Of a stretch of 64,000 nt of DNA, positions 1-64,000 are shown piece by piece. Each line of letters starts with the position of its first letter. Positions within the stretch are counted from its first letter, which is position 1. The notes below the pieces were generated by a model, which searched no databases, was not told the DNA's origin, and saw only the letters and a program-made list of their open reading frames with translations. The translations under genes were made by a program, and so were the position numbers. The DNA lies in the NCBI GenBank assembly GCA_902593675.1, contig CACJJI010000001.1, positions 256,957-320,956 of the forward strand, given 5' to 3'. This DNA is from an uncultured SAR86 cluster bacterium. Lineage in GTDB: Bacteria; Pseudomonadota; Gammaproteobacteria; Magnimaribacterales; D2472.

Positions 1-6
1 CTTGAA

Positions 7-1269
7 TTAAAAAATACCTATTACTAACCCTGTCATACAAGAGGCAAGTGTTGCCCCGATGAGTGCTTTTACAGAAACTTTAATTAAATCGTTTTTTCTT
101 TCTGGGGCCATGGCGCTGATACCTGAAACAAGAATTCCAACCGAAGAAAAATTAGCAAAACCACATAAAGCATACAAAGTAATCAATTTTGATCTATCTG
201 AAAGAACTCCTGTCTCTAAATTTGCAAGCGCACCGTAAGCTACAAATTCATTTAATGCAGTTTTCAAGCCAAGCAACTCGGCTGAAGCTAAAGTTTCAGA
301 CAATGGAACGCCCATGAGCCAAACAATTGGAAAGAAGATATACCCCAGTATTAATTGCAAAGAAAGATCAGAAATTCCAATCCAACCACCTAAAATACCT
401 AGCAGAGAGTTAAGCAAAGAAACCAATGCGATGAAAGCAATTAAAATAGCGCCTACATTCAGACAAATATCCAATCCATCTCTTGTACCTCTTGTTATTG
501 CATCCATAGAACTGTCATAAACTTTGGGCACTGAGTTACCATCAAAATTAGTAACCTCTGATGATGGAATCATAATATTTGCATACATTATTGCAGCTGG
601 AATAGATAATATTGAGGCTGATACCAAATGTTGGATTAAATTAATACCTGGGAATTGAGGAGCTAACATTGATACTAACGCGATCATAATTGAGCCAGAG
701 ACAGTCGACATCCCCGCTGTCATAAGAATCAACAACTCTTTTTCAGTCATCTTGGACAGATAGGGCCTCACTAACAATGGGGCTTCAACTTGTCCCATAA
801 TAATATTAGCAGTTGCACCCAGGCCTATTGGACCACCAATATTAAATAGTTTTTCAAAGACTTTAGAAATTGCTCTTATGATTAATGGCAGAATATTCCA
901 AAACCATAACAATGCTGACAGGCTCGATATTACGATGATTAAAGGCAATATTTGAAAAGCAAAGATCATGGAATTACCGGTACCTGAACTTTCAAATGGC
1001 GAGGTAGAACTATTGCTTAAATAACCAAAAACAAATTCAGCTCCTTCTTGAGTTGCGGCTTGCAGCGCAGTCACACCCTCGGAAAGATAAGCAAAAATCT
1101 GAACTATAAAAGGAATCTTTAACAGAGCAAAAGCTAAAATTATCTGAAGAAATATAGCCGCAACAATATGCCGATAATTAATTGAAGATCTATTTTGAGA
1201 AAATGGAATAGCAATACAAACTAGGCCAATAAAGCCAATAATAATTTGAAATACAGAGGTGATTGTCAT
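7..1269 (-). CDS. nupC: Concentrative nucleoside transporter (NupC/CNT family)
   Basis: Complete 420-aa polytopic membrane ORF. The N-terminal helices and the EGAEFVFGYL loop resemble the NupC/CNT family. A 3-nt gap from the upstream gene suggests an operon. Confidence 0.75.
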   Translation of the reverse strand: MTITSVFQIIIGFIGLVCIAIPFSQNRSSINYRHIVAAIFLQIILAFALLKIPFIVQIFAYLSEGVTALQAATQEGAEFVFGYLSNSSTSPFESSGTGNSMIFAFQILPLIIVISSLSALLWFWNILPLIIRAISKVFEKLFNIGGPIGLGATANIIMGQVEAPLLVRPYLSKMTEKELLILMTAGMSTVSGSIMIALVSMLAPQFPGINLIQHLVSASILSIPAAIMYANIMIPSSEVTNFDGNSVPKVYDSSMDAITRGTRDGLDICLNVGAILIAFIALVSLLNSLLGILGGWIGISDLSLQLILGYIFFPIVWLMGVPLSETLASAELLGLKTALNEFVAYGALANLETGVLSDRSKLITLYALCGFANFSSVGILVSGISAMAPERKNDLIKVSVKALIGATLASCMTGLVIGIF

Positions 1270-1272
1270 GGC

Positions 1273-2178
1273 TTAGTATAACTTAATTGCTCTTAGTCTT
1301 TCCTCTAAAAAATCGTGGGCGCTAATAGATTCAGTTGAATCATCCACTATAGAACAAAGCTCAACTTCAGGAGAGGGATGAAGGAAAAAAGGCATGCTAT
1401 ATCGGGATGCAGATGAGCCAGGATTATTATCTACAACCCTGTGACTAGTACTTTTTAGTTGAGAACGAGTCACTAATTGCATCATATCTCCAATGTTACA
1501 AACAATAGATTTGCTTTTTGCAGCTATTGGAATCCAATCACCCTCAGGGTTTTGTACCTCCAATCCAGATTCCTCAGCACCTACTAACAAAGTAATTAAA
1601 TTTATATCCTCATGGGCTCGTGCACGTAAGATATTAGATGAATCCTCAACAGGAGGGTAATGAATTAGCCGCAAAACAGAATTACCCTTAAGTGCCCAGG
1701 CATCAAAAAAGTTAGGCTCTTTGTCTAAAATTACAGCTATCGAACTAAGAACTTTCATGCCTAGCAAATTTAATTGATTAAACAAAATATCGAATTGATC
1801 ATTAAAATCTGGAATCTCAGAAACTTCAATGTTCTCAGAAATTCTAGAATCATATGAACCATCAACCATGGGGCCATGATGCCAAAACTCTTTTAGATCA
1901 GGAGTTGTTTCACCGACAGCAGTCTCTTTGCCATATGGCGTATAGCCTCTCGCTCCAGCTTTTTCGGGATGAGCATAATTATTTTTTAACGTCTCAGGTA
2001 GAGAAAAAAATTCTTTGCTGGCTTTGTAACTTGCTTTTAGTATCTCATCTGAAATCCCATGATCAGTAATAGTAAAAAAACCATGAGTTGATAAAGCTAA
2101 TTCTAGCTCAGAAATTGTCTCAGCATCTCGAGCCTGAATATCAGGCATAGAAAATGCTGGAATAGTATTAAATGACAT
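1273..2178 (-). CDS. 2-oxoglutarate/Fe(II)-dependent oxygenase (isopenicillin-N-synthase-like)
   Basis: N-terminal DIOX_N-like segment (GFFTITDHGI), an HxD (HEDIN) and a distal His (SHRV). I place the start at the ATG at 2178, not the TTG at 2193 used by the ORF track, because 2192-2222 is a terminator hairpin. Confidence 0.75.
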   Translation of the reverse strand: MSFNTIPAFSMPDIQARDAETISELELALSTHGFFTITDHGISDEILKASYKASKEFFSLPETLKNNYAHPEKAGARGYTPYGKETAVGETTPDLKEFWHHGPMVDGSYDSRISENIEVSEIPDFNDQFDILFNQLNLLGMKVLSSIAVILDKEPNFFDAWALKGNSVLRLIHYPPVEDSSNILRARAHEDINLITLLVGAEESGLEVQNPEGDWIPIAAKSKSIVCNIGDMMQLVTRSQLKSTSHRVVDNNPGSSASRYSMPFFLHPSPEVELCSIVDDSTESISAHDFLEERLRAIKLY

Positions 2179-2191
2179 GCTTAATTTTAAC

Positions 2192-2222
2192 AAAAAAAAG
2201 GACGGTAAGAACCGCCCTTTTT
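2192..2222 (-). terminator. Rho-independent terminator downstream of the TonB-dependent receptor
   Basis: On the minus strand: GGGCGGT-TCTT-ACCGTCC (one G-U pair) followed by a T8 run. It lies 17 nt after the receptor stop codon. Confidence 0.6.
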
Positions 2223-2238
2223 ATAATATTAAATCCTC

Positions 2239-5200
2239 TTAAAATGAAAACTTATATGTAAACCCAAGTTGAGCTCTCCATATACTGTTAACAGCTGATT
2301 TTCTAATCTCTTGAGGATTGTTAGGATTAAACCTAAATGCATAATCTGCACCGCCTCTAGATCTTGGGTAGATGTATTTAGAAAAATCATTGCTCATTTG
2401 CATATCTAAGACATCTACTGTTCCAGTATAACTTCCATACCTAATTTCACCCTTATCAGAATCTATTAGGTTTAATAAGTTCTCAATTCCAAGACTGATA
2501 ACAAACTCATCATCAGCTCTGAATCCTGGTAGGATCTGAGTGATCTTAAGATCCAACGTTGTTTGCCATGGGTATTCGAATACACCAGTTGGAAGTATCT
2601 GGCCTCCATATGAAGCTAAGCCCAATTGGTTATAGAGAAGATCAAGGACCTCGTTAGCCACAACTAGATCTGGCGCACCATTACATGAACCCCAACAAAC
2701 ATTTGGGTCGTTTAGACCTGATGGGATGTATAGTAAATGGGCGCTATCATCGTTAAGATTATTTTCATAACCGAAGGCACGAGTTTGATAACGTGAGATG
2801 CTTCTTTCAAATGTATCCCAAGTATAAGTACCAGGTAAACCTGATTTTCTTTCAAAAAATAGATTAAATGTTGTAGGCTTATCAGCTCCAAAGAAATAAT
2901 GGGTTGATGATAAGGTTGCAAAAAATCTATGCTCTGTTTCATATATAGATCTACCAGGTGTTCTATTATTGAAGTCTGATGCTGCATACTTTCCATAACT
3001 TGAGTTAGCTGTTGTAGAAGCCATTCCACTAAGCTCGTCAATGTTTTGATTTGTATATCCAAGTGATAGTGAGGTATCACCGTCATTAAAGAATCTTGAG
3101 AATGCAACAGATATTACTTCTCTTTCTCCTCCACCCTGATTATATAAACCACCCTTGTAAGTACCCCTTGAGCCAGTTTGGTTATATATTGGTCTGCCAT
3201 CAGGAGCTTTTAATGATGGAACTAATGGCTGATCACCACTTAATGGTGACCCGTCAATAATTTTATACAAAGCTTCTTCTTGATCAGAATGTAAATATGT
3301 AGCCGTCATCAACCAGTCACCTATTTGTCTGTCGTAGGTCAAATTAAGGGTTTTGGTTTCAGGCCACTCAAAGCTAGGAGCTATGAAATTAATTACCGCA
3401 TCTGTTAAAGGGGCATTTTGTATTGCAGTACCAACACAAGCAGGAAGAGTTGAAGTAACGCCAGTGAGTGGATCACATCCTGGAGCATTTGCTCCATTAT
3501 AAGCTGCAATTCTTACGCCATCATTAGTGTAAGCATTTGAAATCCATACTGTTGGTAATTTAGATGAGAAAGTACCATATAGACCCTTCAAAGAGCTTAC
3601 ATCATCAATCTCATATTCAAAGCTAAATCTATAATTAAAAAGATCAGTTCCGGCAATTCCACCATTAGCAAAACCATATGCATCTACAAAACCTTGGTTT
3701 AGCGCAGGCGCATCATCCGAATCAAATTGATCATATCTTAATCCAACCAATACATTTAATTTATCAGATATTTCTATCTCATCTTGAATATACATAGAAG
3801 TCAGATCATATTTAAAGATCGCAGCTCCACCAGCTTCTGTTAAGTCCCTAGAGTTGTTATGAAAAAACGATGTTGCATTTTGGCTTTCATACCCATCAAT
3901 TCCATCAAATGAATAAGAACCATTTTGAGCCACGATAAATACATTATAAATATCCCACTCTTTCATTTCATAACCGGCTGTCCACTTATGATTATCATCA
4001 TAGTAAGTAAGCTTAGCTTTAAAGAAAGTATTTTCAGTATCAAGAGCGTTTGCACTTCTAAAAATATCTGGGCCTAACTCACATGAAATACCAGCTGCCC
4101 CGCAATTGTCAATTTCAAAAGACGGAAGATTTTGCCCTACTGGCGACATTTGAGAAGTTTTTTGAGTTTTCGTTGAATAGCTAATCTCACTAATTAAATC
4201 ATCTGACCAATTTGAAACAAGAAGAAAGCCATCTGTTTCTGTATTTTCACCTTTTTGATATTCCGCTGAAGAGAAGTTAAATGTTCCGTAAGAACTATTA
4301 GCACCATTTAATTTTGAGCTTTCAACTTCTTTGTGGTTTAAGGTTAGTCGATGATTGTCTGTTATGTTGATATCAAACCTAGCAGTGATAAATTCTTGTT
4401 CAGATTGATTGCTTGATGTATATCCCAATGGATCAAATCCATATTTGCTTTTTGTTATATTTCTAATTCTATCAACTTCAGCAAGAGTAATTCCCTGCTC
4501 ATTAGGAAGGCCAGATCCAATTGGGCCATGGGTGATTGGCTTATTAATTGAAGCTTCTTCATAAGTTACATAAAAGAAAGCCTTATCCTTAATTAAAGGC
4601 CCACCAAAAGCAAACCCTTCAGATGTATCTTCTAGGTCGAAATCATATTCGTCGCCGTTTGATTCATCTCCCATAAGAGAGTCACCTCTATCATAATAGA
4701 ATACCTCACCTGTAAATTCGTTTGTTCCTGACTTTGTAATGACCTCGATCACACCCCCTCTAAAACCTGAGTACTCAACAGAAGCAGGTGCAACTTTAAC
4801 TGAAAGCTGCTCAATTGCATTGAGAGAAATAGGGCTCCTTTGAGCAGGATAGCCATTATCATTGAGTCCAAAATCATCATTAAATGATGTTCCATCAACC
4901 CTCAAGTCATTGGTTCTTGGATGCGCACCAGCGATAGATATTGCTTCATAATTGTCCTCAGCATCATCAAGGGAAACCATAGGATTTAATCTAATAAAAT
5001 CTTTTAAGTCTCTATTTACTGAAGCATTTTTTTCAATATCATCTGCAGTAAGAGCTGTACCAAATCCGTAACCGGTATCTAAAGCAGTCCCTGCGCTTGC
5101 AACAACAACCACTTCATCAATTGACTCTAAAACAAAATTCAATCTTTTTGTATCACCAACGATCAAAGTTATGCCTGCAGTTGTTTCAGGACTGTAAGCA

Positions 5201-5448
5201 CTAGATCGAACACTAACTTCGTATGGACCACCAGGCTTTAAACCACCAGCATTGTAACGACCGTTTGAACTTGTTGTTCTTGTTATCGTAGTATCCGTAG
5301 GAGTGTAAGTAACACTGACAGTGGCTCCGCTTACTGGCGTGCCCGCTCCATTTGTTACCGTACCTGTAATATCAGAAGTCAGCTCCTGCGCAAATGCTGG
5401 AATAGCAATAAGTGCAGCAACCATAAATAAGTTACGCAATAATTTCAT
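2239..5448 (-). CDS. TonB-dependent outer-membrane receptor with N-terminal carboxypeptidase-regulatory-like domain
   Basis: Signal peptide (AIPAFAQE), a CarbopepD_reg-like beta-sandwich (ITGTVTN..GRYNAGGLKPGGPYEV), a plug, a long beta-barrel, and a C-terminal aromatic residue (..TYKFSF). Confidence 0.9.
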   Translation of the reverse strand: MKLLRNLFMVAALIAIPAFAQELTSDITGTVTNGAGTPVSGATVSVTYTPTDTTITRTTSSNGRYNAGGLKPGGPYEVSVRSSAYSPETTAGITLIVGDTKRLNFVLESIDEVVVVASAGTALDTGYGFGTALTADDIEKNASVNRDLKDFIRLNPMVSLDDAEDNYEAISIAGAHPRTNDLRVDGTSFNDDFGLNDNGYPAQRSPISLNAIEQLSVKVAPASVEYSGFRGGVIEVITKSGTNEFTGEVFYYDRGDSLMGDESNGDEYDFDLEDTSEGFAFGGPLIKDKAFFYVTYEEASINKPITHGPIGSGLPNEQGITLAEVDRIRNITKSKYGFDPLGYTSSNQSEQEFITARFDINITDNHRLTLNHKEVESSKLNGANSSYGTFNFSSAEYQKGENTETDGFLLVSNWSDDLISEISYSTKTQKTSQMSPVGQNLPSFEIDNCGAAGISCELGPDIFRSANALDTENTFFKAKLTYYDDNHKWTAGYEMKEWDIYNVFIVAQNGSYSFDGIDGYESQNATSFFHNNSRDLTEAGGAAIFKYDLTSMYIQDEIEISDKLNVLVGLRYDQFDSDDAPALNQGFVDAYGFANGGIAGTDLFNYRFSFEYEIDDVSSLKGLYGTFSSKLPTVWISNAYTNDGVRIAAYNGANAPGCDPLTGVTSTLPACVGTAIQNAPLTDAVINFIAPSFEWPETKTLNLTYDRQIGDWLMTATYLHSDQEEALYKIIDGSPLSGDQPLVPSLKAPDGRPIYNQTGSRGTYKGGLYNQGGGEREVISVAFSRFFNDGDTSLSLGYTNQNIDELSGMASTTANSSYGKYAASDFNNRTPGRSIYETEHRFFATLSSTHYFFGADKPTTFNLFFERKSGLPGTYTWDTFERSISRYQTRAFGYENNLNDDSAHLLYIPSGLNDPNVCWGSCNGAPDLVVANEVLDLLYNQLGLASYGGQILPTGVFEYPWQTTLDLKITQILPGFRADDEFVISLGIENLLNLIDSDKGEIRYGSYTGTVDVLDMQMSNDFSKYIYPRSRGGADYAFRFNPNNPQEIRKSAVNSIWRAQLGFTYKFSF

Positions 5449-5547
5449 AATTTCCCTCTAAAAATTAAAATAAAGACGATAAGATAATTCTATACCTCTT
5501 TGTACCTTATTAAAAGAAACAATTTGGTAACATTTTGATAATTTATC

Positions 5548-6792
5548 TTAAACTTCAATAGAATCAAATCTTGTATATCCCTGAAGAGCTTCTGGGATAT
5601 GGATTGTGCCCTTTTGGTCAAAATTATTTTCAATTACTGCTATTAACGCTCTTCCAGCAGCTAGTGCAGAGCCATTCAGAGTGTGAGCTAATTTTGAAGC
5701 CCCGCCTTCCTTAAATCTAATCTTGGCCCTTCTAGCTTGAAAATCAGTGCAATTTGAACAAGATGATATCTCTCTATAGGTTTCTTGGCTGGGTATCCAA
5801 ACTTCTAAGTCATATGTTTTAGCCGCTGCGAAACCTAAATCACCAGTGCATAATTCAACTACCTGATAAGGTAAATTTAGCTCCTGAAGAATTGTTTCAG
5901 CATGAGAGGTAAGATTCTCTAGTGCTTCAAACGATTTCTCAGGATGGCATATCTGAACTAACTCAACCTTCTCAAATTGATGTTGCCGGATTAACCCCTT
6001 GGTATCTTTACCGTAACTTCCAGCCTCAGATCTAAAGCAACTTGTATGAGCTGTAAGCTTAAGTGGAAATTTATCAATATCAATTATTTTATCTCTATAA
6101 AGATTTGTTAAGGGCACCTCAGCAGTAGGAATAAGGTAATAATCTTCAGTTAATTGAAATAAATCCTCAGAAAACTTTGGCAATTGTCCGGTTGAAGTTA
6201 AAGATTCAGCGTTGGCCACCATTGGTAAATAATGCTCTGTGTAACCATGCTCAAATGCTTTATCAAGCATAAATGCTATTAAAGCTCGTTGTAATTTTGC
6301 AATGTCGCCATGTAAAACTGCAAAACGAGAACCAGCTAAAAGGTTAGCTGCATCAGTGTCAATCATTGATGTTATTTCTAAATGATCTTTTCCCTTTAAA
6401 ATAGTTGGCTCCCCGTATTCTCGGATCTTTACATTGTTTTCCTCATTCTCTCCCCTTGGCACAGAATCATCAGGAAGGTTCGGAACATCAAGCAATAATT
6501 CTTTTAAAGTTAATTGAATATTATTTAATTCGCTTGAACATTTATCAAGATCTGCTTTGATGGACTCAATCTTTTTATTAAGAGCTGGGTCATCCTTGCC
6601 CTCTTTTTTAAGCATTCCATATTCTTTGGAAAGAACATTTCTACTAGCTTGAAGATCCTCAGTTTTAGTTTGATATTTTTTTCGGTTTGCTTCAGTCGCC
6701 TCAAATAAATCAAGGTTAAAGTTGTAATTTCTCAGCCTTAATTTATCAAATACCAACTTGGGATTATCTTTTATAAAATTTGTATCAATCAT
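5548..6792 (-). CDS. serS: Seryl-tRNA synthetase
   Basis: N-terminal coiled-coil arm, class II motifs (TAEVPLTN, FRSEAGS, GSALAAGRAL), 414 aa. Confidence 0.95.
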   Translation of the reverse strand: MIDTNFIKDNPKLVFDKLRLRNYNFNLDLFEATEANRKKYQTKTEDLQASRNVLSKEYGMLKKEGKDDPALNKKIESIKADLDKCSSELNNIQLTLKELLLDVPNLPDDSVPRGENEENNVKIREYGEPTILKGKDHLEITSMIDTDAANLLAGSRFAVLHGDIAKLQRALIAFMLDKAFEHGYTEHYLPMVANAESLTSTGQLPKFSEDLFQLTEDYYLIPTAEVPLTNLYRDKIIDIDKFPLKLTAHTSCFRSEAGSYGKDTKGLIRQHQFEKVELVQICHPEKSFEALENLTSHAETILQELNLPYQVVELCTGDLGFAAAKTYDLEVWIPSQETYREISSCSNCTDFQARRAKIRFKEGGASKLAHTLNGSALAAGRALIAVIENNFDQKGTIHIPEALQGYTRFDSIEV

Positions 6793-6794
6793 TT

Positions 6795-7160
6795 TTAAGT
6801 AGTTTTAAATAAAGAGTAAGCTAAAAAAGTTCCTATCAAGCATGAAGCAATTGATGCAACAACATATATTAAAGCATTCAAATCTTTGCCATTGTATAAC
6901 AATTCAATTGTCTGCTGTGAGAAGGCAGACATAGTCGTAAAGGATCCAAGGAAACCTATGACAAGAAAAAAATAAATATTAGACTTCAAGTCTGAGGTTT
7001 GAGCCATGACGATACCTATACAAAAACATCCAATAAAATTGACTAACATTATTCCGCTGGGCAGCGCAAAAAAGGAAGAATTTTTCATTAAATCATTCAA
7101 TAGGTATCTCAATGGGGCGCCCAAAGCTCCCCCACATGCTATAAAAATAAGCTTAGTCAT
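6795..7160 (-). CDS. crcB: Fluoride ion channel CrcB/Fluc
   Basis: 121-aa protein with 4 TM helices and the typical GGALGAPLRY N-terminus and GFLGSFTTMSAF motif. It overlaps lolA by 4 nt and ends 2 nt before serS. Confidence 0.85.
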   Translation of the reverse strand: MTKLIFIACGGALGAPLRYLLNDLMKNSSFFALPSGIMLVNFIGCFCIGIVMAQTSDLKSNIYFFLVIGFLGSFTTMSAFSQQTIELLYNGKDLNALIYVVASIASCLIGTFLAYSLFKTT

Positions 7161-7666
7161 AATGGTGTAAGTTCAATTCCGTGCTCAACTCCAAGAGAAT
7201 CTTTATAGCGTATAAGGTTTAGCTGATTTTTTAAAAAAGAAAAACTAATAATATTGGAGCGAGTATTATCAATGACTTGAATAATTGAATCGTTGATAAC
7301 GTTTATAGAATAGTTATCTGCATCCTCATCAACGCCATCAATTAAAAGACTAAGAAAAAAATTATCAAGCTTCTCAATACTAATAACTTGTGTTTGATCT
7401 AAAAAAACATCATGGATCTCTATCGTGTCTCCATAAATTCTGTAATTTTCTTCAAATGGTGATAACACATGAATTAAAATCTCCTCGTTAGTAAAAAAAA
7501 TTTTTCCACTGGAAGTATCAATCCTCATCTCAGATTCACTGAGAGATCTTTCAAAAAATGAATAATTTTTTTTTAACTGGCTATTTAGAAGAGAAGTTGA
7601 AATTGATGATGCGTCAATAAATACAGAAAATAAAAAAATAAAGGGTACAAAAAATTTTGCAATCAT
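7157..7666 (-). CDS. lolA: LolA-like periplasmic lipoprotein carrier (short, divergent)
   Basis: Signal peptide, position between ftsK and serS as in Enterobacteria, and LolA-like strands ([30 protein letters not shown]). Sequence similarity is weak, so the call rests mainly on synteny. Confidence 0.6.
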
Positions 7667-9993
7667 TGCTGCTTAGGGACTAATACTTCCCTGCTTCCAT
7701 TGCTACTCATTTCCGAAACTAAGCCAGCCATTTCCATGGCTTCAATTATTCTGGCTGCTCTGTTATAGCCAATCCTTAATTTTCTCTGCACAGCGGAAAT
7801 AGATGCCCTTCTTGATTCAATGACAAAGCTTACCGCTTCATCATAGAGTTCATCATCCTCATCCGATGACTGAGACCCCTCTCCATCAGTCCAACCAGGT
7901 ATCGGACCTGTTTCTTGAAGTTCTGAAGTAATTTCATCTAAATAATTTGGTTCAGATCTTTCTTTCCAACTATTAACAACTCTATGGACCTCATCATCAC
8001 CAACAAAAGCGCCATGAACTCTTTCTGGAACACCCTGACCAGCAGGCATGTATAACATATCACCTGCTCCTAATAGTTGTTCTGCTCCACCTTGATCAAG
8101 AATGGTTCGTGAATCAATTTTTGAAGACACTTGAAAGGCTATTCTTGATGGCACATTGGCTTTGATCAACCCAGTAATTACATCTACGGAGGGTCGCTGA
8201 GTTGCTAAAATTAAATGAATGCCAGCAGCCCTTGCTTTTTGAGCGATTCTTGCAATTAAGTGCTCAACCTTTTTACCAACAATCATAATCATGTCTGCAA
8301 ACTCATCAACTACAACAACAATGGATGGCAGTTCTTCTAGCGGGACCTCTTCATCTTCCTGAAATGGATCTAACAATGGAGTGCCTGAAGCATTAGCTTC
8401 AGCTACTTTTTTATTAAATGCTGCTAAGCCTCTGACACCCATTTCGGACATTAACTTATACCTTCTATCCATTTCGGCCACGCACCATCTCAGTCCATTT
8501 GATGCATCTGTCATATCAGTGATAACAGGTGTCAGAAGATGGGGTATACCCTCATAAACAGATAGCTCAAGAATTTTAGGGTCTATCATAATAAGGCGAA
8601 CTGCTTCTGGATCTGATTTAAATAACAAACTAAGCAGCATTGCATTGAGTCCAACTGATTTTCCAGAACCAGTTGTTCCAGCAACAAGCAAATGGGGCAT
8701 CTTGGCAAGATCTACGACAACTGGTTTTCCCGCAATGTCATGACCTAAAGCCATTGATAGTGGTGAAGTAGAATTATGGAAAGTATCTGATGACAAAATT
8801 TCAGTCAGCTGGACCATCTTACGGTTAGAGTTAGGAATTTCAATGCCAACTACAGACTTTCCTGGTATCACTTCAACCACTCTGACGCTTGTCACTGCTA
8901 GAGATCTAGCAATATCTTGTGCAATATTTGTAATCTTACTTGCCTTAGTGCCTGGCGCAGGTTGAATCTCAAACCTGGTAACAACTGGTCCTGGAATCAC
9001 AGAAACAACCTTTGCCTCTATTCCAAATTCTTGAAGCTTAATTTCAAGTCTGTCAGCAACTTCATCAAGCTCCTCTTTGGTTAAAGACGAACCATCATCG
9101 AGCACTCTGTCCAAAAGATCTGTTGAGGGAAGCTCTGAGTTAACGTTTTTATCTTTAGATTTGTATACGGTAGATGTTGCAGCTGGTTCATTTTTAGGAA
9201 TTTCAGCTTTGGGGGTTGATGAAATAGTTTCTTGTGTTCCAGTTTCAGGCTGAACATGCATAGATTTTGATTTAGGAAGATTTAATTCTCTTGGTTTTAC
9301 TTCAGCAACTGAACGCTCAACTGTGGGTTGATTGTTAGATTTAAACTTTGAAAAATTAATTGATTTGATGCTATTAATTAAATATTGAAAGGAGTCATAA
9401 AATTTCGATCCGAGCTCTAACGCTAGATATTTTGCTCCTCGACCAAGAGCATCTATTACAAACAACCATGAAAATGAAAAGGTTAACGAAATAGATGCAA
9501 GAAAGAAAATTACTATAAAAATTAATGATCCAACCACCCCAAAAACATTAGAAAGATTGCTAAAGACCAAGGCACCCACAAAACCGCCAGATGAGGATTG
9601 AGGAAAAAGATCGCCTGAATAATAGAACTCACTTAGTGAAGAAAATGAGCCTAACAAAACAATTGCTGAAGTAATTTTAATAATTTTATGGGTTCTATCA
9701 GACGGTCTGTAAAAAAATAATAACCTCACTGCAACAAAGGAAATAATTAATAAAAATATATATGCTCCTATACCAACAATTGAAAATAAAGCATCAGAAA
9801 GGTAAGCCCCAAAGGGTCCCCCTAGATTTTCGATAGACTGAGAAAGTGAACTTACTGAAGAAAGGCTTGGATCAAGCGGAGAATAGGAGACAAGCGAAAT
9901 AAAGATATATAAAACTGAACCTAAACAAAAAAATGCAAAAACATTTTTCAGTGTGCCAGCTGATAAATTTGATTGCTCCTGTTTCTTAGCGAT
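7663..9993 (-). CDS. ftsK: DNA translocase FtsK (N-terminal membrane domain requires a non-canonical start)
   Basis: Walker A GTTGSGKS, motor domain, and a C-terminal gamma winged helix ([21 protein letters not shown]). The canonical ORF starts at the GTG at 9729. The same frame stays open up to the stop at 10006-10008 and encodes FtsK-type TM helices ([25 protein letters not shown]). The start is proposed at ATC 9993-9991, 6 nt after AGGAG. Confidence 0.9.
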
Positions 9994-10064
9994 GATTAAC
10001 TCCTGTTATTAATATTATATTGAGATATAGCTTATTTAGTTAGAAAAGATAACAATTTCTTTAA

Positions 10065-11021
<957 letters not shown>

Positions 11022-11153
11022 TTACTGGCCAGAAACCCAAAAAACCATGCCTATAACAAAAACTGCGATGAGTATTAGCGCTACTCTCGAGTCTGATTTG
11101 CTGTCTTCATTAGCCTCTTGTGATTCAAAGTATTCATCATATTTATCTGACAT
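11022..11153 (-). CDS. Hypothetical 43-aa single-TM protein (below the ORF-track cutoff)
   Basis: Hand translation: MSDKYDEYFESQEANEDSKSDSRVALILIAVFVIGMVFWVSGQ. The ATG lies 2 nt after the stop of the upstream reductase. An acidic N-terminus is followed by one hydrophobic helix. Its stop abuts the trxB stop. Confidence 0.3.
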   Translation of the reverse strand: MSDKYDEYFESQEANEDSKSDSRVALILIAVFVIGMVFWVSGQ

Positions 11154-11155
11154 AT

Positions 11156-12139
11156 TTATTCTCCGTGTTGAAGGACTACTCTACCCTGTTGGCCACCCTC
11201 AAGGATAAGATCAATTTCTTGCTGTAAATTTTCTTTAAAAACAACTCTTATCATGGATGAAAGATCTAATTTCCATTCATCAGCAAATTTATTCCAAATA
11301 CTAGTTTTAAATTCTATTGGTGATTCTGCTGAGTCAATGCCAGCCAGTGTGATGCCTCGCAAGATAAATGGAAAAACTGTTGTGTTTACCTCTATACCAG
11401 CAACGTTCCCACAACATGCAATCACACCATGAGGTGATATTTGAGGAAGCATTTTACTTAATACATTTCCTCCAACCGTATCAATGGCTGAGGAAAATAA
11501 TGGCCTTTCCATGGCTTTAGCTGGTGACTCTAAATATTCATCACGCATAATAATATTGTTAGCTCCAATTGAATTAAGGAAATCAGTTGATGAGGGTTTA
11601 CCTGTTAATGCAGAAACTTCTTTGCCTAATTTAGATATCAACATTACGCTAATAGACCCAACACCCCCAGTTGCGCCTGAAATTAAAACGGGCAGGTCTG
11701 AGGCTTTTGAAGATTCTTGTATTTTTAATACGCTAGCTGCTGCCGTTATGCCAGCAGTACCAATAGACATAGCTTCCAAACTTGATAAATTAGATGGTTT
11801 TTTTACCACCCATTCAGCCGGCACATTGATGTACTCTCCAAAACCACCGGGAGTATTCATACCCATGTCATAACCAGTAACAATAACTTCATCACCATCA
11901 GTAAATTCTGAGGAGTTAGCATCAGCAATCGTTCCTGCAGCATCAATTCCTGGAACAAATGGGTAATTTCTGGTCACCCCTTTATTGCCTGATGCTGACA
12001 ATGCATCTTTATAGTTAAGAGATGAGTGAGATACTTTTATCTGAACAAAACCATCATCTGGCTTTTGAAGCTCCAATTCTGAGATTGAGGCCGAAAATGC
12101 TCCATCGATCTCCTCAACATAGTATGCTGAGTATTTCAT
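11156..12139 (-). CDS. YhdH/AcuI-type NADPH-dependent quinone oxidoreductase / acrylyl-CoA reductase family (MDR superfamily)
   Basis: SLNYKDALA-type motif (SSLNYKDALSASG), PFVPGIDAAG, GATGGVGS Rossmann motif, 327 aa. Its start overlaps the upstream SDR stop (TAATG). Confidence 0.8.
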   Translation of the reverse strand: MKYSAYYVEEIDGAFSASISELELQKPDDGFVQIKVSHSSLNYKDALSASGNKGVTRNYPFVPGIDAAGTIADANSSEFTDGDEVIVTGYDMGMNTPGGFGEYINVPAEWVVKKPSNLSSLEAMSIGTAGITAAASVLKIQESSKASDLPVLISGATGGVGSISVMLISKLGKEVSALTGKPSSTDFLNSIGANNIIMRDEYLESPAKAMERPLFSSAIDTVGGNVLSKMLPQISPHGVIACCGNVAGIEVNTTVFPFILRGITLAGIDSAESPIEFKTSIWNKFADEWKLDLSSMIRVVFKENLQQEIDLILEGGQQGRVVLQHGE

Positions 12140-12909
12140 TATCTTGGCTTCATTCTCATGGCTGAATCCAATCTTATTGTTTCGCCGTTAAGGTAAGCGT
12201 TCTCAACAATGTGTGCAGCTAAACTACCAAACTCAGCAGGTATACCAAATCTATGTGGGAACTGAGTCGATTCTAATAATGGATCTCTAACCTTGTCTGG
12301 AGCCATTTTCATTAAAGGTGTATCAAAGATGCCTGGTGCTATAGTATTAACCCTAATTCCATGTCTTGCGAGGTCTCGAGCAGCAGTCAAAGTTAAACCA
12401 ATAACACCTGCTTTTGAGGCACTATAGGCTGATTGACCAATTTGGCCTTCGTAGCCAGCAATGGAAGCAGTATTTATGATCACACCTTTCTCACCATCCT
12501 CATCAGCTTCATTTTTATCCATCAGTTCAGCAGCTAAACGCATAACGTTAAAAGTCCCAACTAAATTTAAATCTATAATAAATTTAAAATGATCTAATGG
12601 ATGAGGCGCATCTTTACCAATAATTCTTGCGCCATATCCAGTACCAGCACAGTTAATTGCAACGTGTAATTTACCAAATGCCTCCTCAATTTTTGACATG
12701 GCATCCTTAACGGGCTCCTCTTCCATGATGTTGGTATTAACATATTTTACACTCTCATCACCTAGCTCATCGCATATAGCTTTTGCATTATCATCATTAA
12801 TATCAAGAATCATGACTTTTGCACCTTGAGATACAAAGTGTCTTGTTGATGCTTCACCTAAACCAGATGCACCCCCTGTAATTGCTATAACTTTATCTTT
12901 TAATTCCAT
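12139..12909 (-). CDS. Type II 3-hydroxyacyl-CoA dehydrogenase-like short-chain dehydrogenase (HSD10/FadB2x-like)
   Basis: TGGASGLG, NCAG, and the YSASK catalytic motif, plus the insertion typical of the type II HADH family (GKDAPHPLDHF). Confidence 0.8.
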   Translation of the reverse strand: MELKDKVIAITGGASGLGEASTRHFVSQGAKVMILDINDDNAKAICDELGDESVKYVNTNIMEEEPVKDAMSKIEEAFGKLHVAINCAGTGYGARIIGKDAPHPLDHFKFIIDLNLVGTFNVMRLAAELMDKNEADEDGEKGVIINTASIAGYEGQIGQSAYSASKAGVIGLTLTAARDLARHGIRVNTIAPGIFDTPLMKMAPDKVRDPLLESTQFPHRFGIPAEFGSLAAHIVENAYLNGETIRLDSAMRMKPR

Positions 12910-12987
12910 TGTTTATCTCCAAATTGAACAAGAATTATACCTAGCTATTTATAAAAATGATCGAATTTAAAAACAGAAAAACTAAAT

Positions 12988-13003
12988 TGGCACGATAATT
13001 GCA
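12988..13003 (+). promoter_or_regulatory. Sigma-54 (RpoN) -24/-12 promoter
   Basis: TGGCAC-GATAA-TTGCA matches the TGGCAC-N5-TTGCW consensus exactly. It sits 39 nt upstream of the first gene of the OMP-glnK-amt operon. Confidence 0.8.
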
Positions 13004-13041
13004 TTATCAAAAATGAAACTTCATAAATTATAGGAGAAATT

Positions 13042-13632
13042 ATGAAAAGATTATTTTTACTTGTAGGCATTCTTGCCATGCCTTCATTTGCTGCAGTAAG
13101 TGCAAATGTATCTTTCGCCTCAGACTATGTCTGGAGAGGAATGACACAAAGTGACGGACCTGCAATTCAAGGTGGTTTTGACTTTGAGGCTGAATCAGGC
13201 TTTTACGCTGGTATTTGGGGATCAAACGTCAATTTTAATGATGGAGCAGGTAGTGAATTAGACTACTATGCGGGTTATGGTTTTTCATTAGGTGAGGTTG
13301 GAGTCGATATTGGATATATTGCTTTTGATTATCCTGAAAATCAGACCGGTCTTGATTTTGAAGAAATTTACCTAGGCCTTAGCCTTGGAGACTTTGGACT
13401 GACTCTAGCTTCTGGACAAGATGGTGCGCCTGATTACACAGAATTTTCATATGCATTTGGTCCTGTTTCTGTTGCTTATGGTGAGTACGATGATTACGGT
13501 GATAACACAACAGTAAGTTATGGTTTCTCTTGCGGGTCATTTGATTGTGGAATTACTGCATATGACTTCAGCGATGGTGGATACGGCGCAGATGAAGACG
13601 GTATCTTCTTCTCAATTTCAGCAAGCTTATAA
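13042..13632 (+). CDS. Small outer-membrane beta-barrel protein (Gcw_chp / TIGR02001-like family)
   Basis: Signal peptide (PSFAAVSA), the hallmark SDYVWRGMTQSD and GFYAGIWGSNV motifs, and a Gly/aromatic-rich beta-strand pattern. Confidence 0.7.
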   Translation: MKRLFLLVGILAMPSFAAVSANVSFASDYVWRGMTQSDGPAIQGGFDFEAESGFYAGIWGSNVNFNDGAGSELDYYAGYGFSLGEVGVDIGYIAFDYPENQTGLDFEEIYLGLSLGDFGLTLASGQDGAPDYTEFSYAFGPVSVAYGEYDDYGDNTTVSYGFSCGSFDCGITAYDFSDGGYGADEDGIFFSISASL

Positions 13633-13974
<342 letters not shown>

Positions 13975-13988
13975 TTAAGGAGATTAAT

Positions 13989-15269
13989 ATGGAAGAAATG
14001 AAATTTGCATTAGATACTTTTTACGCAATTATGTCCGGAGCATTGGTCATGTGGATGGCCGCTGGATTCACCATGCTTGAAGCTGGTTTAGTCCAAAAGA
14101 AAGATGTTTCTGAAATTGTTACTAAAAACCTCGGTTTATTTTCAATTGCATGTGTTATGTACCTGGTATGTGGTTTTGCTTTGATGTACCCATCCGGAGT
14201 ATTTGCTGGTATATCATCTGGTTTTGATGAGGCTGGAGAAGCAATTATTTACGGAATTTTACCTTCACTTGGAACATCTTGGGGTTTAAGTGCTGATATG
14301 CCTCTTGAAGAAATAGGTATGGCCTACGGAATGGACTATTCCCAACAAGCCGACTTCTTTTTCCAAGTTGTTTTTGTTGCCACTGCTATGTCAATTGTTT
14401 CAGGCGCTGTTGCCGGAAGAATGAAGCTAATACCATTCTTCATTTTTACAGTAATACTAACCGCCTTTATATATCCTGTTCAAGGATACTGGAACTGGGG
14501 TGGTGGTTTTTTAAGCGTTCTTGGTTATTCTGATTATGCTGGATCAGGAACAGTCCATCTACTTGGTGCTGCTGCAGCTTTGGGTGTTGTGTCATTGCTT
14601 GGTGCAAGAAATGGGAAATATGGCGCTGATGGTTCTATTAACCCTATGCCTGGATCTAATATTCCATTAGCAGCCTTAGGTGTGCTGATTCTTTGGTTGG
14701 GTTGGTTTGGTTTCAATGGAGGTTCTGAACTTGTTATCAGTGATGAAGCAAGTGCAATAGCTGTAAGTCAAGTTTTCTTAAATACCAATATGGCAGCTGC
14801 TGGTGGAGTCATAGGAGCATTGGTGCTGAGTCTAGTAATGACTGGGAAAAGTGACGTGACCATGGTGATAAATGGAGCTATTGCAGGTTTAGTTGCAATA
14901 ACTGCTGGTCCAAGCGCCCCAAGTGGAGGAGAATCAGTAATTATTGGTTTCCTAGGCGGTCTATTAGTATATGCCTCAATCCTGTTTTTTGATTCTAAAC
15001 TCAAGATCGACGATCCAGTTGGGGCTATCTCTGCTCATGGTATTGTTGGAATCTTTGGTGTAATGGTTGTTCCATTCACTAATCCAGAAGCATCATACTT
15101 GATTCAGCTGGTAGGTGTTATTTCAATTGCTGGTTTTGGTTTCATAGCTAGCTATGTAGCTGTTTACCTAATTAATATGGTTACACCTATAAGAGCTACT
15201 GATGAAGAGCAAGCTCTTGGACTTGACGCATCAGAAATCGGAGTTGAAGCTTACCCAGAGTTTAAGTAA
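13989..15269 (+). CDS. amt: Ammonium transporter (Amt family), copy 1, no cleavable signal peptide
   Basis: 11-TM Amt signature (DYAGSGTVHLLGAAAAL, WFGFNGGS, GAISAHGIVG). Confidence 0.9.
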   Translation: MEEMKFALDTFYAIMSGALVMWMAAGFTMLEAGLVQKKDVSEIVTKNLGLFSIACVMYLVCGFALMYPSGVFAGISSGFDEAGEAIIYGILPSLGTSWGLSADMPLEEIGMAYGMDYSQQADFFFQVVFVATAMSIVSGAVAGRMKLIPFFIFTVILTAFIYPVQGYWNWGGGFLSVLGYSDYAGSGTVHLLGAAAALGVVSLLGARNGKYGADGSINPMPGSNIPLAALGVLILWLGWFGFNGGSELVISDEASAIAVSQVFLNTNMAAAGGVIGALVLSLVMTGKSDVTMVINGAIAGLVAITAGPSAPSGGESVIIGFLGGLLVYASILFFDSKLKIDDPVGAISAHGIVGIFGVMVVPFTNPEASYLIQLVGVISIAGFGFIASYVAVYLINMVTPIRATDEEQALGLDASEIGVEAYPEFK

Positions 15270-15280
15270 AAAAACTCATA

Positions 15281-15312
15281 ATAACCGTCAACATTAGTTG
15301 GCGGTTATTTTT
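15281..15312 (+). terminator. Rho-independent terminator after amt copy 1
   Basis: ATAACCGTCAAC-ATTA-GTTGGCGGTTAT stem-loop (one mismatch/wobble) followed by TTTTT. Confidence 0.65.
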
Positions 15313-15328
15313 GCATCAAAAGAGTGCA
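15312..15328. promoter_or_regulatory. Possible NtrC-type enhancer half-palindrome
   Basis: TGCATCA-AAA-GAGTGCA resembles the NtrC consensus TGCACCA-N3-TGGTGCA. It lies about 60-75 nt upstream of the second sigma-54 promoter. Single site, weak. Confidence 0.3.
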
Positions 15329-15386
15329 AATTTAACAAGATTCTTTTAAATCCTTCCTCAAAACTATCAAATCAACCATTATAAAT

Positions 15387-15778
<392 letters not shown>

Positions 15779-15790
15779 CAAGGAGAAAAA

Positions 15791-17077
15791 ATGAAATTAT
15801 TTAATTATTGTCTTATTGGGCTTGCAACTCTAATCTCTCCGGCAGTTCTTTCGTCTGAAATTAATTCTGGGGATACTGCATGGATTCTTACCGCTACTGC
15901 CCTAGTCTTGTTTATGACTCTGCCAGGATTGGCTCTTTTTTATGGTGGATTGGTGAGAACTCAAAATGTTTTATCTGTGCTGATGCAATGTTTTGCAATA
16001 TGCTGCATAGTATCTGTGGTATGGGTTGTTTATGGGTATAGCCTAGCCTTCACAGGAAGCGGTTCTTTTATTGGAGGAACTGATGCATTTTTCTTGTCAA
16101 ATCTCACCAGAGATTCAGCATCAGGAACTTTACCTGAAAGTTTATTTGTTGTATTCCAAATGACCTTTGCTGTAATCACGCCTGCTTTAGTCGTTGGTGC
16201 CTTTGCTGAGAGAATGAAATTTAGCGCAATGTGTATTTTTACTGTTTTATGGGTAACTTTAGTATATCTTCCTGCATGCCATATGGTGTGGGGCGGTGGT
16301 TACCTTGCAGGTATAGGTGTCATTGACTTTGCTGGAGGTCTGGTTGTCCATGCAACATGTGGTGTTGGAGCTCTAGTTGCAGCAATGATGCTGGGTCCTA
16401 GGAAAGGTTTTCCTGGAGGTTCTCTTGTTCCACATAATAGGCCTATGGTTGTAATGGGTGCAGCCATGCTTTGGGTTGGATGGTTTGGTTTTAACGGCGG
16501 AAGCGCTGTCGCGGCAGACTCAAGCGCCGCTATGGCTATTTTAGTTACACACATTAGTGCCGCAGTTGGAGCTTTAACGTGGATGTCCGTTGAATGGATT
16601 AAAACTGGAAAACCAACTGTTGTAGGGATAGCTACTGGGATGGTGGCAGGTTTAGCTACCATTACACCTGCATCAGGAACAGTTGGCCCCCAAGGAGCAC
16701 TATTAATTGGTTTGTTGGCAGGAATAATATGTTTTTATGCAACACAAATGATCAAAAGTTACTTCAAAATTGATGATTCTTTGGATGTCTTTCCAGTCCA
16801 TGGCGTTGGAGGTATTTTGGGAATATTAATGCTTGCACTAGTTGGTAAGCCTGGAGGCTTTCTTGGAGCAGGAGCATCTGGCTTTGATGCCTCAGTCTTT
16901 AGTCAGTTCATGATTCAACTCCAAGGAGTTGTAGTTATATGCCTTTGGACTTTAGTTTTTTCTTGGATTGCCCTAAAGGTTACTTCGCTTGTTACCAATC
17001 TTAGGGTTAGCGATGAAAGTGAATACGAAGGTTTGGATATAACTGAGCATAACGAGAGCGGTTACTCTGCAAGCTAA
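15791..17077 (+). CDS. amtB: Ammonium transporter AmtB-type, copy 2, with signal peptide
   Basis: Cleavable signal peptide followed by SGDTAWIL, as in E. coli AmtB. Also DFAGGLVVH, WFGFNGGS, VFPVHGVGG. Confidence 0.9.
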   Translation: MKLFNYCLIGLATLISPAVLSSEINSGDTAWILTATALVLFMTLPGLALFYGGLVRTQNVLSVLMQCFAICCIVSVVWVVYGYSLAFTGSGSFIGGTDAFFLSNLTRDSASGTLPESLFVVFQMTFAVITPALVVGAFAERMKFSAMCIFTVLWVTLVYLPACHMVWGGGYLAGIGVIDFAGGLVVHATCGVGALVAAMMLGPRKGFPGGSLVPHNRPMVVMGAAMLWVGWFGFNGGSAVAADSSAAMAILVTHISAAVGALTWMSVEWIKTGKPTVVGIATGMVAGLATITPASGTVGPQGALLIGLLAGIICFYATQMIKSYFKIDDSLDVFPVHGVGGILGILMLALVGKPGGFLGAGASGFDASVFSQFMIQLQGVVVICLWTLVFSWIALKVTSLVTNLRVSDESEYEGLDITEHNESGYSAS

Positions 17078-17079
17078 GT

Positions 17080-18207
17080 TTATTTTAATTTTCTAAGAAC
17101 AGGATTGGCGTATTGCTCAAGCAGCTTTGAGCAAACGCCTTTATCTACACCATAGAGTCTATCTTCTAGCTTTGTTTGTGCCTGCTTAATTTCTTCTTCA
17201 GTATATTTACTTTGCTCAGGTAAATTTATGCCCATTAAATTGCAAGCAGCAAAATTTGTTGCATGAAGTTCATACATTGAAACTATAGAGTGAGTTATTT
17301 TATTTGAAACTTTTTGATAGTCGACTTCATCTTCAAATCTCATGGGTTTAGAAAGATTAATATTTACATTACCTTTAAATCCAGTAATTCCATTGGCAAT
17401 ACTTTTGAGATCTTCATCCCTCTCTTTTATATATTCGCTATTCAAATCAGCTGAATGTAGTTCCTTGGCTTTCAATAAGTCATTAGGATCAAATTCATAA
17501 GAAATTGCTACTGGTACAACTTTCAGAGAATTAAAATAATTAGAAATAGATTGAGATTTTCTTTCGGTTAAATGAATCATTTTTAACAAAGCGGGATCTG
17601 TCTCATCAATACCATCTTTTGCTCTACCCTGCTTTTGGGCAATCCAAACCGAATCATTGTCATTAAAAATACTCTTATGGATAAATTGTGAAGCAAGCAT
17701 TAAACCAGAATAAATTTCCTTTTTTGTCCCTCCGGACCTTTGAATAATAAAGCTTTTATTTAATCGAAATAGATCAGAAGCCCAAGTTTCTTCCATCAAG
17801 TTATTACCCACAGCAATATTAAACGTCTTGAAACCAGACTGATAAAGATTTAAGGCAAGCAGTGCAGCATCAAGAGAGATATCTCGATGATTGGAAATAA
17901 ATAGATGGCTATCCTTTTGATTTAAATTTTCAAGACCGTTAACGTTAAATGTTGAAATAGATTCTTTAACAACATTCTCCATCAAGCTTTTAAATATTCT
18001 TTGATAATCATCAATTGTGTGAATATTTTTAACTTTAGAAATAAGTTTTTGTTTAACGAAAAATTTTACAAAAGGAATTTTGGAGGCCATCCCAGGAAAC
18101 TGTAATCCCATCAAAGCTTTTATAACTGATTCATTTGAGGTAAGAGACTGCAGAACTTGATCTACTTCAGAATCAGTATAGGGTCTAATATTTTTAAATG
18201 GATCCAT
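17080..18207 (-). CDS. Lysophospholipid/glycerol-phosphate acyltransferase family protein
   Basis: PlsC-superfamily block FISNHRDISLDAA, plus downstream AQKQGRAKDG and VPVAISYE blocks. 375 aa. Confidence 0.65.
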   Translation of the reverse strand: MDPFKNIRPYTDSEVDQVLQSLTSNESVIKALMGLQFPGMASKIPFVKFFVKQKLISKVKNIHTIDDYQRIFKSLMENVVKESISTFNVNGLENLNQKDSHLFISNHRDISLDAALLALNLYQSGFKTFNIAVGNNLMEETWASDLFRLNKSFIIQRSGGTKKEIYSGLMLASQFIHKSIFNDNDSVWIAQKQGRAKDGIDETDPALLKMIHLTERKSQSISNYFNSLKVVPVAISYEFDPNDLLKAKELHSADLNSEYIKERDEDLKSIANGITGFKGNVNINLSKPMRFEDEVDYQKVSNKITHSIVSMYELHATNFAACNLMGINLPEQSKYTEEEIKQAQTKLEDRLYGVDKGVCSKLLEQYANPVLRKLK

Positions 18208-18211
18208 AGCA

Positions 18212-19501
18212 TTAAGCTAGAAGTTGAATCATAACTCCAGCAGCAACAGCTGAGCCAATTACCCCAGCCACATTAGGTCCCATGGCGTGCATAAGCAAAA
18301 AATTCTGGGAGTCGCTCTCTAAGCCTACTTTATTAGCTACTCTTGCAGCCATTGGCACTGCTGAAACGCCCGCCGCTCCAATGAGAGGGTTAATTTTATT
18401 AGCACTTAATAAATTCATCATTTTTGCCATCAAAATTCCTGAGGCTGTACCAATTGAAAAAGCAATTATTCCAAGCGAGAGAATTCCAAGAGTTTCAGGC
18501 GTAAGAAATTGATCTGCAGCGAGTTTAGATCCAACAGCTAAACCTAAAAAAATTGTAACGATATTGATTAAAGAATTTTGAACAACTTCACTCAATCTTT
18601 CGACAACCAAAGACTCCCTCATTAAATTACCAAAACAGAACATGCCAATTAATGGAGCGGCACTTGGCAACATCATGCCAACCAGAAAGACCAAGATTAT
18701 TGGAAAAATTATTTTTTCTTTTTGAGAAACTTCCCTTAATTGAACCATTCGAATAGTTCTTTCAGAGTGAGAAGTAAGAAATCGCATAATTGGAGGCTGG
18801 ATTAATGGTACCAATGCCATATAAGAATATGCAGCTACCGCAATAGCACCTAGAAGTTCTGGAGCTAAAATCGATGAAACATAAATTGCCGTTGGACCAT
18901 CTGCTCCGCCAATAATACCCGTTGCTGCTGCTTGCTTTAAAGTAAATGAAACTACCCCAAGCTTATTCAAAAGCAAGGCACCAATAACCGTTGCGAAAAT
19001 ACCAAATTGAGCTGCAGCGCCTAATATTAATGTCTTAGGATTAGCCAGCATTGGACCAAAATCAGTCATTGCGCCTACACCCATGAAAATAACTAGAGGT
19101 GCAACTCCTGAACCAATTGCCACAGAGTAAAATGTATTTAAAATACCTGCTTTATATCCAAGCTCTGCTGCGTATTCATTTAATAGCCATAACTGAGAAT
19201 GGGAAGCAGTTTTAAGGAATGCAGAGAGGGATTCAGCGTCCCCAATAGAGATTAAGGATAAGGCTCCAGCTAATTCATCAGGATTTGAAAAATAAATTAA
19301 TTTTTCAACTGGACTAAGGGCAAGGCCAATTTCTGGAATATTTGTGAGAATAGCTCCAAAACCAATAGGTAAAAGCAAAAGTGGTTCAAATTTTTTATTT
19401 ATAGCTAAATATAGAATTAACAAACCGACCACGAGCATAATTGCTTGGCCAGAAGTGAGGCTAAAGAAGCCTAAACTAGAGAAAATTGCTTCAAGATTCA
19501 T
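18212..19501 (-). CDS. oadB: Oxaloacetate decarboxylase Na+ pump, beta subunit
   Basis: 429-aa polytopic protein with OadB/GcdB/MmdB family blocks ([34 protein letters not shown]). Confidence 0.9.
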
Positions 19502-21255
19502 TAGCTTTTAATTTCAAATAAAGGATTGCCTGGTTTAACGGTATCTCCTGGCTTGACGAATATTTTTCCAATAACTCCAGCGCTAGGTGCTTTTATTTCT
19601 GTTTCCATTTTCATGGCCTCTAAAATTAAAACTGTCGTATCTGCATCTACAGACTCACCTTCTGAAATAATTGTTCTAAAGATGTTTCCTCCCAAAGGCG
19701 CTTCGATAACTGTTCCCGTTCCAGCTGCAACGGAGGGAGAAGATACAACTTCATTGATGGATGAACCATCATTAATCGTCACTGAATTGTCAGCCTTTAA
19801 GGTAACTGAATATTCATGATCATCTACTGTTACAAGATATGAAGAATCGGTAAGCTCATGAATTTCCAAAGGCTCAGATTCAAAAAATTCAGGGTTATCG
19901 ACATTTTCAATATAATTCATCCCAATTTCAGGAAACATTGCATATATAAGAACATTTTCGATCGATGGTTCGGCATTAATATTTTTTTCAGCAACAACTT
20001 TTTTAAATTCTTCTTCTACTGACTGAAAATCATCACTCAGCAAGTCAGCTGGCCTGCATGTAATAACTGCGCCATCTCCAATTCCCTCTTGCTGCAAATC
20101 CTTGTTAACTGGTGCAGGGGTTGCGCCATATTCTCCTTTCAACAAAGACTTGACTTCATTGGTCACTGTTGAATACCTAGATCCCGACAGTATATTGATC
20201 ACAGATTGAGTGCCTACAATCTGAGAGGTTGGAGTAACCAATGGAATAAATCCTAAATCCTCTCTTACTTTTGGAATTTCATGAATCACCTCATCAAACC
20301 TCTCAATAGAGTCTTGAGCTTTAAGTTGATTTTCAAGGTTTGTTAACATCCCGCCTGGTACCTGAGAGGCCAATATACGTGCGTCAACACCGCGCAGTGA
20401 CCCTTCAAAATTCTTATACTTTCTTCTAACTTTTTGAAAATGCTCAGCTACGGGGGTTAATTTTTCTATATTTAGACCAGTCTCTCTATTAGTTCCATCC
20501 AATATACTAATCAATGTTTCAGTGGGTGTATGACCATAGGTCATGCTCATTGAAGAAATTGATGTATCTATATTGTCTAAGCCAGCTTCAATTGCTTTAA
20601 CACCGGTTGCAACAGACATGCCCGTGGTTGCATGACAATGCATATGAATCGGAATTTCAAGTTCATCTTTCAATCTTGAAACCAGCTCAAATGCTACATA
20701 TGGCTTTAATAACCCAGCCATATCTTTAATAGCTAAAGAATGTGCTCCCATATCTTGAATGTTTTTTGCAAGATCAAGCCATAAATCAATAGTGTGAACC
20801 GGGCTAGTAGTATATGAAATGGTGCCTTGAGCGTGACCCTCTACTGCAATAACAGCTTGCAGGGCTTGATGCATATTTCTTGGATCATTCAGGGCGTCAA
20901 ATACCCTAAATACATCAACACCATTTTTTTTAGAACATTCAACAAATTTATTAACAACATCGTCAGAGTAATGTTTATAACCTAATAAATTTTGACCCCT
21001 TAGAAGCATTTGCTGAGGAGTATTTGGCATCATTGACTTAATTTTTCTGATTCTTTCCCAGGGATCCTCACCTAGATATCTGATACAGGAATCAAATATC
21101 GCGCCGCCCCATGATTCAACTGACCAAAAACCAACGCTATCAAGATCTTTTAATGCAGCTTCCATGTCATGGTACCTAAATCGAGTAGCAAGCAATGATT
21201 GATGAGCATCTCTTAAAACTACTTCTGTAACTCCAATTGTCTTAGAATCTGTCAT
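19501..21255 (-). CDS. oadA: Oxaloacetate decarboxylase alpha subunit (carboxyltransferase + biotinyl domain)
   Basis: TIM-barrel carboxyltransferase ([17 protein letters not shown]) and a C-terminal biotin attachment motif EAMKME. Confidence 0.9.
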
Positions 21256-21482
21256 GATCTAATGCCTCCAAGAACTTCTTTAATAATTTTATGATGAATT
21301 TCGTTTTTAACAGCAGCAGGCGATAAATCATTAGAATCTAAAGCATGCTCTTTAGTTGATGAAAAGAAAATTCTTAACACATTCACGGAGATAATTAGTA
21401 ACACTAGGAAAGTGAAGACAACTGTCATTCCGCTGTAAAGGAGATTCATTCCCTCTTGAATTAAGATATCCTGCTCTGCCAT
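21252..21482 (-). CDS. oadG: Oxaloacetate decarboxylase gamma subunit
   Basis: 76-aa protein with a single N-terminal TM helix (GMTVVFTFLVLLIIS). It is the first gene of the oad operon and overlaps oadA by 4 nt. Confidence 0.7.
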   Translation of the reverse strand: MAEQDILIQEGMNLLYSGMTVVFTFLVLLIISVNVLRIFFSSTKEHALDSNDLSPAAVKNEIHHKIIKEVLGGIRS

Positions 21483-21553
21483 ATTTATTATATAAATCTA
21501 AAATTTTTGAATTGACTTTAGTGATTTTACACCATTGTAAGTACAATATTGAA

Positions 21554-22294
21554 ATGTCATCTCACTCATATTTGAATATTTCTGGTGTAGCCATCTCTGC
21601 TCATAGAGGCGGCAGCATTGAAGCTCCAGAGAATACTCTCGAATCCTTTAAATATGCTCTAGACCTTGGGTGCTCATATATTGAAACAGATGTTCAGCTT
21701 TCAGCAGATGGGATTCCCTATATTTTTCATGATGACGACTTAAAAAGATTGCTGGATAGAGATGTCATGTTCAACACCCTTAGCAGCAGTGAAATCGAAA
21801 ACTTAAGATTATTTGAATCTTACTCAATACCAACTCTGAAAATGGCACTTACAAAGTTTCCAGATGCCCTGTTTCAAATAGACTTAAAAACAGATGAAGT
21901 TGCGCTTCCTGCAATGCAGGTGATCGAAGAGCTGAATGCTTTTGAAAGAGTTTGCATAGCCAGCTTTAGCAGTAATAGACTGAAAGTAGTTCGGGAGAAG
22001 TTCCCAAAAACCTGCTTCTCTATGGGTCCAAAAGAAATCTTGCAGCTATTACTAGCTAGCTTTGGTCTATACAAACAAAAAGTTCCCGGAGATTGTTTGC
22101 AGGTTCCCATATATCACTATGGAATAAAATTGGTTACAAAAAGGTTTGTAAAGTATGTGCAAAGCATAGGTTTAAAAATTCACGTATGGACAATCAATGA
22201 TGCTGACACAATGCAAAAGCTAATAAATTTAGGCGTGGATGGAATTATTACTGATAAACCAAAAGTTTTAAGAGATCTTCTTTCGAAGAGTTAA
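21554..22294 (+). CDS. Glycerophosphodiester phosphodiesterase (cytoplasmic UgpQ-like)
   Basis: GDPD motifs (AHRGG..APENTL, ETDVQLSADG, HVWTIND, DGIITD). No signal peptide. I prefer the ATG at 21554 to the upstream alternative start at 21512. Confidence 0.8.
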   Translation: MSSHSYLNISGVAISAHRGGSIEAPENTLESFKYALDLGCSYIETDVQLSADGIPYIFHDDDLKRLLDRDVMFNTLSSSEIENLRLFESYSIPTLKMALTKFPDALFQIDLKTDEVALPAMQVIEELNAFERVCIASFSSNRLKVVREKFPKTCFSMGPKEILQLLLASFGLYKQKVPGDCLQVPIYHYGIKLVTKRFVKYVQSIGLKIHVWTINDADTMQKLINLGVDGIITDKPKVLRDLLSKS

Positions 22295-22479
22295 TTCTTT
22301 AAAAATTTTGAAAATATTTTTCTTGCAAAGATATACATTGGGATGATTACACATGATGTAATTAATATCTCTAGCCAAGTATTAAATTGTAAAAAATTTC
22401 TTATAAAGCCTGCTAAAAATAAGCTAATCAAACCCAACAAACTATATAGAATAATTGAGTTACGACTGAAGAGATTCAT
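22291..22479 (-). CDS. Hypothetical small membrane protein (2 TM)
   Basis: 62-aa hydrophobic ORF. It overlaps the end of the MFS gene by 20 nt and the stop of the convergent GDPD gene by 4 nt. No family recognised. Confidence 0.3.
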   Translation of the reverse strand: MNLFSRNSIILYSLLGLISLFLAGFIRNFLQFNTWLEILITSCVIIPMYIFARKIFSKFLKN

Positions 22480-23716
22480 GGGTGCTTTTAACCTTTAAAA
22501 GAATTATGGCGCCCATGATAAACAGTGCTGCAATTGGTATCAAGCCATATCTTGTATCTTGAAAGAAAGTTACAAAAATTGCTACTAAGGCTGGTCCCAT
22601 AAATGCTCCAGCACGCCCAAACATATTATAAAATCCAAAATATTCACCGGATTCATTTTGAGGTATTAGAGTTGCATAATAGCTTCTAGAGATTGATTGA
22701 ATGCCACCTTGAATAGCTCCTACCATGGAAGCAAGAATGTAGAACTCAATAGCATTTGAAAGAAATGCTGAGTATGCAATGACAATTAGATAAAGGAGAA
22801 TTGTGAAGAGCAAAGTATTCTTATCACCAAACTTATAAGCACACTTGGACCATAATAAAGTCGTAGGAAATGCAACAAATTGGACTAATATCAAAGCTAT
22901 AATCACATCGCTACTAGGCAAGCCCAGATTGAGAGCAAAATCTGCAGCCATAGCCATTATGGTATGAACACCATCAATGTATAAGAAAAACGCTAATAAA
23001 AAAATGAATACATTTTTCTTAGAGGAGACCGTTTTTAATGTTGCAAAAACTTTTAAATATGCAAGCTTAATATGTGATCCAGGTAAGCTAATACCGTTAT
23101 CATGAATTTTCAGTAAAATTGGAATTATAAATAATGTCCACCATGCAGACACACTCAAAAAAGACCAACGCACTGCATCCGAAACACTTGAAAGGCCAAA
23201 AAACTCTGGTTTGATTGTCATAGCTGCATTTATCAAAAATAAAAAACCGCCCCCTAAATAACCAAAGGCAAAGCCATAACTGGATATCTTTGCCACATTT
23301 GATTCATCTGAAACTTGAACCAACATTTTGTCATACAAAGTATTTCCTGCTGCAAAACAATAATTTGCAATACCAAAAAATACTAATGCCTGCAGCCAAG
23401 ATCCTGCTGGAATAAAGAATAAAATTGCAACACAAATAATAGAAATTGCACCAAAACCAGTAAAGAGTATTTTTGTTGTTCTAGAAACATCTGTCAGAGC
23501 TCCAATAAAAGGGGAAGTAAATAAGAGCACTAGATTTGAAATAGTTAAACCCCATCCAAGATATGCGGTTTTAACTTCTGCTTGAAGGTCTGAAGCCCAA
23601 AAATCATTAAAAAAAATTGGGAAAAAAGCAGCTAATACTGTAGTAGCAAAAGCTGAATTACCACCATCGTATAGAATCCATGCTTTTGCTTCAGCGGAAA
23701 ATTTATTTTTGCTCAT
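22460..23716 (-). CDS. MFS transporter (UMF1/Atg22-like family)
   Basis: 418 aa, about 12 TM helices. The N-terminus WILYDGGNSAFATTVLAAFFP is typical of the UMF1 subfamily. Confidence 0.75.
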   Translation of the reverse strand: MSKNKFSAEAKAWILYDGGNSAFATTVLAAFFPIFFNDFWASDLQAEVKTAYLGWGLTISNLVLLFTSPFIGALTDVSRTTKILFTGFGAISIICVAILFFIPAGSWLQALVFFGIANYCFAAGNTLYDKMLVQVSDESNVAKISSYGFAFGYLGGGFLFLINAAMTIKPEFFGLSSVSDAVRWSFLSVSAWWTLFIIPILLKIHDNGISLPGSHIKLAYLKVFATLKTVSSKKNVFIFLLAFFLYIDGVHTIMAMAADFALNLGLPSSDVIIALILVQFVAFPTTLLWSKCAYKFGDKNTLLFTILLYLIVIAYSAFLSNAIEFYILASMVGAIQGGIQSISRSYYATLIPQNESGEYFGFYNMFGRAGAFMGPALVAIFVTFFQDTRYGLIPIAALFIMGAIILLKVKSTHESLQS

Positions 23717-24728
23717 ACCAATGTTGGTTTTTAACTAGAGTTTTAGAAATAAGCCCTCGATAAAGCAAACAATTTAAATGGCCTAAAGATTCACCAGTTG
23801 CCATAATAAAATTTGTGTCGTCTATCTCTCTTTTGAAGAGAACATCAAAAACATCCACTGCTCTCTTTGGGGTGCTTAAAACATCATGCAGTTTTTCCAA
23901 TGATTGTTCATGATGCTTAATAAGTGCATTTAATCTTTTATGCGCTCCAATAAATGGTCTTCCGTGAGCAGGCAAAACCAACACATCTTCAGGCAATCTA
24001 TCAATAAGCTTATGACATGAAGAGATCCAATCCTCTACAGGATTAGCGGCAGGCTCTGTAGGAAAAGTACCAACATGAGAGCTGATTGTGGGAAGTAGTT
24101 GATCGCCACTTATGAACATATTTAATTCCTTAGAAAAGAAACAAAGGTGCTCCATCGTATGACCTCGACCCTCTATGGCAATCCAATCAATGCCATTTAT
24201 TTGAATGATGTCGTCCTCTTTTAATCGATTGTATGATTGGGGTAAGGGGTGAATAATAGAGCCAAAAAAACCAAATCTCTCAGTAAAAGCCTTAATCTGC
24301 TCTTCTGTCATTCCAGCTTGAGTATAAAAATCTATGGCTTCATGCGGAACATTATCACCAGTGTCTGCAGAAAGCATACGACACTGAAGATAATCCGTTC
24401 TACTCATACTAAATGTGGTGTTATAGTGCTTCACAAACCAACCAGCCATACCAATATGATCTGGGTGCATGTGTGTCACAACAACGTCTTTTATTGAAAG
24501 TTTCTCAGAATCAATTAAATCAATCCAAGCCTTTTTAGTATCATCAAGATGCATGCCTGTATCAACTATAGTTAAGTTATCTTGCGTGCCTAGACCCCAA
24601 AGGTTTATGTGATTTAAAGACATAGGAAGAGGCATTCTGATCCACCGAACATGTTCATTAATTGCATGCAGGGTTCCAGATTTTGGAACTACTTCAAGTG
24701 GAAATATTAATCTTGTTTCTGAATTCAT
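23703..24728 (-). CDS. MBL-fold metallo-hydrolase
   Basis: THMHPDH metal-binding motif plus downstream His/Asp ligands (GHTMEH, PAHG). Confidence 0.8.
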   Translation of the reverse strand: MNSETRLIFPLEVVPKSGTLHAINEHVRWIRMPLPMSLNHINLWGLGTQDNLTIVDTGMHLDDTKKAWIDLIDSEKLSIKDVVVTHMHPDHIGMAGWFVKHYNTTFSMSRTDYLQCRMLSADTGDNVPHEAIDFYTQAGMTEEQIKAFTERFGFFGSIIHPLPQSYNRLKEDDIIQINGIDWIAIEGRGHTMEHLCFFSKELNMFISGDQLLPTISSHVGTFPTEPAANPVEDWISSCHKLIDRLPEDVLVLPAHGRPFIGAHKRLNALIKHHEQSLEKLHDVLSTPKRAVDVFDVLFKREIDDTNFIMATGESLGHLNCLLYRGLISKTLVKNQHWYEQK

Positions 24729-24860
24729 TATTGATTATGGAAATATTTGGTGGTTATACTGAACGAATGAATGATGATGCGCAAACAATAAGAAACTTAG
24801 GACTATTTGTTTTAGGCATAGGTGTGTTAGTTTTTGTACTTGGCATTGTAGCTTATTTAA

Positions 24861-25475
24861 TTATTTAACCCTTAACTTTCCAGGCTTTGAATCCCGACGT
24901 AAAGCCTTCAAAAATGAATTAGCTTCAACAGGCTTAGCCACATCATTGTCACGAATATAATCAGCACTCCAAAACTCTTTCCAAGAAGGGAATAAATCAT
25001 GAAAATATCCCGCATAATTTTCCTGACCTGGCCAACGCATTTTTTGATCACCAAGAGGAGGCTTATTTAGATCGGTTGCGTACCAATACATTGGTAATCT
25101 TTTTTTAAAAAGCCATCTTCCATCCACTCTGTTGTAGGTATCCCAATACAACATTTGCATAATCACCCATTCCGTCTCAGTTTCATGCTCGTTTTTTGAA
25201 TAGACCAACCCAATGGCAGAATCGGGGGAATCAAAATCTATAATGTGGTTTCCAATTTGATGCGAGGTGCCGGTAAATTGATCTCTAAATGTTGCATCGG
25301 CCCACTCTTTTAATGCCTGCCTTCCAACCTTATCTTTTCCAACTCTTACATCAGGGACGAATAAATTAACGTGCATATCTAAATCACGCATGTCTAAAGT
25401 TACAGAGTACTTAGCAGCAAGCTGTCTAATTTCATCCAGCGATTCCAGCCTATCCAATCTTGCTTCAATGCTCAT
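24861..25475 (-). CDS. NTF2/SnoaL-like fold protein
   Basis: N-terminus (DEIRQLAAKYSVTLDMRD) and the DGRWLFKKR strand are typical of SnoaL_4/NTF2-like proteins. Function unknown. Confidence 0.55.
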   Translation of the reverse strand: MSIEARLDRLESLDEIRQLAAKYSVTLDMRDLDMHVNLFVPDVRVGKDKVGRQALKEWADATFRDQFTGTSHQIGNHIIDFDSPDSAIGLVYSKNEHETETEWVIMQMLYWDTYNRVDGRWLFKKRLPMYWYATDLNKPPLGDQKMRWPGQENYAGYFHDLFPSWKEFWSADYIRDNDVAKPVEANSFLKALRRDSKPGKLRVK

Positions 25476-25478
25476 TAT

Positions 25479-25817
25479 TTATCCTGGAGGCCACTGCAAA
25501 GGCCTGCCACTTAAAAGATGAAGATGAAGATGGAAAACACTTTGCCCAGCTTTGGCTCCATTATTTGTAACGAGTCTAAAGGTTTCATCCAACCCAAGAT
25601 CTCGAGCCACCTCTCCTGCAACCCACATTAAATGACCGAGGAGCTCTTTGTCCTCTTGAGTTGCATCCGACAATTTAGGTATTGGTTTTTTAGGAATGAT
25701 TAATAAATGTGTTGGGGCCTGAGGGTTAATGTCTTTGAAGACAAGAGATAACTCATCTTCATAAATAATATCTGCAGGAATTTCTTTGTTAATAATTTTA
25801 GTAAAGAGCGTATCCAT
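25479..25817 (-). CDS. HIT-family nucleotide hydrolase (HinT-like)
   Basis: Histidine triad HLHLHLL and an N-terminal FTKIINKEIPA motif. 112 aa. Confidence 0.9.
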   Translation of the reverse strand: MDTLFTKIINKEIPADIIYEDELSLVFKDINPQAPTHLLIIPKKPIPKLSDATQEDKELLGHLMWVAGEVARDLGLDETFRLVTNNGAKAGQSVFHLHLHLLSGRPLQWPPG

Positions 25818-25821
25818 AAAT

Positions 25822-26010
25822 CTAAATAAGAAATCGAATCAATCTGAATCCTACATAAAATACACCGGTAGAGATTCCTAATGCTAAAACAATCAGCAGT
25901 AAGTCTCTAAGAGATTTTAAAAATTTTCCTTCGGGGGAATTTTTTAATAGTTGTTGCACTAAAAATAAAAGCGCAACAATGGATAAGAATAATATTATTA
26001 ATGTAATCAT
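25822..26010 (-). CDS. Hypothetical small membrane protein (2 TM)
   Basis: 62-aa ORF packed between the DedA and HIT genes with 2-4 nt gaps. Two hydrophobic helices. No family recognised. Confidence 0.3.
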   Translation of the reverse strand: MITLIILFLSIVALLFLVQQLLKNSPEGKFLKSLRDLLLIVLALGISTGVFYVGFRLIRFLI

Positions 26011-26012
26011 AA

Positions 26013-26519
26013 TTATTTAAATATAGAGCCTACTGATACCACAAGCAAGGCTAAAGCAATGGCCCATAATGAACAAGCGATGACATCAGCCACATAGAAC
26101 CTCTTAAGTCTTAAATCAGTAATTCCTAATAAAAAAGGAACTAAGGGTCGTATTGCCGGGATAAATCTTCCAACCAGAACTGTGTAGGGACCAAAACGCT
26201 CTAAAAATTCTTGAGTTTTATTAATTGGCTTTTGACGTTTTTGCATAAACTTTGAGTTAAGAAGGCTTGGACCAATAGATTTTCCAACTAAAAAACCGCA
26301 TACATCACCCACATGTGAACCAAGCAAAGCAATGCCACAAATCCAAGGGAGGGTTAACAATTCAATGTTGTAAAGATAGATGCATAAAGAAAAAAGAACA
26401 GCACTTGGCATAAAGCTTCCGGTAATAATCATTGATTCCATAAAGCCAAACAAAAAAACAAGCACCCAACCATATTCAGGGTTGGTTTCTAAAAAGAGTT
26501 GGATTCTTTCAAAAGACAT
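26013..26519 (-). CDS. DedA/SNARE-associated family membrane protein (short)
   Basis: GRFIPAIRPLVPFLLG motif and the overall TM layout of DedA proteins. Confidence 0.75.
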   Translation of the reverse strand: MSFERIQLFLETNPEYGWVLVFLFGFMESMIITGSFMPSAVLFSLCIYLYNIELLTLPWICGIALLGSHVGDVCGFLVGKSIGPSLLNSKFMQKRQKPINKTQEFLERFGPYTVLVGRFIPAIRPLVPFLLGITDLRLKRFYVADVIACSLWAIALALLVVSVGSIFK

Positions 26520-26521
26520 AG

Positions 26522-27265
26522 TTATTTATTTTTTTTAGCAAAAAATTTTTCTACTGCTTTCATATTGTCCTCTGAGCCAAACAGTTTTTTCATGGCTGCA
26601 GTTTCCATGGATCGAGATTTAGCAATATCTTCTTGCATGAAGGATTTTAATATAGCTTTGGTCTCAATGATTGAACTTAGTGATTGTTCTTTGAGCATAT
26701 GAGCATATTTGTTTGCCTCATCTAAAAAATCCTCGCCAACATATTTAGCCAAACCTAACTCATGATATCTATTGCCATCTATTGGCTGAGATTCAAATAG
26801 CAGTTGTGCAGCTTGTTGATATCCTAGAGATTGAAATAGCAAAAAAGAGCTGCCCACTTCAGGAGCCAATCCTAGATCAGAGAATGGATATTTGATTTTT
26901 GCATTGGGAGCAATGAAGACAGCATCAAAATGCAAAAGAATTGTTGCACCACCCCCTACAGCTGCACCCTCCACAGCTCCAATTAAGGGCTTTTTGAAGT
27001 TAATCAATGCATCGATGCATGTTTCAAAGGGCTCTTCATATTCAGCGCCTCCATCCCCCATCATGCTGCTTAAATCAACCCCGGATGAAAAAGTATTTGA
27101 GGACCCTGTTACCACTACTGAAAAAATATCTGGATCGTCACTTGCGGAATTTAATGCATCTCTAAAAAGACCCCATAATTCTGCATCAAATGCATTTTTA
27201 GTCTCTGGACGATTCAATACAAGGGTGCGAACACCCTTATTGGTTTCAACTAAAAGTTTGCTCAC
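26522..27265 (-). CDS. Enoyl-CoA hydratase/isomerase (crotonase) family protein
   Basis: Crotonase fold (VLNRPETKNAF, TFSSGVDL, AVEGAAVGGG). Confidence 0.8.
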   Translation of the reverse strand: MSKLLVETNKGVRTLVLNRPETKNAFDAELWGLFRDALNSASDDPDIFSVVVTGSSNTFSSGVDLSSMMGDGGAEYEEPFETCIDALINFKKPLIGAVEGAAVGGGATILLHFDAVFIAPNAKIKYPFSDLGLAPEVGSSFLLFQSLGYQQAAQLLFESQPIDGNRYHELGLAKYVGEDFLDEANKYAHMLKEQSLSSIIETKAILKSFMQEDIAKSRSMETAAMKKLFGSEDNMKAVEKFFAKKNK

Positions 27266-28059
27266 TTTCCTTTAAAGTTTGGTTTTCTTTTTTCAGCAAA
27301 GGCAGTTAATCCTTCCATCATGTCTTCTGTAGAAAAAATTGGTTGGCCTATTTCAAGTTCTTTTTCTAGAGCCTCAGCCTCTGTATAGCTTTCATCAATC
27401 TCACGCAGTGATTTAACAATGGCTTGAATAGATAAAGGAGCATTTTCACTTACAGTTTCAGCAATCTCCATGGCTTTTTCTAAGGCTTCTCCGTCTTCTA
27501 CAACATGTCCAATCAAGCCAAATCTTAAGGCTTCATCGGAGGAAATTCGTCTACCAGTTAATAAAGCTTCGGCTGCAAGGGTATATGGAATTTGACGTCT
27601 AAGTCTGACAGTAGAACCACCCAATGGAAATAAACCTCTAAGAGGTTCTGATAGACCAAATACTGCACTTTTACCGGCAACTCTAATATCAGTTCCTTGT
27701 AAAATCTCTGTCCCGCCAGCAAGAGCAAAACCCTCCACAGCAGCAATGATTGGTTTGGTTGGTCTGTTATGGCGAAGCAAAGATTGCCAATGCAGATCAG
27801 GAATCTCCTTAAGCTTCTCCATCATGTCAGAATCTTCATTACCATCTTTCATAGCGCTTAAATCAGCGCCAGAACAAAAGGTTCCTCCAGCTCCGGTTAA
27901 AACAGCGCAACGTAAGTTGGGATCTTCATCGAGCTTTCGCCAGGCTTCATAAATAGTTACAAGCATGCCTGGACTCAAAGCATTTCGTTTTTCAGGGCGA
28001 TTAAGTGTAATCACCATAATATGGCCTTGTTCTTCTACTATCGCATGATCTGTATTCAT
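27262..28059 (-). CDS. Enoyl-CoA hydratase (crotonase family)
   Basis: TLNRPEKRNAL, TFCSGADL, AAVEGFALAGGTE. A canonical Glu-containing oxyanion-hole region is present. Confidence 0.85.
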   Translation of the reverse strand: MNTDHAIVEEQGHIMVITLNRPEKRNALSPGMLVTIYEAWRKLDEDPNLRCAVLTGAGGTFCSGADLSAMKDGNEDSDMMEKLKEIPDLHWQSLLRHNRPTKPIIAAVEGFALAGGTEILQGTDIRVAGKSAVFGLSEPLRGLFPLGGSTVRLRRQIPYTLAAEALLTGRRISSDEALRFGLIGHVVEDGEALEKAMEIAETVSENAPLSIQAIVKSLREIDESYTEAEALEKELEIGQPIFSTEDMMEGLTAFAEKRKPNFKGK

Positions 28060-28072
28060 AAAACTCTCCTAA

Positions 28073-29221
28073 CTAATCAAGTGATGATGAGACTATCCAC
28101 ATCGCAAAAAATTGTGCAGCACCACCGTATGCATGACCCATTGCAACTTTAGCATCTTCAACTTGATGATCCTCTGCCAATCCCATGACTTGAAGTGCAG
28201 CCTCACCAAATCTAATCATCCCAGATGCGCCAATTGGATTGGAAGATAAAACTCCACCAGACATATTAAATGGAAGCTCGCCATCAATTGCGGTTGCATC
28301 TTTATCTGTTAGCTTCCAACCTTCCCCTAAATCACAAAATCCAAGATTCTCTAACCACATTGGCTCATACCAGGAAAACGGGACATAGATCTCAGCACAA
28401 TCTATTTCATTAAATGGATTTTGAATACCTGCTTGATTGTAAATATCTTTTGCACAATCAATTCCAGCTTGAGGATTTACTTCATCTCTACCAGCTGACA
28501 AAGTACCTTCTGATCTAACGGCCATACCTTTTATCCAAGCAACATTTCTTGAACCAACTTGGTCTTGCGCGGTAATGACCATCGCACATGCACCATCAGA
28601 GGATGGGCAACTTTCAAGATAGCGTAAAGGCTCCCAGAGCATGGGGGTATCACTGACCATTTTTTCATCAATGCCAGGAATATGAAGGTGAGCTAAGGGA
28701 TTTTTTAGTGCATTCTGGCGATCTTTGGCTGCTACTTTCCAACCAATATGCTCTGGCGCTTCATATCTACGAATATATTCCCTAATGAAAGGAGCAAAGT
28801 AGCCGCCAGCTCCTGCATTAATATGGGGAGAATATGGATATCTTGGTGATAGAGCCCATGTAGCATTTGATTCAGATTGTTTCTCGAAAGTTACCGTTAA
28901 AACCGTCTTAAACTGACCAGAGCAAATATGCGAAGCAGCAATCACCGCGGTGCTTCCTCCAACACTGCCAGCAGTATGAACTCGCAATACAGGTTTACCC
29001 ACAGCTCCAATTGCATCAGCTAAATATAATTCCGGCATAATGACGCCTTCAAACATGTCTGGCGCCTTGCCTAAGATCACCGCATCAATAGCATCCCATT
29101 CGAGATTGGCTGCTAGCATGGCATTATCAATGGCTTCTCTTACCAATCCGGCCATGGAAACATCACGTCTCTTAGCATCGTATTTTGTCTGCCCAACCCC
29201 TATTACACCTGCTTGAATCAT
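28073..29221 (-). CDS. Thiolase-fold protein, SCP-x/Ltp-like, apparently lacking the nucleophilic Cys
   Basis: SCP-x-type layout (GVGQTKY.., FEKQS, NMSGGVLSSNPIGASG, GHAYGGAA). The start is placed at the ATG at 29221, forming an ATGA overlap with the upstream gene. By hand alignment the nucleophile position falls in HTAGSVGG (Gly/Ser), and the GHP His is Asn. Confidence 0.75.
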   Translation of the reverse strand: MIQAGVIGVGQTKYDAKRRDVSMAGLVREAIDNAMLAANLEWDAIDAVILGKAPDMFEGVIMPELYLADAIGAVGKPVLRVHTAGSVGGSTAVIAASHICSGQFKTVLTVTFEKQSESNATWALSPRYPYSPHINAGAGGYFAPFIREYIRRYEAPEHIGWKVAAKDRQNALKNPLAHLHIPGIDEKMVSDTPMLWEPLRYLESCPSSDGACAMVITAQDQVGSRNVAWIKGMAVRSEGTLSAGRDEVNPQAGIDCAKDIYNQAGIQNPFNEIDCAEIYVPFSWYEPMWLENLGFCDLGEGWKLTDKDATAIDGELPFNMSGGVLSSNPIGASGMIRFGEAALQVMGLAEDHQVEDAKVAMGHAYGGAAQFFAMWIVSSSLD

Positions 29222-30273
29222 TTTTGGGCCTCCAAATGAACTAACATGTTGTGTTGAAGACAAGGGCCAGAAGTTGCATGGGCCAAACCATGCGTAAATT
29301 GATTTTCTTTCAGTGCCTCATAGGTCTTGCCGATTGCATCAAGCCCTGCACACATCATTACGTTCCCGACTAATGGGCCGCCTGAAAGGTTGACTGGAAC
29401 ATCTTGAAGATTTAATAAAGATTTTAAAAAAGGTAGTTCATGACTAAATTGGGTATGTAATTCAGCAACTTCAAACTTTATATTTTTTAAATTTAATTGG
29501 TTCATTGAAGCTTGCAAAGTGTTAGAAGCAGCAAGATTCCTAGAGCCTAGATTTGATGATTCAATTCTGTGATCAATGCCCTCTATCCAAATAGGATGAT
29601 CTGTAAATTCATAAGCTTTTTCTTCTGATGCAATAATCATCGCAGAAGAACCATCAGAAATTGGTGGGCAATCTAACTGATTTAATGGGGAAGATACCAT
29701 TGCATTATTTAGATAATCTGACTCATTAATTAAGTCAGTGATTAAGGCGTTCTTGTTATTTTTTGAATTAGCTCTTGCCTCAATGACTGTCGCAAGCATT
29801 TGCTCTGGTGTAATGATATTTTGATCAAGTAGAACTCTAGCTTGCAGAGCCGCTAAACTCACTCGATCAGGCCATAAAGGAGAAATATAGTATGGATCCA
29901 TTTGCAGTGAAATAATTGCATCTAAATCTCCAGGCGATGATTTACCAAATCCATAAATTAAAGCTGTCTCAGCATCACCCATTTGAATTTTTAACATTGA
30001 TTCATACATGGCCCATGCTGCATCCATTTCTACGTGAGATTCTTTAATTGGTGGATTGGTTTGAATGGCAGACAAACCCTCAACAAAAGCAAAAGCCGCT
30101 CCTTGTAGATAATCACAACTGCCAGAGCAGGTAAAATCAATATCCTTTTGGCTGATTCCCAAATCATTAAATAGCTGGTGCACTACTGGCATAATCAGCT
30201 CAACTTCATTCAAAGCTCCTGCATTTTTTAATATTGGATGTTGAGCATACCCAACGATAGCAACTCTTTTCAT
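29218..30273 (-). CDS. Thiolase-fold protein, SCP-x/Ltp-like, apparently lacking the nucleophilic Cys
   Basis: VAIVGYAQHP N-terminus, a GFGKSS block (equivalent to GxEKM), and NLSGGPLVGN. By hand alignment the nucleophile position falls in VEMDAAW (Ala). Confidence 0.7.
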   Translation of the reverse strand: MKRVAIVGYAQHPILKNAGALNEVELIMPVVHQLFNDLGISQKDIDFTCSGSCDYLQGAAFAFVEGLSAIQTNPPIKESHVEMDAAWAMYESMLKIQMGDAETALIYGFGKSSPGDLDAIISLQMDPYYISPLWPDRVSLAALQARVLLDQNIITPEQMLATVIEARANSKNNKNALITDLINESDYLNNAMVSSPLNQLDCPPISDGSSAMIIASEEKAYEFTDHPIWIEGIDHRIESSNLGSRNLAASNTLQASMNQLNLKNIKFEVAELHTQFSHELPFLKSLLNLQDVPVNLSGGPLVGNVMMCAGLDAIGKTYEALKENQFTHGLAHATSGPCLQHNMLVHLEAQK

Positions 30274-30770
30274 GATTCTTGGAACCTCAAGGTTGCAACA
30301 TCTACATCTGGTTCATCGATAGGAGCAAACCATTTAATATTCTCTAAAGAATGAGTCCACTCTTCTTTAGGCTTCCAAACGGCTTGAATACGCATCCCTA
30401 TTCTAATTTCTTCAATTTCAACTTCTTGAATAAGGTGTAAAAATGAAATATTTGCTCCATCTAATCTAATCATGGCGCATACATATGGAGGTACAATAGG
30501 ATTTCCTGGAATGGGAATGTGCACCACAGTAAATGACTCTATGCAGCCTTTATCAGTCAGCGGGACCTCAATATCAGTTGCAACTCCGCATCGGGGACAG
30601 CTACCTCTTGGTGGCACATACACAGCCTTGCATTTAGGGCAAGCTTGACCAACGATGTTACCCTCTTTAACTTGATTTAAAAATCTTGTTGTTGCCGAAC
30701 CAGCCGTATAGAAATATTCTAAATTAATCGGTGATTCTGAGTAGTCTTTTGGTGTATCTTCTGAGCTCAT
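30270..30770 (-). CDS. DUF35 OB-fold protein with N-terminal rubredoxin-like zinc ribbon
   Basis: CPKC-x13-CPRC zinc ribbon followed by an OB-fold (GCIESFTVVH..MIRLDG..IGMRIQAVW). Confidence 0.8.
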   Translation of the reverse strand: MSSEDTPKDYSESPINLEYFYTAGSATTRFLNQVKEGNIVGQACPKCKAVYVPPRGSCPRCGVATDIEVPLTDKGCIESFTVVHIPIPGNPIVPPYVCAMIRLDGANISFLHLIQEVEIEEIRIGMRIQAVWKPKEEWTHSLENIKWFAPIDEPDVDVATLRFQES

Positions 30771-31222
30771 TTTTCTATAGTAAAAAATTTAATATCTGTA
30801 ATTCTTTGCTCTTGGATTTCGGACCAATTAGCTTTAACTCTTGAGCCAATACTCAAATCAGCCTCTTTGCATTGCCCAACCATGTGCAACATAGAGGTAT
30901 CAGCTCCATCAAGCTTGATTAAAGCAAAGGCAAAAGGCTCTTTAATTAAATGGTGATGTTGAGGGTTCTCAATCCAGGAAAAGGATTCAACCACTCCACC
31001 AGGACCAACCTCAACCATTTCTTTTAAGGGCTCATTAGTTTCGGGATCAAATTCAGCGGCAGGAGAAAAAACCTTACCAGCGGTACTTTTTGTTCCTAAA
31101 ATTTTTTGCTGACCTAGAGCTTCAAAAAATTTAGACATAACAGGTCCGCTTGAGCGCTTGTAGTTGTATGCAAGCTCAAAGGGGGCTCTTAGCAAATCTT
31201 TTGAATCACTCATCTTCTTCAA
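30767..31222 (-). CDS. DUF35-like OB-fold protein with degenerate (Cys-less) zinc ribbon
   Basis: Same length class and OB-fold pattern as its neighbour (GVVESFSWI..LIKLDG..IGSRVKANW). The region equivalent to the CxxC..CxxC ribbon contains no Cys. Confidence 0.55.
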   Translation of the reverse strand: MKKMSDSKDLLRAPFELAYNYKRSSGPVMSKFFEALGQQKILGTKSTAGKVFSPAAEFDPETNEPLKEMVEVGPGGVVESFSWIENPQHHHLIKEPFAFALIKLDGADTSMLHMVGQCKEADLSIGSRVKANWSEIQEQRITDIKFFTIEK

Positions 31223-32870
31223 CCATTGTATTTTTAGATGTATCTATTAAAACATGTTTCATTAATTTCCCAGAAGCATTTCTTGGTAAAGGTGTATCAA
31301 TTATTTTCCATTTAGAAGGTACTTTAAAATCCGCTAAATCTTTACCAACCCATACTGATAATTCAGAATCACTCAACTGAGAATTTTTAGTTGATACTAT
31401 CGCCATAACTTCTTGGCCCAAATCATCATGGGGTATACCAATCACAGCTGATTCCTCAACATCTTTATGAGAATCTAAAATTAATTCAATCTCTTGAGGA
31501 TAAACATTCTCAGCACCTCTTAAAATAAGATCTGTCCGTCTTGATGAGATGAAATAAAGCGAGCCTTTCTTATACCCCCAGTCTCCAGTGCGTAACCACC
31601 TATCACTAGTAAGAGCAGCCGCAGATGCTTCTGGGTTATTGTAATAACCAAGCATAACCGAGGGACTTTGGACATATATCTCACCTTCTACAGAATCTGC
31701 TGTAACTTTCTTACCCTCTTCATCTCTTAATTCAATTTTAATACTCGGCATGGATTGTCCGGGAGAAGAAGGTTCCTCTTTGAGGGTTTCCCCCCAATTA
31801 ATAATAGTTATAGCGCCTGATTCAGTGAGCCCGTAACCATAACCAAAACTGTACTCTGAGTTAGGGAAAACTCCCTTTGTCCTTTCGATTAGTTCAGGAG
31901 GCATAGGAGCTCCACCGCCACCAACAACTAAGACACTTTCAAGTTGCAAGCTTTTAGCTTCAGCCTCATCTAACAATCTCTTAAGCGCTGTTGGAACAGC
32001 CCCGCCCCAAGAGGTAACACTAAATTTTTGTATTAATTTAATTACCTTATCTGCTAAAAATCTTCCGTCATAAACCAGGGTTGTAGAGCCTGCAAATAAG
32101 CTGGTTACAGCACCTGCTGATAAACCAGAAACATGAAATAGAGGAGATGTGAGTAAGCTGGTTGGGGTGTTCTTTGACCAATCAATCCCGTAACTTGATG
32201 AATGTTGAGAAACAGCTGCACCTTGAAGCATCTGTAATGTTGAATTAGCGATCATGGATCGATGCGAGGTCATCACACCCTTAGGCGTTCCTGTTGTCCC
32301 TGAGGTATATAAAAGACAAGCACACTCATCTTCATCTATACGAACAAAAGACTTTAGTTCTTGTTCATATGAAGTTAAATCTAAATCCTCAAAAATTAAG
32401 GTTGGATGTTTTACTTGATCAGCAATTCTGTCAAACCTTTTTTGATCGCAAACTATTACATTAGGATCAGCAGCATCTATGGCCTTGATAGCTTCCGAGC
32501 CTTTCCACCACCCATTCAAACCACAAGCGATCGCACCAATGCTCACAGTAGCCCAGAAAAATATAATCCATTCAGGACAATTAGCAGCATAAATAGCAAC
32601 CCTGTCTCCAGGCTTAACATTATGTTGTGATTGCAAAATATGAGCTGCTTTTTTTACCAATGTTAGATGTTGCGTAAAACTGATAACTTTATCTTGATAG
32701 ATCAAATAAGGTTTTTCGCCATGACTTGCAGACAGCTCAATAAAATCCACCAATGATCTAGGTCGATTTTTAAAAACATCCATTTCTACACCAAGAACAT
32801 TTTCTCGATGAATTTCAAAAAAAGATTGGCTCTCTACTAGGGCTTGTATATATTTGTCAGAATGCATCAT
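31206..32870 (-). CDS. Acyl-CoA synthetase (AMP-forming, ANL superfamily)
   Basis: LLYTSGTTGTPKGV AMP-binding motif, YGLTE, TGDWGY, and a terminal PRNASGKLMK. Confidence 0.9.
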   Translation of the reverse strand: MMHSDKYIQALVESQSFFEIHRENVLGVEMDVFKNRPRSLVDFIELSASHGEKPYLIYQDKVISFTQHLTLVKKAAHILQSQHNVKPGDRVAIYAANCPEWIIFFWATVSIGAIACGLNGWWKGSEAIKAIDAADPNVIVCDQKRFDRIADQVKHPTLIFEDLDLTSYEQELKSFVRIDEDECACLLYTSGTTGTPKGVMTSHRSMIANSTLQMLQGAAVSQHSSSYGIDWSKNTPTSLLTSPLFHVSGLSAGAVTSLFAGSTTLVYDGRFLADKVIKLIQKFSVTSWGGAVPTALKRLLDEAEAKSLQLESVLVVGGGGAPMPPELIERTKGVFPNSEYSFGYGYGLTESGAITIINWGETLKEEPSSPGQSMPSIKIELRDEEGKKVTADSVEGEIYVQSPSVMLGYYNNPEASAAALTSDRWLRTGDWGYKKGSLYFISSRRTDLILRGAENVYPQEIELILDSHKDVEESAVIGIPHDDLGQEVMAIVSTKNSQLSDSELSVWVGKDLADFKVPSKWKIIDTPLPRNASGKLMKHVLIDTSKNTMVEEDE

Positions 32871-33031
32871 TGGGATTTTACTATCTTATAAATGCATCCA
32901 TCAATCAACGAGTATCGACTAGATTTTTTTTGTCAATGATTCTAAAAAATATTCCAACATTGTTCGTGAACTCATGATTCGTTATAGTTGATTAGATACA
33001 ATGAAAGAACTAAATTTTATATAGAAAGATC

Positions 33032-33796
33032 ATGGCAGATAAAAACACACGGCCATTAGCTGTAATCACAGGTGGCGCCTCAGGCATTGGCTTAAGTACG
33101 GTGAAGCGATTTTTAGATGAGGGCTATGAAGTACTGATACTCGATGCTAATAAAGATGCGGGAGAGAAATCAGTAAATAACCTTAAATCAGATACTTGCA
33201 ATATTAATTTTGCACATATCGATATTACAAACCATGCTCAAATAGATTCAGTTTTTGCCGACTTGCATGCTAACAATCGTCCAGCCCATGTACTAGTGAA
33301 TTGTGCCGGTATCAGCCCCGCCTTGAACCCCTTGCATCAATATTCAGTGGAGGAATGGCATAGAACCATCGATATTAATTTGCATGGTACTTTTTATGCC
33401 TGTCGAGAGTTCTTAAAACTGGCAACTGAGCAAAAGATTGATGCAGGAGCAATTGTAAATGTTGCCTCGATCATGGGAGTAAGAGCGAGTGGAGCCCAAG
33501 CACCCTATGCAGCATCGAAGCATGCAGTGGTGGGTTTAACCAAATCAATCGCTCAAGATTATGCCACCATGAACATCAGAGCCAATGCCATTGGTCCAGG
33601 TGTCATTGATACACCCATGAATACCGAATTAATGAAAGATGAAAACATCATGCAATACATGCTGCAACGCATTCCCATGAATCGAGTTGCAACATCAGAC
33701 GAAGTAGCCAACTTAATTTATTTCTTAGCATCATCCGAAGCATCTTATATAACTGGATCCTACTACCCTATTGATGGTGGGTATCTTGCAAGCTGA
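33032..33796 (+). CDS. Short-chain dehydrogenase/reductase
   Basis: TGGASGIG, NCAG, YAASKHA, PGVIDTP. Confidence 0.9.
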   Translation: MADKNTRPLAVITGGASGIGLSTVKRFLDEGYEVLILDANKDAGEKSVNNLKSDTCNINFAHIDITNHAQIDSVFADLHANNRPAHVLVNCAGISPALNPLHQYSVEEWHRTIDINLHGTFYACREFLKLATEQKIDAGAIVNVASIMGVRASGAQAPYAASKHAVVGLTKSIAQDYATMNIRANAIGPGVIDTPMNTELMKDENIMQYMLQRIPMNRVATSDEVANLIYFLASSEASYITGSYYPIDGGYLAS

Positions 33797-34610
33797 TATT
33801 TTTACCAACAAAACTGCTTTAATCACTGGCGCTGCCAGTGGCATTGGCAGAGGCCTAGCATTGCATGCTGCAAAACTTCAAATGAATGTTGTCTTAATGG
33901 ACCTCAACGCAGATGGTTTAAATGAGACCCATAGCCTTATGACTGAGTGTCCTTCCATGATCATCCATTGCGATGTATCTAACTTAGAAGACTTTTCAAA
34001 AGCGAAAGAAAAAATTGCAAGTGAGTTTGGCACAGTTCATTTCCTGTTTAATAACGCAGGAATCTTTTTAGAAGGTCGAGCCTGGAAAGCAGACCAAAAA
34101 AACTGGCAACGAATTATTGATGTAAATTTGATGAGTGTCATTTATGGCTTAAATCTGTTTGTTGATGAAATGGTTGCCAGCCAAGAGCGTTGTCACATTA
34201 TCAATACATCATCCATGGCAGGTATCATCGTTGGCCCTGCCCTTGCTCCTTATACAACCACTAAGCATGCAGTTGTCGGTTTAACCCGAACCTTGCACGA
34301 GGACCTAGCAGACAATGACAAAGTGGGAGTATCTGTGCTTTGCCCTGGATTAGTTCAAACCAACATCATTGAAAGAGATCACCTTGGCTTAGATCTTGAT
34401 GAATCCTCAATTGACCAACACGAAAGCGCCAAGAATAATGCTCAATGGCTTGCTGATGGTGTTAAAGAAGGCATGAGTCCTGAAGACTTAGCTACCATTG
34501 TTTTTAAGAAAATTGAAAACAATGAATTTTGGATATTGACTCATCCAGAGTTCGTAGGAGTTTACTCAGGTTACTCAACAGAACTTATTGAATCATCAAC
34601 CAAAGAATAA
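33771..34610 (+). CDS. Short-chain dehydrogenase/reductase
   Basis: TGAASGIG, NNAG, YTTTKHA. The start is ambiguous (ATG 33771/33774, GTG 33777, TTG 33786) and overlaps the upstream SDR. Confidence 0.85.
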   Translation: MMVGILQADIFTNKTALITGAASGIGRGLALHAAKLQMNVVLMDLNADGLNETHSLMTECPSMIIHCDVSNLEDFSKAKEKIASEFGTVHFLFNNAGIFLEGRAWKADQKNWQRIIDVNLMSVIYGLNLFVDEMVASQERCHIINTSSMAGIIVGPALAPYTTTKHAVVGLTRTLHEDLADNDKVGVSVLCPGLVQTNIIERDHLGLDLDESSIDQHESAKNNAQWLADGVKEGMSPEDLATIVFKKIENNEFWILTHPEFVGVYSGYSTELIESSTKE

Positions 34611-34613
34611 AAA

Positions 34614-35660
34614 CTACTTACTTTTATTAATTGATTTAAGAATGGGATTAAAAGGAACAATTTTAAAGTTTTGATTCTTCAGCTCTTCTCCATCATAGTT
34701 ATAACCGTCCTGAGCGACCATTAAACCCTTAGAAAATTTTCCTCTGAGATTGTAGTTTGTAACGTCAATGCCATCGGTTTCTGATGTGCCATCAATGCCT
34801 TTTGGGTCATCGTCAATGGTAAAACTTGAGATAAATTCGTGAGGATACATTCGATTATAAACGTTGTATTTATTATCTCCTTGGGATGAAAGTAAGATAT
34901 AGCCCTCTTTTTCAGAAGTTTTATAGATTGTAAGTCCCTCTGGATCACCGCCAATATTTCCCTCTCGAGAATCCACAATAAAGGGATTTTCAAATGGAAA
35001 TTCATTATTTAAGTTGTAGGCTTTTAAAACACCATTCACCTCTTCCTCTGAAATAAATACCGTCTTATTTTCATCATCAAAAACACAGCCTTCTGATTCA
35101 CCTCCATTGCTGAAAGTACCTATAAGTGTTCGAGTCTGAGGTACCCACAACTCAACTCGAGGACCTTTATCCTCTGTAATGAAAACGATCGGAACTCCAT
35201 CAATCAAGCCGGCACATATACCATAAACATCTATGTTAGTTTGAATGGTCATTGACCTAGCACCAATACCGAAAAGATTACCTGATTGCGGAAGATTATT
35301 AAAAAAATCTTGCTGATTAAATTCCCAAAACTCAATTGATTTAGCTGTTCTATTTGACGCAGCCACATAAATTTTATTATCAACCTGTCTTACATCAATA
35401 TTATTTATTTCACCCAGCGCATCATATGATATTTTTTTTCCAGAAAGATCATATGAATAAACTCCTGCTCGCTTATCAGTTCCAAGAATTATTGACTCCT
35501 TTGGGTTTCTATAATCAATAAGTATTGCCGGGTCATCTGCAGCATCGCCACTAGTTGTAACAGGATCCGTCTCAGCAATCGCAACGATAGAGTTATTATC
35601 GGAACAACCCACGAACAAGAAAATATTTAGTATTAGGGATAATTTTAGAAATTTAGACAT
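34614..35660 (-). CDS. Beta-propeller phytase (3-phytase, BPP family), predicted lipoprotein
   Basis: Lipobox LFVGC. Strong collinear similarity to Bacillus PhyC-type BPP (DDPAILIDYRNP, DPEGLTIY, IDGTSETDGIDV, VAQDG..NQNFKIVPF). Confidence 0.9.
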   Translation of the reverse strand: MSKFLKLSLILNIFLFVGCSDNNSIVAIAETDPVTTSGDAADDPAILIDYRNPKESIILGTDKRAGVYSYDLSGKKISYDALGEINNIDVRQVDNKIYVAASNRTAKSIEFWEFNQQDFFNNLPQSGNLFGIGARSMTIQTNIDVYGICAGLIDGVPIVFITEDKGPRVELWVPQTRTLIGTFSNGGESEGCVFDDENKTVFISEEEVNGVLKAYNLNNEFPFENPFIVDSREGNIGGDPEGLTIYKTSEKEGYILLSSQGDNKYNVYNRMYPHEFISSFTIDDDPKGIDGTSETDGIDVTNYNLRGKFSKGLMVAQDGYNYDGEELKNQNFKIVPFNPILKSINKSK

Positions 35661-35698
35661 ATTGGCATTATAACTCCAACGCTCTTGTATTTAAATTT

Positions 35699-36628
35699 TT
35701 AGAATTTGTGCTCTATACCAATTGAAAAAATATCTTTAGCTTTTCTTTTATTAGAAGACTCTAGTTGAGAATAGAATGCAAAGATCTTGGATGATTTCCT
35801 TAACTGATAATCGTAGCCGATTGTTGTATGCTTGCCTGAATCAATTTTCATGCTTGATGAGGCGCGCTGAATTTTGAATGTACCTTTTGGACCAATTCTT
35901 CTTGAGAAACTAATAACATGACCATTCTTTGTCATGCCCGAGGCAAGATTTTTAGTCTTCTGATTTAGCAGTCCGAGCTTTGATTTGTCTAGTGGGATTA
36001 AAATCGCGAGTCTTGAGGCGTCATACCCCTTCATTGAGTCGTCAACCCCAATAGCTGCTTGAAACAGATTTCCAGAAAAATTGACTGAGTAAGATCTATA
36101 CTTCTTGTCTGAAGATGAGGGATTCTTGATGGAATTGAATGTTGCAGAAATCTTACCCATATACTTTGGGGTCGTGTAACCAATAAAATCTTCTAAACGA
36201 TTTTCACCATGCAATATATTTTTTATGTCTGGAGCCAGGTCATTGAATAGATCTATTTTTAATTGAGATTTTTTGAAAGCGGAATCATGTGTACCAGCAA
36301 AAAGCATGCCGAAATCTGTTTGAATGCCAACAAAGGTATTTCGCTGCTTTAAGGTCCCATCATCGCCTCTCGCCTTTCCGTCAACGGGATCAAATTGATA
36401 CTCTGCTTGATAAACCAGCTTAAGGTTAGAGTCATTTGATAATAAGAAATTACCTTTAATGCCAAATCTTGAAGCATTATTTTTTACATCGGTTTTATTA
36501 CCATTTATATCATTTGAAATAGACTGATAATCTACAAATATCTTTCCATACCAATCATGGGATGCATAAAGCTGATTGTTAATTCCAAAGAATATAAACA
36601 ATAAAAGATTAAAAAATCTAATATTCAA
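35699..36628 (-). CDS. Outer-membrane porin (general Gram-negative porin fold)
   Basis: Signal peptide, YGKI..FGIKG N-terminal porin signature, alternating beta-strand pattern, and a C-terminal ..GIEHKF. Confidence 0.65.
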   Translation of the reverse strand: MNIRFFNLLLFIFFGINNQLYASHDWYGKIFVDYQSISNDINGNKTDVKNNASRFGIKGNFLLSNDSNLKLVYQAEYQFDPVDGKARGDDGTLKQRNTFVGIQTDFGMLFAGTHDSAFKKSQLKIDLFNDLAPDIKNILHGENRLEDFIGYTTPKYMGKISATFNSIKNPSSSDKKYRSYSVNFSGNLFQAAIGVDDSMKGYDASRLAILIPLDKSKLGLLNQKTKNLASGMTKNGHVISFSRRIGPKGTFKIQRASSSMKIDSGKHTTIGYDYQLRKSSKIFAFYSQLESSNKRKAKDIFSIGIEHKF

Positions 36629-36631
36629 TTT

Positions 36632-37882
36632 TTATACTCCAAAAACAATTCTTAATAAAACATAAAATAAGACTGTAAATGCAGCTCCAGCAGGTATTGT
36701 CACAAGCCAAGAAGCAATGATTCTTCTGATAGATGAAAAATCAAGATGCTCTGCTCCTTTGGCTAGACCAACACCTATTACCCCCCCAACCAATGTGTGA
36801 GTTGTTGAGATGGGAAACCCTAAATAGGATGCAGCTACAACTGTTGAAGCTGTAGCCATTTCTGCTGAGAATCCAAGGCTGGGTGTAAGAGCGGTAATTT
36901 TTCTGCCAACAGTTGTAATAACTCTTGATCCAAGAGTAGCTAAACCAAAAACTATACCAATAGCACCAACAAATAAAACCCAAGGGCTGATGGCTGCCTT
37001 TGAGCCAATTGCACCAGTATCAACAACGCTTACAATTGCAGCTAATGGACCTATTGCATTAGCAACATCATTAGAACCATGAGCAAATGCCATTGCACTA
37101 GCTGAAACAACCATAAGCAATCCAAATGCAAATTCGATACCCCCATCTCGCATGATCTGTTGTTTATTTCTTCTTAAGAAAAATGCTGTTGCCAGCCCAA
37201 CTATTGAGCTGAATATTGCAATAAATAAATAGACTTCATTATCTGTGAACTCAACTCCAACATGCTTTAAGCCCTTCCTTGCAGTAACCAGGGAAATGAC
37301 TACAGCAACAAGAAAGCTATAGAAAGGGATGTACCTTATCGCAGCTTCACCAGGATTAGATCTGTCTAAAATAAGTTTTTTAGCTGATATATATAGACCA
37401 AATGCTAAAGTGCCAGAAAATAGCGGAGAAGTAACCCAGCTCATAGCAATATTACCAACTTTTCCCCATGAAACTGCATCAACCCCTTTGGTAATTAGAA
37501 CAAAACCAACAATAGATCCAACAATTGTATGAGTAGTTGAAACAGGCCAGCCTCTTAAACTTGCAACATACAGCCAAGTTCCGCCAGCAAGAAGTGCCGA
37601 GAGCATACCAATAACAAAGATATTAGTTTCATCAACATATAACTCAGGATCTACAATCCCTTTTCTGATTGTCGATGTTACTTCACCACCAGCAAGAAAA
37701 GCGCCTAGAAATTCAAAAATTGCTGCAATAATAATTGCTTGTTTGATAGTGATGGCTCTACTACCTACTGAGGTTCCCATCGAATTAGCAACATCGTTTG
37801 CTCCAATGCCAAACGCCATGAAAAAGCCAATGAAACCAGCTATAAGTAAAATTGTGTAGGGTTCTAAAAATAAAGTTTCCAT
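36632..37882 (-). CDS. pitA: Inorganic phosphate transporter, PiT/PHO4 family
   Basis: Duplicated GANDVAN motifs (GIGANDVANSMGT and HGSNDVANAIGP). 416 aa, polytopic. Confidence 0.9.
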   Translation of the reverse strand: METLFLEPYTILLIAGFIGFFMAFGIGANDVANSMGTSVGSRAITIKQAIIIAAIFEFLGAFLAGGEVTSTIRKGIVDPELYVDETNIFVIGMLSALLAGGTWLYVASLRGWPVSTTHTIVGSIVGFVLITKGVDAVSWGKVGNIAMSWVTSPLFSGTLAFGLYISAKKLILDRSNPGEAAIRYIPFYSFLVAVVISLVTARKGLKHVGVEFTDNEVYLFIAIFSSIVGLATAFFLRRNKQQIMRDGGIEFAFGLLMVVSASAMAFAHGSNDVANAIGPLAAIVSVVDTGAIGSKAAISPWVLFVGAIGIVFGLATLGSRVITTVGRKITALTPSLGFSAEMATASTVVAASYLGFPISTTHTLVGGVIGVGLAKGAEHLDFSSIRRIIASWLVTIPAGAAFTVLFYVLLRIVFGV

Positions 37883-37995
37883 ATAAAAAATTTAATTAGT
37901 GAAAATATGGAATTTATTAGACTGTATTTATTTGAATGCTAAATTACTTTTAAGTAACAATTTAATATTTTTTTGCAACATTTCAAGGAAGATAA

Positions 37996-38023
37996 TGACT
38001 CTAAATTGTCACAAAGGTTCACA
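37996..38023 (-). promoter_or_regulatory. Weak second cluster of 11-bp-phased Pho-box-like half sites
   Basis: TGACTCT / TGTCACA / (G)TTCACA start at 37996, 38007 and 38017-38018, about 115-140 nt upstream of the pitA ATG. Only the middle repeat is a good match. Confidence 0.25.
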
Positions 38024-38200
38024 GCTTGGTAACTGCTAATTATGATGGAATTTTATTATTTATGAGAAATAAATAACTGCAGATAAAACTACCCACATTG
38101 ATAGAAATCCAAACATTTGCATTTCATTAAATTTGGATGTTTTTGGAAGCAAACCCTGCTGCTTAAGTACTTTTTTTGTATTCATAATTCTAGTTTCTTT

Positions 38201-38233
38201 TGTGACACATTAATGTCACACAAATGACACAAT
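38201..38233 (-). promoter_or_regulatory. Putative Pho box: three TG(A/T)CACA repeats at exact 11-bp spacing
   Basis: Cores lie at 38203-38209, 38214-38220 and 38225-38231. On the minus strand they read GTGTCAT / GTGACAT / GTGTCAC, against the PhoB half-site CTGTCAY. A TAGAAT -10 hexamer (38192-38187) lies 8 nt downstream on the minus strand, and there is no -35, as in Pho promoters. Confidence 0.5.
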
Positions 38234-38301
38234 ACACTAACTTATTGATAATTGCTACATTTATTTGTTTTTTTTACAACAAATGTCGATAATAAGAAAT
38301 C

Positions 38302-38895
38302 ATGCAAAAACCCAAGCAAAAAAGAAGTATAGAGCGGATTAAGAAGATCTTAGATGCGTCCAATGATCTTTTGAATGAAGGCGGTATTGAATCTCTCTCG
38401 ATTGCAAAAATTTCTGAATTTGCAAATTTAAAACGTACCTCTACATATAAATTCTTTGAAACTCCAGATGAAATCAAGCAGGCCTTAATTAAGAGATATG
38501 TTCAGAATTGCAATACACATCTTAAAAAAAATCTAACCAAAAATTCAGAGGGTGATTATTCAACATGTTTAAGGGAATGTGTTCTCTCGATCATTGAATT
38601 CTTTCAAGCTAATATAGGCGCACAAAAGCTAATCCTTGAAAACACTGTCTCCCCTCCTATCTTGAGTTCAGATCTGCATGAGATAGCAGAAACAATATTG
38701 CAACACATAGAACAATCTATTGGGCTGCCAAATATGTTTAATAAATCAGGAGTCTTTTTGGTCGTGACTCAAATTATTGTCTCTATCCTCTCATTGAACA
38801 CCAAAGAAAATTCAGGGCTTACGGATGTGGGACTTAATGAAGCAGTTCGAGCTGCTAATGCCTATCTTTTAAGTTGTATTGCAACACCCGCTTAA
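38302..38895 (+). CDS. TetR-family transcriptional regulator
   Basis: N-terminal TetR HTH (SLSIAKISEFANLKRTSTYKFF) and a helical C-terminal ligand domain. 197 aa. Confidence 0.8.
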   Translation: MQKPKQKRSIERIKKILDASNDLLNEGGIESLSIAKISEFANLKRTSTYKFFETPDEIKQALIKRYVQNCNTHLKKNLTKNSEGDYSTCLRECVLSIIEFFQANIGAQKLILENTVSPPILSSDLHEIAETILQHIEQSIGLPNMFNKSGVFLVVTQIIVSILSLNTKENSGLTDVGLNEAVRAANAYLLSCIATPA

Positions 38896-39374
38896 GGGCT
38901 GCCTGCGAAAATTACCTTAAGCAATTCTTCTTCTATTTGAAGATTCAAGGAGGAGCGCCCTAAAAATGTGGTTTCTTTGATTAACCATTGATTATCAATT
39001 TTTTGATACACATCATGATACTCACCCTGCAAGGTTGTGATTGATGAGGTTTCTGTATTTATTAAATTATAGGTAAGCGACCAATGGCCTGATGCATGGG
39101 TGGCATCAATGATTTGAATAATTGGATTGTGTGCATGATGAGATTCAAGCATGTAGTCATGGCATGCGGCCTCTTGAAAAACTTTTGCTAGATCATCTCT
39201 ATTTGTAAAAGAGCCCACTGGTCCATAATCAATTTTGCAATCGGAGATAACAAAGGTTCCAATCATAGCTTGCACATCTTTAGCATCACAGGCATTAAGA
39301 TATGTATGTTTTAAATGTTGGATAGCTAAAATATCCTCTAGCTCTTGAACACGTTTTTCTAGATCTTTACTCAC
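38892..39374 (-). CDS. NTF2/SnoaL-like fold protein
   Basis: LEDILAIQHLKHTYLNACD N-terminus and a DNQWLIKETTF strand, typical of SnoaL-like proteins. Convergent with tetR, with a 4-nt overlap. Confidence 0.5.
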   Translation of the reverse strand: MSKDLEKRVQELEDILAIQHLKHTYLNACDAKDVQAMIGTFVISDCKIDYGPVGSFTNRDDLAKVFQEAACHDYMLESHHAHNPIIQIIDATHASGHWSLTYNLINTETSSITTLQGEYHDVYQKIDNQWLIKETTFLGRSSLNLQIEEELLKVIFAGSP

Positions 39375-39500
39375 TAGGATATATTAATACTTTTATGATC
39401 TCATGATAAATTTTTATTATTCTTGGGTTCATAAATACAATCTCAAGATACAATATCCCCCTAAGCAAACTCTTTATAAATAAGGACTTTAACAAATTTT

Positions 39501-40337
39501 ATGCTCATTTCGTTTGATCAAAAGGAATATCAAAAACTCAACGATAAATCCTATCAACTTGAAAAAAGAAGATTGCAAATTGAACTGCTTAAACTACAAG
39601 AAGATGTCATTAAAAACAAACGAAGAATTTGCATTGTTTTAGAAGGTAGAGACACTGCGGGAAAAAGCTCTGCCTACAAATTTTTTACTCAATACTTAAT
39701 TCCAAAAAACTTTAAGTATGTGAATCTTGGCATCCCAACTAAATGGGAATCCTCACATTGGTTTCAACGCTGGAAAAAAGTAATTCCTAAAAAAGGCGAA
39801 ATTGCCTTTTTAGATAGATCTTGGTACACACGAGCTTTAACAGAGCCAGTTATGGGCTATTGTAGCGAGAAGCAATATAGAGATTTTATGAATCGAGTAA
39901 TCCCATGGGAGCAAAACCTTATTGATGATGGTGTTGAGATTATTAAATTTTATTTTTCACTATCACAGGATCAACAGAAAAGACGAATGAAGGCTCGCAA
40001 GCATTCTGAACTAAAGTATTGGAAGCTCTCCCCCAATGATGAACGCATCGTTACTAAATGGGATGCTTTTACACTATATAAGGAACAAATGTTTGAGAAG
40101 ACTTCTCCTGATTTCTCTCCATGGATTGCAATCAACGCAAATAATAAAATGATCGCGCGCTTAACCGCATTAAGATTCTTGCTGAACCAAACAGATTACG
40201 AGGAGAAAAAACTTCTTAAACCTCTGACTTGGTCTAAAAATATTAATAACTATAAAGTCTTGTTAGAAGGAGTTGAGTTCAATAATTTGGACTATGAGCA
40301 ATACAAGGTTTTAAGTAAATACATGGATGATGAGTAA
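39501..40337 (+). CDS. ppk2: Polyphosphate kinase 2 (single-domain PPK2)
   Basis: Walker A EGRDTAGKSS, a DRSWYTRA lid motif, and a KLSPNDE block. Confidence 0.85.
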   Translation: MLISFDQKEYQKLNDKSYQLEKRRLQIELLKLQEDVIKNKRRICIVLEGRDTAGKSSAYKFFTQYLIPKNFKYVNLGIPTKWESSHWFQRWKKVIPKKGEIAFLDRSWYTRALTEPVMGYCSEKQYRDFMNRVIPWEQNLIDDGVEIIKFYFSLSQDQQKRRMKARKHSELKYWKLSPNDERIVTKWDAFTLYKEQMFEKTSPDFSPWIAINANNKMIARLTALRFLLNQTDYEEKKLLKPLTWSKNINNYKVLLEGVEFNNLDYEQYKVLSKYMDDE

Positions 40338-41192
40338 ATGAAAATTGCATCCATTGACATTGGAACCAATGCTATTAAATCTAAGATATTTAAAACAACA
40401 CCTGCATCAATTGAATTTATTCAAGGAATTAGATCGCCCATAAGACTTGGAAGTGATGTTTTTAATGAAGGAAGTCTCAGCACAGCTAAATTAGATCAGG
40501 TCATTGAAACCATTCGAGAATATGAGAAAGTATTTAAAGAAAATTCCATCAGTCATTATAAGATAGTCGCAACATCAGCTTTCAGGGATACCTCCAACTC
40601 TGAAAATGCTAGACGTTACATAGAAACGGCGATTAATCATCCGCTAAATGTAATATCTGGATTAGAAGAAGCAAAATTAATTAGATTTCATCCCAAAAGT
40701 AATACAGGCAAAAATAAGATTTTTGTAGATTTGGGCGGTGGAAGCACTGAATTTTTTATTCGTAATGAAAAAGATACGATCATTCGATCTTTTCAACTTG
40801 GAGCTGTGCGTAATATGCTTAAAAGAGATGAAAAAGAAGAATGGCAACGCCTAGAAAAATGGCTTCAATCAATCAAGCCAAAGAAAAAATTAATTGGTAT
40901 TGGGGGCAATATTAGATCATTTCTCAATTCCCAGGGACAAAAAGAAATGCCGCTGAATGAATTTATTAAAAAATCTGAAAGGCTGTCGAAGCTCGATACC
41001 AAGGAAAAAATAAAGAAATATAAATTTTCTCCAGATAGAGCGGATGTTATCGATCATGCATTACACATTTTTAAATTTATTGCAGAACAATTAGAGATTC
41101 AAACAATCACATCAACTAAATGGGGGATTTCAGATTCAATAGCTATAAAATTATTCCACGAACTATATTCAAGCAAAGTTACTATTTCATAA
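40338..41192 (+). CDS. Ppx/GppA-family phosphatase, short form (actin-like N-terminal domains only)
   Basis: ASIDIGTNAIK phosphate-1 motif, ATSAFRD, and DLGGGSTEF. At 284 aa it lacks the C-terminal HD-like domains of E. coli Ppx. Its ATG directly follows the ppk2 stop. Confidence 0.8.
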   Translation: MKIASIDIGTNAIKSKIFKTTPASIEFIQGIRSPIRLGSDVFNEGSLSTAKLDQVIETIREYEKVFKENSISHYKIVATSAFRDTSNSENARRYIETAINHPLNVISGLEEAKLIRFHPKSNTGKNKIFVDLGGGSTEFFIRNEKDTIIRSFQLGAVRNMLKRDEKEEWQRLEKWLQSIKPKKKLIGIGGNIRSFLNSQGQKEMPLNEFIKKSERLSKLDTKEKIKKYKFSPDRADVIDHALHIFKFIAEQLEIQTITSTKWGISDSIAIKLFHELYSSKVTIS

Positions 41193-41660
41193 GTTTCTAT
41201 AAACAGAAATAATTTCATATCGATTTTCTGAAAATTCAATATCAATTGAGTCAATTATTATGCTTGGATGACTGGCAATTGTTTCTAAAAATTGAGCGCT
41301 ATTTTCAATACTCTGCTGAGTGAAAGAGAAGAACTGCTTTTCATTGTCTTCAAAAGTTTTAAGATTAAAAATTTCACTTAATTTCGCTTGAGAGTTTATA
41401 AAATCCTCTACTGAAGATGCCTGTTTAATAATTTGTTGAGTATTTTGGTAAATTAAAGCGGCATTAGCTTTTTCAAACACATAATAAAAATCATCTTTTG
41501 ACCTCTCCAGAGCTTTGCTTTGATAAGCAATAGAACTATATGCATTATTAAAATACGCGCCCAATAACACCAATATAAAAATTGCAAGAACTATCAGAAG
41601 CAAGAATCTCTCTCTTCGCTCACGAGCATTCCAAAAATCTGCTAGCTTGCTAAGTTTCAT
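41187..41660 (-). CDS. gspM: Type II secretion system protein M
   Basis: N-terminus FWNARERRERFLLL followed by one TM helix, and the last position in the gsp operon. The start is taken at the ATG at 41660, overlapping gspL by 11 nt. Confidence 0.65.
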   Translation of the reverse strand: MKLSKLADFWNARERRERFLLLIVLAIFILVLLGAYFNNAYSSIAYQSKALERSKDDFYYVFEKANAALIYQNTQQIIKQASSVEDFINSQAKLSEIFNLKTFEDNEKQFFSFTQQSIENSAQFLETIASHPSIIIDSIDIEFSENRYEIISVYRNL

Positions 41661-42819
41661 ATTGCACCAGTAAGTTACCAAAGAAACCCTCATCTTTTTC
41701 TATCAGATCAGACTCTATAAAATTGAGCTCTTCTGATTTCAATATTTGCTTTAATAGATTTAATTTCAAGGGCGGCAGCCCTTCCAAGCGAATATTAATT
41801 TCTTGTTCTTTGAGATTAATAGCAATCCTTTGAATTGAATCATCCTTGAATGCATCCAAGTAATTCAACACACCAAAATCTTGCTTTGAAATATTATTTT
41901 GCTGAGGAATATTTCTTGTTAAATCATCAATCTGAGCACGCGCATTAACCAATCTTTTAAAATTAGGGTTGAGTTGTTCAAAGATTTTTACAGTGCTTTG
42001 TTTGTAGGTATTCACGGATGAGTTTAAATTGTAGGAAATAACTAATGGTGCTATCAAAAATATGAGAGCTGAGATATTTAGAGCCCAGAATTCAAAAAAA
42101 TTAAATTTTAATTTCTGTTTAATATAATGAAATGATATTTTTCTTTTAAAGAAATTTACATTATTAAATTTAAGAGTGTTTATAAAACTAATATGAAAGT
42201 CAGAAAATTGTATTTTTTTAAAATTTAAATCTTGAAATTTATTTAAAAGTACAGGCTCTGACTCACCTAAAGCTTGAAGCGCTTTTAAATCTATGCCGGC
42301 AGATACCAAAATTTGTAGATAATCTTCTAGCGAATCATTGGAGCCGCTAAATCCAGTGAAATCTTTAAATGAACAAATGAAGTTCTGCTCACCAACATAA
42401 ATAGAATTGATTCCCTCAGGTAATAAAAAATGTTCGGGATAAAAATAAACATCTCCCTCATACTCATTAAAAGGCTCGGCAATAGAATTATAGGTGTTGT
42501 AATTAATCCAAGCTGCTAGATTTAAACTAGGCTGAAAAAAGAATTTTAGATCTGAGACATTACTGATAAGACCATCCTCAGACTCACTAAAAATGTTTGC
42601 TTTTAAAATATCATTCTTTAATCCAGTCTCGTTGCGAGTGACCTTGAATCCGAATAGCGCAGAAGGGATCATGATATAAAGATTATTGCCAGGTAATAGT
42701 GCTTCATTAGCCTCTATTACACTGTATTTCTTAACTTGCTTTGCACCACTCTCGTCATATGTAAAAAGCCTAACAGTAGATAGGCATAGATCATCGAATT
42801 TAATAAAGTAATTGATCAT
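41650..42819 (-). CDS. gspL: Type II secretion system protein L
   Basis: 389 aa with a cytoplasmic domain, a single TM helix (ISALIFLIAPLVISY) and a periplasmic domain. Positioned between gspK and gspM. Confidence 0.65.
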   Translation of the reverse strand: MINYFIKFDDLCLSTVRLFTYDESGAKQVKKYSVIEANEALLPGNNLYIMIPSALFGFKVTRNETGLKNDILKANIFSESEDGLISNVSDLKFFFQPSLNLAAWINYNTYNSIAEPFNEYEGDVYFYPEHFLLPEGINSIYVGEQNFICSFKDFTGFSGSNDSLEDYLQILVSAGIDLKALQALGESEPVLLNKFQDLNFKKIQFSDFHISFINTLKFNNVNFFKRKISFHYIKQKLKFNFFEFWALNISALIFLIAPLVISYNLNSSVNTYKQSTVKIFEQLNPNFKRLVNARAQIDDLTRNIPQQNNISKQDFGVLNYLDAFKDDSIQRIAINLKEQEINIRLEGLPPLKLNLLKQILKSEELNFIESDLIEKDEGFFGNLLVQYET

Positions 42820-42824
42820 ATGTG

Positions 42825-43781
42825 TTAGAAACTAAAATCTCTATTCAAAACTTTTGCTGAATTAGAATTCTCTAATATAACAAGACTATCCAGCTGATTG
42901 GAAAAAGTTTGATTATATATCTTAGATGAAATAAGTAAGGTTTTTGAGTTAATGCTGAGGACCTGTGATGGCCAAGAGACTGATTGGGTTATTTTCTTAG
43001 CAAATTCATTGGCAGAATCATAGCCATTTTCTGGAGCATCTAATATCTGGCTTTCAATAAATTCTAAATTTTCTTCATCAAAAAATGATGCTATCAAATT
43101 TTTATGAGTATTATTTAATGTGTTGACATTAATTAATTGATTTGAAATTCCTGGTAAGACGCATAAATTATTAGATATTTTGTTGAAGTCAATTTGATCT
43201 AAAACGGGGAAATTTTTTATCTCTGAAAGATTGGACAATAATCTTTTAGGAGTATATTGATTGATTGGAGATAAGGGTCCAATGTAAAAATAGTTTTCTG
43301 CACCGAAATTTAATGGCTGATTATCAGGATCAACCCAGTCAATTAATTGATCAATAAATGATTCTATCTTTGGGGCATCAAAACCTTTTAATCTTAATAA
43401 ACGCTCTAACCATTCTTTATTGTCTTTTTTAATTTGAAGACCATCACCAGTTTTTATAAAAATACTATTTAGGTTAAAACAATTAGAGGCATCGGAAACG
43501 TCCACTTGAATGGTGGCTAATTCATTTGAAAAGAAATAGCTCTGATTAAGAACTGGATCTTTGTTCGTTAGCTTTTGATTTGAAGAGACAATTTCTTTTT
43601 GAATAGACTGAATAGCTTCTTTCTCTGAGCTCAACAAGAGTTGCAAACTGTGGTTCTTAAAATCTATATATGAATCTCGTTGAATGGAAAGAAAAAAATT
43701 TTTACTGATCTGAGTGCTGATAATAGCCATGACCATCACAATTAATAATGTTGAAATCAGTACTACGCCTGGCTTATTCAT
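42825..43781 (-). CDS. gspK: Type II secretion minor pseudopilin K
   Basis: N-terminus GVVLISTLLIVMVMAII without the conserved Glu5, size 318 aa, and operon position. Confidence 0.75.
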   Translation of the reverse strand: MNKPGVVLISTLLIVMVMAIISTQISKNFFLSIQRDSYIDFKNHSLQLLLSSEKEAIQSIQKEIVSSNQKLTNKDPVLNQSYFFSNELATIQVDVSDASNCFNLNSIFIKTGDGLQIKKDNKEWLERLLRLKGFDAPKIESFIDQLIDWVDPDNQPLNFGAENYFYIGPLSPINQYTPKRLLSNLSEIKNFPVLDQIDFNKISNNLCVLPGISNQLINVNTLNNTHKNLIASFFDEENLEFIESQILDAPENGYDSANEFAKKITQSVSWPSQVLSINSKTLLISSKIYNQTFSNQLDSLVILENSNSAKVLNRDFSF

Positions 43782-44385
43782 AAACAGTATTGATATTGGG
43801 GTTTACTATCCATACAAATGATTCATCTTGATTGTTGGTTATAGAGACTTTTATTAAGTTAGGAATCTGTCTTTGCGTGATTGGCCCTTGAGGCCATGCA
43901 TAAAACCATCGAGTTTTGTCAGCAAATTCTAATTGAAGATTATCTATATCTTCAAACAACTTAGTTTCCATATATTCCAAGGGATTTGCTGGCGAGGCAG
44001 CATAATATTGCCTTCTCAATAATGATTGATTTTCTAAAACATATTCAATCCTTACTAAGTCTTTGGACGATATATCTTGAGTAATTGCTTTGGTTATAAA
44101 GGAAAAACTATCAGTATTTGCACCACCGATAAAAGTAGCCTTTTCTATATCACCTCTAAAATTTATTACAGGAATGTTTACTGCATTTATTAAATCGTTA
44201 GTTAAAGTACTGGTCAGTAAATTAAATTCATAAATATCTTGAGATTTTCCTGACACTAAATCCCTTGATTGAATTGAAGAGTTTAAAAAGTTGGATGTGA
44301 TGACTGCTATGAGGCTCAAAATGACAATAGATATTAATACTTCAATTAGAGTAAAGCCTTTTTTGTGGTCCTTATTTTTTTTCAA
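43774..44385 (-). CDS. gspJ: Type II secretion minor pseudopilin J
   Basis: Prepilin motif KGFTLIEVLISIVIL. 203 aa. Operon position. Confidence 0.75.
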   Translation of the reverse strand: MKKNKDHKKGFTLIEVLISIVILSLIAVITSNFLNSSIQSRDLVSGKSQDIYEFNLLTSTLTNDLINAVNIPVINFRGDIEKATFIGGANTDSFSFITKAITQDISSKDLVRIEYVLENQSLLRRQYYAASPANPLEYMETKLFEDIDNLQLEFADKTRWFYAWPQGPITQRQIPNLIKVSITNNQDESFVWIVNPNINTVYE

Positions 44386-44728
44386 TGAATACTCTCAATT
44401 CATATAATGTTGCTTGCTGATTTTTGCCAACTAAAATTCTAATTTCATTCATCCGATCAGAACTTTGATTGATTGTTTCTGACCAAAAAAAAGTTTTTCC
44501 ACCAAAATCTATTTGACCATCTCTTTGATTAGTTCCAATCATTGGCTCTAGTGTCTGGACCAGCGCCAATCTATTGTTTGCAATTTGTCTTGCATAAGCT
44601 CTATCTTCTAGGTCAAAAGTAGATAATGTAGTGGATGAAATAAATTGAAAGATAGAAGTAACCGCCAAGCCAAGAATTAGCAGAGCTACACCAACCTCTA
44701 GAAGACTAAAACCCTTTTGAAGAAACAT
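44372..44728 (-). CDS. gspI: Type II secretion minor pseudopilin I
   Basis: Prepilin motif KGFSLLEVGVALLIL. 118 aa. Operon position. Confidence 0.75.
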   Translation of the reverse strand: MFLQKGFSLLEVGVALLILGLAVTSIFQFISSTTLSTFDLEDRAYARQIANNRLALVQTLEPMIGTNQRDGQIDFGGKTFFWSETINQSSDRMNEIRILVGKNQQATLYELRVFIEKK

Positions 44729-45215
44729 AATTATTTTTAGAATCTATGACTTTACCAGAGGCATCTATGGTGATCACTCTTCCTGAGTTATCTTCATTAA
44801 AATGGATTTCACCGCCTGAAGATTGGCCAGATGGATAAAAAATTAAAAAAGGTAATTTAGTTTCATCTGAAAATAAGAGTGTCTGACCGCGAGCATTTTT
44901 AAAAAGAGTTTGGTTGCTTATATTTGGGTAGTACGAAGAATCAAAATCCTGTGAATGCCACTCATTTTTTTTTAAAATATAAATAGTTTGAGTATTCTCT
45001 CCAATGAACCATGCAAGAGTTTTTTTAGTTAAAGCGCTTTCTTCAGAGAGGTATTTAAGAAATTCTTTATAGGGCTCGACTTGATTGGATTGGTATCTAT
45101 CAACAAAAGATGTATTGGTAATAATGACAGTGGAAATAAGGCCCATTAAAATTAACACAACTAAAAGCTCTAAAAGAGTGAAGCCTTGAGAGAAATTTAG
45201 TTTTCTGAAATCCAA
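44706..45215 (-). CDS. gspH: Type II secretion minor pseudopilin H
   Basis: Prepilin motif QGFTLLELLVVLILMG. 169 aa. Operon position. Confidence 0.7.
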   Translation of the reverse strand: MDFRKLNFSQGFTLLELLVVLILMGLISTVIITNTSFVDRYQSNQVEPYKEFLKYLSEESALTKKTLAWFIGENTQTIYILKKNEWHSQDFDSSYYPNISNQTLFKNARGQTLLFSDETKLPFLIFYPSGQSSGGEIHFNEDNSGRVITIDASGKVIDSKNNYVSSKGF

Positions 45216-45631
45216 TTACCTATATCGGCATCGTCTCCAAAGCCGCCCTCTAAACCATCTGCACCAAGACTATAAAGATCATATTTTTTAGTTTTTTGAC
45301 CTGGTTGAATATATAAGTATTCTCGACCCCATGGATCTAGAGGAGTTGTATTAATATACCCATTCTCAGGATACAAGTAAGGACGTTTAAGCTCATTGTG
45401 GGGGGTTATTAATGCTTGAAGCCCCTGATCTGTTGAGGGGTATGTGAGCTCGTTAAATTTATACAACTCAAGGGCTTTCTCAATTTGAGAGAGGTCTGCG
45501 CGCATCTTTTCAAGATTAGCTCTTTGCAAAAAGGGTGAGACATTGACAGCAACAATAGTGGCTAAAATGCCTAAGATGACTATCACGGCCATAAGCTCAA
45601 TTAACGTAAAACCAGGTTTGTTTTTTTTCAT
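45197..45631 (-). CDS. gspG: Type II secretion major pseudopilin G
   Basis: PGFTLIELMAVIVILGILA, plus a conserved GspG C-terminal region (DPWGREYLY..GADG). Confidence 0.9.
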   Translation of the reverse strand: MKKNKPGFTLIELMAVIVILGILATIVAVNVSPFLQRANLEKMRADLSQIEKALELYKFNELTYPSTDQGLQALITPHNELKRPYLYPENGYINTTPLDPWGREYLYIQPGQKTKKYDLYSLGADGLEGGFGDDADIGNWISEN

Positions 45632-45633
45632 AT

Positions 45634-46830
45634 TTATCCTAAAGCCATGCTATTCATCTGCATGATGGGTAATAAAATAGCTAAAACAATTAATAAAATT
45701 ATGCCGCCACCAAAAATTATAACCAAAGGTTCAAGTAAAGATAAAACAGTTGATCTTTTACTTTCTATTTCGCCTTTCATATATTGTGCAACTTTTTCAA
45801 ACATGAATGTTAAATTTCCTGACTTATAGCCACTTGAAAGAAGTTGTAAAAATAAGGAAGGGAAAATACTGGCCTCTCTGAGTGATTGAATGAAGTCTTT
45901 GCCCTCTACCAACTGAACCCTGGCATCTTCAACAGATTTAGCGATGTATTTGTTGCCTATGACAACGCTAGCTTGCTGCATAGAAACATCCAAGTTTAAG
46001 CCTGACTTCATCATCAGATGCATCACTCTTGAAAAACGTTCAACCTCTGCATTTAATATAAATGCACCAATAAGGGGGATTTTTAAAAATCTTCTATGAA
46101 TTATGATTGCTTTTTGATCATTTTGAATTAAATGTTTGTATAAAAAAAAGCCGCCTAAAATTAGCAAAAAAAATGATAATAGAATTAATACAGAATAATT
46201 TGATACACCCATTAAGACTGCCGTCAAAGCTGGTAGTTGCGCGCCTGCACGAACAAATTGATCAACAACTTGAGGCATGACAAATGTTAAGAGAGCAAAA
46301 ACCACTCCCACTGAAAAGACCATTAAAATCATAGGATATGCTAATGCTGAAATGACTTGCTGTCTTACCAATGCAGATTCTTCAAGGTAATCTGCAAGAT
46401 TGCTAAAAGCAATATGCAAGTTCCCTGCAGCATCTCCAGCTGCAACAAGCGATCTATAGGTTTCATTGAAGATGGATGGATGTGAGGACATTGCTTCAGC
46501 AATTCTAGAGCCTTGAAGAATCTCATCTCTTACTGCATGCAATGCTGCAGAAAGAGACTTATCTTCAACTTCAAGAGCAATAGATTTTAAAGTTTCATCA
46601 ATGGATATACTAGAATCAAGTAAAGTTGCAATTTGTCTAGTAGCAAACAGTAATTGTTTTTGGGATACCCTAACCTTTAAAAATTGATTTCTATTAGTTT
46701 TACCTAAAGATAATGGTGTTAAGTTTGATGCTTTGATTTGCTGTCTCGCAGCACGTTCTGATTCAGAGTTTAAAATCCCATTAACTTTTTTTCCAGATTC
46801 ATTGATTGCAATGTATTTATAAGTTGGCAT
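45634..46830 (-). CDS. gspF: Type II secretion inner-membrane platform protein F
   Basis: 398 aa with a duplicated GspF/PilC domain and 3 TM segments. Confidence 0.9.
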   Translation of the reverse strand: MPTYKYIAINESGKKVNGILNSESERAARQQIKASNLTPLSLGKTNRNQFLKVRVSQKQLLFATRQIATLLDSSISIDETLKSIALEVEDKSLSAALHAVRDEILQGSRIAEAMSSHPSIFNETYRSLVAAGDAAGNLHIAFSNLADYLEESALVRQQVISALAYPMILMVFSVGVVFALLTFVMPQVVDQFVRAGAQLPALTAVLMGVSNYSVLILLSFFLLILGGFFLYKHLIQNDQKAIIIHRRFLKIPLIGAFILNAEVERFSRVMHLMMKSGLNLDVSMQQASVVIGNKYIAKSVEDARVQLVEGKDFIQSLREASIFPSLFLQLLSSGYKSGNLTFMFEKVAQYMKGEIESKRSTVLSLLEPLVIIFGGGIILLIVLAILLPIMQMNSMALG

Positions 46831-48313
46831 CTTGATGGTTTTGAACTCTTAAAAGTTCTTCATATGAAGTTAAACCGTCACGTAAAAGTTGTGACGAGGA
46901 TAAGTCTAAGGATAGGTTTTCTTTAAAAGCTGATTCAGCTAACTTTGCCTCAGAGGCTTCGTCATGTATCAAGGCTTTTAATTCATCAGAGATATTAATG
47001 CACTCGGCAAGAGCAATCCTGCCTTTGAAACCTGTGTGATTGCAGTTTGCACATCCAACAGCCTGATAGATATTTTCGTTTTTCTCAAGTTGAAACTCTT
47101 TTTGGATTGTGGCTGACGGCTTCACGGGGGTTTTGCAATCTTCACATAGTCTTCGAACAAGTCTTTGGGCGATAACCACTCGTATGCTTGATGATAAAAG
47201 ATATGACTCAATACCCATGTCCCTTAGTCTAGCAATGGCTCCAATAGCACTATTGGTATGAATGGTAGAGAGAACTAAATGCCCTGTTAAACTTGCCTGA
47301 ATAGCAATTTTAGCAGTTTCTATATCTCTAATTTCTCCTACCATGACTATATCGGGATCTTGACGTAGGATTGATCTTAGACCTGAAGCAAAATCGTATC
47401 CAGCTTTATTGTTAACTTGAGTTTGACCAATTCCTGGCAGAGTGTATTCAATAGGATCTTCAACGGTAAGGATATTTTGTGAAGTATCGCTTATGTGTCT
47501 TAGGCCGGAATACAATGTTGTTGTTTTCCCAGAGCCGGTTGGACCGGTAACTAAGATAATGCCTTCTGAAAGTTGCAAAGCATTTTTATAGTTTCTTAAG
47601 ATTGAATCTGGCAAACCCAAATCACCAATATTGATTTGCGCTGCCTGTTTATCCAATAACCTTAAAACAACTCTTTCGCCATAGGATGATGGCAAAGTAG
47701 AAACTCGAACATCAATTTTTTTTGCCCCTAGTGATAGGGAGACCCTCCCATCTTGAGGCTGTCTTCTTTCGGCTATATCCAATCGAGCAATAATTTTTAA
47801 GCGCGAAATAATAGGAGCTGAAAGCCTAGAATCGTGAGTCAAGACTTGTCGTAAAATACCGTCAACCCTATACCTAATAATAAAATTTTCTTCATAAGGT
47901 TCAAAATGAATATCTGATGCTCTCTCTTTGATGGCTTGACTTATTACTCCATTAATCAGTTTAATAATTGGAGCATCATTTGCTCCGCTTAATAAATCCT
48001 CAGTTGGAGCTAATGTATTTGCAAATGATTGCAAATCAAAGTCCTCTGAAAGGCTTGCATCACCCAATCCATTATCATCGTTAGCTGAATAATATTCAGT
48101 TAATAATTGATCAAATTCAGTTGGAGTACATGTTTGAGATTTAAAATGATTAGCAAGAAAACGATAGAGCTCTTGAAATAAATCTTTTGAAAGAGGCTGC
48201 TCTGATATAACTTGAGCTCGTTGATCTTTTTCAAATGCAATCACTCTTTGAGTTTTTGCGAATTCATATGGTAGCAAGGGACTCTTTTGGGCAACAACCT
48301 GATTCTTCGTCAT
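46817..48313 (-). CDS. gspE: Type II secretion ATPase E
   Basis: Walker A GPTGSGKTTT, Asp box, Walker B (DPDIVMVGEIRD), His box, and a tetracysteine CEDC..CANC motif. Confidence 0.95.
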   Translation of the reverse strand: MTKNQVVAQKSPLLPYEFAKTQRVIAFEKDQRAQVISEQPLSKDLFQELYRFLANHFKSQTCTPTEFDQLLTEYYSANDDNGLGDASLSEDFDLQSFANTLAPTEDLLSGANDAPIIKLINGVISQAIKERASDIHFEPYEENFIIRYRVDGILRQVLTHDSRLSAPIISRLKIIARLDIAERRQPQDGRVSLSLGAKKIDVRVSTLPSSYGERVVLRLLDKQAAQINIGDLGLPDSILRNYKNALQLSEGIILVTGPTGSGKTTTLYSGLRHISDTSQNILTVEDPIEYTLPGIGQTQVNNKAGYDFASGLRSILRQDPDIVMVGEIRDIETAKIAIQASLTGHLVLSTIHTNSAIGAIARLRDMGIESYLLSSSIRVVIAQRLVRRLCEDCKTPVKPSATIQKEFQLEKNENIYQAVGCANCNHTGFKGRIALAECINISDELKALIHDEASEAKLAESAFKENLSLDLSSSQLLRDGLTSYEELLRVQNHQDANL

Positions 48314-48316
48314 AAA

Positions 48317-50158
48317 CTATTGAGTAAGGTCTAAGATATTTTTGTTAGATGATCCTATGATTTTTTCTGCATTGATATAATTGTACTTCTCTCCCGAAAG
48401 AGAAGAAACATCAGCTGAGTCCATTAAGATTGTGGGTCTTAAAAATACCATAAGATTTCTCTGCACTCTAGATTCAGCAGATGAACTAAAGAGTCTCCCA
48501 AAAACCGGAATAGAGCCAAGCAGTGGAACTTTAGAGACGCTTTCTTGAAGGTCGTCTTCATTTAAGCCTCCTAAAACTATCATCTGATTGTTATCAACCA
48601 AGACAGTTGTTTCAATGCTTCTTTTGTTTGTAATAAGATCTGCTGTTCCTGTTAAAGGGCCAACCACACCAGAGACCTCTTGTTTTATCTCCAAAATTAC
48701 AGAATTACCTTCATTAATTTGTGGCGTAATAGAAAGTTTTATACCAACCTCTTGACGTGAAGTTGTGCGAAAAGGATTAGCATTATTTGAGCCAAGGCTT
48801 TCACCAGTTGTAATTGGGATCTCTTGGCCTATTACTAAATTTGCAGGCTCATTATCCATCGCAATGACTGTATGTGTTGATAAGACATCTGAATTCTGAT
48901 CATCCGCAACTGCACTTATAATTCCAGCAAAGCTATCTCCGCCGCTTAAATCTCCAAACCCTGAAACCAATCCAGAGGACTGTAATAAAGAAGAAGATGC
49001 AACATTGCTTAATGTGGCATTTTCACCATCTTCGATCAACGATCCTGCTAATGCAACCAAATCAGGATTCGATCCATTTTGAAATCTAGTAATACCAACT
49101 GGAACATTTCCATCCTGAGCTCCGGCAAAAATTGTTTCAACGCCCAAACTCTTTGCGGCTGTTTCAGATAGCTCAACAATGATTGCTTCTACAAGCACCT
49201 GCGCTCTTCTAATATCTAGCTTTGATACCAAATTTCTAATAACCTCAAGATTTGTTTCTTCTGAAGAGACAATCAACGAATTGGTTTCACGGTGGTGAGT
49301 AACAATTGGTTTTTCATTATCTTCGCCAGCAAACCTAGATGAGACAGCATTAATAATGGCGGCAACTTCTTCTGCTTTTGCATACTTTAGATACAAAACA
49401 GCAATTGACCCACCAGTTAAAGCATCTTTATCCAACGTCTTCAATGTTTCGGTAATATTATTTGTAACTACCTGATCTGCTGAGAGTATTACTGAATTTG
49501 ATGGTGTGAATGGAACGGCTATAAAGTTATTTATAGTTGGATTATTCTGAGCTTTTAATCGATCAAGAATCCTTACCGCCTCAACTGACGAAAGATTATT
49601 TAACTTAATAATCTTGATCGCTGCGCTATCATTTTGATCAATTTTTTTAAGCAACTGGCCAATCCTTTCAATGTTTGATTTTTTATCAACCAAAAGTATA
49701 GAGTTAATCGATGGGATACTTGACAGATGAGATTGCCTTCCAGTGATAGGTTTGATTTGACTGAGAATTTCTCCTGCAGCTCTATTTTTTAGAGTAAATA
49801 TTTTTGTTTCTATGGAAGACTGGCTCAGTGATTCATTTGAATCTCTGGTTGCTTCATTTTCAGGGACAATTCTAACCACTCCACCGTCTGAAAGAGCTGC
49901 AAAACCATGCACCTGAATAGTTCTTAAATATACATCCCAAACTTGTTCAGCAGAAAGAATTGAATCAGAAAAAATTGATATTCTACCTTTAACCCTTGGA
50001 TCAAGTATCAAAGTTTTTTTAGAAAATTTAGAAATATCTTGGGTGACTTTTGCTATATCTACATCTTGGTAATTAAGCAAGAAAGTTTCTTGTGCGTGAG
50101 ATTGGATGGAAAAAAGAAAAAAAGGAATGAAAATTATGGATTTAATTTTTTGAATCAC
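48317..50158 (-). CDS. gspD: Type II secretion secretin D
   Basis: Signal peptide, N0-N3 domains, and a C-terminal secretin domain (VPLLGSIPVFGRLF..LMVFLRPTIL). Confidence 0.9.
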   Translation of the reverse strand: MIQKIKSIIFIPFFLFSIQSHAQETFLLNYQDVDIAKVTQDISKFSKKTLILDPRVKGRISIFSDSILSAEQVWDVYLRTIQVHGFAALSDGGVVRIVPENEATRDSNESLSQSSIETKIFTLKNRAAGEILSQIKPITGRQSHLSSIPSINSILLVDKKSNIERIGQLLKKIDQNDSAAIKIIKLNNLSSVEAVRILDRLKAQNNPTINNFIAVPFTPSNSVILSADQVVTNNITETLKTLDKDALTGGSIAVLYLKYAKAEEVAAIINAVSSRFAGEDNEKPIVTHHRETNSLIVSSEETNLEVIRNLVSKLDIRRAQVLVEAIIVELSETAAKSLGVETIFAGAQDGNVPVGITRFQNGSNPDLVALAGSLIEDGENATLSNVASSSLLQSSGLVSGFGDLSGGDSFAGIISAVADDQNSDVLSTHTVIAMDNEPANLVIGQEIPITTGESLGSNNANPFRTTSRQEVGIKLSITPQINEGNSVILEIKQEVSGVVGPLTGTADLITNKRSIETTVLVDNNQMIVLGGLNEDDLQESVSKVPLLGSIPVFGRLFSSSAESRVQRNLMVFLRPTILMDSADVSSLSGEKYNYINAEKIIGSSNKNILDLTQ

Positions 50159-50159
50159 T

Positions 50160-50564
50160 TTAATTATCTACTATTAAATTTGTACTTATTTGAAAAAGAT
50201 TTCCGTTATATTCAAATGTAGCATATGCACTATTTACAGTGGCTAATTTATATTTATTTTCCAATAATGCACCCTGTTGCACAACAAAGGTTTGATTATT
50301 TTTTTGAACGATTACTGAGGCTCTTGAAGGACCGGCTCTAAATCCAACAACCTTATAATCAAAATTTGATGAGGGGGTTGATTCAATTTGATTCACATCG
50401 ATGCTAGAGCTAAATTGAGAAGATCCTTGAATTGAGTTGAAATCTATATTAATTTCACTAGGTCGAGAAACAAAAGACAAGATTAATAGATATAGAACAT
50501 ATCCCGCTAGCAGAACCACGAGACCAATCAGGACTTTTTTAATCAAAATGTAATTAGTATTCAT
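50160..50564 (-). CDS. gspC: Type II secretion protein C (minimal: TM + HR domain, no PDZ)
   Basis: N-terminal TM helix, then a roughly 70-aa HR/PilP-like domain (YKVVGFRAG..ASVIVQKNNQTFVVQQG..). First gene of the gsp block, 1 nt before gspD. Confidence 0.6.
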   Translation of the reverse strand: MNTNYILIKKVLIGLVVLLAGYVLYLLILSFVSRPSEINIDFNSIQGSSQFSSSIDVNQIESTPSSNFDYKVVGFRAGPSRASVIVQKNNQTFVVQQGALLENKYKLATVNSAYATFEYNGNLFQISTNLIVDN

Positions 50565-50590
50565 AAGGTTAGATCAACTTTATAGTTTAT

Positions 50591-52348
50591 CTATGATAGC
50601 GGAAGAGTAAACCAGAACACAGATCCACCCTCTTTTCTTGTCTCAACACCAACTTCGCCCTGTAAATTATTTACAAGGTTTCGCACTATAGCTAATCCCA
50701 GGCCACTACCTTGCTTGGTATTAGCTCTTGCTTTTGCGGTTCGGTAGAATCTCTTGAAAACAAATTTTTGTTCTTCCTCTGGAACACCTTCACCAAAGTC
50801 TAGAACTGAGATGCGTAAAAAACCAGCCTGCTTTCTTGCTCTAATTTCAATAAGCGAGCTCTCAGGGCTATATTTAAAAGCATTATCTATTAAGTTATTT
50901 AAAACTCTTTCGATGGCTTTAGTGTCACTTTGAACCTCAATATCAGTTTGGCGATTAAAGACTAGGTCAATATTTTTTCTTTTTGCTTTGCTTTGGAATG
51001 ATGAAATAACTGTTTCAATTACTTCATTTATAATTATTGGCTCTATTACAAATTTTAAATCTCCATATTCAATTCGTGATAAATCTATTAGCGAGGTTAC
51101 CATCTCGCTTAGGCGGTCTGCATTATGCAAAATAGCTTTAGAAAATGTTTTAGCATCTTTCGAATTATCCAAGGCTCCATCTAATAATGTTTCTGAATTT
51201 GCCTTAATAACACTTACCGGGGTTCTAAGTTCATGTGATAAGTTGGAAACAAAATCCCTTCGCATTGAATCCATCTCCCTTAGTTGAGTTGTTTCATGCA
51301 CTACTAAGATTAATTCCTTTGTTGCCTTAGCTTTATTCATGTGCGCTAAGATCCATCTCGTATCATCACCATCTGTATCAAGCTCAAATTCACTATCATG
51401 TTGGCCTTTTTTTAAAGCCTTTTTATAAAGTTGTTTTAAGGGGGGTATATTCAAATCAAAAATTGATTTTTTTAAGATTTCATCTAAGCCAAGAATTTGC
51501 ATGATCTGATCGTTTCGAAAAGTAATAGTCCCATCTTCATCAAGAACCATAATCCCCTCCCCCAAACCATCTAGGACCAAGCCAAATTGGTCTCTTTGTT
51601 TCGCAATTAAGGAAATTTGCTCTTTTAAATTTAAAGATATAGTTGATATATTCCTAGCCATAGAACCAATTTCATCTGAGCGTTTGGTAGGCAAAGACTC
51701 TAAGTTTTTTTTCTTATAACTACCTGCAGAAATTTCAGCAGCAGCTTTTTCTAGCTCTACAAAACTAGCTCTAATATAATCTCCAGCAAGCACGCTTGCT
51801 AAAATTGCAACAATGAGACCAACAACTACTATAAGAGTGATCGAATTGCCCAAAGATGCTAAAACTTGATCTAAGCTCTCATAGGGAACTGATATTCTAA
51901 TTACCCTTTCTTGGTTATTAGTTTTATCTAAAAGTGCAAAATAAAACATTTCTTTCTTGACTGTTGAGCTAAATCTCTTGCTTGATCCATAGCCATTATT
52001 GAAGGCTGAAATGATTTCTGGTCTATCGCTGTGGTTATCAAGATCATTAATTCTGCTAGCTTCAATATCTGAGTCAACAATCACGTCACCATTTTTTAAG
52101 ATAATGGTTATCCTGGAATCAGAGGCAGAAGCATACTCATCGGCCTCAGATTTTAATGCAACCAAGTCACCAGAATCTATTAAGCCTGATATAGATTTTC
52201 TTAAAATTTTGGCTTGTCTTGAAAGCTCAGTTTCAATTTGGGCTTGAAGCTTAATAGATAAATCTCTTTCAGCAACAATAAAAGAAAGAGAAATGCCAAC
52301 AAATAGGCATGAGAGCGTAATAAAGAAAATTCGGGTTCGAATACCCAT
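50591..52348 (-). CDS. phoR: PhoR-like sensor histidine kinase with large periplasmic domain
   Basis: TM1 (residues about 7-27), a roughly 140-aa periplasmic segment, TM2, HAMP, PAS, HisKA (SNLSHELRTPV), and HATPase (N, G1 DFGEG, G2 GSGLGL boxes). It is paired with a PhoB-like regulator. Confidence 0.75.
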   Translation of the reverse strand: MGIRTRIFFITLSCLFVGISLSFIVAERDLSIKLQAQIETELSRQAKILRKSISGLIDSGDLVALKSEADEYASASDSRITIILKNGDVIVDSDIEASRINDLDNHSDRPEIISAFNNGYGSSKRFSSTVKKEMFYFALLDKTNNQERVIRISVPYESLDQVLASLGNSITLIVVVGLIVAILASVLAGDYIRASFVELEKAAAEISAGSYKKKNLESLPTKRSDEIGSMARNISTISLNLKEQISLIAKQRDQFGLVLDGLGEGIMVLDEDGTITFRNDQIMQILGLDEILKKSIFDLNIPPLKQLYKKALKKGQHDSEFELDTDGDDTRWILAHMNKAKATKELILVVHETTQLREMDSMRRDFVSNLSHELRTPVSVIKANSETLLDGALDNSKDAKTFSKAILHNADRLSEMVTSLIDLSRIEYGDLKFVIEPIIINEVIETVISSFQSKAKRKNIDLVFNRQTDIEVQSDTKAIERVLNNLIDNAFKYSPESSLIEIRARKQAGFLRISVLDFGEGVPEEEQKFVFKRFYRTAKARANTKQGSGLGLAIVRNLVNNLQGEVGVETRKEGGSVFWFTLPLS

Positions 52349-52353
52349 ACTAA

Positions 52354-53049
52354 TTAATCTGAGCTTCTAGAAAATCGATAACCTACACCGCGAATGGTTT
52401 GAATATGTTCGCCAACTAGACCAAGCTTCTCCCTTAAACGCTTGATGTGAGTATCAACGGTTCTTGTAGTAACATTGGAACTGTATCCCCAAACATCCTC
52501 CAGAAGTTGATCTCTTGTCTGAACTCTACCCTTTCTTTTGATTAAGTGTTTTAGCAATTTAAACTCTAGAGCGGTAAGAGAAATTCCTTCACCAGTTATA
52601 TAAGCTTGATGTTCTTCAAAATTGATTGTGAGTTCTCCAAATGAGTATTCAGCATCCTCAGTATTGTTTTCTGTTGAGGCGCCTCTTTTCAAAATAGCTT
52701 TAACTCTTAATATTAACTCTCTAACACTAAATGGCTTAGTAACGTAATCATCTGCACCTAATTCAAAACCAACAACACGATCAACCTCTTCGGTTTTTGC
52801 AGTTAAGATAATGACTGGGATATTTTTTGTTTTTGGTTCAGACTTGATATCTCTACAAAGAGTCAAACCAGAACCATCTGGCAACATGAGATCTAAAATT
52901 ATCACATCAATTTTATTTGAAGCTAAGGCTTTTTCACCCTCTTCTATTGACGCGGCTTGAATAACTTTAAAAGATTCTTTTGAAAGATTATAGTCAATCG
53001 TTTTGCGAATATCAGGCTCGTCTTCAATAACTAATACATTTGATGGCAT
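52354..53049 (-). CDS. phoB: PhoB-like OmpR-family response regulator
   Basis: Receiver domain (VIEDEP, DLMLPDGSG, LTAK..DRV.G.ELGADDYVTKPFS) closely collinear with E. coli PhoB. Winged helix TRTVDTHIKRLREKL..GVGYRF. Confidence 0.8.
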   Translation of the reverse strand: MPSNVLVIEDEPDIRKTIDYNLSKESFKVIQAASIEEGEKALASNKIDVIILDLMLPDGSGLTLCRDIKSEPKTKNIPVIILTAKTEEVDRVVGFELGADDYVTKPFSVRELILRVKAILKRGASTENNTEDAEYSFGELTINFEEHQAYITGEGISLTALEFKLLKHLIKRKGRVQTRDQLLEDVWGYSSNVTTRTVDTHIKRLREKLGLVGEHIQTIRGVGYRFSRSSD

Positions 53050-53113
53050 AAATATCTAAAAATTTTATATCCCTTTATACATTATATTGCTGTGAGATTT
53101 AATTCAATTAAGG

Positions 53114-54817
53114 TTAATTTTGCTCAATAGAAACAAAAATGTCGCGCAATTGTGTTTTAGAGAATTTACCTGAAGCAACTCTTGGTAGTTCTTCATGGCT
53201 TATTTGCATGAATGATGGAATTTTAAATGCAGCTAATTTATCTTGCAAAAAATCTCTTAAATCTTCTTCTGATAATTTCATTGAGGGTTTTAGGCATATT
53301 GCAACACACAAAGTTTCACCGAGGCGCTCTTCGGGGATACCGAACACAGCTGCTTCCTGAACTGATGGATGTGCATAGATTGCTGTCTCAACCTCAATGC
53401 AGGAAATATTTTCTCCACCTCTGATTACCATATCTTTTACCCTGTCTACGATATACACAAAGCCATCATCTATGTATCCCAGATCTCCAGATTTAAACCA
53501 GCCATCATCGTTAAAGACTTCATCGGTGGCCTCTTGATTCATCCAGTAACCCACCATGTTGGCTGGGCTTTTGATAACAATCTCTCCGACGGCTTTTGGC
53601 TCTTCAATAAAATTCCAATTCTCATCAATGATTGCTACATCGGTTACCGGAGGAATAGCTCTGCCGCAGCTGCCTGGATGCAACAAATAATCTTTGCCCA
53701 AGTTTAGAGTCCCTGCCGCATTAGTTTCGGTCAGTCCATATCCTATTGAAGGCTCTGCGTCATTAAACCCATCTTTTAATTTCTTTACATGCTCAGGTGG
53801 TCTTGGCGCACCGCCACCACTTAATTCTTTAAAACTGGAAAGGTCATACTTATCTCTATCAGGATGCGTTAAAAGATCCCAAGTTTGAGTTGGAACGCCT
53901 GTTATGGCTCCTATCTTTTCATCTTGAATTAACTGCAGTGCTGCACCTGGATCCCACTTAGACATCATAACCATTTTTCTTCCTGCAATGATGCTCATCA
54001 GAAAACCTGAATGGCTTCCTGTCACATGAAATAATGGCACACAATGCAAAATTGCTGCCTGTTGTTTAGGAGTCTCATCTACAGACTTGGATTCTGAATT
54101 ATTATCTGTATCTTCAACCTCTCTTTTTAGAGTTGTGACCAAAGCCCAACTAAACAATGTTGAAAGTATGTTTCTGTGAGTTGATAGCACTCCTTTAGGA
54201 AAGCCAGTTGAACCAGAGGTATAAAAGATGGTCGCATTGTCATGGGTATCTAAACTGGGCTCATTAAAGATTTCTGATTGACTGCCTATAAACTCATTAA
54301 AATCCTCATAGTCATTTGAGTCATTGAGTGGCCTGACAACAATCTTCCTGAGTTCTGTAAATTTTTCCAAACCCTTTAATCTTTTCTCATCACCAATTAA
54401 TACAGTGGCTCCAGAGTTTTCTAGCCCATAAGTAATCTCATCAGGAACCCACCATGAATTGAGCAAAACACAAACAGCACCCATCGAGGTCACCGCCATA
54501 AATGAAATAATGTACTCAGGATTATTAGCCATACAAATGGCCACTCTATCGCCCTTTTTAACGCCAGCATTTTTGAGCGCATTGGCTGTTTGAGCTGCCT
54601 TCTTATGTATATCTTGAAAGCTGTATCTTTCATCATTAAAAACAATAAACTCCCATTCAGGAAATAACAGCCCAAACTCAAAAAAACTTGCTAAAGTTTT
54701 AGGAGTGTTTGTAAATTCACGGTAAGTAATTCCTGAGGAATGAGTAACTTCTTTAAACGCATAAATTTGATCTTCTGCTGTTAGATTAGCTAAAACTTCG
54801 TTATATTTATCAGACAT
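53114..54817 (-). CDS. Acyl-CoA synthetase (AMP-forming, ANL superfamily)
   Basis: IFYTSGSTGFPKGV, YGLTET, SGDLGY, and a terminal PRVASGKF. Confidence 0.9.
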   Translation of the reverse strand: MSDKYNEVLANLTAEDQIYAFKEVTHSSGITYREFTNTPKTLASFFEFGLLFPEWEFIVFNDERYSFQDIHKKAAQTANALKNAGVKKGDRVAICMANNPEYIISFMAVTSMGAVCVLLNSWWVPDEITYGLENSGATVLIGDEKRLKGLEKFTELRKIVVRPLNDSNDYEDFNEFIGSQSEIFNEPSLDTHDNATIFYTSGSTGFPKGVLSTHRNILSTLFSWALVTTLKREVEDTDNNSESKSVDETPKQQAAILHCVPLFHVTGSHSGFLMSIIAGRKMVMMSKWDPGAALQLIQDEKIGAITGVPTQTWDLLTHPDRDKYDLSSFKELSGGGAPRPPEHVKKLKDGFNDAEPSIGYGLTETNAAGTLNLGKDYLLHPGSCGRAIPPVTDVAIIDENWNFIEEPKAVGEIVIKSPANMVGYWMNQEATDEVFNDDGWFKSGDLGYIDDGFVYIVDRVKDMVIRGGENISCIEVETAIYAHPSVQEAAVFGIPEERLGETLCVAICLKPSMKLSEEDLRDFLQDKLAAFKIPSFMQISHEELPRVASGKFSKTQLRDIFVSIEQN

Positions 54818-54856
54818 ATTTTTAATTTAATTACAGTCAAAGAATCCTAAACCATT

Positions 54857-57346
54857 ATGAAGCAAAACAGAACTCTAGCATTAGTTTTATTTACTCTCAT
54901 TTCTTGCGGCGGAGGTGGAGGTGGAGGCTCTAGTAGCCCTCCTGTAATCTCTCAAACTCCAACACCACCGACTCCACCTCCAAGCCTCTCATTTGATGAG
55001 CTGAAAGATCAATACGAGGGTTACTATGAGTACCAAAGCCAATGGGGCTTGAATATGATTAACGCATCCTCTGCATATGCTAGAGGAGCAACAGGTGCAG
55101 GTATAACGATTGGAATAACTGATTCTGGATTAGACAACACCCATGTTGAAATCAGTGCAACGAGGTTATCAAACGATAGTGCTCTAAATTACTCAAATTA
55201 CACACCAAATACTAGACAAAAAAGACATGGAACCATGGTTGCTTCAGTCGCAGCAGGAAAACAAGACAAAACAGATTTTACCCCTATGCATGGAGTAGCT
55301 TTTGAAGCAGATGTGTTATTTGTTGCTATTCAGCTCGCTGAACCAGACCCAGACTATGATCCAATTGATATTGGTGATGATGATGGATCGGGGAATGTAT
55401 CTGGAGCACCTGATTTCACTGGGATTGATAATTTTTTTAGTCAACTTTTTGAGGTTTATAATGACTATGATGTTGATATAGTTAATAACAGTTATGGATA
55501 TTCAGGGAACATCAATGATTATACTGAAGCTCAAGTTAGGTATGCTTTCCCAAAAACCATAGCTGAGATGTCACAAGCTGGAACTCCTGATTCAGAAAAA
55601 ACGATCTATGTTTGGGCTGCAGGTAATGCAGGAGGTTACGCTGATCAAGGGGTTGATTATTCTAGCCCTGAATTATTGCCAGGAATGGCTCATCACATTC
55701 CAGAAATTCAAGGTCATTCTATTGCAGTGGCATCCGTTGATGAGAATGGACAGATAAGCGACTTTTCCAGCAGATGCGGTGTTGCGCAAGATTACTGCAT
55801 ATCTGCACCTGGAGGCAGAATTACAGCTGCCTACCCTACCTCAACATCAGATACAGGGATATATGTCGGCAACACGAATGATGATAATTACAACAACTGT
55901 ATTACAGATAATTCTTGTTATGCAGTAACAAGCGGGACATCATTTGCTGCTCCATTTGTATCTGGGGGTCTTGCGGTAATAGCGGATCACTTTGAAGGGC
56001 AGCTTGGTAGTCAAGAGATTGTTTCAAGGCTTTTTAGCACAGCAAATAAAAAAGGAATATATGCTGATAAAGCTATTTATGGTCAAGGGCTTATGGATCT
56101 CAGTGCTGCTACAGAACCAGTTGGCCAAGTTAGTGCAATGATGTCGCTAAGTTTATCTGGTCCAATGACGCCAGCAATATTTTCGAACGTACAATTAACA
56201 AGCCCATCCTTTGGTGATGCTATTGCTAAAGGAATAGGAAGCCATTCAGTTATATTTTTTGATGAATTAAATGCACCTTTCAGAAGATCCCTTAGCAGTC
56301 TGGTGTCTGATTACAGAGATCAAATAATCAATATGGATGGATATGATAGTATGCAGACTCCAATTTCTCATACTTTATTTTCTCAAGATGCTGAATTTGA
56401 AATTGGTGGACTTAGCACTCAAGACCTCTCTCAAGAGTTGGTTACTCCTTATCATTTACTGAATGCAAGAGCTGATAAAAACCAATTTTTTTCCTATTAT
56501 AACTATTCTAGCAACTCATTTTTCAGCCATGGAATAAATGGAAGTTGGTCAATGGGAATTTTTCAAGATCCAGAATTAAGGGCCAAAAGGAACCTAAGGT
56601 CTCAATTTAGTAACCCATGGTTAAACTTCAGCGCCGCTGGAACTTCTTTTGGTTCAATCTTAAAAAGCAATGATAGATTTGATCTTGCTTTAGCGCTTTC
56701 ATCAGGTAGAAATAAATTTAACACAAATGAAATTTTTGGTGAAAGAAACGCAAGCACCACTGCTCTTTTAGAAATTCAACCAAAATTCTATATGCCTTCG
56801 GTGCAATTAGGCTTAATGAAAGAAAATGATTCTAGCTTAGGGTTAAGTGGGTCAGGAGCATTTAATGGAAGCAATAATCAAATGACTTCATTCATAGGTC
56901 TTTCCAATTCATTCAATACAATGGGTGGCAAGCTGTTTGGATCATTTTACTGGGGTCAATCTAGCAGTATTTCTAATGAACTCGGCATGATTAAATCTCT
57001 ATCAAGCCTTCACTCATCTGCTTTTGGAATTGGGTTCTTGAAATCATCTATTTTTAATAATAATGACTCCTTGATAATAACTATCGATCAACCTATACGA
57101 CTAGAATCTGGGAGACTTCAATTAAATGTTCCTACCTACAGGACCAAAGAAAAGAATGTTCTTTTTAATTCAATAAGTTTTAATCTTGATCCTAGTGGAA
57201 GAGAAATTCATTCAAAAGTAGACTATTTAACTGCATATAAAAATATTGGTTTTGATTTAACCTTAGGTTACAAATCAGACCCTTATCACATAAAATTTAT
57301 GGATGACTATTGGTATGCCTCATTAGGTTTTAATATAAAAATCTAA
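54857..57346 (+). CDS. Lipoprotein subtilisin-like (S8) serine protease with C-terminal beta-barrel (autotransporter-like) domain
   Basis: Lipobox LISC followed by Gly7 and a Pro-rich linker. S8 triad blocks are GITDSGLD (Asp), HGTMVASVAAG (His) and GTSFAAPFVSG (Ser). The last roughly 270 aa have an alternating beta-strand pattern like an autotransporter barrel, although the terminal residue is Ile, not Phe/Trp. Confidence 0.8.
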   Translation: MKQNRTLALVLFTLISCGGGGGGGSSSPPVISQTPTPPTPPPSLSFDELKDQYEGYYEYQSQWGLNMINASSAYARGATGAGITIGITDSGLDNTHVEISATRLSNDSALNYSNYTPNTRQKRHGTMVASVAAGKQDKTDFTPMHGVAFEADVLFVAIQLAEPDPDYDPIDIGDDDGSGNVSGAPDFTGIDNFFSQLFEVYNDYDVDIVNNSYGYSGNINDYTEAQVRYAFPKTIAEMSQAGTPDSEKTIYVWAAGNAGGYADQGVDYSSPELLPGMAHHIPEIQGHSIAVASVDENGQISDFSSRCGVAQDYCISAPGGRITAAYPTSTSDTGIYVGNTNDDNYNNCITDNSCYAVTSGTSFAAPFVSGGLAVIADHFEGQLGSQEIVSRLFSTANKKGIYADKAIYGQGLMDLSAATEPVGQVSAMMSLSLSGPMTPAIFSNVQLTSPSFGDAIAKGIGSHSVIFFDELNAPFRRSLSSLVSDYRDQIINMDGYDSMQTPISHTLFSQDAEFEIGGLSTQDLSQELVTPYHLLNARADKNQFFSYYNYSSNSFFSHGINGSWSMGIFQDPELRAKRNLRSQFSNPWLNFSAAGTSFGSILKSNDRFDLALALSSGRNKFNTNEIFGERNASTTALLEIQPKFYMPSVQLGLMKENDSSLGLSGSGAFNGSNNQMTSFIGLSNSFNTMGGKLFGSFYWGQSSSISNELGMIKSLSSLHSSAFGIGFLKSSIFNNNDSLIITIDQPIRLESGRLQLNVPTYRTKEKNVLFNSISFNLDPSGREIHSKVDYLTAYKNIGFDLTLGYKSDPYHIKFMDDYWYASLGFNIKI

Positions 57347-57365
57347 CTTTTTTCATAGGGGGGAT

Positions 57366-58133
57366 ATGGAAAAAACATTTGATAAAAAGATCATTTATAT
57401 TACGGGCGCAAGTGCGGGCATTGGGTATGCGACCGCTGAACTATGTTTAAGAAAAGGTGCAACAGTAATTATTACTGGTCGTGATAAGGAAAACCTAAAA
57501 AATGCTGAAAAACAGTTATTAAATATATCATCAAATGTTATTGCACATAACGTTGACGTAAGTAATGAGTCCCAAATCATAAACTCATTGGAAGATGTAT
57601 ATAAATCCTGTGGAACAATTGATGGATTGGTCAATAATGCCCCATCGATTCATACAGGAAAAATTATTGATCTAGATCTACCTGCTTGGAAAACGAACTT
57701 TAAAGCAAATCTTGATGCGGTGTTTTTAACAACAAAGACAGTCTTGCCATGGATGATTGAGGCAAAAAAAGGGGCGATTGTAAATGTAGCTTCTGTAGTT
57801 GGATTAAAAGGAGTTGCCTACATGTCAGCATATGGGGCAGCAAAGGCAGGATTAATTAATTTTTCTAGAGCTAGTGCTGTTGAAGCTGCGCCCCATGTCA
57901 GAGTAAATTGTGTTATCCCCGGAGCTGTCCTTACGCCTGCAACAGAAAGAGCAATACCAGCTAAAGAAATGATGGATCAAACAATCAAAACTATTCCTCT
58001 TAAAAGGATTGCTCAACCCATTGAGCTTGCTCATCCTATCGTCTTCTTACTTGGCTCTGAAGCTTCTTTCATTACAGGTGCTAGCTTGGTGGTTGATGGT
58101 GGAAAGACAGGAGATTTAAATGCTGGAAACTGA
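57366..58133 (+). CDS. Short-chain dehydrogenase/reductase
   Basis: TGASAGIG, NNAP, YGAAKAG, PGAVLTP. Confidence 0.9.
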   Translation: MEKTFDKKIIYITGASAGIGYATAELCLRKGATVIITGRDKENLKNAEKQLLNISSNVIAHNVDVSNESQIINSLEDVYKSCGTIDGLVNNAPSIHTGKIIDLDLPAWKTNFKANLDAVFLTTKTVLPWMIEAKKGAIVNVASVVGLKGVAYMSAYGAAKAGLINFSRASAVEAAPHVRVNCVIPGAVLTPATERAIPAKEMMDQTIKTIPLKRIAQPIELAHPIVFLLGSEASFITGASLVVDGGKTGDLNAGN

Positions 58134-59814
58134 AATAACCCCTAATGACTTAAAATGGCACTCAGAAATAGAAGCTGCTCAGATAGTTTCTAACCCTGAT
58201 GTTATAAATTGGAATGATGAAGCTGATTTGGTCATTGTTGGTCTTGGTGGCGCTGGTATTGCAGCGGCAAATGAGGCTTTGGATCAGGGACATTCAGTGA
58301 TTGGAATTGACAAAACTTCAGGAGGCGGTGCAACAGCTCGCAGCGGTGGGATTTTCTATGCAGGAGGAGGTACGCCTATTCAAAAAGAAGCTGGAGTAGA
58401 TGACACAGTAGAGAATATGTTCAATTATTTAATTCAAGAAACAGGAGATATAGTTAAGGAAAGTACCTTGAAAAAATTCTGTGAGACCTCTGCAGAAAAC
58501 ACGCAATGGCTAATGGATAATGGTGTTCAATTTAACTCTCAATATTATCAAACTAAAACCAGTTATCCAGGTGCAGGTTATTTTCTTTATCATTCTGACA
58601 ATTCCCTTGTACCAAGTTATATGGAAAAAGCCACTCCAGCTCCTAGGGGTCATAGAGGGTATGAGGAAGGTCCATTTAAACCAATAGGTGTAGGAGGTAC
58701 GATATTTTATCCCCTAAAGAAATCAGCAATTTCAAAAGGCTTGAAAATATTCCCTCAAACTGAAGCACGCTCATTAGTGATATCAACAGAAGGTAGAGTG
58801 CTTGGAATAAAAGCGTTAATGCTTCCTTCTGGAAAAATTGCAGAAAAACATAAAAAACTCATGTCTAAGGCTGAGACATTTCAAATGCTGATCCCGCAAA
58901 ATATGCCAGGAGCTTTTATTCCTCAATTTATCGGTAAAATTTATGTTAATCGTGCCCAAAAAATTGAAAGAAATTACCGAGAAGTTGTTCACATCAAAGC
59001 CAATAAAGGGGTGTGCCTATCTGCAGGTGGATTTATCTTTAATCGAGAGATGGTTGAAGATAATGCGCCTAAATATAAAGATGGAATGCCTTTAGGGACT
59101 TCTCATGATACTGGCTCTGGAATAAGACTTGGTCAAAGTGTGGGTGGAAAAACTGATCATATGAATAGAGTAACTGCATGGAGAATGATTAATCCTCCAA
59201 TGGCTTTTGCGCAAGGCCTGGTGGTAAACAAGCAGGGGGAAAGGTTTGGAAATGAAATGGTTTATGGAGCTACCCTTGGAGATGCCATGTGCGAGGATCA
59301 TGATGGCAAAGCTTATTTAATTTTAGATCAAGAGCTTTTTGCTCAAGCAAAGGAAGAAGCGGCTGCAGCTCTTCCATTTCAAAGGGATTCAGCAAGAGTA
59401 CTAATGTACTTCAATGCAAAAAAAAGAAAGACCCTTCAAGAATTATCTAAAATTTATAACATACCTGAAGAAAGCCTGGCTGATGCTGTAAAAAAATATA
59501 ATGCTGCAGCTAGAAATGAAACAAGCTGTGAATTTCAAAAAAACTCTAAAGATATGAAGGAGCTTAAAGCCCCCTTCTATATCATGGATATTTCAATAGA
59601 TTCAGCTATGGCACCATTACCATGTTTAACCTTAGGGGGTTTGAGAGTTAATGAGGAAACAGGTGAGGTATTAAATCAGTCAAATGTTGAGATCCCAGGT
59701 TTGTATGCTGCAGGAAGAACTGCTGTAGGTATCTGCTCAAATATTTATGTTTCGGGTTTATCGGTTGCCGATTGTATCTTTTCAGGAAGAAGAATAGGTC
59801 AAAACCTTAATTAA
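58120..59814 (+). CDS. FAD-dependent oxidoreductase, FAD_binding_2 family (3-ketosteroid dehydrogenase / fumarate-reductase flavoprotein-like)
   Basis: N-terminal dinucleotide fold DLVIVGLGGAGIAAA, GGGATARSGG, and the C-terminal FAD motif GLYAAGR. 564 aa. Confidence 0.75.
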   Translation: MLETEITPNDLKWHSEIEAAQIVSNPDVINWNDEADLVIVGLGGAGIAAANEALDQGHSVIGIDKTSGGGATARSGGIFYAGGGTPIQKEAGVDDTVENMFNYLIQETGDIVKESTLKKFCETSAENTQWLMDNGVQFNSQYYQTKTSYPGAGYFLYHSDNSLVPSYMEKATPAPRGHRGYEEGPFKPIGVGGTIFYPLKKSAISKGLKIFPQTEARSLVISTEGRVLGIKALMLPSGKIAEKHKKLMSKAETFQMLIPQNMPGAFIPQFIGKIYVNRAQKIERNYREVVHIKANKGVCLSAGGFIFNREMVEDNAPKYKDGMPLGTSHDTGSGIRLGQSVGGKTDHMNRVTAWRMINPPMAFAQGLVVNKQGERFGNEMVYGATLGDAMCEDHDGKAYLILDQELFAQAKEEAAAALPFQRDSARVLMYFNAKKRKTLQELSKIYNIPEESLADAVKKYNAAARNETSCEFQKNSKDMKELKAPFYIMDISIDSAMAPLPCLTLGGLRVNEETGEVLNQSNVEIPGLYAAGRTAVGICSNIYVSGLSVADCIFSGRRIGQNLN

Positions 59815-59826
59815 AGGAGAAAAAAA

Positions 59827-61446
59827 ATGAATTTAGATTTTGCGTCGGTTTGGGAAATGGTTTCAGATTTAGTGCCTGAAAATGATGCTTTGATATGTGG
59901 TGAAGATATTGTTTCATGGAAAGAATATGATGACAGAGCAAGTAAAATTGCATCTGCATTAAGTGAGGCTGGGCTTGGGGCTAATTCAAAAGCTGGGCTG
60001 TATTTAAACAACTCCAATGAATACCTAATTGCTCAATATGCAATTTTTAAAGTTGGTGGAATCCCAATCAATGTTAATTACCGTTATGTTGAGGAAGAAC
60101 TAATCTACCTGCTAGAAAACTCTGATGCTGAAGCAGTTTTTTATCATGCATGCTATAGCTCAAGAATAAAGGAAATTGCTGGATCTCTTCCTAATATCAA
60201 GGCTTGGATAGAAGTTTCAGATGGAACAGAGTCAAAATTTGATCAATCTTTAAAGTATCAAGATCTCTTGAGCCAGCATTCACCCATGAAAAGGATTCAT
60301 CGAGATCCTGAAACCATTTATATGCTTTATACCGGGGGTACAACTGGAATGCCTAAGGGTGTAATGTACAAACAAGGAGAGTTCCTTGTTTATCTTTTTA
60401 GAACACTTAAGGCAATGGGCTACGATGTTCCAGAAGATTTAAGTGACCTAGAATCAAGAATAGAAGCATCAAAATCCAGTAATGCATTCATAAGGAGTGT
60501 GGTTGGATGTCCTCTTATGCATGGAACAGGTATGTGGCTGGGTGCATTCTTGCCCCTGCTTCTCGGTGGCACTGCAATAACTACAAGCAATCTTGGTTTT
60601 GATCCAGATCAGTTATGGACTCAAGTTCAAAACAAAAAAGCAACGAACATTGTGATAGTTGGTGATGCATTTGCAAAACCGATGCTTGATGCATTAAATA
60701 GAGCCGCATCAGATGGTAATGCTTATGATATAAGTTCTGTACAGGTAATTATTTCAAGTGGTGTTATGTGGAGTGCCGAAGTGAAACAGGGGTTGTTACA
60801 GCATCATGATATGAGGTTAATGGATACCATGGGATCCACAGAAGGCGGAATGGGTGCCTCTGTAACAACAAGAGACAACCCCCCAGCCACAGCTAAATTC
60901 TCTCTTAATCCAGGTGTAATTGTTTTAGCGGATGATGGAGAAATTCTTTCTCCAGGATCTGAAAAAATAGGTCTGATTGGAACATCTGGTCTTGTTCCGG
61001 TTGGTTATTATAAAGATGAAAAAAAATCTGCCGAAACATTCAGAGAGGTTGATGGTGTCAGATATAGTTTTCCAGGCGACTATGCAAAACTTGAGGCAGA
61101 TGGAACAATTACTCTACTGGGTAGAGGAAGTAATTGCATAAATTCTGCAGGTGAAAAAATTTACCCTGAAGAGGTTGAAGAAGCATTAAAAAAAGATGCT
61201 TTGGTTTTTGATTGTCTGGTTGTTGGTATGCCAGATGAAAAATTTGGCCAAAAAATTGTAGCAGTGGTCTCAACTGTAGATAATCAGCAAGTTAATGAAG
61301 CTGAGTTGATTGAAAATACTAGAAAAATAATTGCTGGATACAAGCTGCCTAAAACTATTCTATTTGCCGACGAAGTTCAAAGAGCTCCCAATGGAAAAGC
61401 AAACTATAAATGGGCTAAAGCTTTTGCAGAAGAGCAATTAACATAA
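59827..61446 (+). CDS. Acyl-CoA synthetase (AMP-forming; YTGGTTG subtype)
   Basis: MLYTGGTTGMPKGV, GSTEGG, PGDYAK, and a terminal RAPNGKANYKW. Confidence 0.85.
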   Translation: MNLDFASVWEMVSDLVPENDALICGEDIVSWKEYDDRASKIASALSEAGLGANSKAGLYLNNSNEYLIAQYAIFKVGGIPINVNYRYVEEELIYLLENSDAEAVFYHACYSSRIKEIAGSLPNIKAWIEVSDGTESKFDQSLKYQDLLSQHSPMKRIHRDPETIYMLYTGGTTGMPKGVMYKQGEFLVYLFRTLKAMGYDVPEDLSDLESRIEASKSSNAFIRSVVGCPLMHGTGMWLGAFLPLLLGGTAITTSNLGFDPDQLWTQVQNKKATNIVIVGDAFAKPMLDALNRAASDGNAYDISSVQVIISSGVMWSAEVKQGLLQHHDMRLMDTMGSTEGGMGASVTTRDNPPATAKFSLNPGVIVLADDGEILSPGSEKIGLIGTSGLVPVGYYKDEKKSAETFREVDGVRYSFPGDYAKLEADGTITLLGRGSNCINSAGEKIYPEEVEEALKKDALVFDCLVVGMPDEKFGQKIVAVVSTVDNQQVNEAELIENTRKIIAGYKLPKTILFADEVQRAPNGKANYKWAKAFAEEQLT

Positions 61447-61470
61447 CAAATAAATACCCAGGCACAACCG

Positions 61471-62205
61471 ATGAAAAGATTTAAAGATAAAGTCGTATTA
61501 GTTACAGGAGCTGGGTCTGGTATTGGGAGATCTACTGCATTAAGAATGGATTCTGAAGGTGCAATACTGATAATTATAGATATCAATGAAGATGAACTCA
61601 TTAAAACTAAATCTATGTTAAAAAATAAAGAATCAACCGCTAAAGTTTTGGATATTTCAACCATAGCCGATGTTAAAAAATTTTTTAAAGACCTAAATAA
61701 GTTAGATGCTTTAATTAATGTTGCTGGGATTTTAAGGTTTGATAATTCTCACGAAGTTCAAATAGATGATTGGGAAAAAATTCTTAATGTAAATCTTACT
61801 GGAACTTTTTTTATGTGTAGCTATGCTCTTCCATTACTTCTTAAAAGTAAAGGAGCAATAGTAAATGTTTCATCAAGTGCTGCTCTTGGCTCTCATGCTT
61901 GGACTGCTGCTTACAGCGCATCAAAAGGCGGGATCAGCGCCTTCTCTAAAACTCTTGCAGTTGAATATGGAATGGAAGGCTTGAATGTAAATTGTGTGTG
62001 CCCTGCTTCAATTGAAACTCCAATGTCTACAAATCCAAATATGCCTAAAGATATAGATACTAGGCTCTTAAAAAAGATAATGCCAATTGATGGGGTCAAC
62101 AGGTCTCCTGATGAAATTGCCAGTACCATCGCATTTTTAGCTTCTGAGGATGCAATACATATCAATGGAATAGATTTGAGGGTAGATGGAGGCCTGCTTA
62201 CATAA
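61471..62205 (+). CDS. Short-chain dehydrogenase/reductase
   Basis: TGAGSGIG, NVAG, YSASKGG, CPASIETP. Confidence 0.9.
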   Translation: MKRFKDKVVLVTGAGSGIGRSTALRMDSEGAILIIIDINEDELIKTKSMLKNKESTAKVLDISTIADVKKFFKDLNKLDALINVAGILRFDNSHEVQIDDWEKILNVNLTGTFFMCSYALPLLLKSKGAIVNVSSSAALGSHAWTAAYSASKGGISAFSKTLAVEYGMEGLNVNCVCPASIETPMSTNPNMPKDIDTRLLKKIMPIDGVNRSPDEIASTIAFLASEDAIHINGIDLRVDGGLLT

Positions 62206-62207
62206 AA

Positions 62208-63899
62208 ATGAAATTTTTATCGTTTCTACTTTTAGCCTGTTCATTAAATATACAAGCTACTATTTTTAGTTCAAAGGCAATTGTTCATCCCGAAGTTGGT
62301 AAAAATGGCATGGTGGTTTCGCAGCACTACCTTGCTACAAATGCAGGTCATTCAATCCTTGCAGATGGAGGTAATGCCTATGATGCATCTATAGCAGTTG
62401 CATTTGCTTTAGCCGTAGTCTTGCCAAGAGCAGGCAACATTGGCGGCGGTGGGTTTATGGTCATGTTTGATGAAGCTTCGCAAGAAAGCTTCAGCATTGA
62501 CTACAGAGAAATGGCACCTGAGGCTGCAACTAAGAATATGTTTCTTTCTTCGGATGGATCTGTTGATAAGAAAAGAGCCACTCAAGGAATCTTATCGATT
62601 GGAGTTCCTGGTACAGTTTACGGCATGTGGGAAGTGCATCAGAAATTTGGAAGCTTGCCCTGGTCTACATTATTGGCTCCTGCAATTGAATTAGCAGAAG
62701 ATGGATTTCTTATTTCTCCGTTCATGGCTGATGCACTCAATAAGCGATATGAAAAACTTGCAAAATTTAAGAATTTTAAAAGCATTTTTTACTCAAATTA
62801 TCCAGTACAAATGCATCAAAGGCTTAAACAACCAGATCTAGCCAATACCTTAAAAACCATCTCCATTAATGGTGTAAAAGGTTTTTATGAAGGTGAAGTA
62901 GCAACAAAAATTGATACTTATATGAAACAAAATGGCGGATTAATAACTAAAAAAGATTTAAAAAATTACCGTCCTATTTGGCGAGAAACACTTAGAGGTA
63001 ATTTTAATGAGCATGAGATAGTGACCATGGGCCCTCCTTCATCTGGTGGCGTTCATATTATTCAAATGCTAAATATTCTAGAAAATTTTGACTTAATTAA
63101 GATGGGTCATAACTCTCCAACCTATACAGCATTACTAACAGAATCAATGAAGTATGCCTATGCTGATAGATCTAAATACCTAGGTGATCCAGGATTTTTT
63201 GATGTTCCAGTTCAATCACTTATCAGCAAAGAGTATGCGCAAAAGATATCTAAAAAGATCACGCTTAATTCGATCACAGCCTCTGAAAAGATTCTTCCTG
63301 GATCTGAGTTGAGGCACGAAAGTTTGGATACAACTCATTTTTCAGTTGCTGATAAAAATGGAAACATTGTTTCAAATACCTACACTTTAAATTCAGGCTT
63401 TGGGTCTGGCGTGGTGATTGATGGAACTGGTGTTTTAATGAACAACGAAATGGATGATTTTGTCTCGGCACCTGGAGTGCCAAATCAATTTGGGTTGATT
63501 GGCGGAGAAGCAAATAAAATTGAGCCATTTAAAAGACCTTTAAGCTCTATGACACCAACCATTGTATTGAAAAAGGGCAAGCCTATTTATGCAACTGGCT
63601 CTCCTGGCGGCTCTAGGATTATTACAACCGTTCTTCAGTTTCTGCTAAATACCCTAGTTTTTAAAATGGAAATCTCTGATGCAACTGTTGTTCCTAGAAT
63701 ACATCATCAGTGGAAACCAGATGTTCTAATGTTAGAAACTGGCTTTGATATTCAACATGCAAATAAAATTGAATCATTTGGCCAAAAGATATATTTTTCT
63801 GGGCCTGGAACTGCATTAGAAAGCATAGAAATAAAAAATGGTTTATTTTATGGCTTTGGAGATACAAGACGCCCAGATTCCAAAGCTAAAGGACTATAA
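62208..63899 (+). CDS. ggt: Gamma-glutamyltransferase
   Basis: Signal peptide, GGNAYDA, GIGGGGFM, autoprocessing/nucleophile site DTTHFSV, GSPGGSRII. Confidence 0.9.
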   Translation: MKFLSFLLLACSLNIQATIFSSKAIVHPEVGKNGMVVSQHYLATNAGHSILADGGNAYDASIAVAFALAVVLPRAGNIGGGGFMVMFDEASQESFSIDYREMAPEAATKNMFLSSDGSVDKKRATQGILSIGVPGTVYGMWEVHQKFGSLPWSTLLAPAIELAEDGFLISPFMADALNKRYEKLAKFKNFKSIFYSNYPVQMHQRLKQPDLANTLKTISINGVKGFYEGEVATKIDTYMKQNGGLITKKDLKNYRPIWRETLRGNFNEHEIVTMGPPSSGGVHIIQMLNILENFDLIKMGHNSPTYTALLTESMKYAYADRSKYLGDPGFFDVPVQSLISKEYAQKISKKITLNSITASEKILPGSELRHESLDTTHFSVADKNGNIVSNTYTLNSGFGSGVVIDGTGVLMNNEMDDFVSAPGVPNQFGLIGGEANKIEPFKRPLSSMTPTIVLKKGKPIYATGSPGGSRIITTVLQFLLNTLVFKMEISDATVVPRIHHQWKPDVLMLETGFDIQHANKIESFGQKIYFSGPGTALESIEIKNGLFYGFGDTRRPDSKAKGL

Positions 63900-63902
63900 C
63901 GT

Positions 63903-63992
63903 ATGCTTGATAAGCTTCTAATAATTACCCTCTACGCTATCCCAACGATCGGTTTATTGGTCGTATGCTTTTTGATTTCACGCAAAAAATAA
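63903..63992 (+). CDS. Possible 29-aa single-TM peptide
   Basis: Hand translation: MLDKLLIITLYAIPTIGLLVVCFLISRKK. The ATG lies 3 nt after the ggt stop. Very short, with no family recognised. Confidence 0.2.
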   Translation: MLDKLLIITLYAIPTIGLLVVCFLISRKK

Positions 63993-64000
63993 TTAATTAA

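Follow-up and report, generated by a model that had tools for sequence, protein, structure and literature searches.

A seven-gene operon in an uncultured SAR86 bacterium (positions 26522-32870 of the window, by which we mean the whole 64-kb stretch of DNA analysed) probably encodes a version of the Ltp3/Ltp4 system, in which a thiolase-fold aldol-lyase of several subunits and its helper enzymes would remove the C24 alkyl branch from the side chains of algal and plant sterols, or from a very similar 3-alkyl-branched acyl-CoA. Judged by sequence, the operon is the counterpart of the actinobacterial Ltp3/Ltp4 'thiolase-like aldolase' gene set and not a new kind of system. Its core is orthologous to Rv3521 (tandem DUF35), ltp4, and ltp3 of the Mycobacteriales cholesterol cluster, and an EchA19-type hydratase accompanies it.

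Soil actinobacteria depend on the Ltp3/Ltp4 set for taking the additional branch at C24 off the side chains of plant and algal sterols. Ltp3-Ltp4 has been termed a 'heteromeric aldol-lyase' that would cleave C24-C25 in the side chains of C24-branched sterols (PMC6678751), the two proteins are indispensable only for branched-chain sterols (PMC6273163), and phytosterol induces ltp3, ltp4, echA19, and fadD19 69-98-fold in a Mycobacterium, with about 97-fold for the Ltp3/Ltp4 genes (PMC6593523). In the proposed reaction, carboxylation at C28 and hydration precede aldol cleavage between C24 and C25 (PMC6678751; PMC6273163; PMC6593523), which agrees with the retro-aldol cleavage suggested in the original prediction for this DNA. 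This role was proposed on the basis of genetics only, and because the literature searched yielded no biochemical assay or structure of Ltp3/Ltp4 from any organism, the reaction itself is a proposal.

Operon organization

Open reading frame coordinates and domain searches bear out the predicted gene content, with seven tightly coupled genes on the minus strand encoding an ANL CoA ligase, a zinc-less DUF35 protein (DUF35a), a zinc-ribbon DUF35 protein (DUF35b), two Cys-less thiolase-fold proteins, and two crotonases (Table 1). The junctions had been described as ATGA-type 4-nt overlaps, which is correct for three of them (30767-30770, 30270-30273, and 29218-29221), while the overlap at 27262-27265 is GTGA. 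At the ligase/DUF35a junction, previously placed at 31206-31222, the DUF35a start is likely the ATG at 31213, giving an 8-nt ATGAGTGA overlap, with the TTG at 31222 being merely the ORF-maximal start. The first crotonase is preceded by a 13-nt spacer containing AGGAG.

Table 1 Features of the operon and its surroundings in the window.
Feature	Coordinates	Strand	Basis
DedA-family membrane protein, possible eighth cistron	26013..26519	-	family assigned by reading sequence
Second crotonase, 247 aa, GTG start	26522..27265	-	ECH_1
EchA19-type enoyl-CoA hydratase, 265 aa	27262..28059	-	ECH_1; PDB, NCBIfam
Ltp3-like thiolase-fold protein, 382 aa	28073..29221	-	Thiolase_N + Thiolase_C_1; NCBIfam PRK08313
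Ltp4-like thiolase-fold protein, 351 aa	29218..30273	-	NCBIfam PRK07937 'lipid-transfer protein', thiolase PDB matches
DUF35b, intact CPKC..CPRC zinc ribbon and OB fold	30270..30770	-	zf-ChsH2 + OB_ChsH2_C
DUF35a, OB fold, zinc ribbon lost	30767..31213	-	OB_ChsH2_C at 36.8 bits
Acyl-CoA ligase, 554 aa, first operon gene	31206..32870	-	Pfam AMP-binding + AMP-binding_C
AT-rich intergenic region, 161 bp, presumed promoter region	32871..33031	.	sequence read
Two short-chain dehydrogenases (SDRs), 254 and 279 aa, divergently transcribed	33032..34610	+	adh_short, adh_short_C2
PRK07798-type acyl-CoA ligase, ~27 kb from operon	59827..61446	+	NF005863, 616 bits, cut-off 543

The array probably continues beyond the last crotonase, because the ATG of the DedA gene lies 2 nt past the crotonase stop, and the two genes are likewise adjacent in SAR86 loci L002, L003, and L005. 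At the other end, the intergenic region separates the operon from the divergent SDR genes and contains one weak sigma-70-like match (32904-32875, minus strand); shuffled controls gave more sites, and the match is therefore no evidence of function. L002, L003, and L005 share the synteny of the SDRs with the operon, and L006 shares part of it; the SDRs are candidates for hydroxyacyl-CoA or steroid dehydrogenases. Their orthology to the SDRs of the Tsukamurella cluster described below was rejected, with an identity of just 25-29%. Domain and profile searches detected no acyl-CoA dehydrogenase in the array, as originally noted, or elsewhere in the 64-kb window, and no biotin carboxylase, side-chain P450, or steroid ring genes were found within the window.

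Conservation of the gene set

In Mycobacterium tuberculosis, the genes are ordered Rv3521, ltp4 (Rv3522), ltp3 (Rv3523) (PMC6429209). A Tsukamurella record contains a canonical cholesterol cluster, with a P450, a steroid 3-ketoacyl-CoA thiolase, an EchA20-type hydratase, two CoA-transferase subunits, and an F420 oxidoreductase, which also holds a crotonase, an AMP-binding ligase, a 309-aa OB-fold protein, and two thiolase-domain genes. The SAR86 proteins are 60% (Ltp3-like), 42% (Ltp4-like), and 53% (265-aa crotonase) identical to the products of the corresponding Ltp3-, Ltp4-, and EchA19-position genes, while DUF35a and DUF35b are 41% and 48% identical to the N-terminal and C-terminal halves of the 309-aa protein, respectively. 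By these alignments, the two DUF35 genes are a split form of the tandem-DUF35 gene at the Rv3521 position. The earlier description of the module as uncharacterised, with an unknown substrate, thus gives way to one in which the 382-aa and 351-aa proteins are orthologs of Ltp3 and Ltp4, for which a reaction has been proposed. Ltp3 and Ltp4 had appeared in that description merely as comparison sequences.

At least 597 relatives occur among species-representative genomes. Among the fetched related loci with enough flanking sequence for comparison, all 77 that have both DUF35 genes, from several phyla, keep the order DUF35a-DUF35b-Ltp4-Ltp3, with the DUF35 pair fused into a single ORF in 41. This order is found in SAR86, Halieaceae, Spongiibacteraceae, Streptosporangiales, Acidimicrobiales, Mycobacteriales, and Polyangiaceae loci, and the recurrence of the four-gene core places the arrangement far beyond chance. 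Orthologs from Actinomycetota and Cellvibrionales share 65-70% identity with the Ltp3-like protein. Its counterpart in the single-cell genome (SAG) AG-447-M16 is 99% identical, and the other operon proteins are 93-99% identical to theirs, which identifies the window as SAR86.

The thiolase-fold and DUF35 proteins

The Ltp3-like and Ltp4-like proteins are paralogous (hhalign probability 99.4%), and AF2 gives a thiolase-fold model for each. The Ltp3-like model (pTM 0.86) has TM scores of 0.80-0.87 to SCP2 and archaeal thiolases, Ltp2, and Sal, and the Ltp4-like model (pLDDT 82.8) has a TM score of 0.88 to the archaeal thiolase 6et9 (6et9_C). PRK08313 matches the Ltp3-like protein at 637.8 bits (cut-off 514), whereas PRK07937 matches the Ltp4-like protein at 413.8 bits, under its cut-off of 419, and a Pfam search of the latter returned no match.

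Profile alignment places no Cys at the nucleophile position of either protein. In the Ltp3-like protein, the thiolase nucleophile (EAACASGG) aligns with Gly85 of HTAGSVGG, as the hand alignment behind the original prediction had suggested with Gly/Ser, and Tyr279-Val-Pro-Phe aligns with the HDCF motif of SCP2 thiolases. The predicted replacement of the GHP histidine by Asn is found in both proteins (Asn328 in the Ltp3-like and Asn304 in the Ltp4-like protein). All 81 Ltp3 sequences compared share H82-T-A-G-S-V-G-G, Y279-V-P-F-S-W, and N328 without variation. In the Ltp4-like protein, alignments to thiolases show the nucleophile loop and its surroundings to be free of Cys, but the exact nucleophile equivalent is ambiguous, being Ala85 by hand, as predicted, and Met83 by hhalign, because the loop is shorter by 2-3 residues (a gap of 3 in the 6esq alignment and 2 by hhalign). 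Its HTQF motif at the HDCF site varies among Ltp4 orthologs (HTQF, HAQF, YAPF, HAPF). The invariance of Gly85 and Y279-V-P-F, compared with the varying motif of the Ltp4-like protein, suggests that the Ltp3-like protein is probably the catalytic aldol-lyase subunit and the Ltp4-like protein probably the auxiliary subunit of a heterodimer. However, ESHVEMD(A/G)AW at positions 78-87 is nearly invariant among Ltp4 orthologs, and with its acidic/His motif E78-S-H-V-E-M-D84, which varies little or not at all in 78 orthologs, the Ltp4-like protein may not be a passive partner.

The Y294DHF motif of TcLtp2 and the Y302DCY motif of CtSal occupy the HDCF site, and in both enzymes Gly takes the place of the nucleophile (PMC12329534). 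The Ltp3-like protein resembles them in this Gly and in Tyr279, which would correspond to their Tyr base through a transitive alignment by way of SCP2 thiolases. In contrast, it has neither of their known acids.

DUF35a and DUF35b are 28% identical. The ribbon residues Cys44, Cys47, Cys58, and Cys61 of DUF35b are replaced by Ser, Gly, Asp, and Thr in DUF35a, which gave no zf-ChsH2 match in the domain search, so that one DUF35 protein is degenerate as predicted. The CxxC..CxxC motif is absent from all 72 DUF35a orthologs. Among DUF35b orthologs, Cys44, Cys47, and Cys58 are retained in about 95%, and Cys61 is Asp in 23 of 73. DUF35b matches the DUF35 chains of PDB entries 6esq, 6ok1 (ChsH2 DUF35), and 9myr. 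Overall, domains, alignments, and models are consistent with the predicted likely hetero-oligomer of Cys-less thiolase folds and DUF35 partners.

Crotonases and ligases

The top PDB matches of the 265-aa crotonase are the EchA19 structures 6wyi and 4f47 (E = 1e-82). It scores 369.5 bits against PRK07799 (cut-off 316) and 348 bits against the EchA19 model, under the cut-off of 400, and has Glu at both hydratase positions (E118 and E138). Aligned to it, the second crotonase lacks both glutamates (T108 and F128), has Glu136 after a conserved Pro, and shares GATIL and PF..LG..PE with its PDB homologs, including the enoyl-CoA isomerases 2f6q and 4u18. These features suggest that it is probably an isomerase-like enzyme. 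Its homologs (34-40% identity) lie near the module in Cellvibrionales-type loci, 12 gammaproteobacterial and one from a Cryomorphaceae-labelled MAG, and in none of the fetched actinobacterial loci. An isomerase-like crotonase gives a concrete, hypothetical form to the earlier idea of hydrating an existing enoyl-CoA.

The operon ligase appears CasG-like, of the steroid-24-oyl-CoA synthetase type: its top NCBIfam match is NF052580 CasG (546 bits, cut-off 750), with the next family at 327 bits. Homologs with 60-98% identity were found only within SAR86 loci. An identity of only 27% to the FadD19-position ligase of Tsukamurella led us to reject it as a FadD19 ortholog. The distant PRK07798-type ligase shares 38.5% identity with the ligase that lies downstream of ltp3 in a Zhongshania locus (L008), and a ligase of this type directly follows ltp3 in both Zhongshania and Microbispora (L029).

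Proposed mechanism

From the observed orthology, synteny, residue patterns, and folds, we infer subunit contacts, catalytic roles, and a substrate as follows. The side-chain acid would be converted to its CoA ester, and a 2-enoyl-CoA with the branch on its β carbon would be formed by a dehydrogenase encoded elsewhere or, alternatively, by the isomerase-like crotonase from a pre-existing double bond. The published scheme then calls for carboxylation of C28, the branch carbon, by an enzyme not encoded here. The EchA19-type crotonase would add water to give a tertiary 3-hydroxyacyl-CoA, and a complex of the Ltp3-like, Ltp4-like, and both DUF35 proteins would cut the Cα-Cβ (C25-C24) bond by retro-aldol cleavage, giving propionyl-CoA and a 24-oxo product. 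The free acid remaining on the steroid may be re-activated by the CasG-like ligase. Within the complex, the Gly85 backbone of the Ltp3-like protein would stand in for the thiolase nucleophile and Tyr279 would remove the 3-hydroxyl proton, like Tyr294 in Ltp2 and Tyr302 in Sal, while the proton donor would be a third solution distinct from the Ltp2 and Sal acids. The Ltp4-like protein, as its paralogous partner, would enlarge or complete the active site, and the two DUF35 proteins would clamp the dimer, with zinc-less DUF35a reshaping one cleft.

Alternative explanations

The same retro-aldol chemistry on a 3-hydroxy-3-alkylacyl-CoA could instead serve a non-sterol branched lipid, such as a phytol- or isoprenoid-derived acid, making the module a general 'β-branch remover' analogous to the Atu/Liu route. 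The operon stands alone in a window lacking steroid ring, P450, dehydrogenase, and carboxylase genes, the Zhongshania copy lies among unrelated housekeeping genes, the Microbispora copy forms a small island with two ligases amid unrelated genes, and SAR86 has been described as a lipid β-oxidation specialist with phytanoyl-CoA dioxygenase genes (PMC11582366). However, the high identity of Ltp3 to a copy within a canonical cholesterol cluster, the EchA19-type hydratase, the wide margin by which steroid-24-oyl-CoA synthetase is the ligase's top family, and the sterol-specific nature of the sole known ortholog phenotypes make a non-sterol substrate rather unlikely.

We give still less weight to a complex with two catalysts, which would strip both the isopropyl end and the branch, Ltp3 performing the C24-C25 retro-aldol cleavage and the Glu/His/Glu/Asp loop of Ltp4 cutting the resulting 3-oxo acid or ester at C24-C28. 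The conservation of this loop beside a variable classical motif, the two successive C-C cleavages around C24 in the published scheme (PMC6678751), and the two ligases flanking the module in Streptosporangiales would fit such a division of labor. Against it, Ltp4 has no nucleophile for thiolysis, its conservation is far below that of Ltp3 (mean ortholog identity to the window protein of 0.47 vs 0.69), the second step is within reach of an ordinary thiolase, and steroid side-chain enzymes commonly pair an active and an inert subunit (PMC11321319).

That the proteins are ordinary thiolases (SCP2-type, BbsAB-like, or archaeal) mis-aligned by hand is scarcely credible, despite their fold, their nearest solved structures being true thiolases, and homologs with database names such as 'acetyl-CoA C-acetyltransferase', as profile and pairwise alignments refute it at the catalytic positions, including Pro/Gln at the HDCF Cys, and the NCBIfam models for BbsB (87 bits, cut-off 750) and acetyl-CoA acetyltransferase (117 bits, cut-off 600) score far too low.

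Implications for SAR86

SAR86 and OM60 (Halieaceae) were earlier predicted to be marine steroid degraders (PMC4810484), and side-chain degradation genes are reported to be widespread in SAR86 (PMC11582366). An Ltp3/Ltp4 system in this abundant ocean bacterium would probably act on the branched side chains of algal and plant sterols, and its substrate range may be wider than sterols, because the Zhongshania and Microbispora modules stand outside steroid clusters.

Organization of the operon

Profile searches bear out the seven minus-strand genes of the original prediction, both in their positions and in their domains. The operon encodes an ANL-type ligase with AMP-binding and AMP-binding_C domains, a DUF35 protein of 148-151 aa that consists of the OB domain of DUF35 alone (DUF35a), a 166-aa DUF35 protein with a ChsH2-type zinc ribbon and an OB domain (DUF35b), two thiolase-fold proteins of 351 and 382 aa, and two crotonases. 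The 382-aa protein, referred to here as Ltp3-like, contains Thiolase_N and Thiolase_C_1 domains and scores 637.8 bits against the model PRK08313, exceeding its cut-off of 514. The 351-aa Ltp4-like protein has no Pfam match; it matches the NCBIfam model PRK07937, 'lipid-transfer protein', at 413.8 bits, just below the cut-off of 419, and also matches solved thiolases in a sequence search of structures. The two proteins are paralogs (hhalign, 99.4%), with the Ltp4-like gene preceding the Ltp3-like gene through an ATGA overlap. Four-nucleotide ATGA-type overlaps had been described between the genes, and three ATGA overlaps and one GTGA overlap are indeed present, but the ligase/DUF35a junction differs: there, an 8-nt ATGAGTGA overlap results when ATG 31213 is taken as the start, and TTG 31222 is only the start of the longest ORF.

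A gene for a DedA-type membrane protein begins after a 2-nt spacer past the last crotonase gene, to which it is translationally coupled, and probably belongs to the operon transcript; among the related loci, this adjacency is conserved in SAR86 only. A promoter and terminator scan returned fewer sites than were found in shuffled controls. A gene for a SnoaL_4/NTF2-like protein, of the fold family to which ketosteroid isomerases also belong, lies about 1 kb past the downstream end of the operon and is retained in SAR86 synteny.

Features of the SAR86 window and of the related loci discussed in the text
Locus	Feature	Position (strand)	Observation
Window	Operon ligase	31206-32870 (-)
Window	DUF35a	30767-31213 (-)
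Window	DUF35b	30270-30770 (-)
Window	Ltp4-like protein	29218-30273 (-)
Window	Ltp3-like protein	28073-29221 (-)
Window	265-aa crotonase	27262-28059 (-)
Window	247-aa crotonase	26522-27265 (-)
Window	DedA-type membrane protein	26013-26519 (-)
Window	SnoaL_4/NTF2-like protein	24861-25475 (-)	204 aa
Window	Second lipid or steroid-type gene group	53114-54817 (-), 57366-63899 (+)
Window	Second group: CasG-like ligase		398 bits
Window	Second group: SDR
Window	Second group: KstD-family FAD protein		PRK07121.1-4, 672 bits, above cut-off
Window	Second group: PRK07798 ligase	59827-61446 (+)	38.5% identical to the Zhongshania ligase that follows ltp3
Window	Second group: second SDR
Window	Second group: GGT		45% identical to the GGT abutting the module in Parahalioglobus
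Window	Na+-translocating oxaloacetate decarboxylase alpha and beta, type II secretion cluster	18212-21255 (-), 41650-50158 (-)	Unrelated content
L008 (Zhongshania)	Nitroreductase-family and family III CoA-transferase genes between the crotonases	14033-15860 (+)
L017 (Parahalioglobus pacificus)	Nitroreductase-family gene between the crotonases	13717-14442 (+)
L017 (Parahalioglobus pacificus)	Baeyer-Villiger-type flavin monooxygenase and Abhydrolase_3 esterase	3099-5965 (-)	Adjoin the module
L033 (Actinomadura sp.)	Second thiolase-like and DUF35 genes	15292-17020 (-)	Candidate Ltp2 ortholog at 15292-16578

The module is orthologous to the Ltp3/Ltp4 set

Synteny extends over the entire operon in three more SAR86 genomes, and the Ltp3-like protein of the window is 99% identical to that of the SAR86 single-cell genome AG-447-M16, with the other operon proteins 93-99% identical. 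Unusually conserved, the Ltp3-like protein has thousands of homologs, including, at 65-70% identity, proteins from Halieaceae, Spongiibacteraceae, and Zhongshania as well as from Streptosporangiales, Acidimicrobiales, and Mycobacteriales. The gene-neighborhood survey that had been proposed found the same four genes in the same order (DUF35a, DUF35b, Ltp4, Ltp3) in every examined locus with enough flanking sequence. The DUF35 pair forms one fused ORF in 41 of 77 related loci (Zhongshania, several Spongiibacteraceae, and most Streptosporangiales) and is split in the other 36, including those of SAR86, Halieaceae, and Acidimicrobiales, a spread over lineages that indicates repeated fusion or fission.

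In a record from Tsukamurella tyrosinosolvens, the module sits in a textbook Mycobacteriales cholesterol cluster with an F420 oxidoreductase, a crotonase, an AMP-binding ligase, a 309-aa 'OB-fold' protein, and two thiolase-domain proteins, followed further on by a P450, a steroid 3-ketoacyl-CoA thiolase, SDRs, an enoyl-CoA hydratase, and both CoA-transferase subunits. The Ltp3-like and Ltp4-like proteins are 60% and 42% identical over their full length to the proteins at the Ltp3 and Ltp4 positions, DUF35a matches the N-terminal half of the 309-aa protein at 41% identity and DUF35b its C-terminal half at 48%, and the 265-aa crotonase is 53% identical to the Tsukamurella crotonase, all of these identities being to the Tsukamurella copies. 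In Mycobacterium tuberculosis, the corresponding genes are Rv3516 (echA19), Rv3515c (fadD19), Rv3521, Rv3522 (ltp4), and Rv3523 (ltp3) (PMC6429209), so that the order of ltp4 followed by ltp3 is common to the window, Tsukamurella, and M. tuberculosis, and the tandem-DUF35 gene directly upstream, at the Rv3521 position, appears here as a split pair. Among PDB entries, EchA19 structures match the 265-aa crotonase best (E = 1e-82). The Tsukamurella matches, the M. tuberculosis-like arrangement, and the EchA19 match together identify the module as an ortholog of the Ltp3/Ltp4 set. Therefore, the array is not the uncharacterized module with an unknown substrate that it had been taken for, and the operon is a marine addition to the Ltp3/Ltp4 system.

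A review (PMC6678751, citing Wilbrink 2012) describes Ltp3-Ltp4 as a heteromeric aldol-lyase that acts on side chains of the campesterol and sitosterol types, cutting them between C24 and C25. The same review places C26 oxidation, CoA activation by FadD19, delta-24(25) desaturation, C28 carboxylation, and hydration before cleavage, and CoA re-esterification of the remaining carboxylate after it. Branched-chain sterols, not cholesterol, require ltp3/ltp4 and fadD19 for degradation, which loss of echA19 merely slows (PMC6273163), and phytosterol raises expression of ltp3, ltp4, echA19, and fadD19 by 69-98-fold in a Mycobacterium (PMC6593523). A literature search turned up neither an enzyme assay nor a structure of Ltp3/Ltp4, support for which comes from actinobacterial genetics and expression, and no paper tying the Rv3521-type DUF35 gene to Ltp3/Ltp4; in the literature found, the gene at that position is named only as a conserved hypothetical protein. 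With an aldol-lyase as the published proposal, the retro-aldol chemistry suggested for the operon is probably right, as judged from orthology.

The SAR86 operon resembles the actinobacterial set in the order of its DUF35 pair, Ltp4, and Ltp3, in its adjacent EchA19-type hydratase, and in the lack of a catalytic cysteine in both thiolase-like proteins. It differs in that the DUF35 pair occupies two separate genes, the ligase resembles CasG rather than FadD19, an isomerase-like crotonase and the DedA gene are added, and all of the genes lie in one operon without a surrounding steroid cluster, in a streamlined marine gammaproteobacterium.

Partner enzymes and displaced neighbors

All three ligases in the window are 25-30% identical to the Tsukamurella ligase at the FadD19 position, and none is of the FadD19 type. 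For the operon ligase (27%), the best model by a wide margin is the steroid-24-oyl-CoA synthetase CasG (546 bits, below the cut-off of 750), and this enzyme could re-activate the acid left after cleavage. Assignment of the PRK07798 ligase to the FadD19 type is rejected because the window copy is just 25% identical to the Tsukamurella ligase. In other lineages, such as Zhongshania and Microbispora, a PRK07798-type ligase directly follows ltp3, whereas in SAR86 it lies 27 kb away within the second gene group. The genes of this group look like former neighbors of the module that have been displaced by ~27 kb in SAR86.

The 265-aa crotonase shares motifs with EchA19 and contains both hydratase glutamates, E118 and E138, which are Glu144 and Glu164 in rat ECH numbering. 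In the 247-aa crotonase, T108 and F128 stand opposite these residues, and its GATIL / PF..LG..PE pattern is shared with a subgroup in which some members are enoyl-CoA isomerases of known structure. Homologs of the 247-aa crotonase accompany the module in Cellvibrionales-type loci and were found in no actinobacterial locus among the related loci examined. In Cellvibrionales, a nitroreductase-family gene lies between the EchA19-like and isomerase-like crotonases, joined in Zhongshania by a family III CoA-transferase gene; both genes are absent from the SAR86 operon. In Parahalioglobus pacificus, a Baeyer-Villiger-type monooxygenase and an esterase, the classical pair for ketone processing, adjoin the module, and tblastn found no homolog of either in the window. 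Retro-aldol cleavage without prior carboxylation would produce a 24-ketone.

No acyl-CoA dehydrogenase, biotin carboxylase, P450, or steroid ring-degradation gene was found in the 64-kb window, which extends to the whole window the earlier observation that the array lacks an acyl-CoA dehydrogenase. The operon thus stands alone in the window, as it does in Zhongshania and Microbispora, an isolation that would suit a non-sterol branched lipid as the SAR86 substrate. We consider such a substrate unlikely given the orthology to sterol-cluster genes, the resemblance of the partner enzymes to EchA19 and CasG, and the phenotypes recorded for the orthologs.

Catalytic positions of the thiolase-fold proteins

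Catalytic positions were read from pairwise HMMER alignments to solved thiolases. In the Ltp3-like protein, Gly85 (HTAGSVGG) faces the nucleophilic cysteine (EAACASGG in 7YVY), Asn328 faces the histidine of the GHP motif, and Y279-V-P-F faces the H-D-C-F of SCP2 thiolases. In the Ltp4-like protein, the nucleophile loop is 2-3 residues shorter and has no cysteine, HTQF occupies the HDCF position, and Asn304 occupies the GHP position. Both thiolase folds had been predicted to lack the catalytic Cys/His/Cys, and the alignments agree, with 0 of 3 residues of the true-thiolase triad (nucleophilic Cys, HDCF Cys, and GHP His) in either one. These alignments exclude ordinary thiolases.

Among 81 Ltp3 orthologs, Gly85, Tyr279, Pro281, and Asn328 are invariant, as is the stretch Y-V-P-F-S-W-x-E-P-M. 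Identity to the window protein averages 0.69 among Ltp3 orthologs versus 0.47 among those of Ltp4, and the Ltp4 motif drifts, from HTQF and HAQF in SAR86 and actinobacteria to YAPF in Halieaceae and HAPF elsewhere. The SAR86 Ltp4-like protein has His273 at the position of the base tyrosine, and its loop E78-S-H-V-E-M-D84 is nearly invariant among orthologs.

In Ltp2 and Sal, which are thiolase-fold steroid aldolases, a glycine replaces the thiolase nucleophile and binds the substrate hydroxyl through its backbone, the base is a tyrosine that opens the former HDCF motif (Y294DHF and Y302DCY, respectively), the proton donor is Tyr344 in Ltp2 and Cys304 in Sal, and a DUF35 domain beside each subunit shapes the cleft (PMC12329534). 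An AlphaFold2 model of the Ltp3-like protein has a TM score of 0.80 to both TcLtp2-ChsH2 (PDB 6OK1), the C3 side-chain aldolase, and CtSal-Shy (PDB 9MYR), the bile-acid C5 side-chain aldolase, and the protein shares with them the glycine at the nucleophile position and the tyrosine at the base position. The equivalence of Tyr279 with Tyr294 and Tyr302 is transitive, combining the SCP2 thiolase alignment with the published motifs (PMC12329534); neither TcLtp2 nor CtSal was among the best five alignments to the Ltp3-like protein, including those with a 93-aa fragment as the query. The acid of Ltp2 or Sal is absent, with the invariant Asn328 at the position of Tyr344 and the invariant Pro281 at that of the essential Cys304.

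TcLtp2 also resembles the module in having a DUF35 partner, which is bound in TcLtp2, and in performing retro-aldol cleavage of a hydrated steroid acyl-CoA, a chemistry that for Ltp3/Ltp4 is a proposal. However, it is distant in sequence (E = 2.5e-13 over part of the Ltp3-like chain), has YDHF rather than YVPF, and is a homodimer, whereas the window encodes two paralogous thiolase-like subunits. The DUF35 of TcLtp2 is the tail of a MaoC hydratase, and that of CtSal is likewise a hydratase domain; in contrast, the DUF35 proteins are free-standing in the window and fused to each other elsewhere, and a crotonase-type enzyme serves as the hydratase. CtSal resembles the module in having an amide at the Ltp2 Tyr344 position (Gln in Sal, Asn in the Ltp3-like protein) and a cleft shaped by a DUF35 with a non-canonical ribbon, but it belongs to a different clade and produces an aldehyde from a secondary alcohol, while Ltp3/Ltp4 is expected to produce a ketone from a tertiary alcohol. 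Several loci from Actinomadura and Spirillospora carry a second pair of thiolase-like and DUF35 genes ~5 kb downstream of the module. Considered as a candidate Ltp2 ortholog in Actinomadura, the thiolase-like protein was rejected, as it belongs to a different pair that keeps the cysteine (YAACASG), with YDLS as its motif and GEA at the GHP position.

The archaeal DUF35-associated thiolase and BbsB are among the closest solved folds for both thiolase-like subunits (TM 0.86-0.88 to 6ESQ/6ET9 and 0.80-0.83 to BbsB), with the Ltp4-like model (pLDDT 82.8) reaching 0.88 to 6ET9, and both have a zinc-ribbon/OB DUF35 protein as an obligatory partner. Unlike the window proteins, they are true thiolases with a nucleophilic cysteine and a histidine; the module has no HMG-CoA synthase gene as found in the archaeal complex, and the BbsB model gives just 87 bits, with its cut-off at 750. 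HMG-CoA lyase and the Liu and Atu routes, where a beta-methyl group is carboxylated, hydrated, and cleaved, are functional analogues only: the logic proposed for the module likewise removes a beta-branch through carboxylation, a tertiary alcohol, and retro-aldol-type cleavage, but the analogue has an unrelated fold, that of a TIM-barrel metal-dependent lyase, and the window module has no linked carboxylase.

A probable four-part assembly with a putative catalytic subunit

A DUF35 protein with a cysteine-less ribbon region had been proposed, and DUF35a indeed has Ser/Gly/Asp/Thr in place of the four ribbon cysteines and is 28% identical to DUF35b, which retains both the four-Cys ribbon and the OB fold. 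The ribbon is absent from all 72 DUF35a orthologs. The DUF35 pair co-occurs obligatorily and is often fused, and DUF35a lost its zinc site long ago; together, these features argue for a defined assembly of Ltp3, Ltp4, DUF35a, and DUF35b. In the monomer model of the Ltp3-like protein, pLDDT falls below 50 at residues 54-61, 115-136, 199-207, and 324-329, which are invariant loops. Low confidence in such loops would be expected if they are ordered only within a complex, and the model thus suggests that their folding depends on contact with partner subunits.

Within this assembly, Ltp3 would be the catalytic subunit, because Gly85 and Tyr279 are common to Ltp2 and Sal and are invariant in the 81 orthologs. 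From the sequence, it would use a tyrosine base with a third kind of acid, neither that of Ltp2 nor that of Sal. The low conservation and drifting motif of Ltp4 suggest an auxiliary role, by analogy with other heteromeric steroid side-chain enzymes, although the near-invariant E78-D84 loop could possibly function in catalysis or carboxylate binding.

Possible route and implications

Sterols with 24-methylene or 24-ethylidene groups dominate the sea, and the delta-24(28) bond is common in algal sterols. The original prediction had the operon hydrating an existing enoyl-CoA, and the lack of a dehydrogenase, carboxylase, or P450 in the 64 kb gives this idea a concrete, if speculative, form: isomerization of the delta-24(28) bond into conjugation. 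In such a scheme, the operon would be a self-sufficient route for 24-methylene/24-ethylidene sterols. The CasG-like ligase would first activate the side chain, the isomerase-like crotonase would shift the existing delta-24(28) bond into conjugation so that an acyl-CoA dehydrogenase is not needed, and EchA19 would then hydrate the conjugated bond. A four-subunit Ltp3/Ltp4/DUF35a/DUF35b aldolase would finally cut C24-C25 through a third catalytic arrangement, with a tyrosine base but with neither the Tyr acid of Ltp2 nor the Cys acid of Sal, and Ltp4 might hold a second active site. We regard the complete scheme as quite improbable.

Among the C-C bond cleavages of sterol side-chain catabolism, that by Ltp3/Ltp4 is the only one for which the literature search found neither assay nor structure, and industry depends on this step when mycobacteria turn phytosterols into steroid synthons. 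The value of the operon lies in its four-component architecture, which recurs across phyla as two thiolase-like paralogs and two DUF35 units, tandem or split, with the zinc site permanently gone from one of the two; in a testable catalytic hypothesis, with Tyr279 of the invariant YVPF as the candidate residue, that suggests a possible third catalytic solution for thiolase-fold aldolases besides Ltp2 and Sal; and in what it implies ecologically for the turnover of algal sterols. Steroid degradation in the sea had already been predicted for SAR86 and OM60/Halieaceae (PMC4810484), and genes for sterol side-chain degradation are reported to be widespread in SAR86 (PMC11582366). That SAR86 and Halieaceae have the module intact implies that C24-alkylated algal sterols can be processed by abundant marine bacteria, in line with recent claims, based on genomes, that membrane lipids and sterol side chains serve SAR86 as food. 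If the self-sufficient route were true, a highly abundant ocean heterotroph would be a specialized consumer of algal sterol side chains.

Follow-up and report, generated by a model that had tools for sequence, protein, structure and literature searches.

A type II secretion gene cluster adjoining a PhoB/PhoR-like pair in a SAR86 phosphate island

The genes gspC-M in the window (the whole 64,000-nucleotide stretch of DNA analysed, from a SAR86 genome of 1.5 Mb) make up a complete type II secretion system (T2SS), which is the cell's only one and lies directly downstream of a PhoB/PhoR-like two-component pair. On balance we think it probable that the window represents a SAR86 phosphate island, in which the T2SS is an old but dispensable member, would be transcribed both by read-through and from its own promoter, and would have an export role in phosphorus scavenging. 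Gene identities, synteny, presence and absence of the cluster, motifs and a hairpin are observations, and promoter use, phosphate response and cargo are inferred.

Gene array and secretion genes

The response regulator gene (52354-53049), the histidine kinase gene (50591-52348) and eleven gsp genes (50564 down to 41187) are all located on the minus strand, with gaps of 5 nt between regulator and kinase, 26 nt between kinase and gspC, and 5 nt or less, or overlapping genes, inside gsp. In these ORF coordinates and gaps the array of 13 genes is exactly as the original prediction described it, except for its start: the co-directional array begins one gene before phoB, with an AMP-dependent (acyl-CoA-type) ligase gene (53114-54817, minus strand; Pfam AMP-binding and AMP-binding_C) at a distance of 64 nt; this ligase gene keeps its synteny with phoBR in f1 and f4, two of the SAR86 families. 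At the other end, the stop of gspM overlaps by 6 nt with a short ppx/gppA (40338-41192, plus strand; Pfam Ppx-GppA), which together with ppk2 (39501-40337, plus strand; Pfam PPK2) is convergent with gsp. In relatives without gsp, ppk2 and ppx directly face phoR.

All gsp genes were assigned by profile matches, apart from the first. The secretin GspD (48317-50158, minus strand, as for all genes of this paragraph) reached 430.5 bits with TIGR02517 (cut-off 351) and contains the Pfam domains type_II_gspD_N0, Secretin_N and Secretin. The pseudopilins GspG (45197-45631; TIGR01710, 152 vs cut-off 89) and GspI (44372-44728; T2SSI) also score above the cut-offs of their models. The best match of the ATPase GspE (46817-48313) is type_II_gspE (TIGR02533) with 611 bits, slightly under the equivalog cut-off of 630, and that of the platform protein GspF (45634-46830) is the GspF model TIGR02120 with 354 bits, again slightly under the equivalog cut-off; the Pfam domains are clear in both (T2SSE and GSPE_N1E in the former, two T2SSF in the latter). 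GspH (44706-45215) has a Pfam or NCBIfam match and GspJ (43774-44385) matches T2SSJ; N_methyl motifs are found in GspG, GspH and GspJ, and a weaker prepilin-type N-terminal match in GspI. The remaining genes are GspK (42825-43781; T2SSK_1st), GspL (41650-42819; a weak GspL_C match, E=0.0016) and GspM (41187-41693), whose Pfam T2SSM score of 28.2 reaches the gathering score of 27.8.

The first gsp gene (50160-50564, minus strand) encodes 134 aa, comprising a TM helix, a Ser/Asn-rich linker and an HR domain, and had no match in the library profile search. Over its C-terminal 63 residues, the encoded protein can be aligned with the HR domain of canonical, Pfam T2SSC- and PDZ-positive GspC proteins of SAR86 (hhalign 89.8%, E=1.8e-6), and its top PDB sequence match, a weak one, is the GspC HR domain 3OSS_C (E=0.6). 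Because of these two matches, we identify the gene as a minimal GspC without PDZ domain. There is also no room for a coiled coil, and a GspC lacking both elements is what had been expected.

The prepilin peptidase gene gspO, a 248-aa A24_N_bact and Peptidase_A24 gene, is located at G000:C1:320959-321705 (64003-64749 if the window numbering is continued), at a distance of about 11 kb from phoB. As its start lies 3 nt outside the window, its reported absence from the window is literally correct, by 3 nt only, while the idea that it is missing from a minimal machine does not hold. GspO co-varies with gsp: it is present in four of five genomes with gsp and in one of ten without, and was lost along with gsp in nine of these ten. 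In total, GspD with its N0 domain, GspE, GspF, GspL, GspM, the pseudopilins G-K, the GspC HR domain and GspO are all found. As an alternative, such a cluster could encode a fibre of the type IV pilus or competence type, and GspE, GspF, GspG and GspD do match the PilB, PilC, pilin and PilQ models, with lower scores. We regard it as highly improbable: the T2SS-specific models score best, with GspD, GspG and GspI exceeding their cut-offs; the GspD N0 domain, the GspC HR domain, GspK, GspL and GspM are all present; and every gene of the operon matches a Gsp model, with no PilT-, PilM-, PilN- or PilO-type gene among them.

The two-component pair and the Pho boxes

The response regulator (Response_reg and Trans_reg_C domains) is the sole full OmpR-type response regulator in the source genome, and its best NCBIfam match is PhoB (TIGR02154; 247 bits, equivalog cut-off 296). 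The histidine kinase is arranged as TM helix, periplasmic domain, TM helix, HAMP, PAS, HisKA and HATPase; the periplasmic domain has about 140 aa with a weak match to sCache_like, and the best matches of the kinase are PnpS (296 vs 400), WalK and PhoR (TIGR02966; 228 vs 334), all under the cut-offs. Since the regulator is the only one of the OmpR family and the top family matches are PhoB and PnpS/PhoR, the pair can be considered the best PhoB/PhoR candidate of the genome, and it would be the genome's only classical two-component pair. The earlier view of a phosphate regulator is thus partly sustained: the pair lies in a phosphate island bearing Pho boxes, and neither protein reaches the PhoB/PhoR equivalog cut-offs, though these are best or near-best matches.

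For the signal input, we searched the source genome (81% complete) for PhoU (PF01895), which is absent, and 151 SAR86-order genomes for PstS with the family TIGR00975 only, which is found in none of them, so that the PstSCAB-PhoU input was not recovered by these searches. Compared with the PhoB/PhoR-PstSCAB-PhoU system of E. coli, the SAR86 system is alike in the OmpR-family regulator with a PAS-HisKA-HATPase kinase and in direct-repeat Pho boxes of 11-bp phase upstream of phosphate-acquisition genes, while it differs in the periplasmic domain of the kinase, in the apparent lack of PhoU and of TIGR00975 PstS, and in the scores of regulator and kinase under the equivalog cut-offs. A PhoR with a periplasmic domain and no apparent Pst-PhoU raises the question of how SAR86 cells sense phosphate.

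Direct repeats of 7 bp in 11-bp phase precede phosphate-acquisition genes at two places in the window. The first is the E. coli-like array GTGTCAT-N4-GTGACAT-N4-GTGTCAC (38202-38230, minus strand), three heptamers upstream of a small ORF and an operon (34614-37882, minus strand) of a PHO4/PitA-type phosphate transporter (36632-37882; Pfam PHO4), a porin (35699-36628; Pfam Porin_4) and a beta-propeller phytase lipoprotein (34614-35660; Pfam Phytase, lipobox LFVGC). It is the top-scoring Pho-box site of the genome under a consensus derived from the same site, and the Pho box upstream of PHO4 is conserved in both f1 and f3, also at loci without a TetR neighbour. The second, CTGTCAT-N4-CTGTAAA (21422-21439), precedes a glycerophosphodiester phosphodiesterase gene (21512-22294, plus strand), which probably belongs to the Pho regulon as well. 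The two-component pair most likely controls both promoters.

It turned out that in the source genome no Pho box was found upstream of phoB or of gspC, and because of this a phosphate response of the window's T2SS is unsupported by the sequence. Among relatives, gspC has no Pho box in genera g1 and g7, and none was noted in the short spacers of family f4, while the sister genera g4 and g9 carry Pho-box arrays in the phoR-gspC spacer, oriented toward gspC and directly before a 28-codon ORF. Pho-box-like repeats were also seen, by eye only, before a lipoprotein gene of relatives.

In all four SAR86 families sampled (f1-f4), gsp has phoBR, ppk2/ppx, the PHO4 transporter, the porin or the phytase as neighbours at a distance of at most about 13 kb, in shuffled order, which supports a linkage between T2SS and phosphate genes kept across the SAR86 order despite rearrangement. 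This may in part be simple inheritance, as SAR86 genomes are small and highly syntenic.

Promoters and the junction of phoR and gspC

Transcription of gsp probably has two sources. Upstream of phoB (53050-53113, minus strand) a conserved TGTATAAAG is located, with TG at 53080-53081 and TATAAA at 53074-53079, and can be taken for a candidate extended -10; lineages of g1 and, more widely, of f1 have GTATAAA conserved at this place. Read-through from this constitutive-looking phoB promoter would be one source. The 26-nt gap (50565-50590, minus strand) and its surroundings contain no terminator-like hairpin and no T-tract, just as had been stated before. The second source would be a dedicated sigma-70-type promoter, with the -10-like TAAACT (50584-50589, overlapped by TATAAA at 50579-50584) in the gap and a possible -35 TTTACT (50606-50611, spacer of 16 nt) within the end of phoR. 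The two candidate elements are weak (4/6 each) and absent from the output of the consensus promoter scan. All f1 loci examined share a hexamer TA[C/A]A[C/A]T at 14-20 nt ahead of the ATG of gspC, with T1, A2, A4 and T6 invariant whether phoR, a TonB receptor or a ligase lies upstream, so gspC seems to have its own promoter.

An explanation along the lines of the original prediction takes phoB-phoR-gspC-M as one phosphate-autoregulated unit, with a T2SS that is made only under starvation and serves to export the phytase lipoprotein. The terminator-free gap fits this, and so do the phoR-gspC gaps of only 9-16 nt in f4, where read-through is plausible, the loss of a terminator hairpin exactly where phoR abuts gspC, and the phytase itself, which is a lipoprotein encoded 6 kb away in an operon with a Pho box. 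Against it are the phoB promoter, which in the window and in other f1 lineages shows a conserved TATAAA-type -10 and no Pho box, the conserved element before gspC, and the 0.1-6 kb of other DNA that separates phoR from gspC in many lineages; the phytase operon, discussed below, points the same way. As control logic, one uninterrupted operon is weakened by the element before gspC and by the lack of Pho boxes at phoB and gspC, and we judge this explanation improbable.

The opposite explanation is that the adjacency is historical only and the T2SS is a general-purpose constitutive exporter, for example of lipid, protein or polysaccharide hydrolases. Such an exporter would agree with the -10-like element before gspC, with the lack of Pho boxes at gspC in the window, g1, g7 and (none noted) f4, with the lack of phosphate induction of T2SS machine genes in P. 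fluorescens (PMC2225411), and with the richness of SAR86 in hydrolases and TonB receptors (PMC3358033). We find it rather unlikely, as the linkage to phoBR, ppk2/ppx, PHO4, porin or phytase survives several rearrangements in four families, Pho-box arrays occur in the g4 and g9 spacers (with the repeats seen by eye before the lipoprotein gene), and a lipoprotein-TonB receptor pair beside gsp has its counterpart in the Caulobacter module for phosphate starvation (PMC2996285).

At the phoR-gspC position relatives carry either that pair, a beta-helix lipoprotein and a TonB receptor, or a Pho box with the 28-codon ORF, and for this reason the tight junction looks like a derived state, confined to some lineages. 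In f1 (g2, g5, g6), f2 (g15) and f3 (g17) the lipoprotein and TonB-receptor genes immediately precede gspC; in g11 and g16 of f3 they are about 11 kb from gspD. The pair ends in a strong hairpin, with 96% of cells paired, compensatory changes in 6 of 12 pairs and an equally good result in 0 of 500 shuffles. This hairpin is limited to loci with the TonB receptor upstream and to g9, and is absent in the window. In the window lineage gspC abuts phoR, and the DNA that separates them in relatives is absent. The tight coupling claimed earlier is real in the source genome, but derived and lineage-limited, and the cluster is dispensable in relatives.

A bolder version holds that deletion of the intervening DNA fused the only T2SS operon onto the only classical two-component operon, giving one message and a strain-variable "phosphate-starvation organelle", with a split into ecotypes and a kinase that senses phosphorus periplasmically without PstSCAB-PhoU. 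We consider this version unlikely; if true, SAR86 populations with and without the T2SS would be ecotypes that acquire phosphorus in different ways.

Loss, cargo and related systems

The gsp cluster is absent from 11 of 20 loci of close relatives, 4 of which bear a likely deletion scar, and a complete T2SS was found in 99 of the 151 SAR86-order genomes sampled (about two thirds). The T2SS is an old yet dispensable member of the phosphate island: judging from synteny, it always lies in this island and was repeatedly lost among close relatives. Presence in about two thirds of genomes, location and repeated loss lead to the hypothesis that strains differ in phosphorus acquisition, which can be tested with metagenomes; in surface seawater, SAR86 ranks among the most abundant heterotrophs.

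As to cargo, the PHO4-porin-phytase operon is kept in all eight T2SS-less relatives whose flank reaches far enough, which speaks against phytase as the exported protein; the cargo is probably another one. Because the operon pairs phytase with a porin and a transporter, periplasmic action of the phytase is suggested. No Pho-regulated cargo gene was found beside the T2SS in the source genome, where the lipoprotein/TonB receptor pair that relatives carry is without a homologue. Under the island reading that we prefer, the machine would export or release envelope proteins that aid phosphorus scavenging, comparable to ElpS and the T2SS of Caulobacter and to Hxc of Pseudomonas.

An earlier description of SAR86 reports that it lacks pili and similar envelope machines (PMC3358033), and in the library searched we found no paper linking SAR86 to type II secretion. 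The phosphate-linked T2SS theme of Caulobacter and Pseudomonas is hereby extended to streamlined ocean plankton. The Hxc T2SS of P. aeruginosa and P. fluorescens has LapA and the DING protein Psp as cargo (PMC2225411). It is similar in being a T2SS, there of a second type, beside Pho-regulated phosphate-scavenging genes, and in Pho boxes that conform to the E. coli consensus CTGTCATA(AT)A(TA)CTGT(CA)A(CT). It differs in that Pseudomonas has its regulator genes at another place and known cargo genes, whereas the SAR86 machine is the only T2SS of its cell; besides, phosphate limitation does not induce hxcR itself in P. fluorescens (PMC2225411).

In Caulobacter crescentus, the locus of elpS (CC0170), the TonB receptor gene CC0171 and gspC-N ties a T2SS to phosphate starvation (Le Blastier et al. 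2010, PMC2996285), and according to that report its T2SS genes are expressed in rich and poor media alike. Like the hxcR result, this counts against the island reading, as the machine genes of the two analogues are not themselves phosphate-induced. Both are complete systems, in SAR86 with a probable tie to the phosphate-starvation response, gspO is apart from the operon in both, and SAR86 relatives (f1 g2/g5/g6, f2 g15, f3) have lipoprotein and TonB-receptor genes upstream of gsp. The source genome differs by lacking this pair, by phoBR directly preceding gspC, and by a GspC without PDZ domain and no gspN. The lipoprotein of the SAR86 relatives is likened to ElpS by gene arrangement; its own weak matches point to a parallel beta-helix-like fold.

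Gene content of the array

The ORF map reproduced exactly the coordinates and gaps of the uninterrupted phoB-phoR-gspC-M array that had been described on the minus strand: the gene of the PhoB-like regulator is located at 52354-53049, that of the PhoR-like kinase at 50591-52348, and eleven genes follow the kinase down to 41187, all on the minus strand. Regulator and kinase are separated by 5 nt, and kinase and gspC by 26 nt; within gsp the genes are at most 5 nt apart or overlap. The true first gene of the array is an AMP-dependent ligase (53114-54817), one upstream of the regulator. The observation in the original prediction stands as made, while its interpretation, one phosphate-starvation operon with a lipoprotein phytase as cargo, stands only in part.

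Library scans recognised GspD, E, F, G, H, I, J, K, L (weak) and M, among which GspD, GspG and GspI exceed the curated equivalog cut-offs. A type IV pilus reading of the cluster was ruled out by the model scores and by the presence of C, K, L and M. No library model matched the 134-aa product of the first gsp gene. Its final 63 residues align with the HR domain of SAR86 GspC proteins of the canonical type (hhalign 89.8%, E=1.8e-6), which themselves match Pfam T2SSC and PDZ, and its best PDB sequence match is the GspC HR domain 3OSS_C, a weak one (E=0.6). On these two matches we assign the protein as a GspC; its 134 aa hold only a TM helix, a linker and the HR domain, so the noted lack of a PDZ domain was borne out.

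The prepilin peptidase gene gspO had been noted as not being in the window. It is outside the window by only 3 nt: a 248-aa protein (A24_N_bact and Peptidase_A24), which is the GspO of this system, starts 3 nt beyond the window end, so the system itself does not lack it. In the three other genomes that have both the gsp cluster and the peptidase, the latter is about 14-16 kb from gspD.

At the other end of the array, gspM and ppx are convergent and share 6 nt at their stop codons (41187-41192), and this overlap leaves no terminator between the two opposing transcription units.

Phosphate genes around the cluster

The short ppx, together with ppk2, occupies 39501-41192, convergent with gspM. 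Next, on the minus strand at 34614-37882, comes an operon for a PHO4-type transporter, a porin and the lipoprotein phytase, and upstream of it we found a Pho-box array, GTGTCAT-N4-GTGACAT-N4-GTGTCAC (38202-38230). Its three heptamers recur every 11 bp and agree with CTGTCAY, the half-site of E. coli (in the form cited by PMC2225411), at 6, 5 and 6 of 7 positions; the genome has no second site of this kind, with the scoring consensus derived from this same site. The array before PHO4 is kept in other lineages of family f1, to which the window belongs, and of family f3, with varying spacers. We also asked whether the triple repeat serves the divergent TetR gene as its operator, and rejected this because the same array precedes PHO4 in f3 loci without a nearby TetR match. 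Besides, a Pho box resembling those of E. coli, CTGTCAT-N4-CTGTAAA, begins at 21422, 90 nt upstream of a glycerophosphodiester phosphodiesterase gene (21512-22294).

The genome holding the window (1.5 Mb, 81% complete, SAR86 cluster) has the PhoB-like protein as its sole full OmpR-family regulator. PhoB is the best model for the regulator, and PnpS, WalK and PhoR are the best for the kinase, all under the equivalog cut-offs. Given the phosphate-island genes and the Pho boxes, the context makes the PhoBR assignment very likely. In the kinase, about 140 residues form a periplasmic segment that matches sCache_like weakly, and HAMP and PAS come after it. No PhoU was found in the 81% complete genome, and PstS (TIGR00975) was found in none of the 151 sampled genomes of the SAR86 order, in line with the report that SAR86 has only two ABC importers (Dupont et al., PMC3358033). 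Together with the periplasmic domain of the kinase, these absences suggest that phosphate may be sensed without Pst-PhoU. Two-component genes are generally very scarce in this genome: the remaining receiver and HisKA matches lie in one 3-kb stretch (G000:C1:94290-97070, several receivers and one HisKA-type kinase), and a further lone receiver-domain match lies on contig C3 (238228-238605).

Distribution and descent of the cluster in the SAR86 order

Of 151 SAR86-order genomes, 99 have GspD, and these represent 18 of 21 genera and all told 4 families. Two T2SS types were distinguished. The type with the short GspC is found in family f1, genus g15 of f2, and f4; the second, with a canonical 272-284-aa GspC including PDZ, is found in f3 and the remaining genera of f2 (L042, L043, L046-L051). 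GspD of the PDZ-type systems shares only some 40% identity with the window GspD, yet the phosphate neighbourhood is the same. In every family gsp lies 0-13 kb from phoBR, ppk2/ppx, PHO4, porin and/or phytase, with the gene order shuffled. The phoBR-gsp adjacency holds in f1 genera g1, g4, g7 and g9 and in f4, where regulator, kinase and gspC are directly adjacent, but not in f1 genera g2, g5 and g6.

In these three genera, a lipoprotein of 958-987 aa and a TonB-dependent receptor separate phoR from gspC, for instance at L039:15052-17928 (958 aa) and L039:12384-15023, both on the minus strand, with homologues in L035, L038, L044, L059, L060 and L051. The pair is immediately upstream of gspC in f2 g15 and about 11 kb from gspD in f3 g11 and g16, while f3 g17 has a half-size lipoprotein homologue and a TonB receptor directly upstream of gspC; the window genome lacks the pair. 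Lipoprotein orthologues (at least 60% identity) occur in 33 of 151 genomes, 30 of which have GspD; of the other three, two have the gene cut off by a contig end, and in the third it begins some 1 kb from such an end. Two repeats, each about 450 aa long, make up the lipoprotein, for which Pfam, NCBIfam and PDB sequences gave no match. AlphaFold run on the single sequence yielded no usable model (pLDDT 35.5); an alignment-built model of one repeat (pLDDT 84) gave weak matches to the parallel beta-helix class only (best E=2.8e-3, TM 0.2-0.3), by which each repeat is predicted to be parallel beta-helix-like.

The layout of lipoprotein, receptor and gsp is the same as in the Caulobacter phosphate-starvation locus elpS-CC0171-gspC-N (PMC2996285), a likeness of gene order. 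We regard the SAR86 gspC-M as a newly found case of a known class, the phosphate-linked T2SS (Caulobacter ElpS module, Pseudomonas Hxc), which would extend this class to a major ocean clade; no T2SS in SAR86 is reported in the literature searched.

Among 20 close-relative loci found with the kinase as query, the order S8 peptidase, ligase, regulator, kinase, [gspC-M], ppx, ppk2, SnoaL, TetR is shared. Eight of the loci have the 9.4-kb gsp block, 11 lack it, and the remaining locus ends within the kinase gene. The kinase of some loci lacking gsp is 96-97% identical to that of the window. GspD is nowhere in the 10 gsp-lacking genomes checked (10/10), and a prepilin peptidase is found in 4 of 5 genomes with gsp versus 1 of 10 without. 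Four loci without gsp (L009-L012) retain about 30 nt homologous to the gspM 3' end beside ppx, which we read as a deletion scar; no gspM remnant was found in the 88%-identity clade, L025 or L027. By parsimony, the flank tree requires at least 3 changes of gsp state, and regain of the cluster is possible on it. The gspD-F and phoBR trees are concordant on deep branches, so that a deep horizontal acquisition of gsp is not supported and vertical descent with repeated gsp loss is favoured (5-7 losses if there was no regain); recombination is suggested to be shallow only.

These losses also bear on the cargo, for which the phytase had been proposed. The PHO4-porin-phytase operon is kept in all 8 gsp-lacking relatives with a flank reaching far enough, which argues that the phytase is independent of the T2SS and speaks against the proposal. 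A periplasmic role would fit the place of the phytase beside a porin and a transporter.

The phoR-gspC junction and its probable transcription

The 26-nt phoR-gspC gap (ATAAACTATAAAGTTGATCTAACCTT) contains neither a hairpin nor a T-tract, in agreement with the prediction that no terminator lies there. In relatives, a 12-bp hairpin, AAAATGAGCTAC-loop-GTAGCTCATTTT, precedes gspC at 16 loci with a TonB receptor upstream, and in genus g9. Free energies predicted for it mostly fall between -13 and -19 kcal/mol, the weakest being -8.6, 96% of cells in the alignment are paired, compensatory changes occur at 6 of 12 pairs, and none of 500 shuffles was as good. This hairpin looks like a terminator. The loci carrying it are L035, L038, L039, L041, L044, L067-72, L075-76, L078, L081 and L083-89; it is flanked by an A-tract and a T-tract and ends 4-12 nt before the gspC ATG. 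A -10-like TACACT lies within the 5' arm and loop, so a terminator seems to coincide here with a promoter element. In loci with gspC directly behind phoR, the 3' arm is decayed, and the tight junction is, as judged from sequence comparison, a derived state.

A hexamer TA[C/A]A[C/A]T is located 14-20 nt ahead of the gspC ATG in all f1 loci, with positions 1, 2, 4 and 6 invariant, the pattern that would be expected of a sigma-70 -10 element. The window copy is TAAACT (50584-50589), with a candidate -35, TTTACT, 16 nt upstream within phoR. Upstream of phoB, only a TATAAA-type -10 is conserved. No Pho box was found near gspC or phoB in the window scan (at least 12/14 matches), nor in 50100-51100 at 13/14 or 17/21 matches, nor in the phoB upstream regions of other lineages. 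The idea of a single phosphate operon agrees with the tight array and the lack of a terminator, but not with the conserved -10-like hexamer and the lack of a Pho box at phoB and gspC. The gsp transcripts would come from read-through of a probably constitutive phoB promoter and, as a second source, from a promoter of their own.

In g4 and g9, the phoR-gspC spacer (230-330 nt) contains arrays TGTCAC-N5-TGTCAC(-N5-TGTTAC) pointing toward gspC. These Pho-box arrays immediately precede a conserved 28-codon ORF (MVKSIWKKFHIFMKAGRLNKVVKISGLK and variants) at L037:12665-12748 (minus strand) and L041:5767-5850 (plus strand), and also in L064-66, L077, L080 and L082. It has no homologue in the window genome, and an evident Shine-Dalgarno sequence precedes it in both loci inspected (L037, L041). 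In f4, the phoR-gspC gap is 9-16 nt (L052-L054, L090-L097), and in at least four loci (L052, L095-L097) some 7-9 nt separate the end of a conserved (G)TAAAAT from the gspC ATG downstream, a placement by which the gspC message might be leaderless or nearly so.
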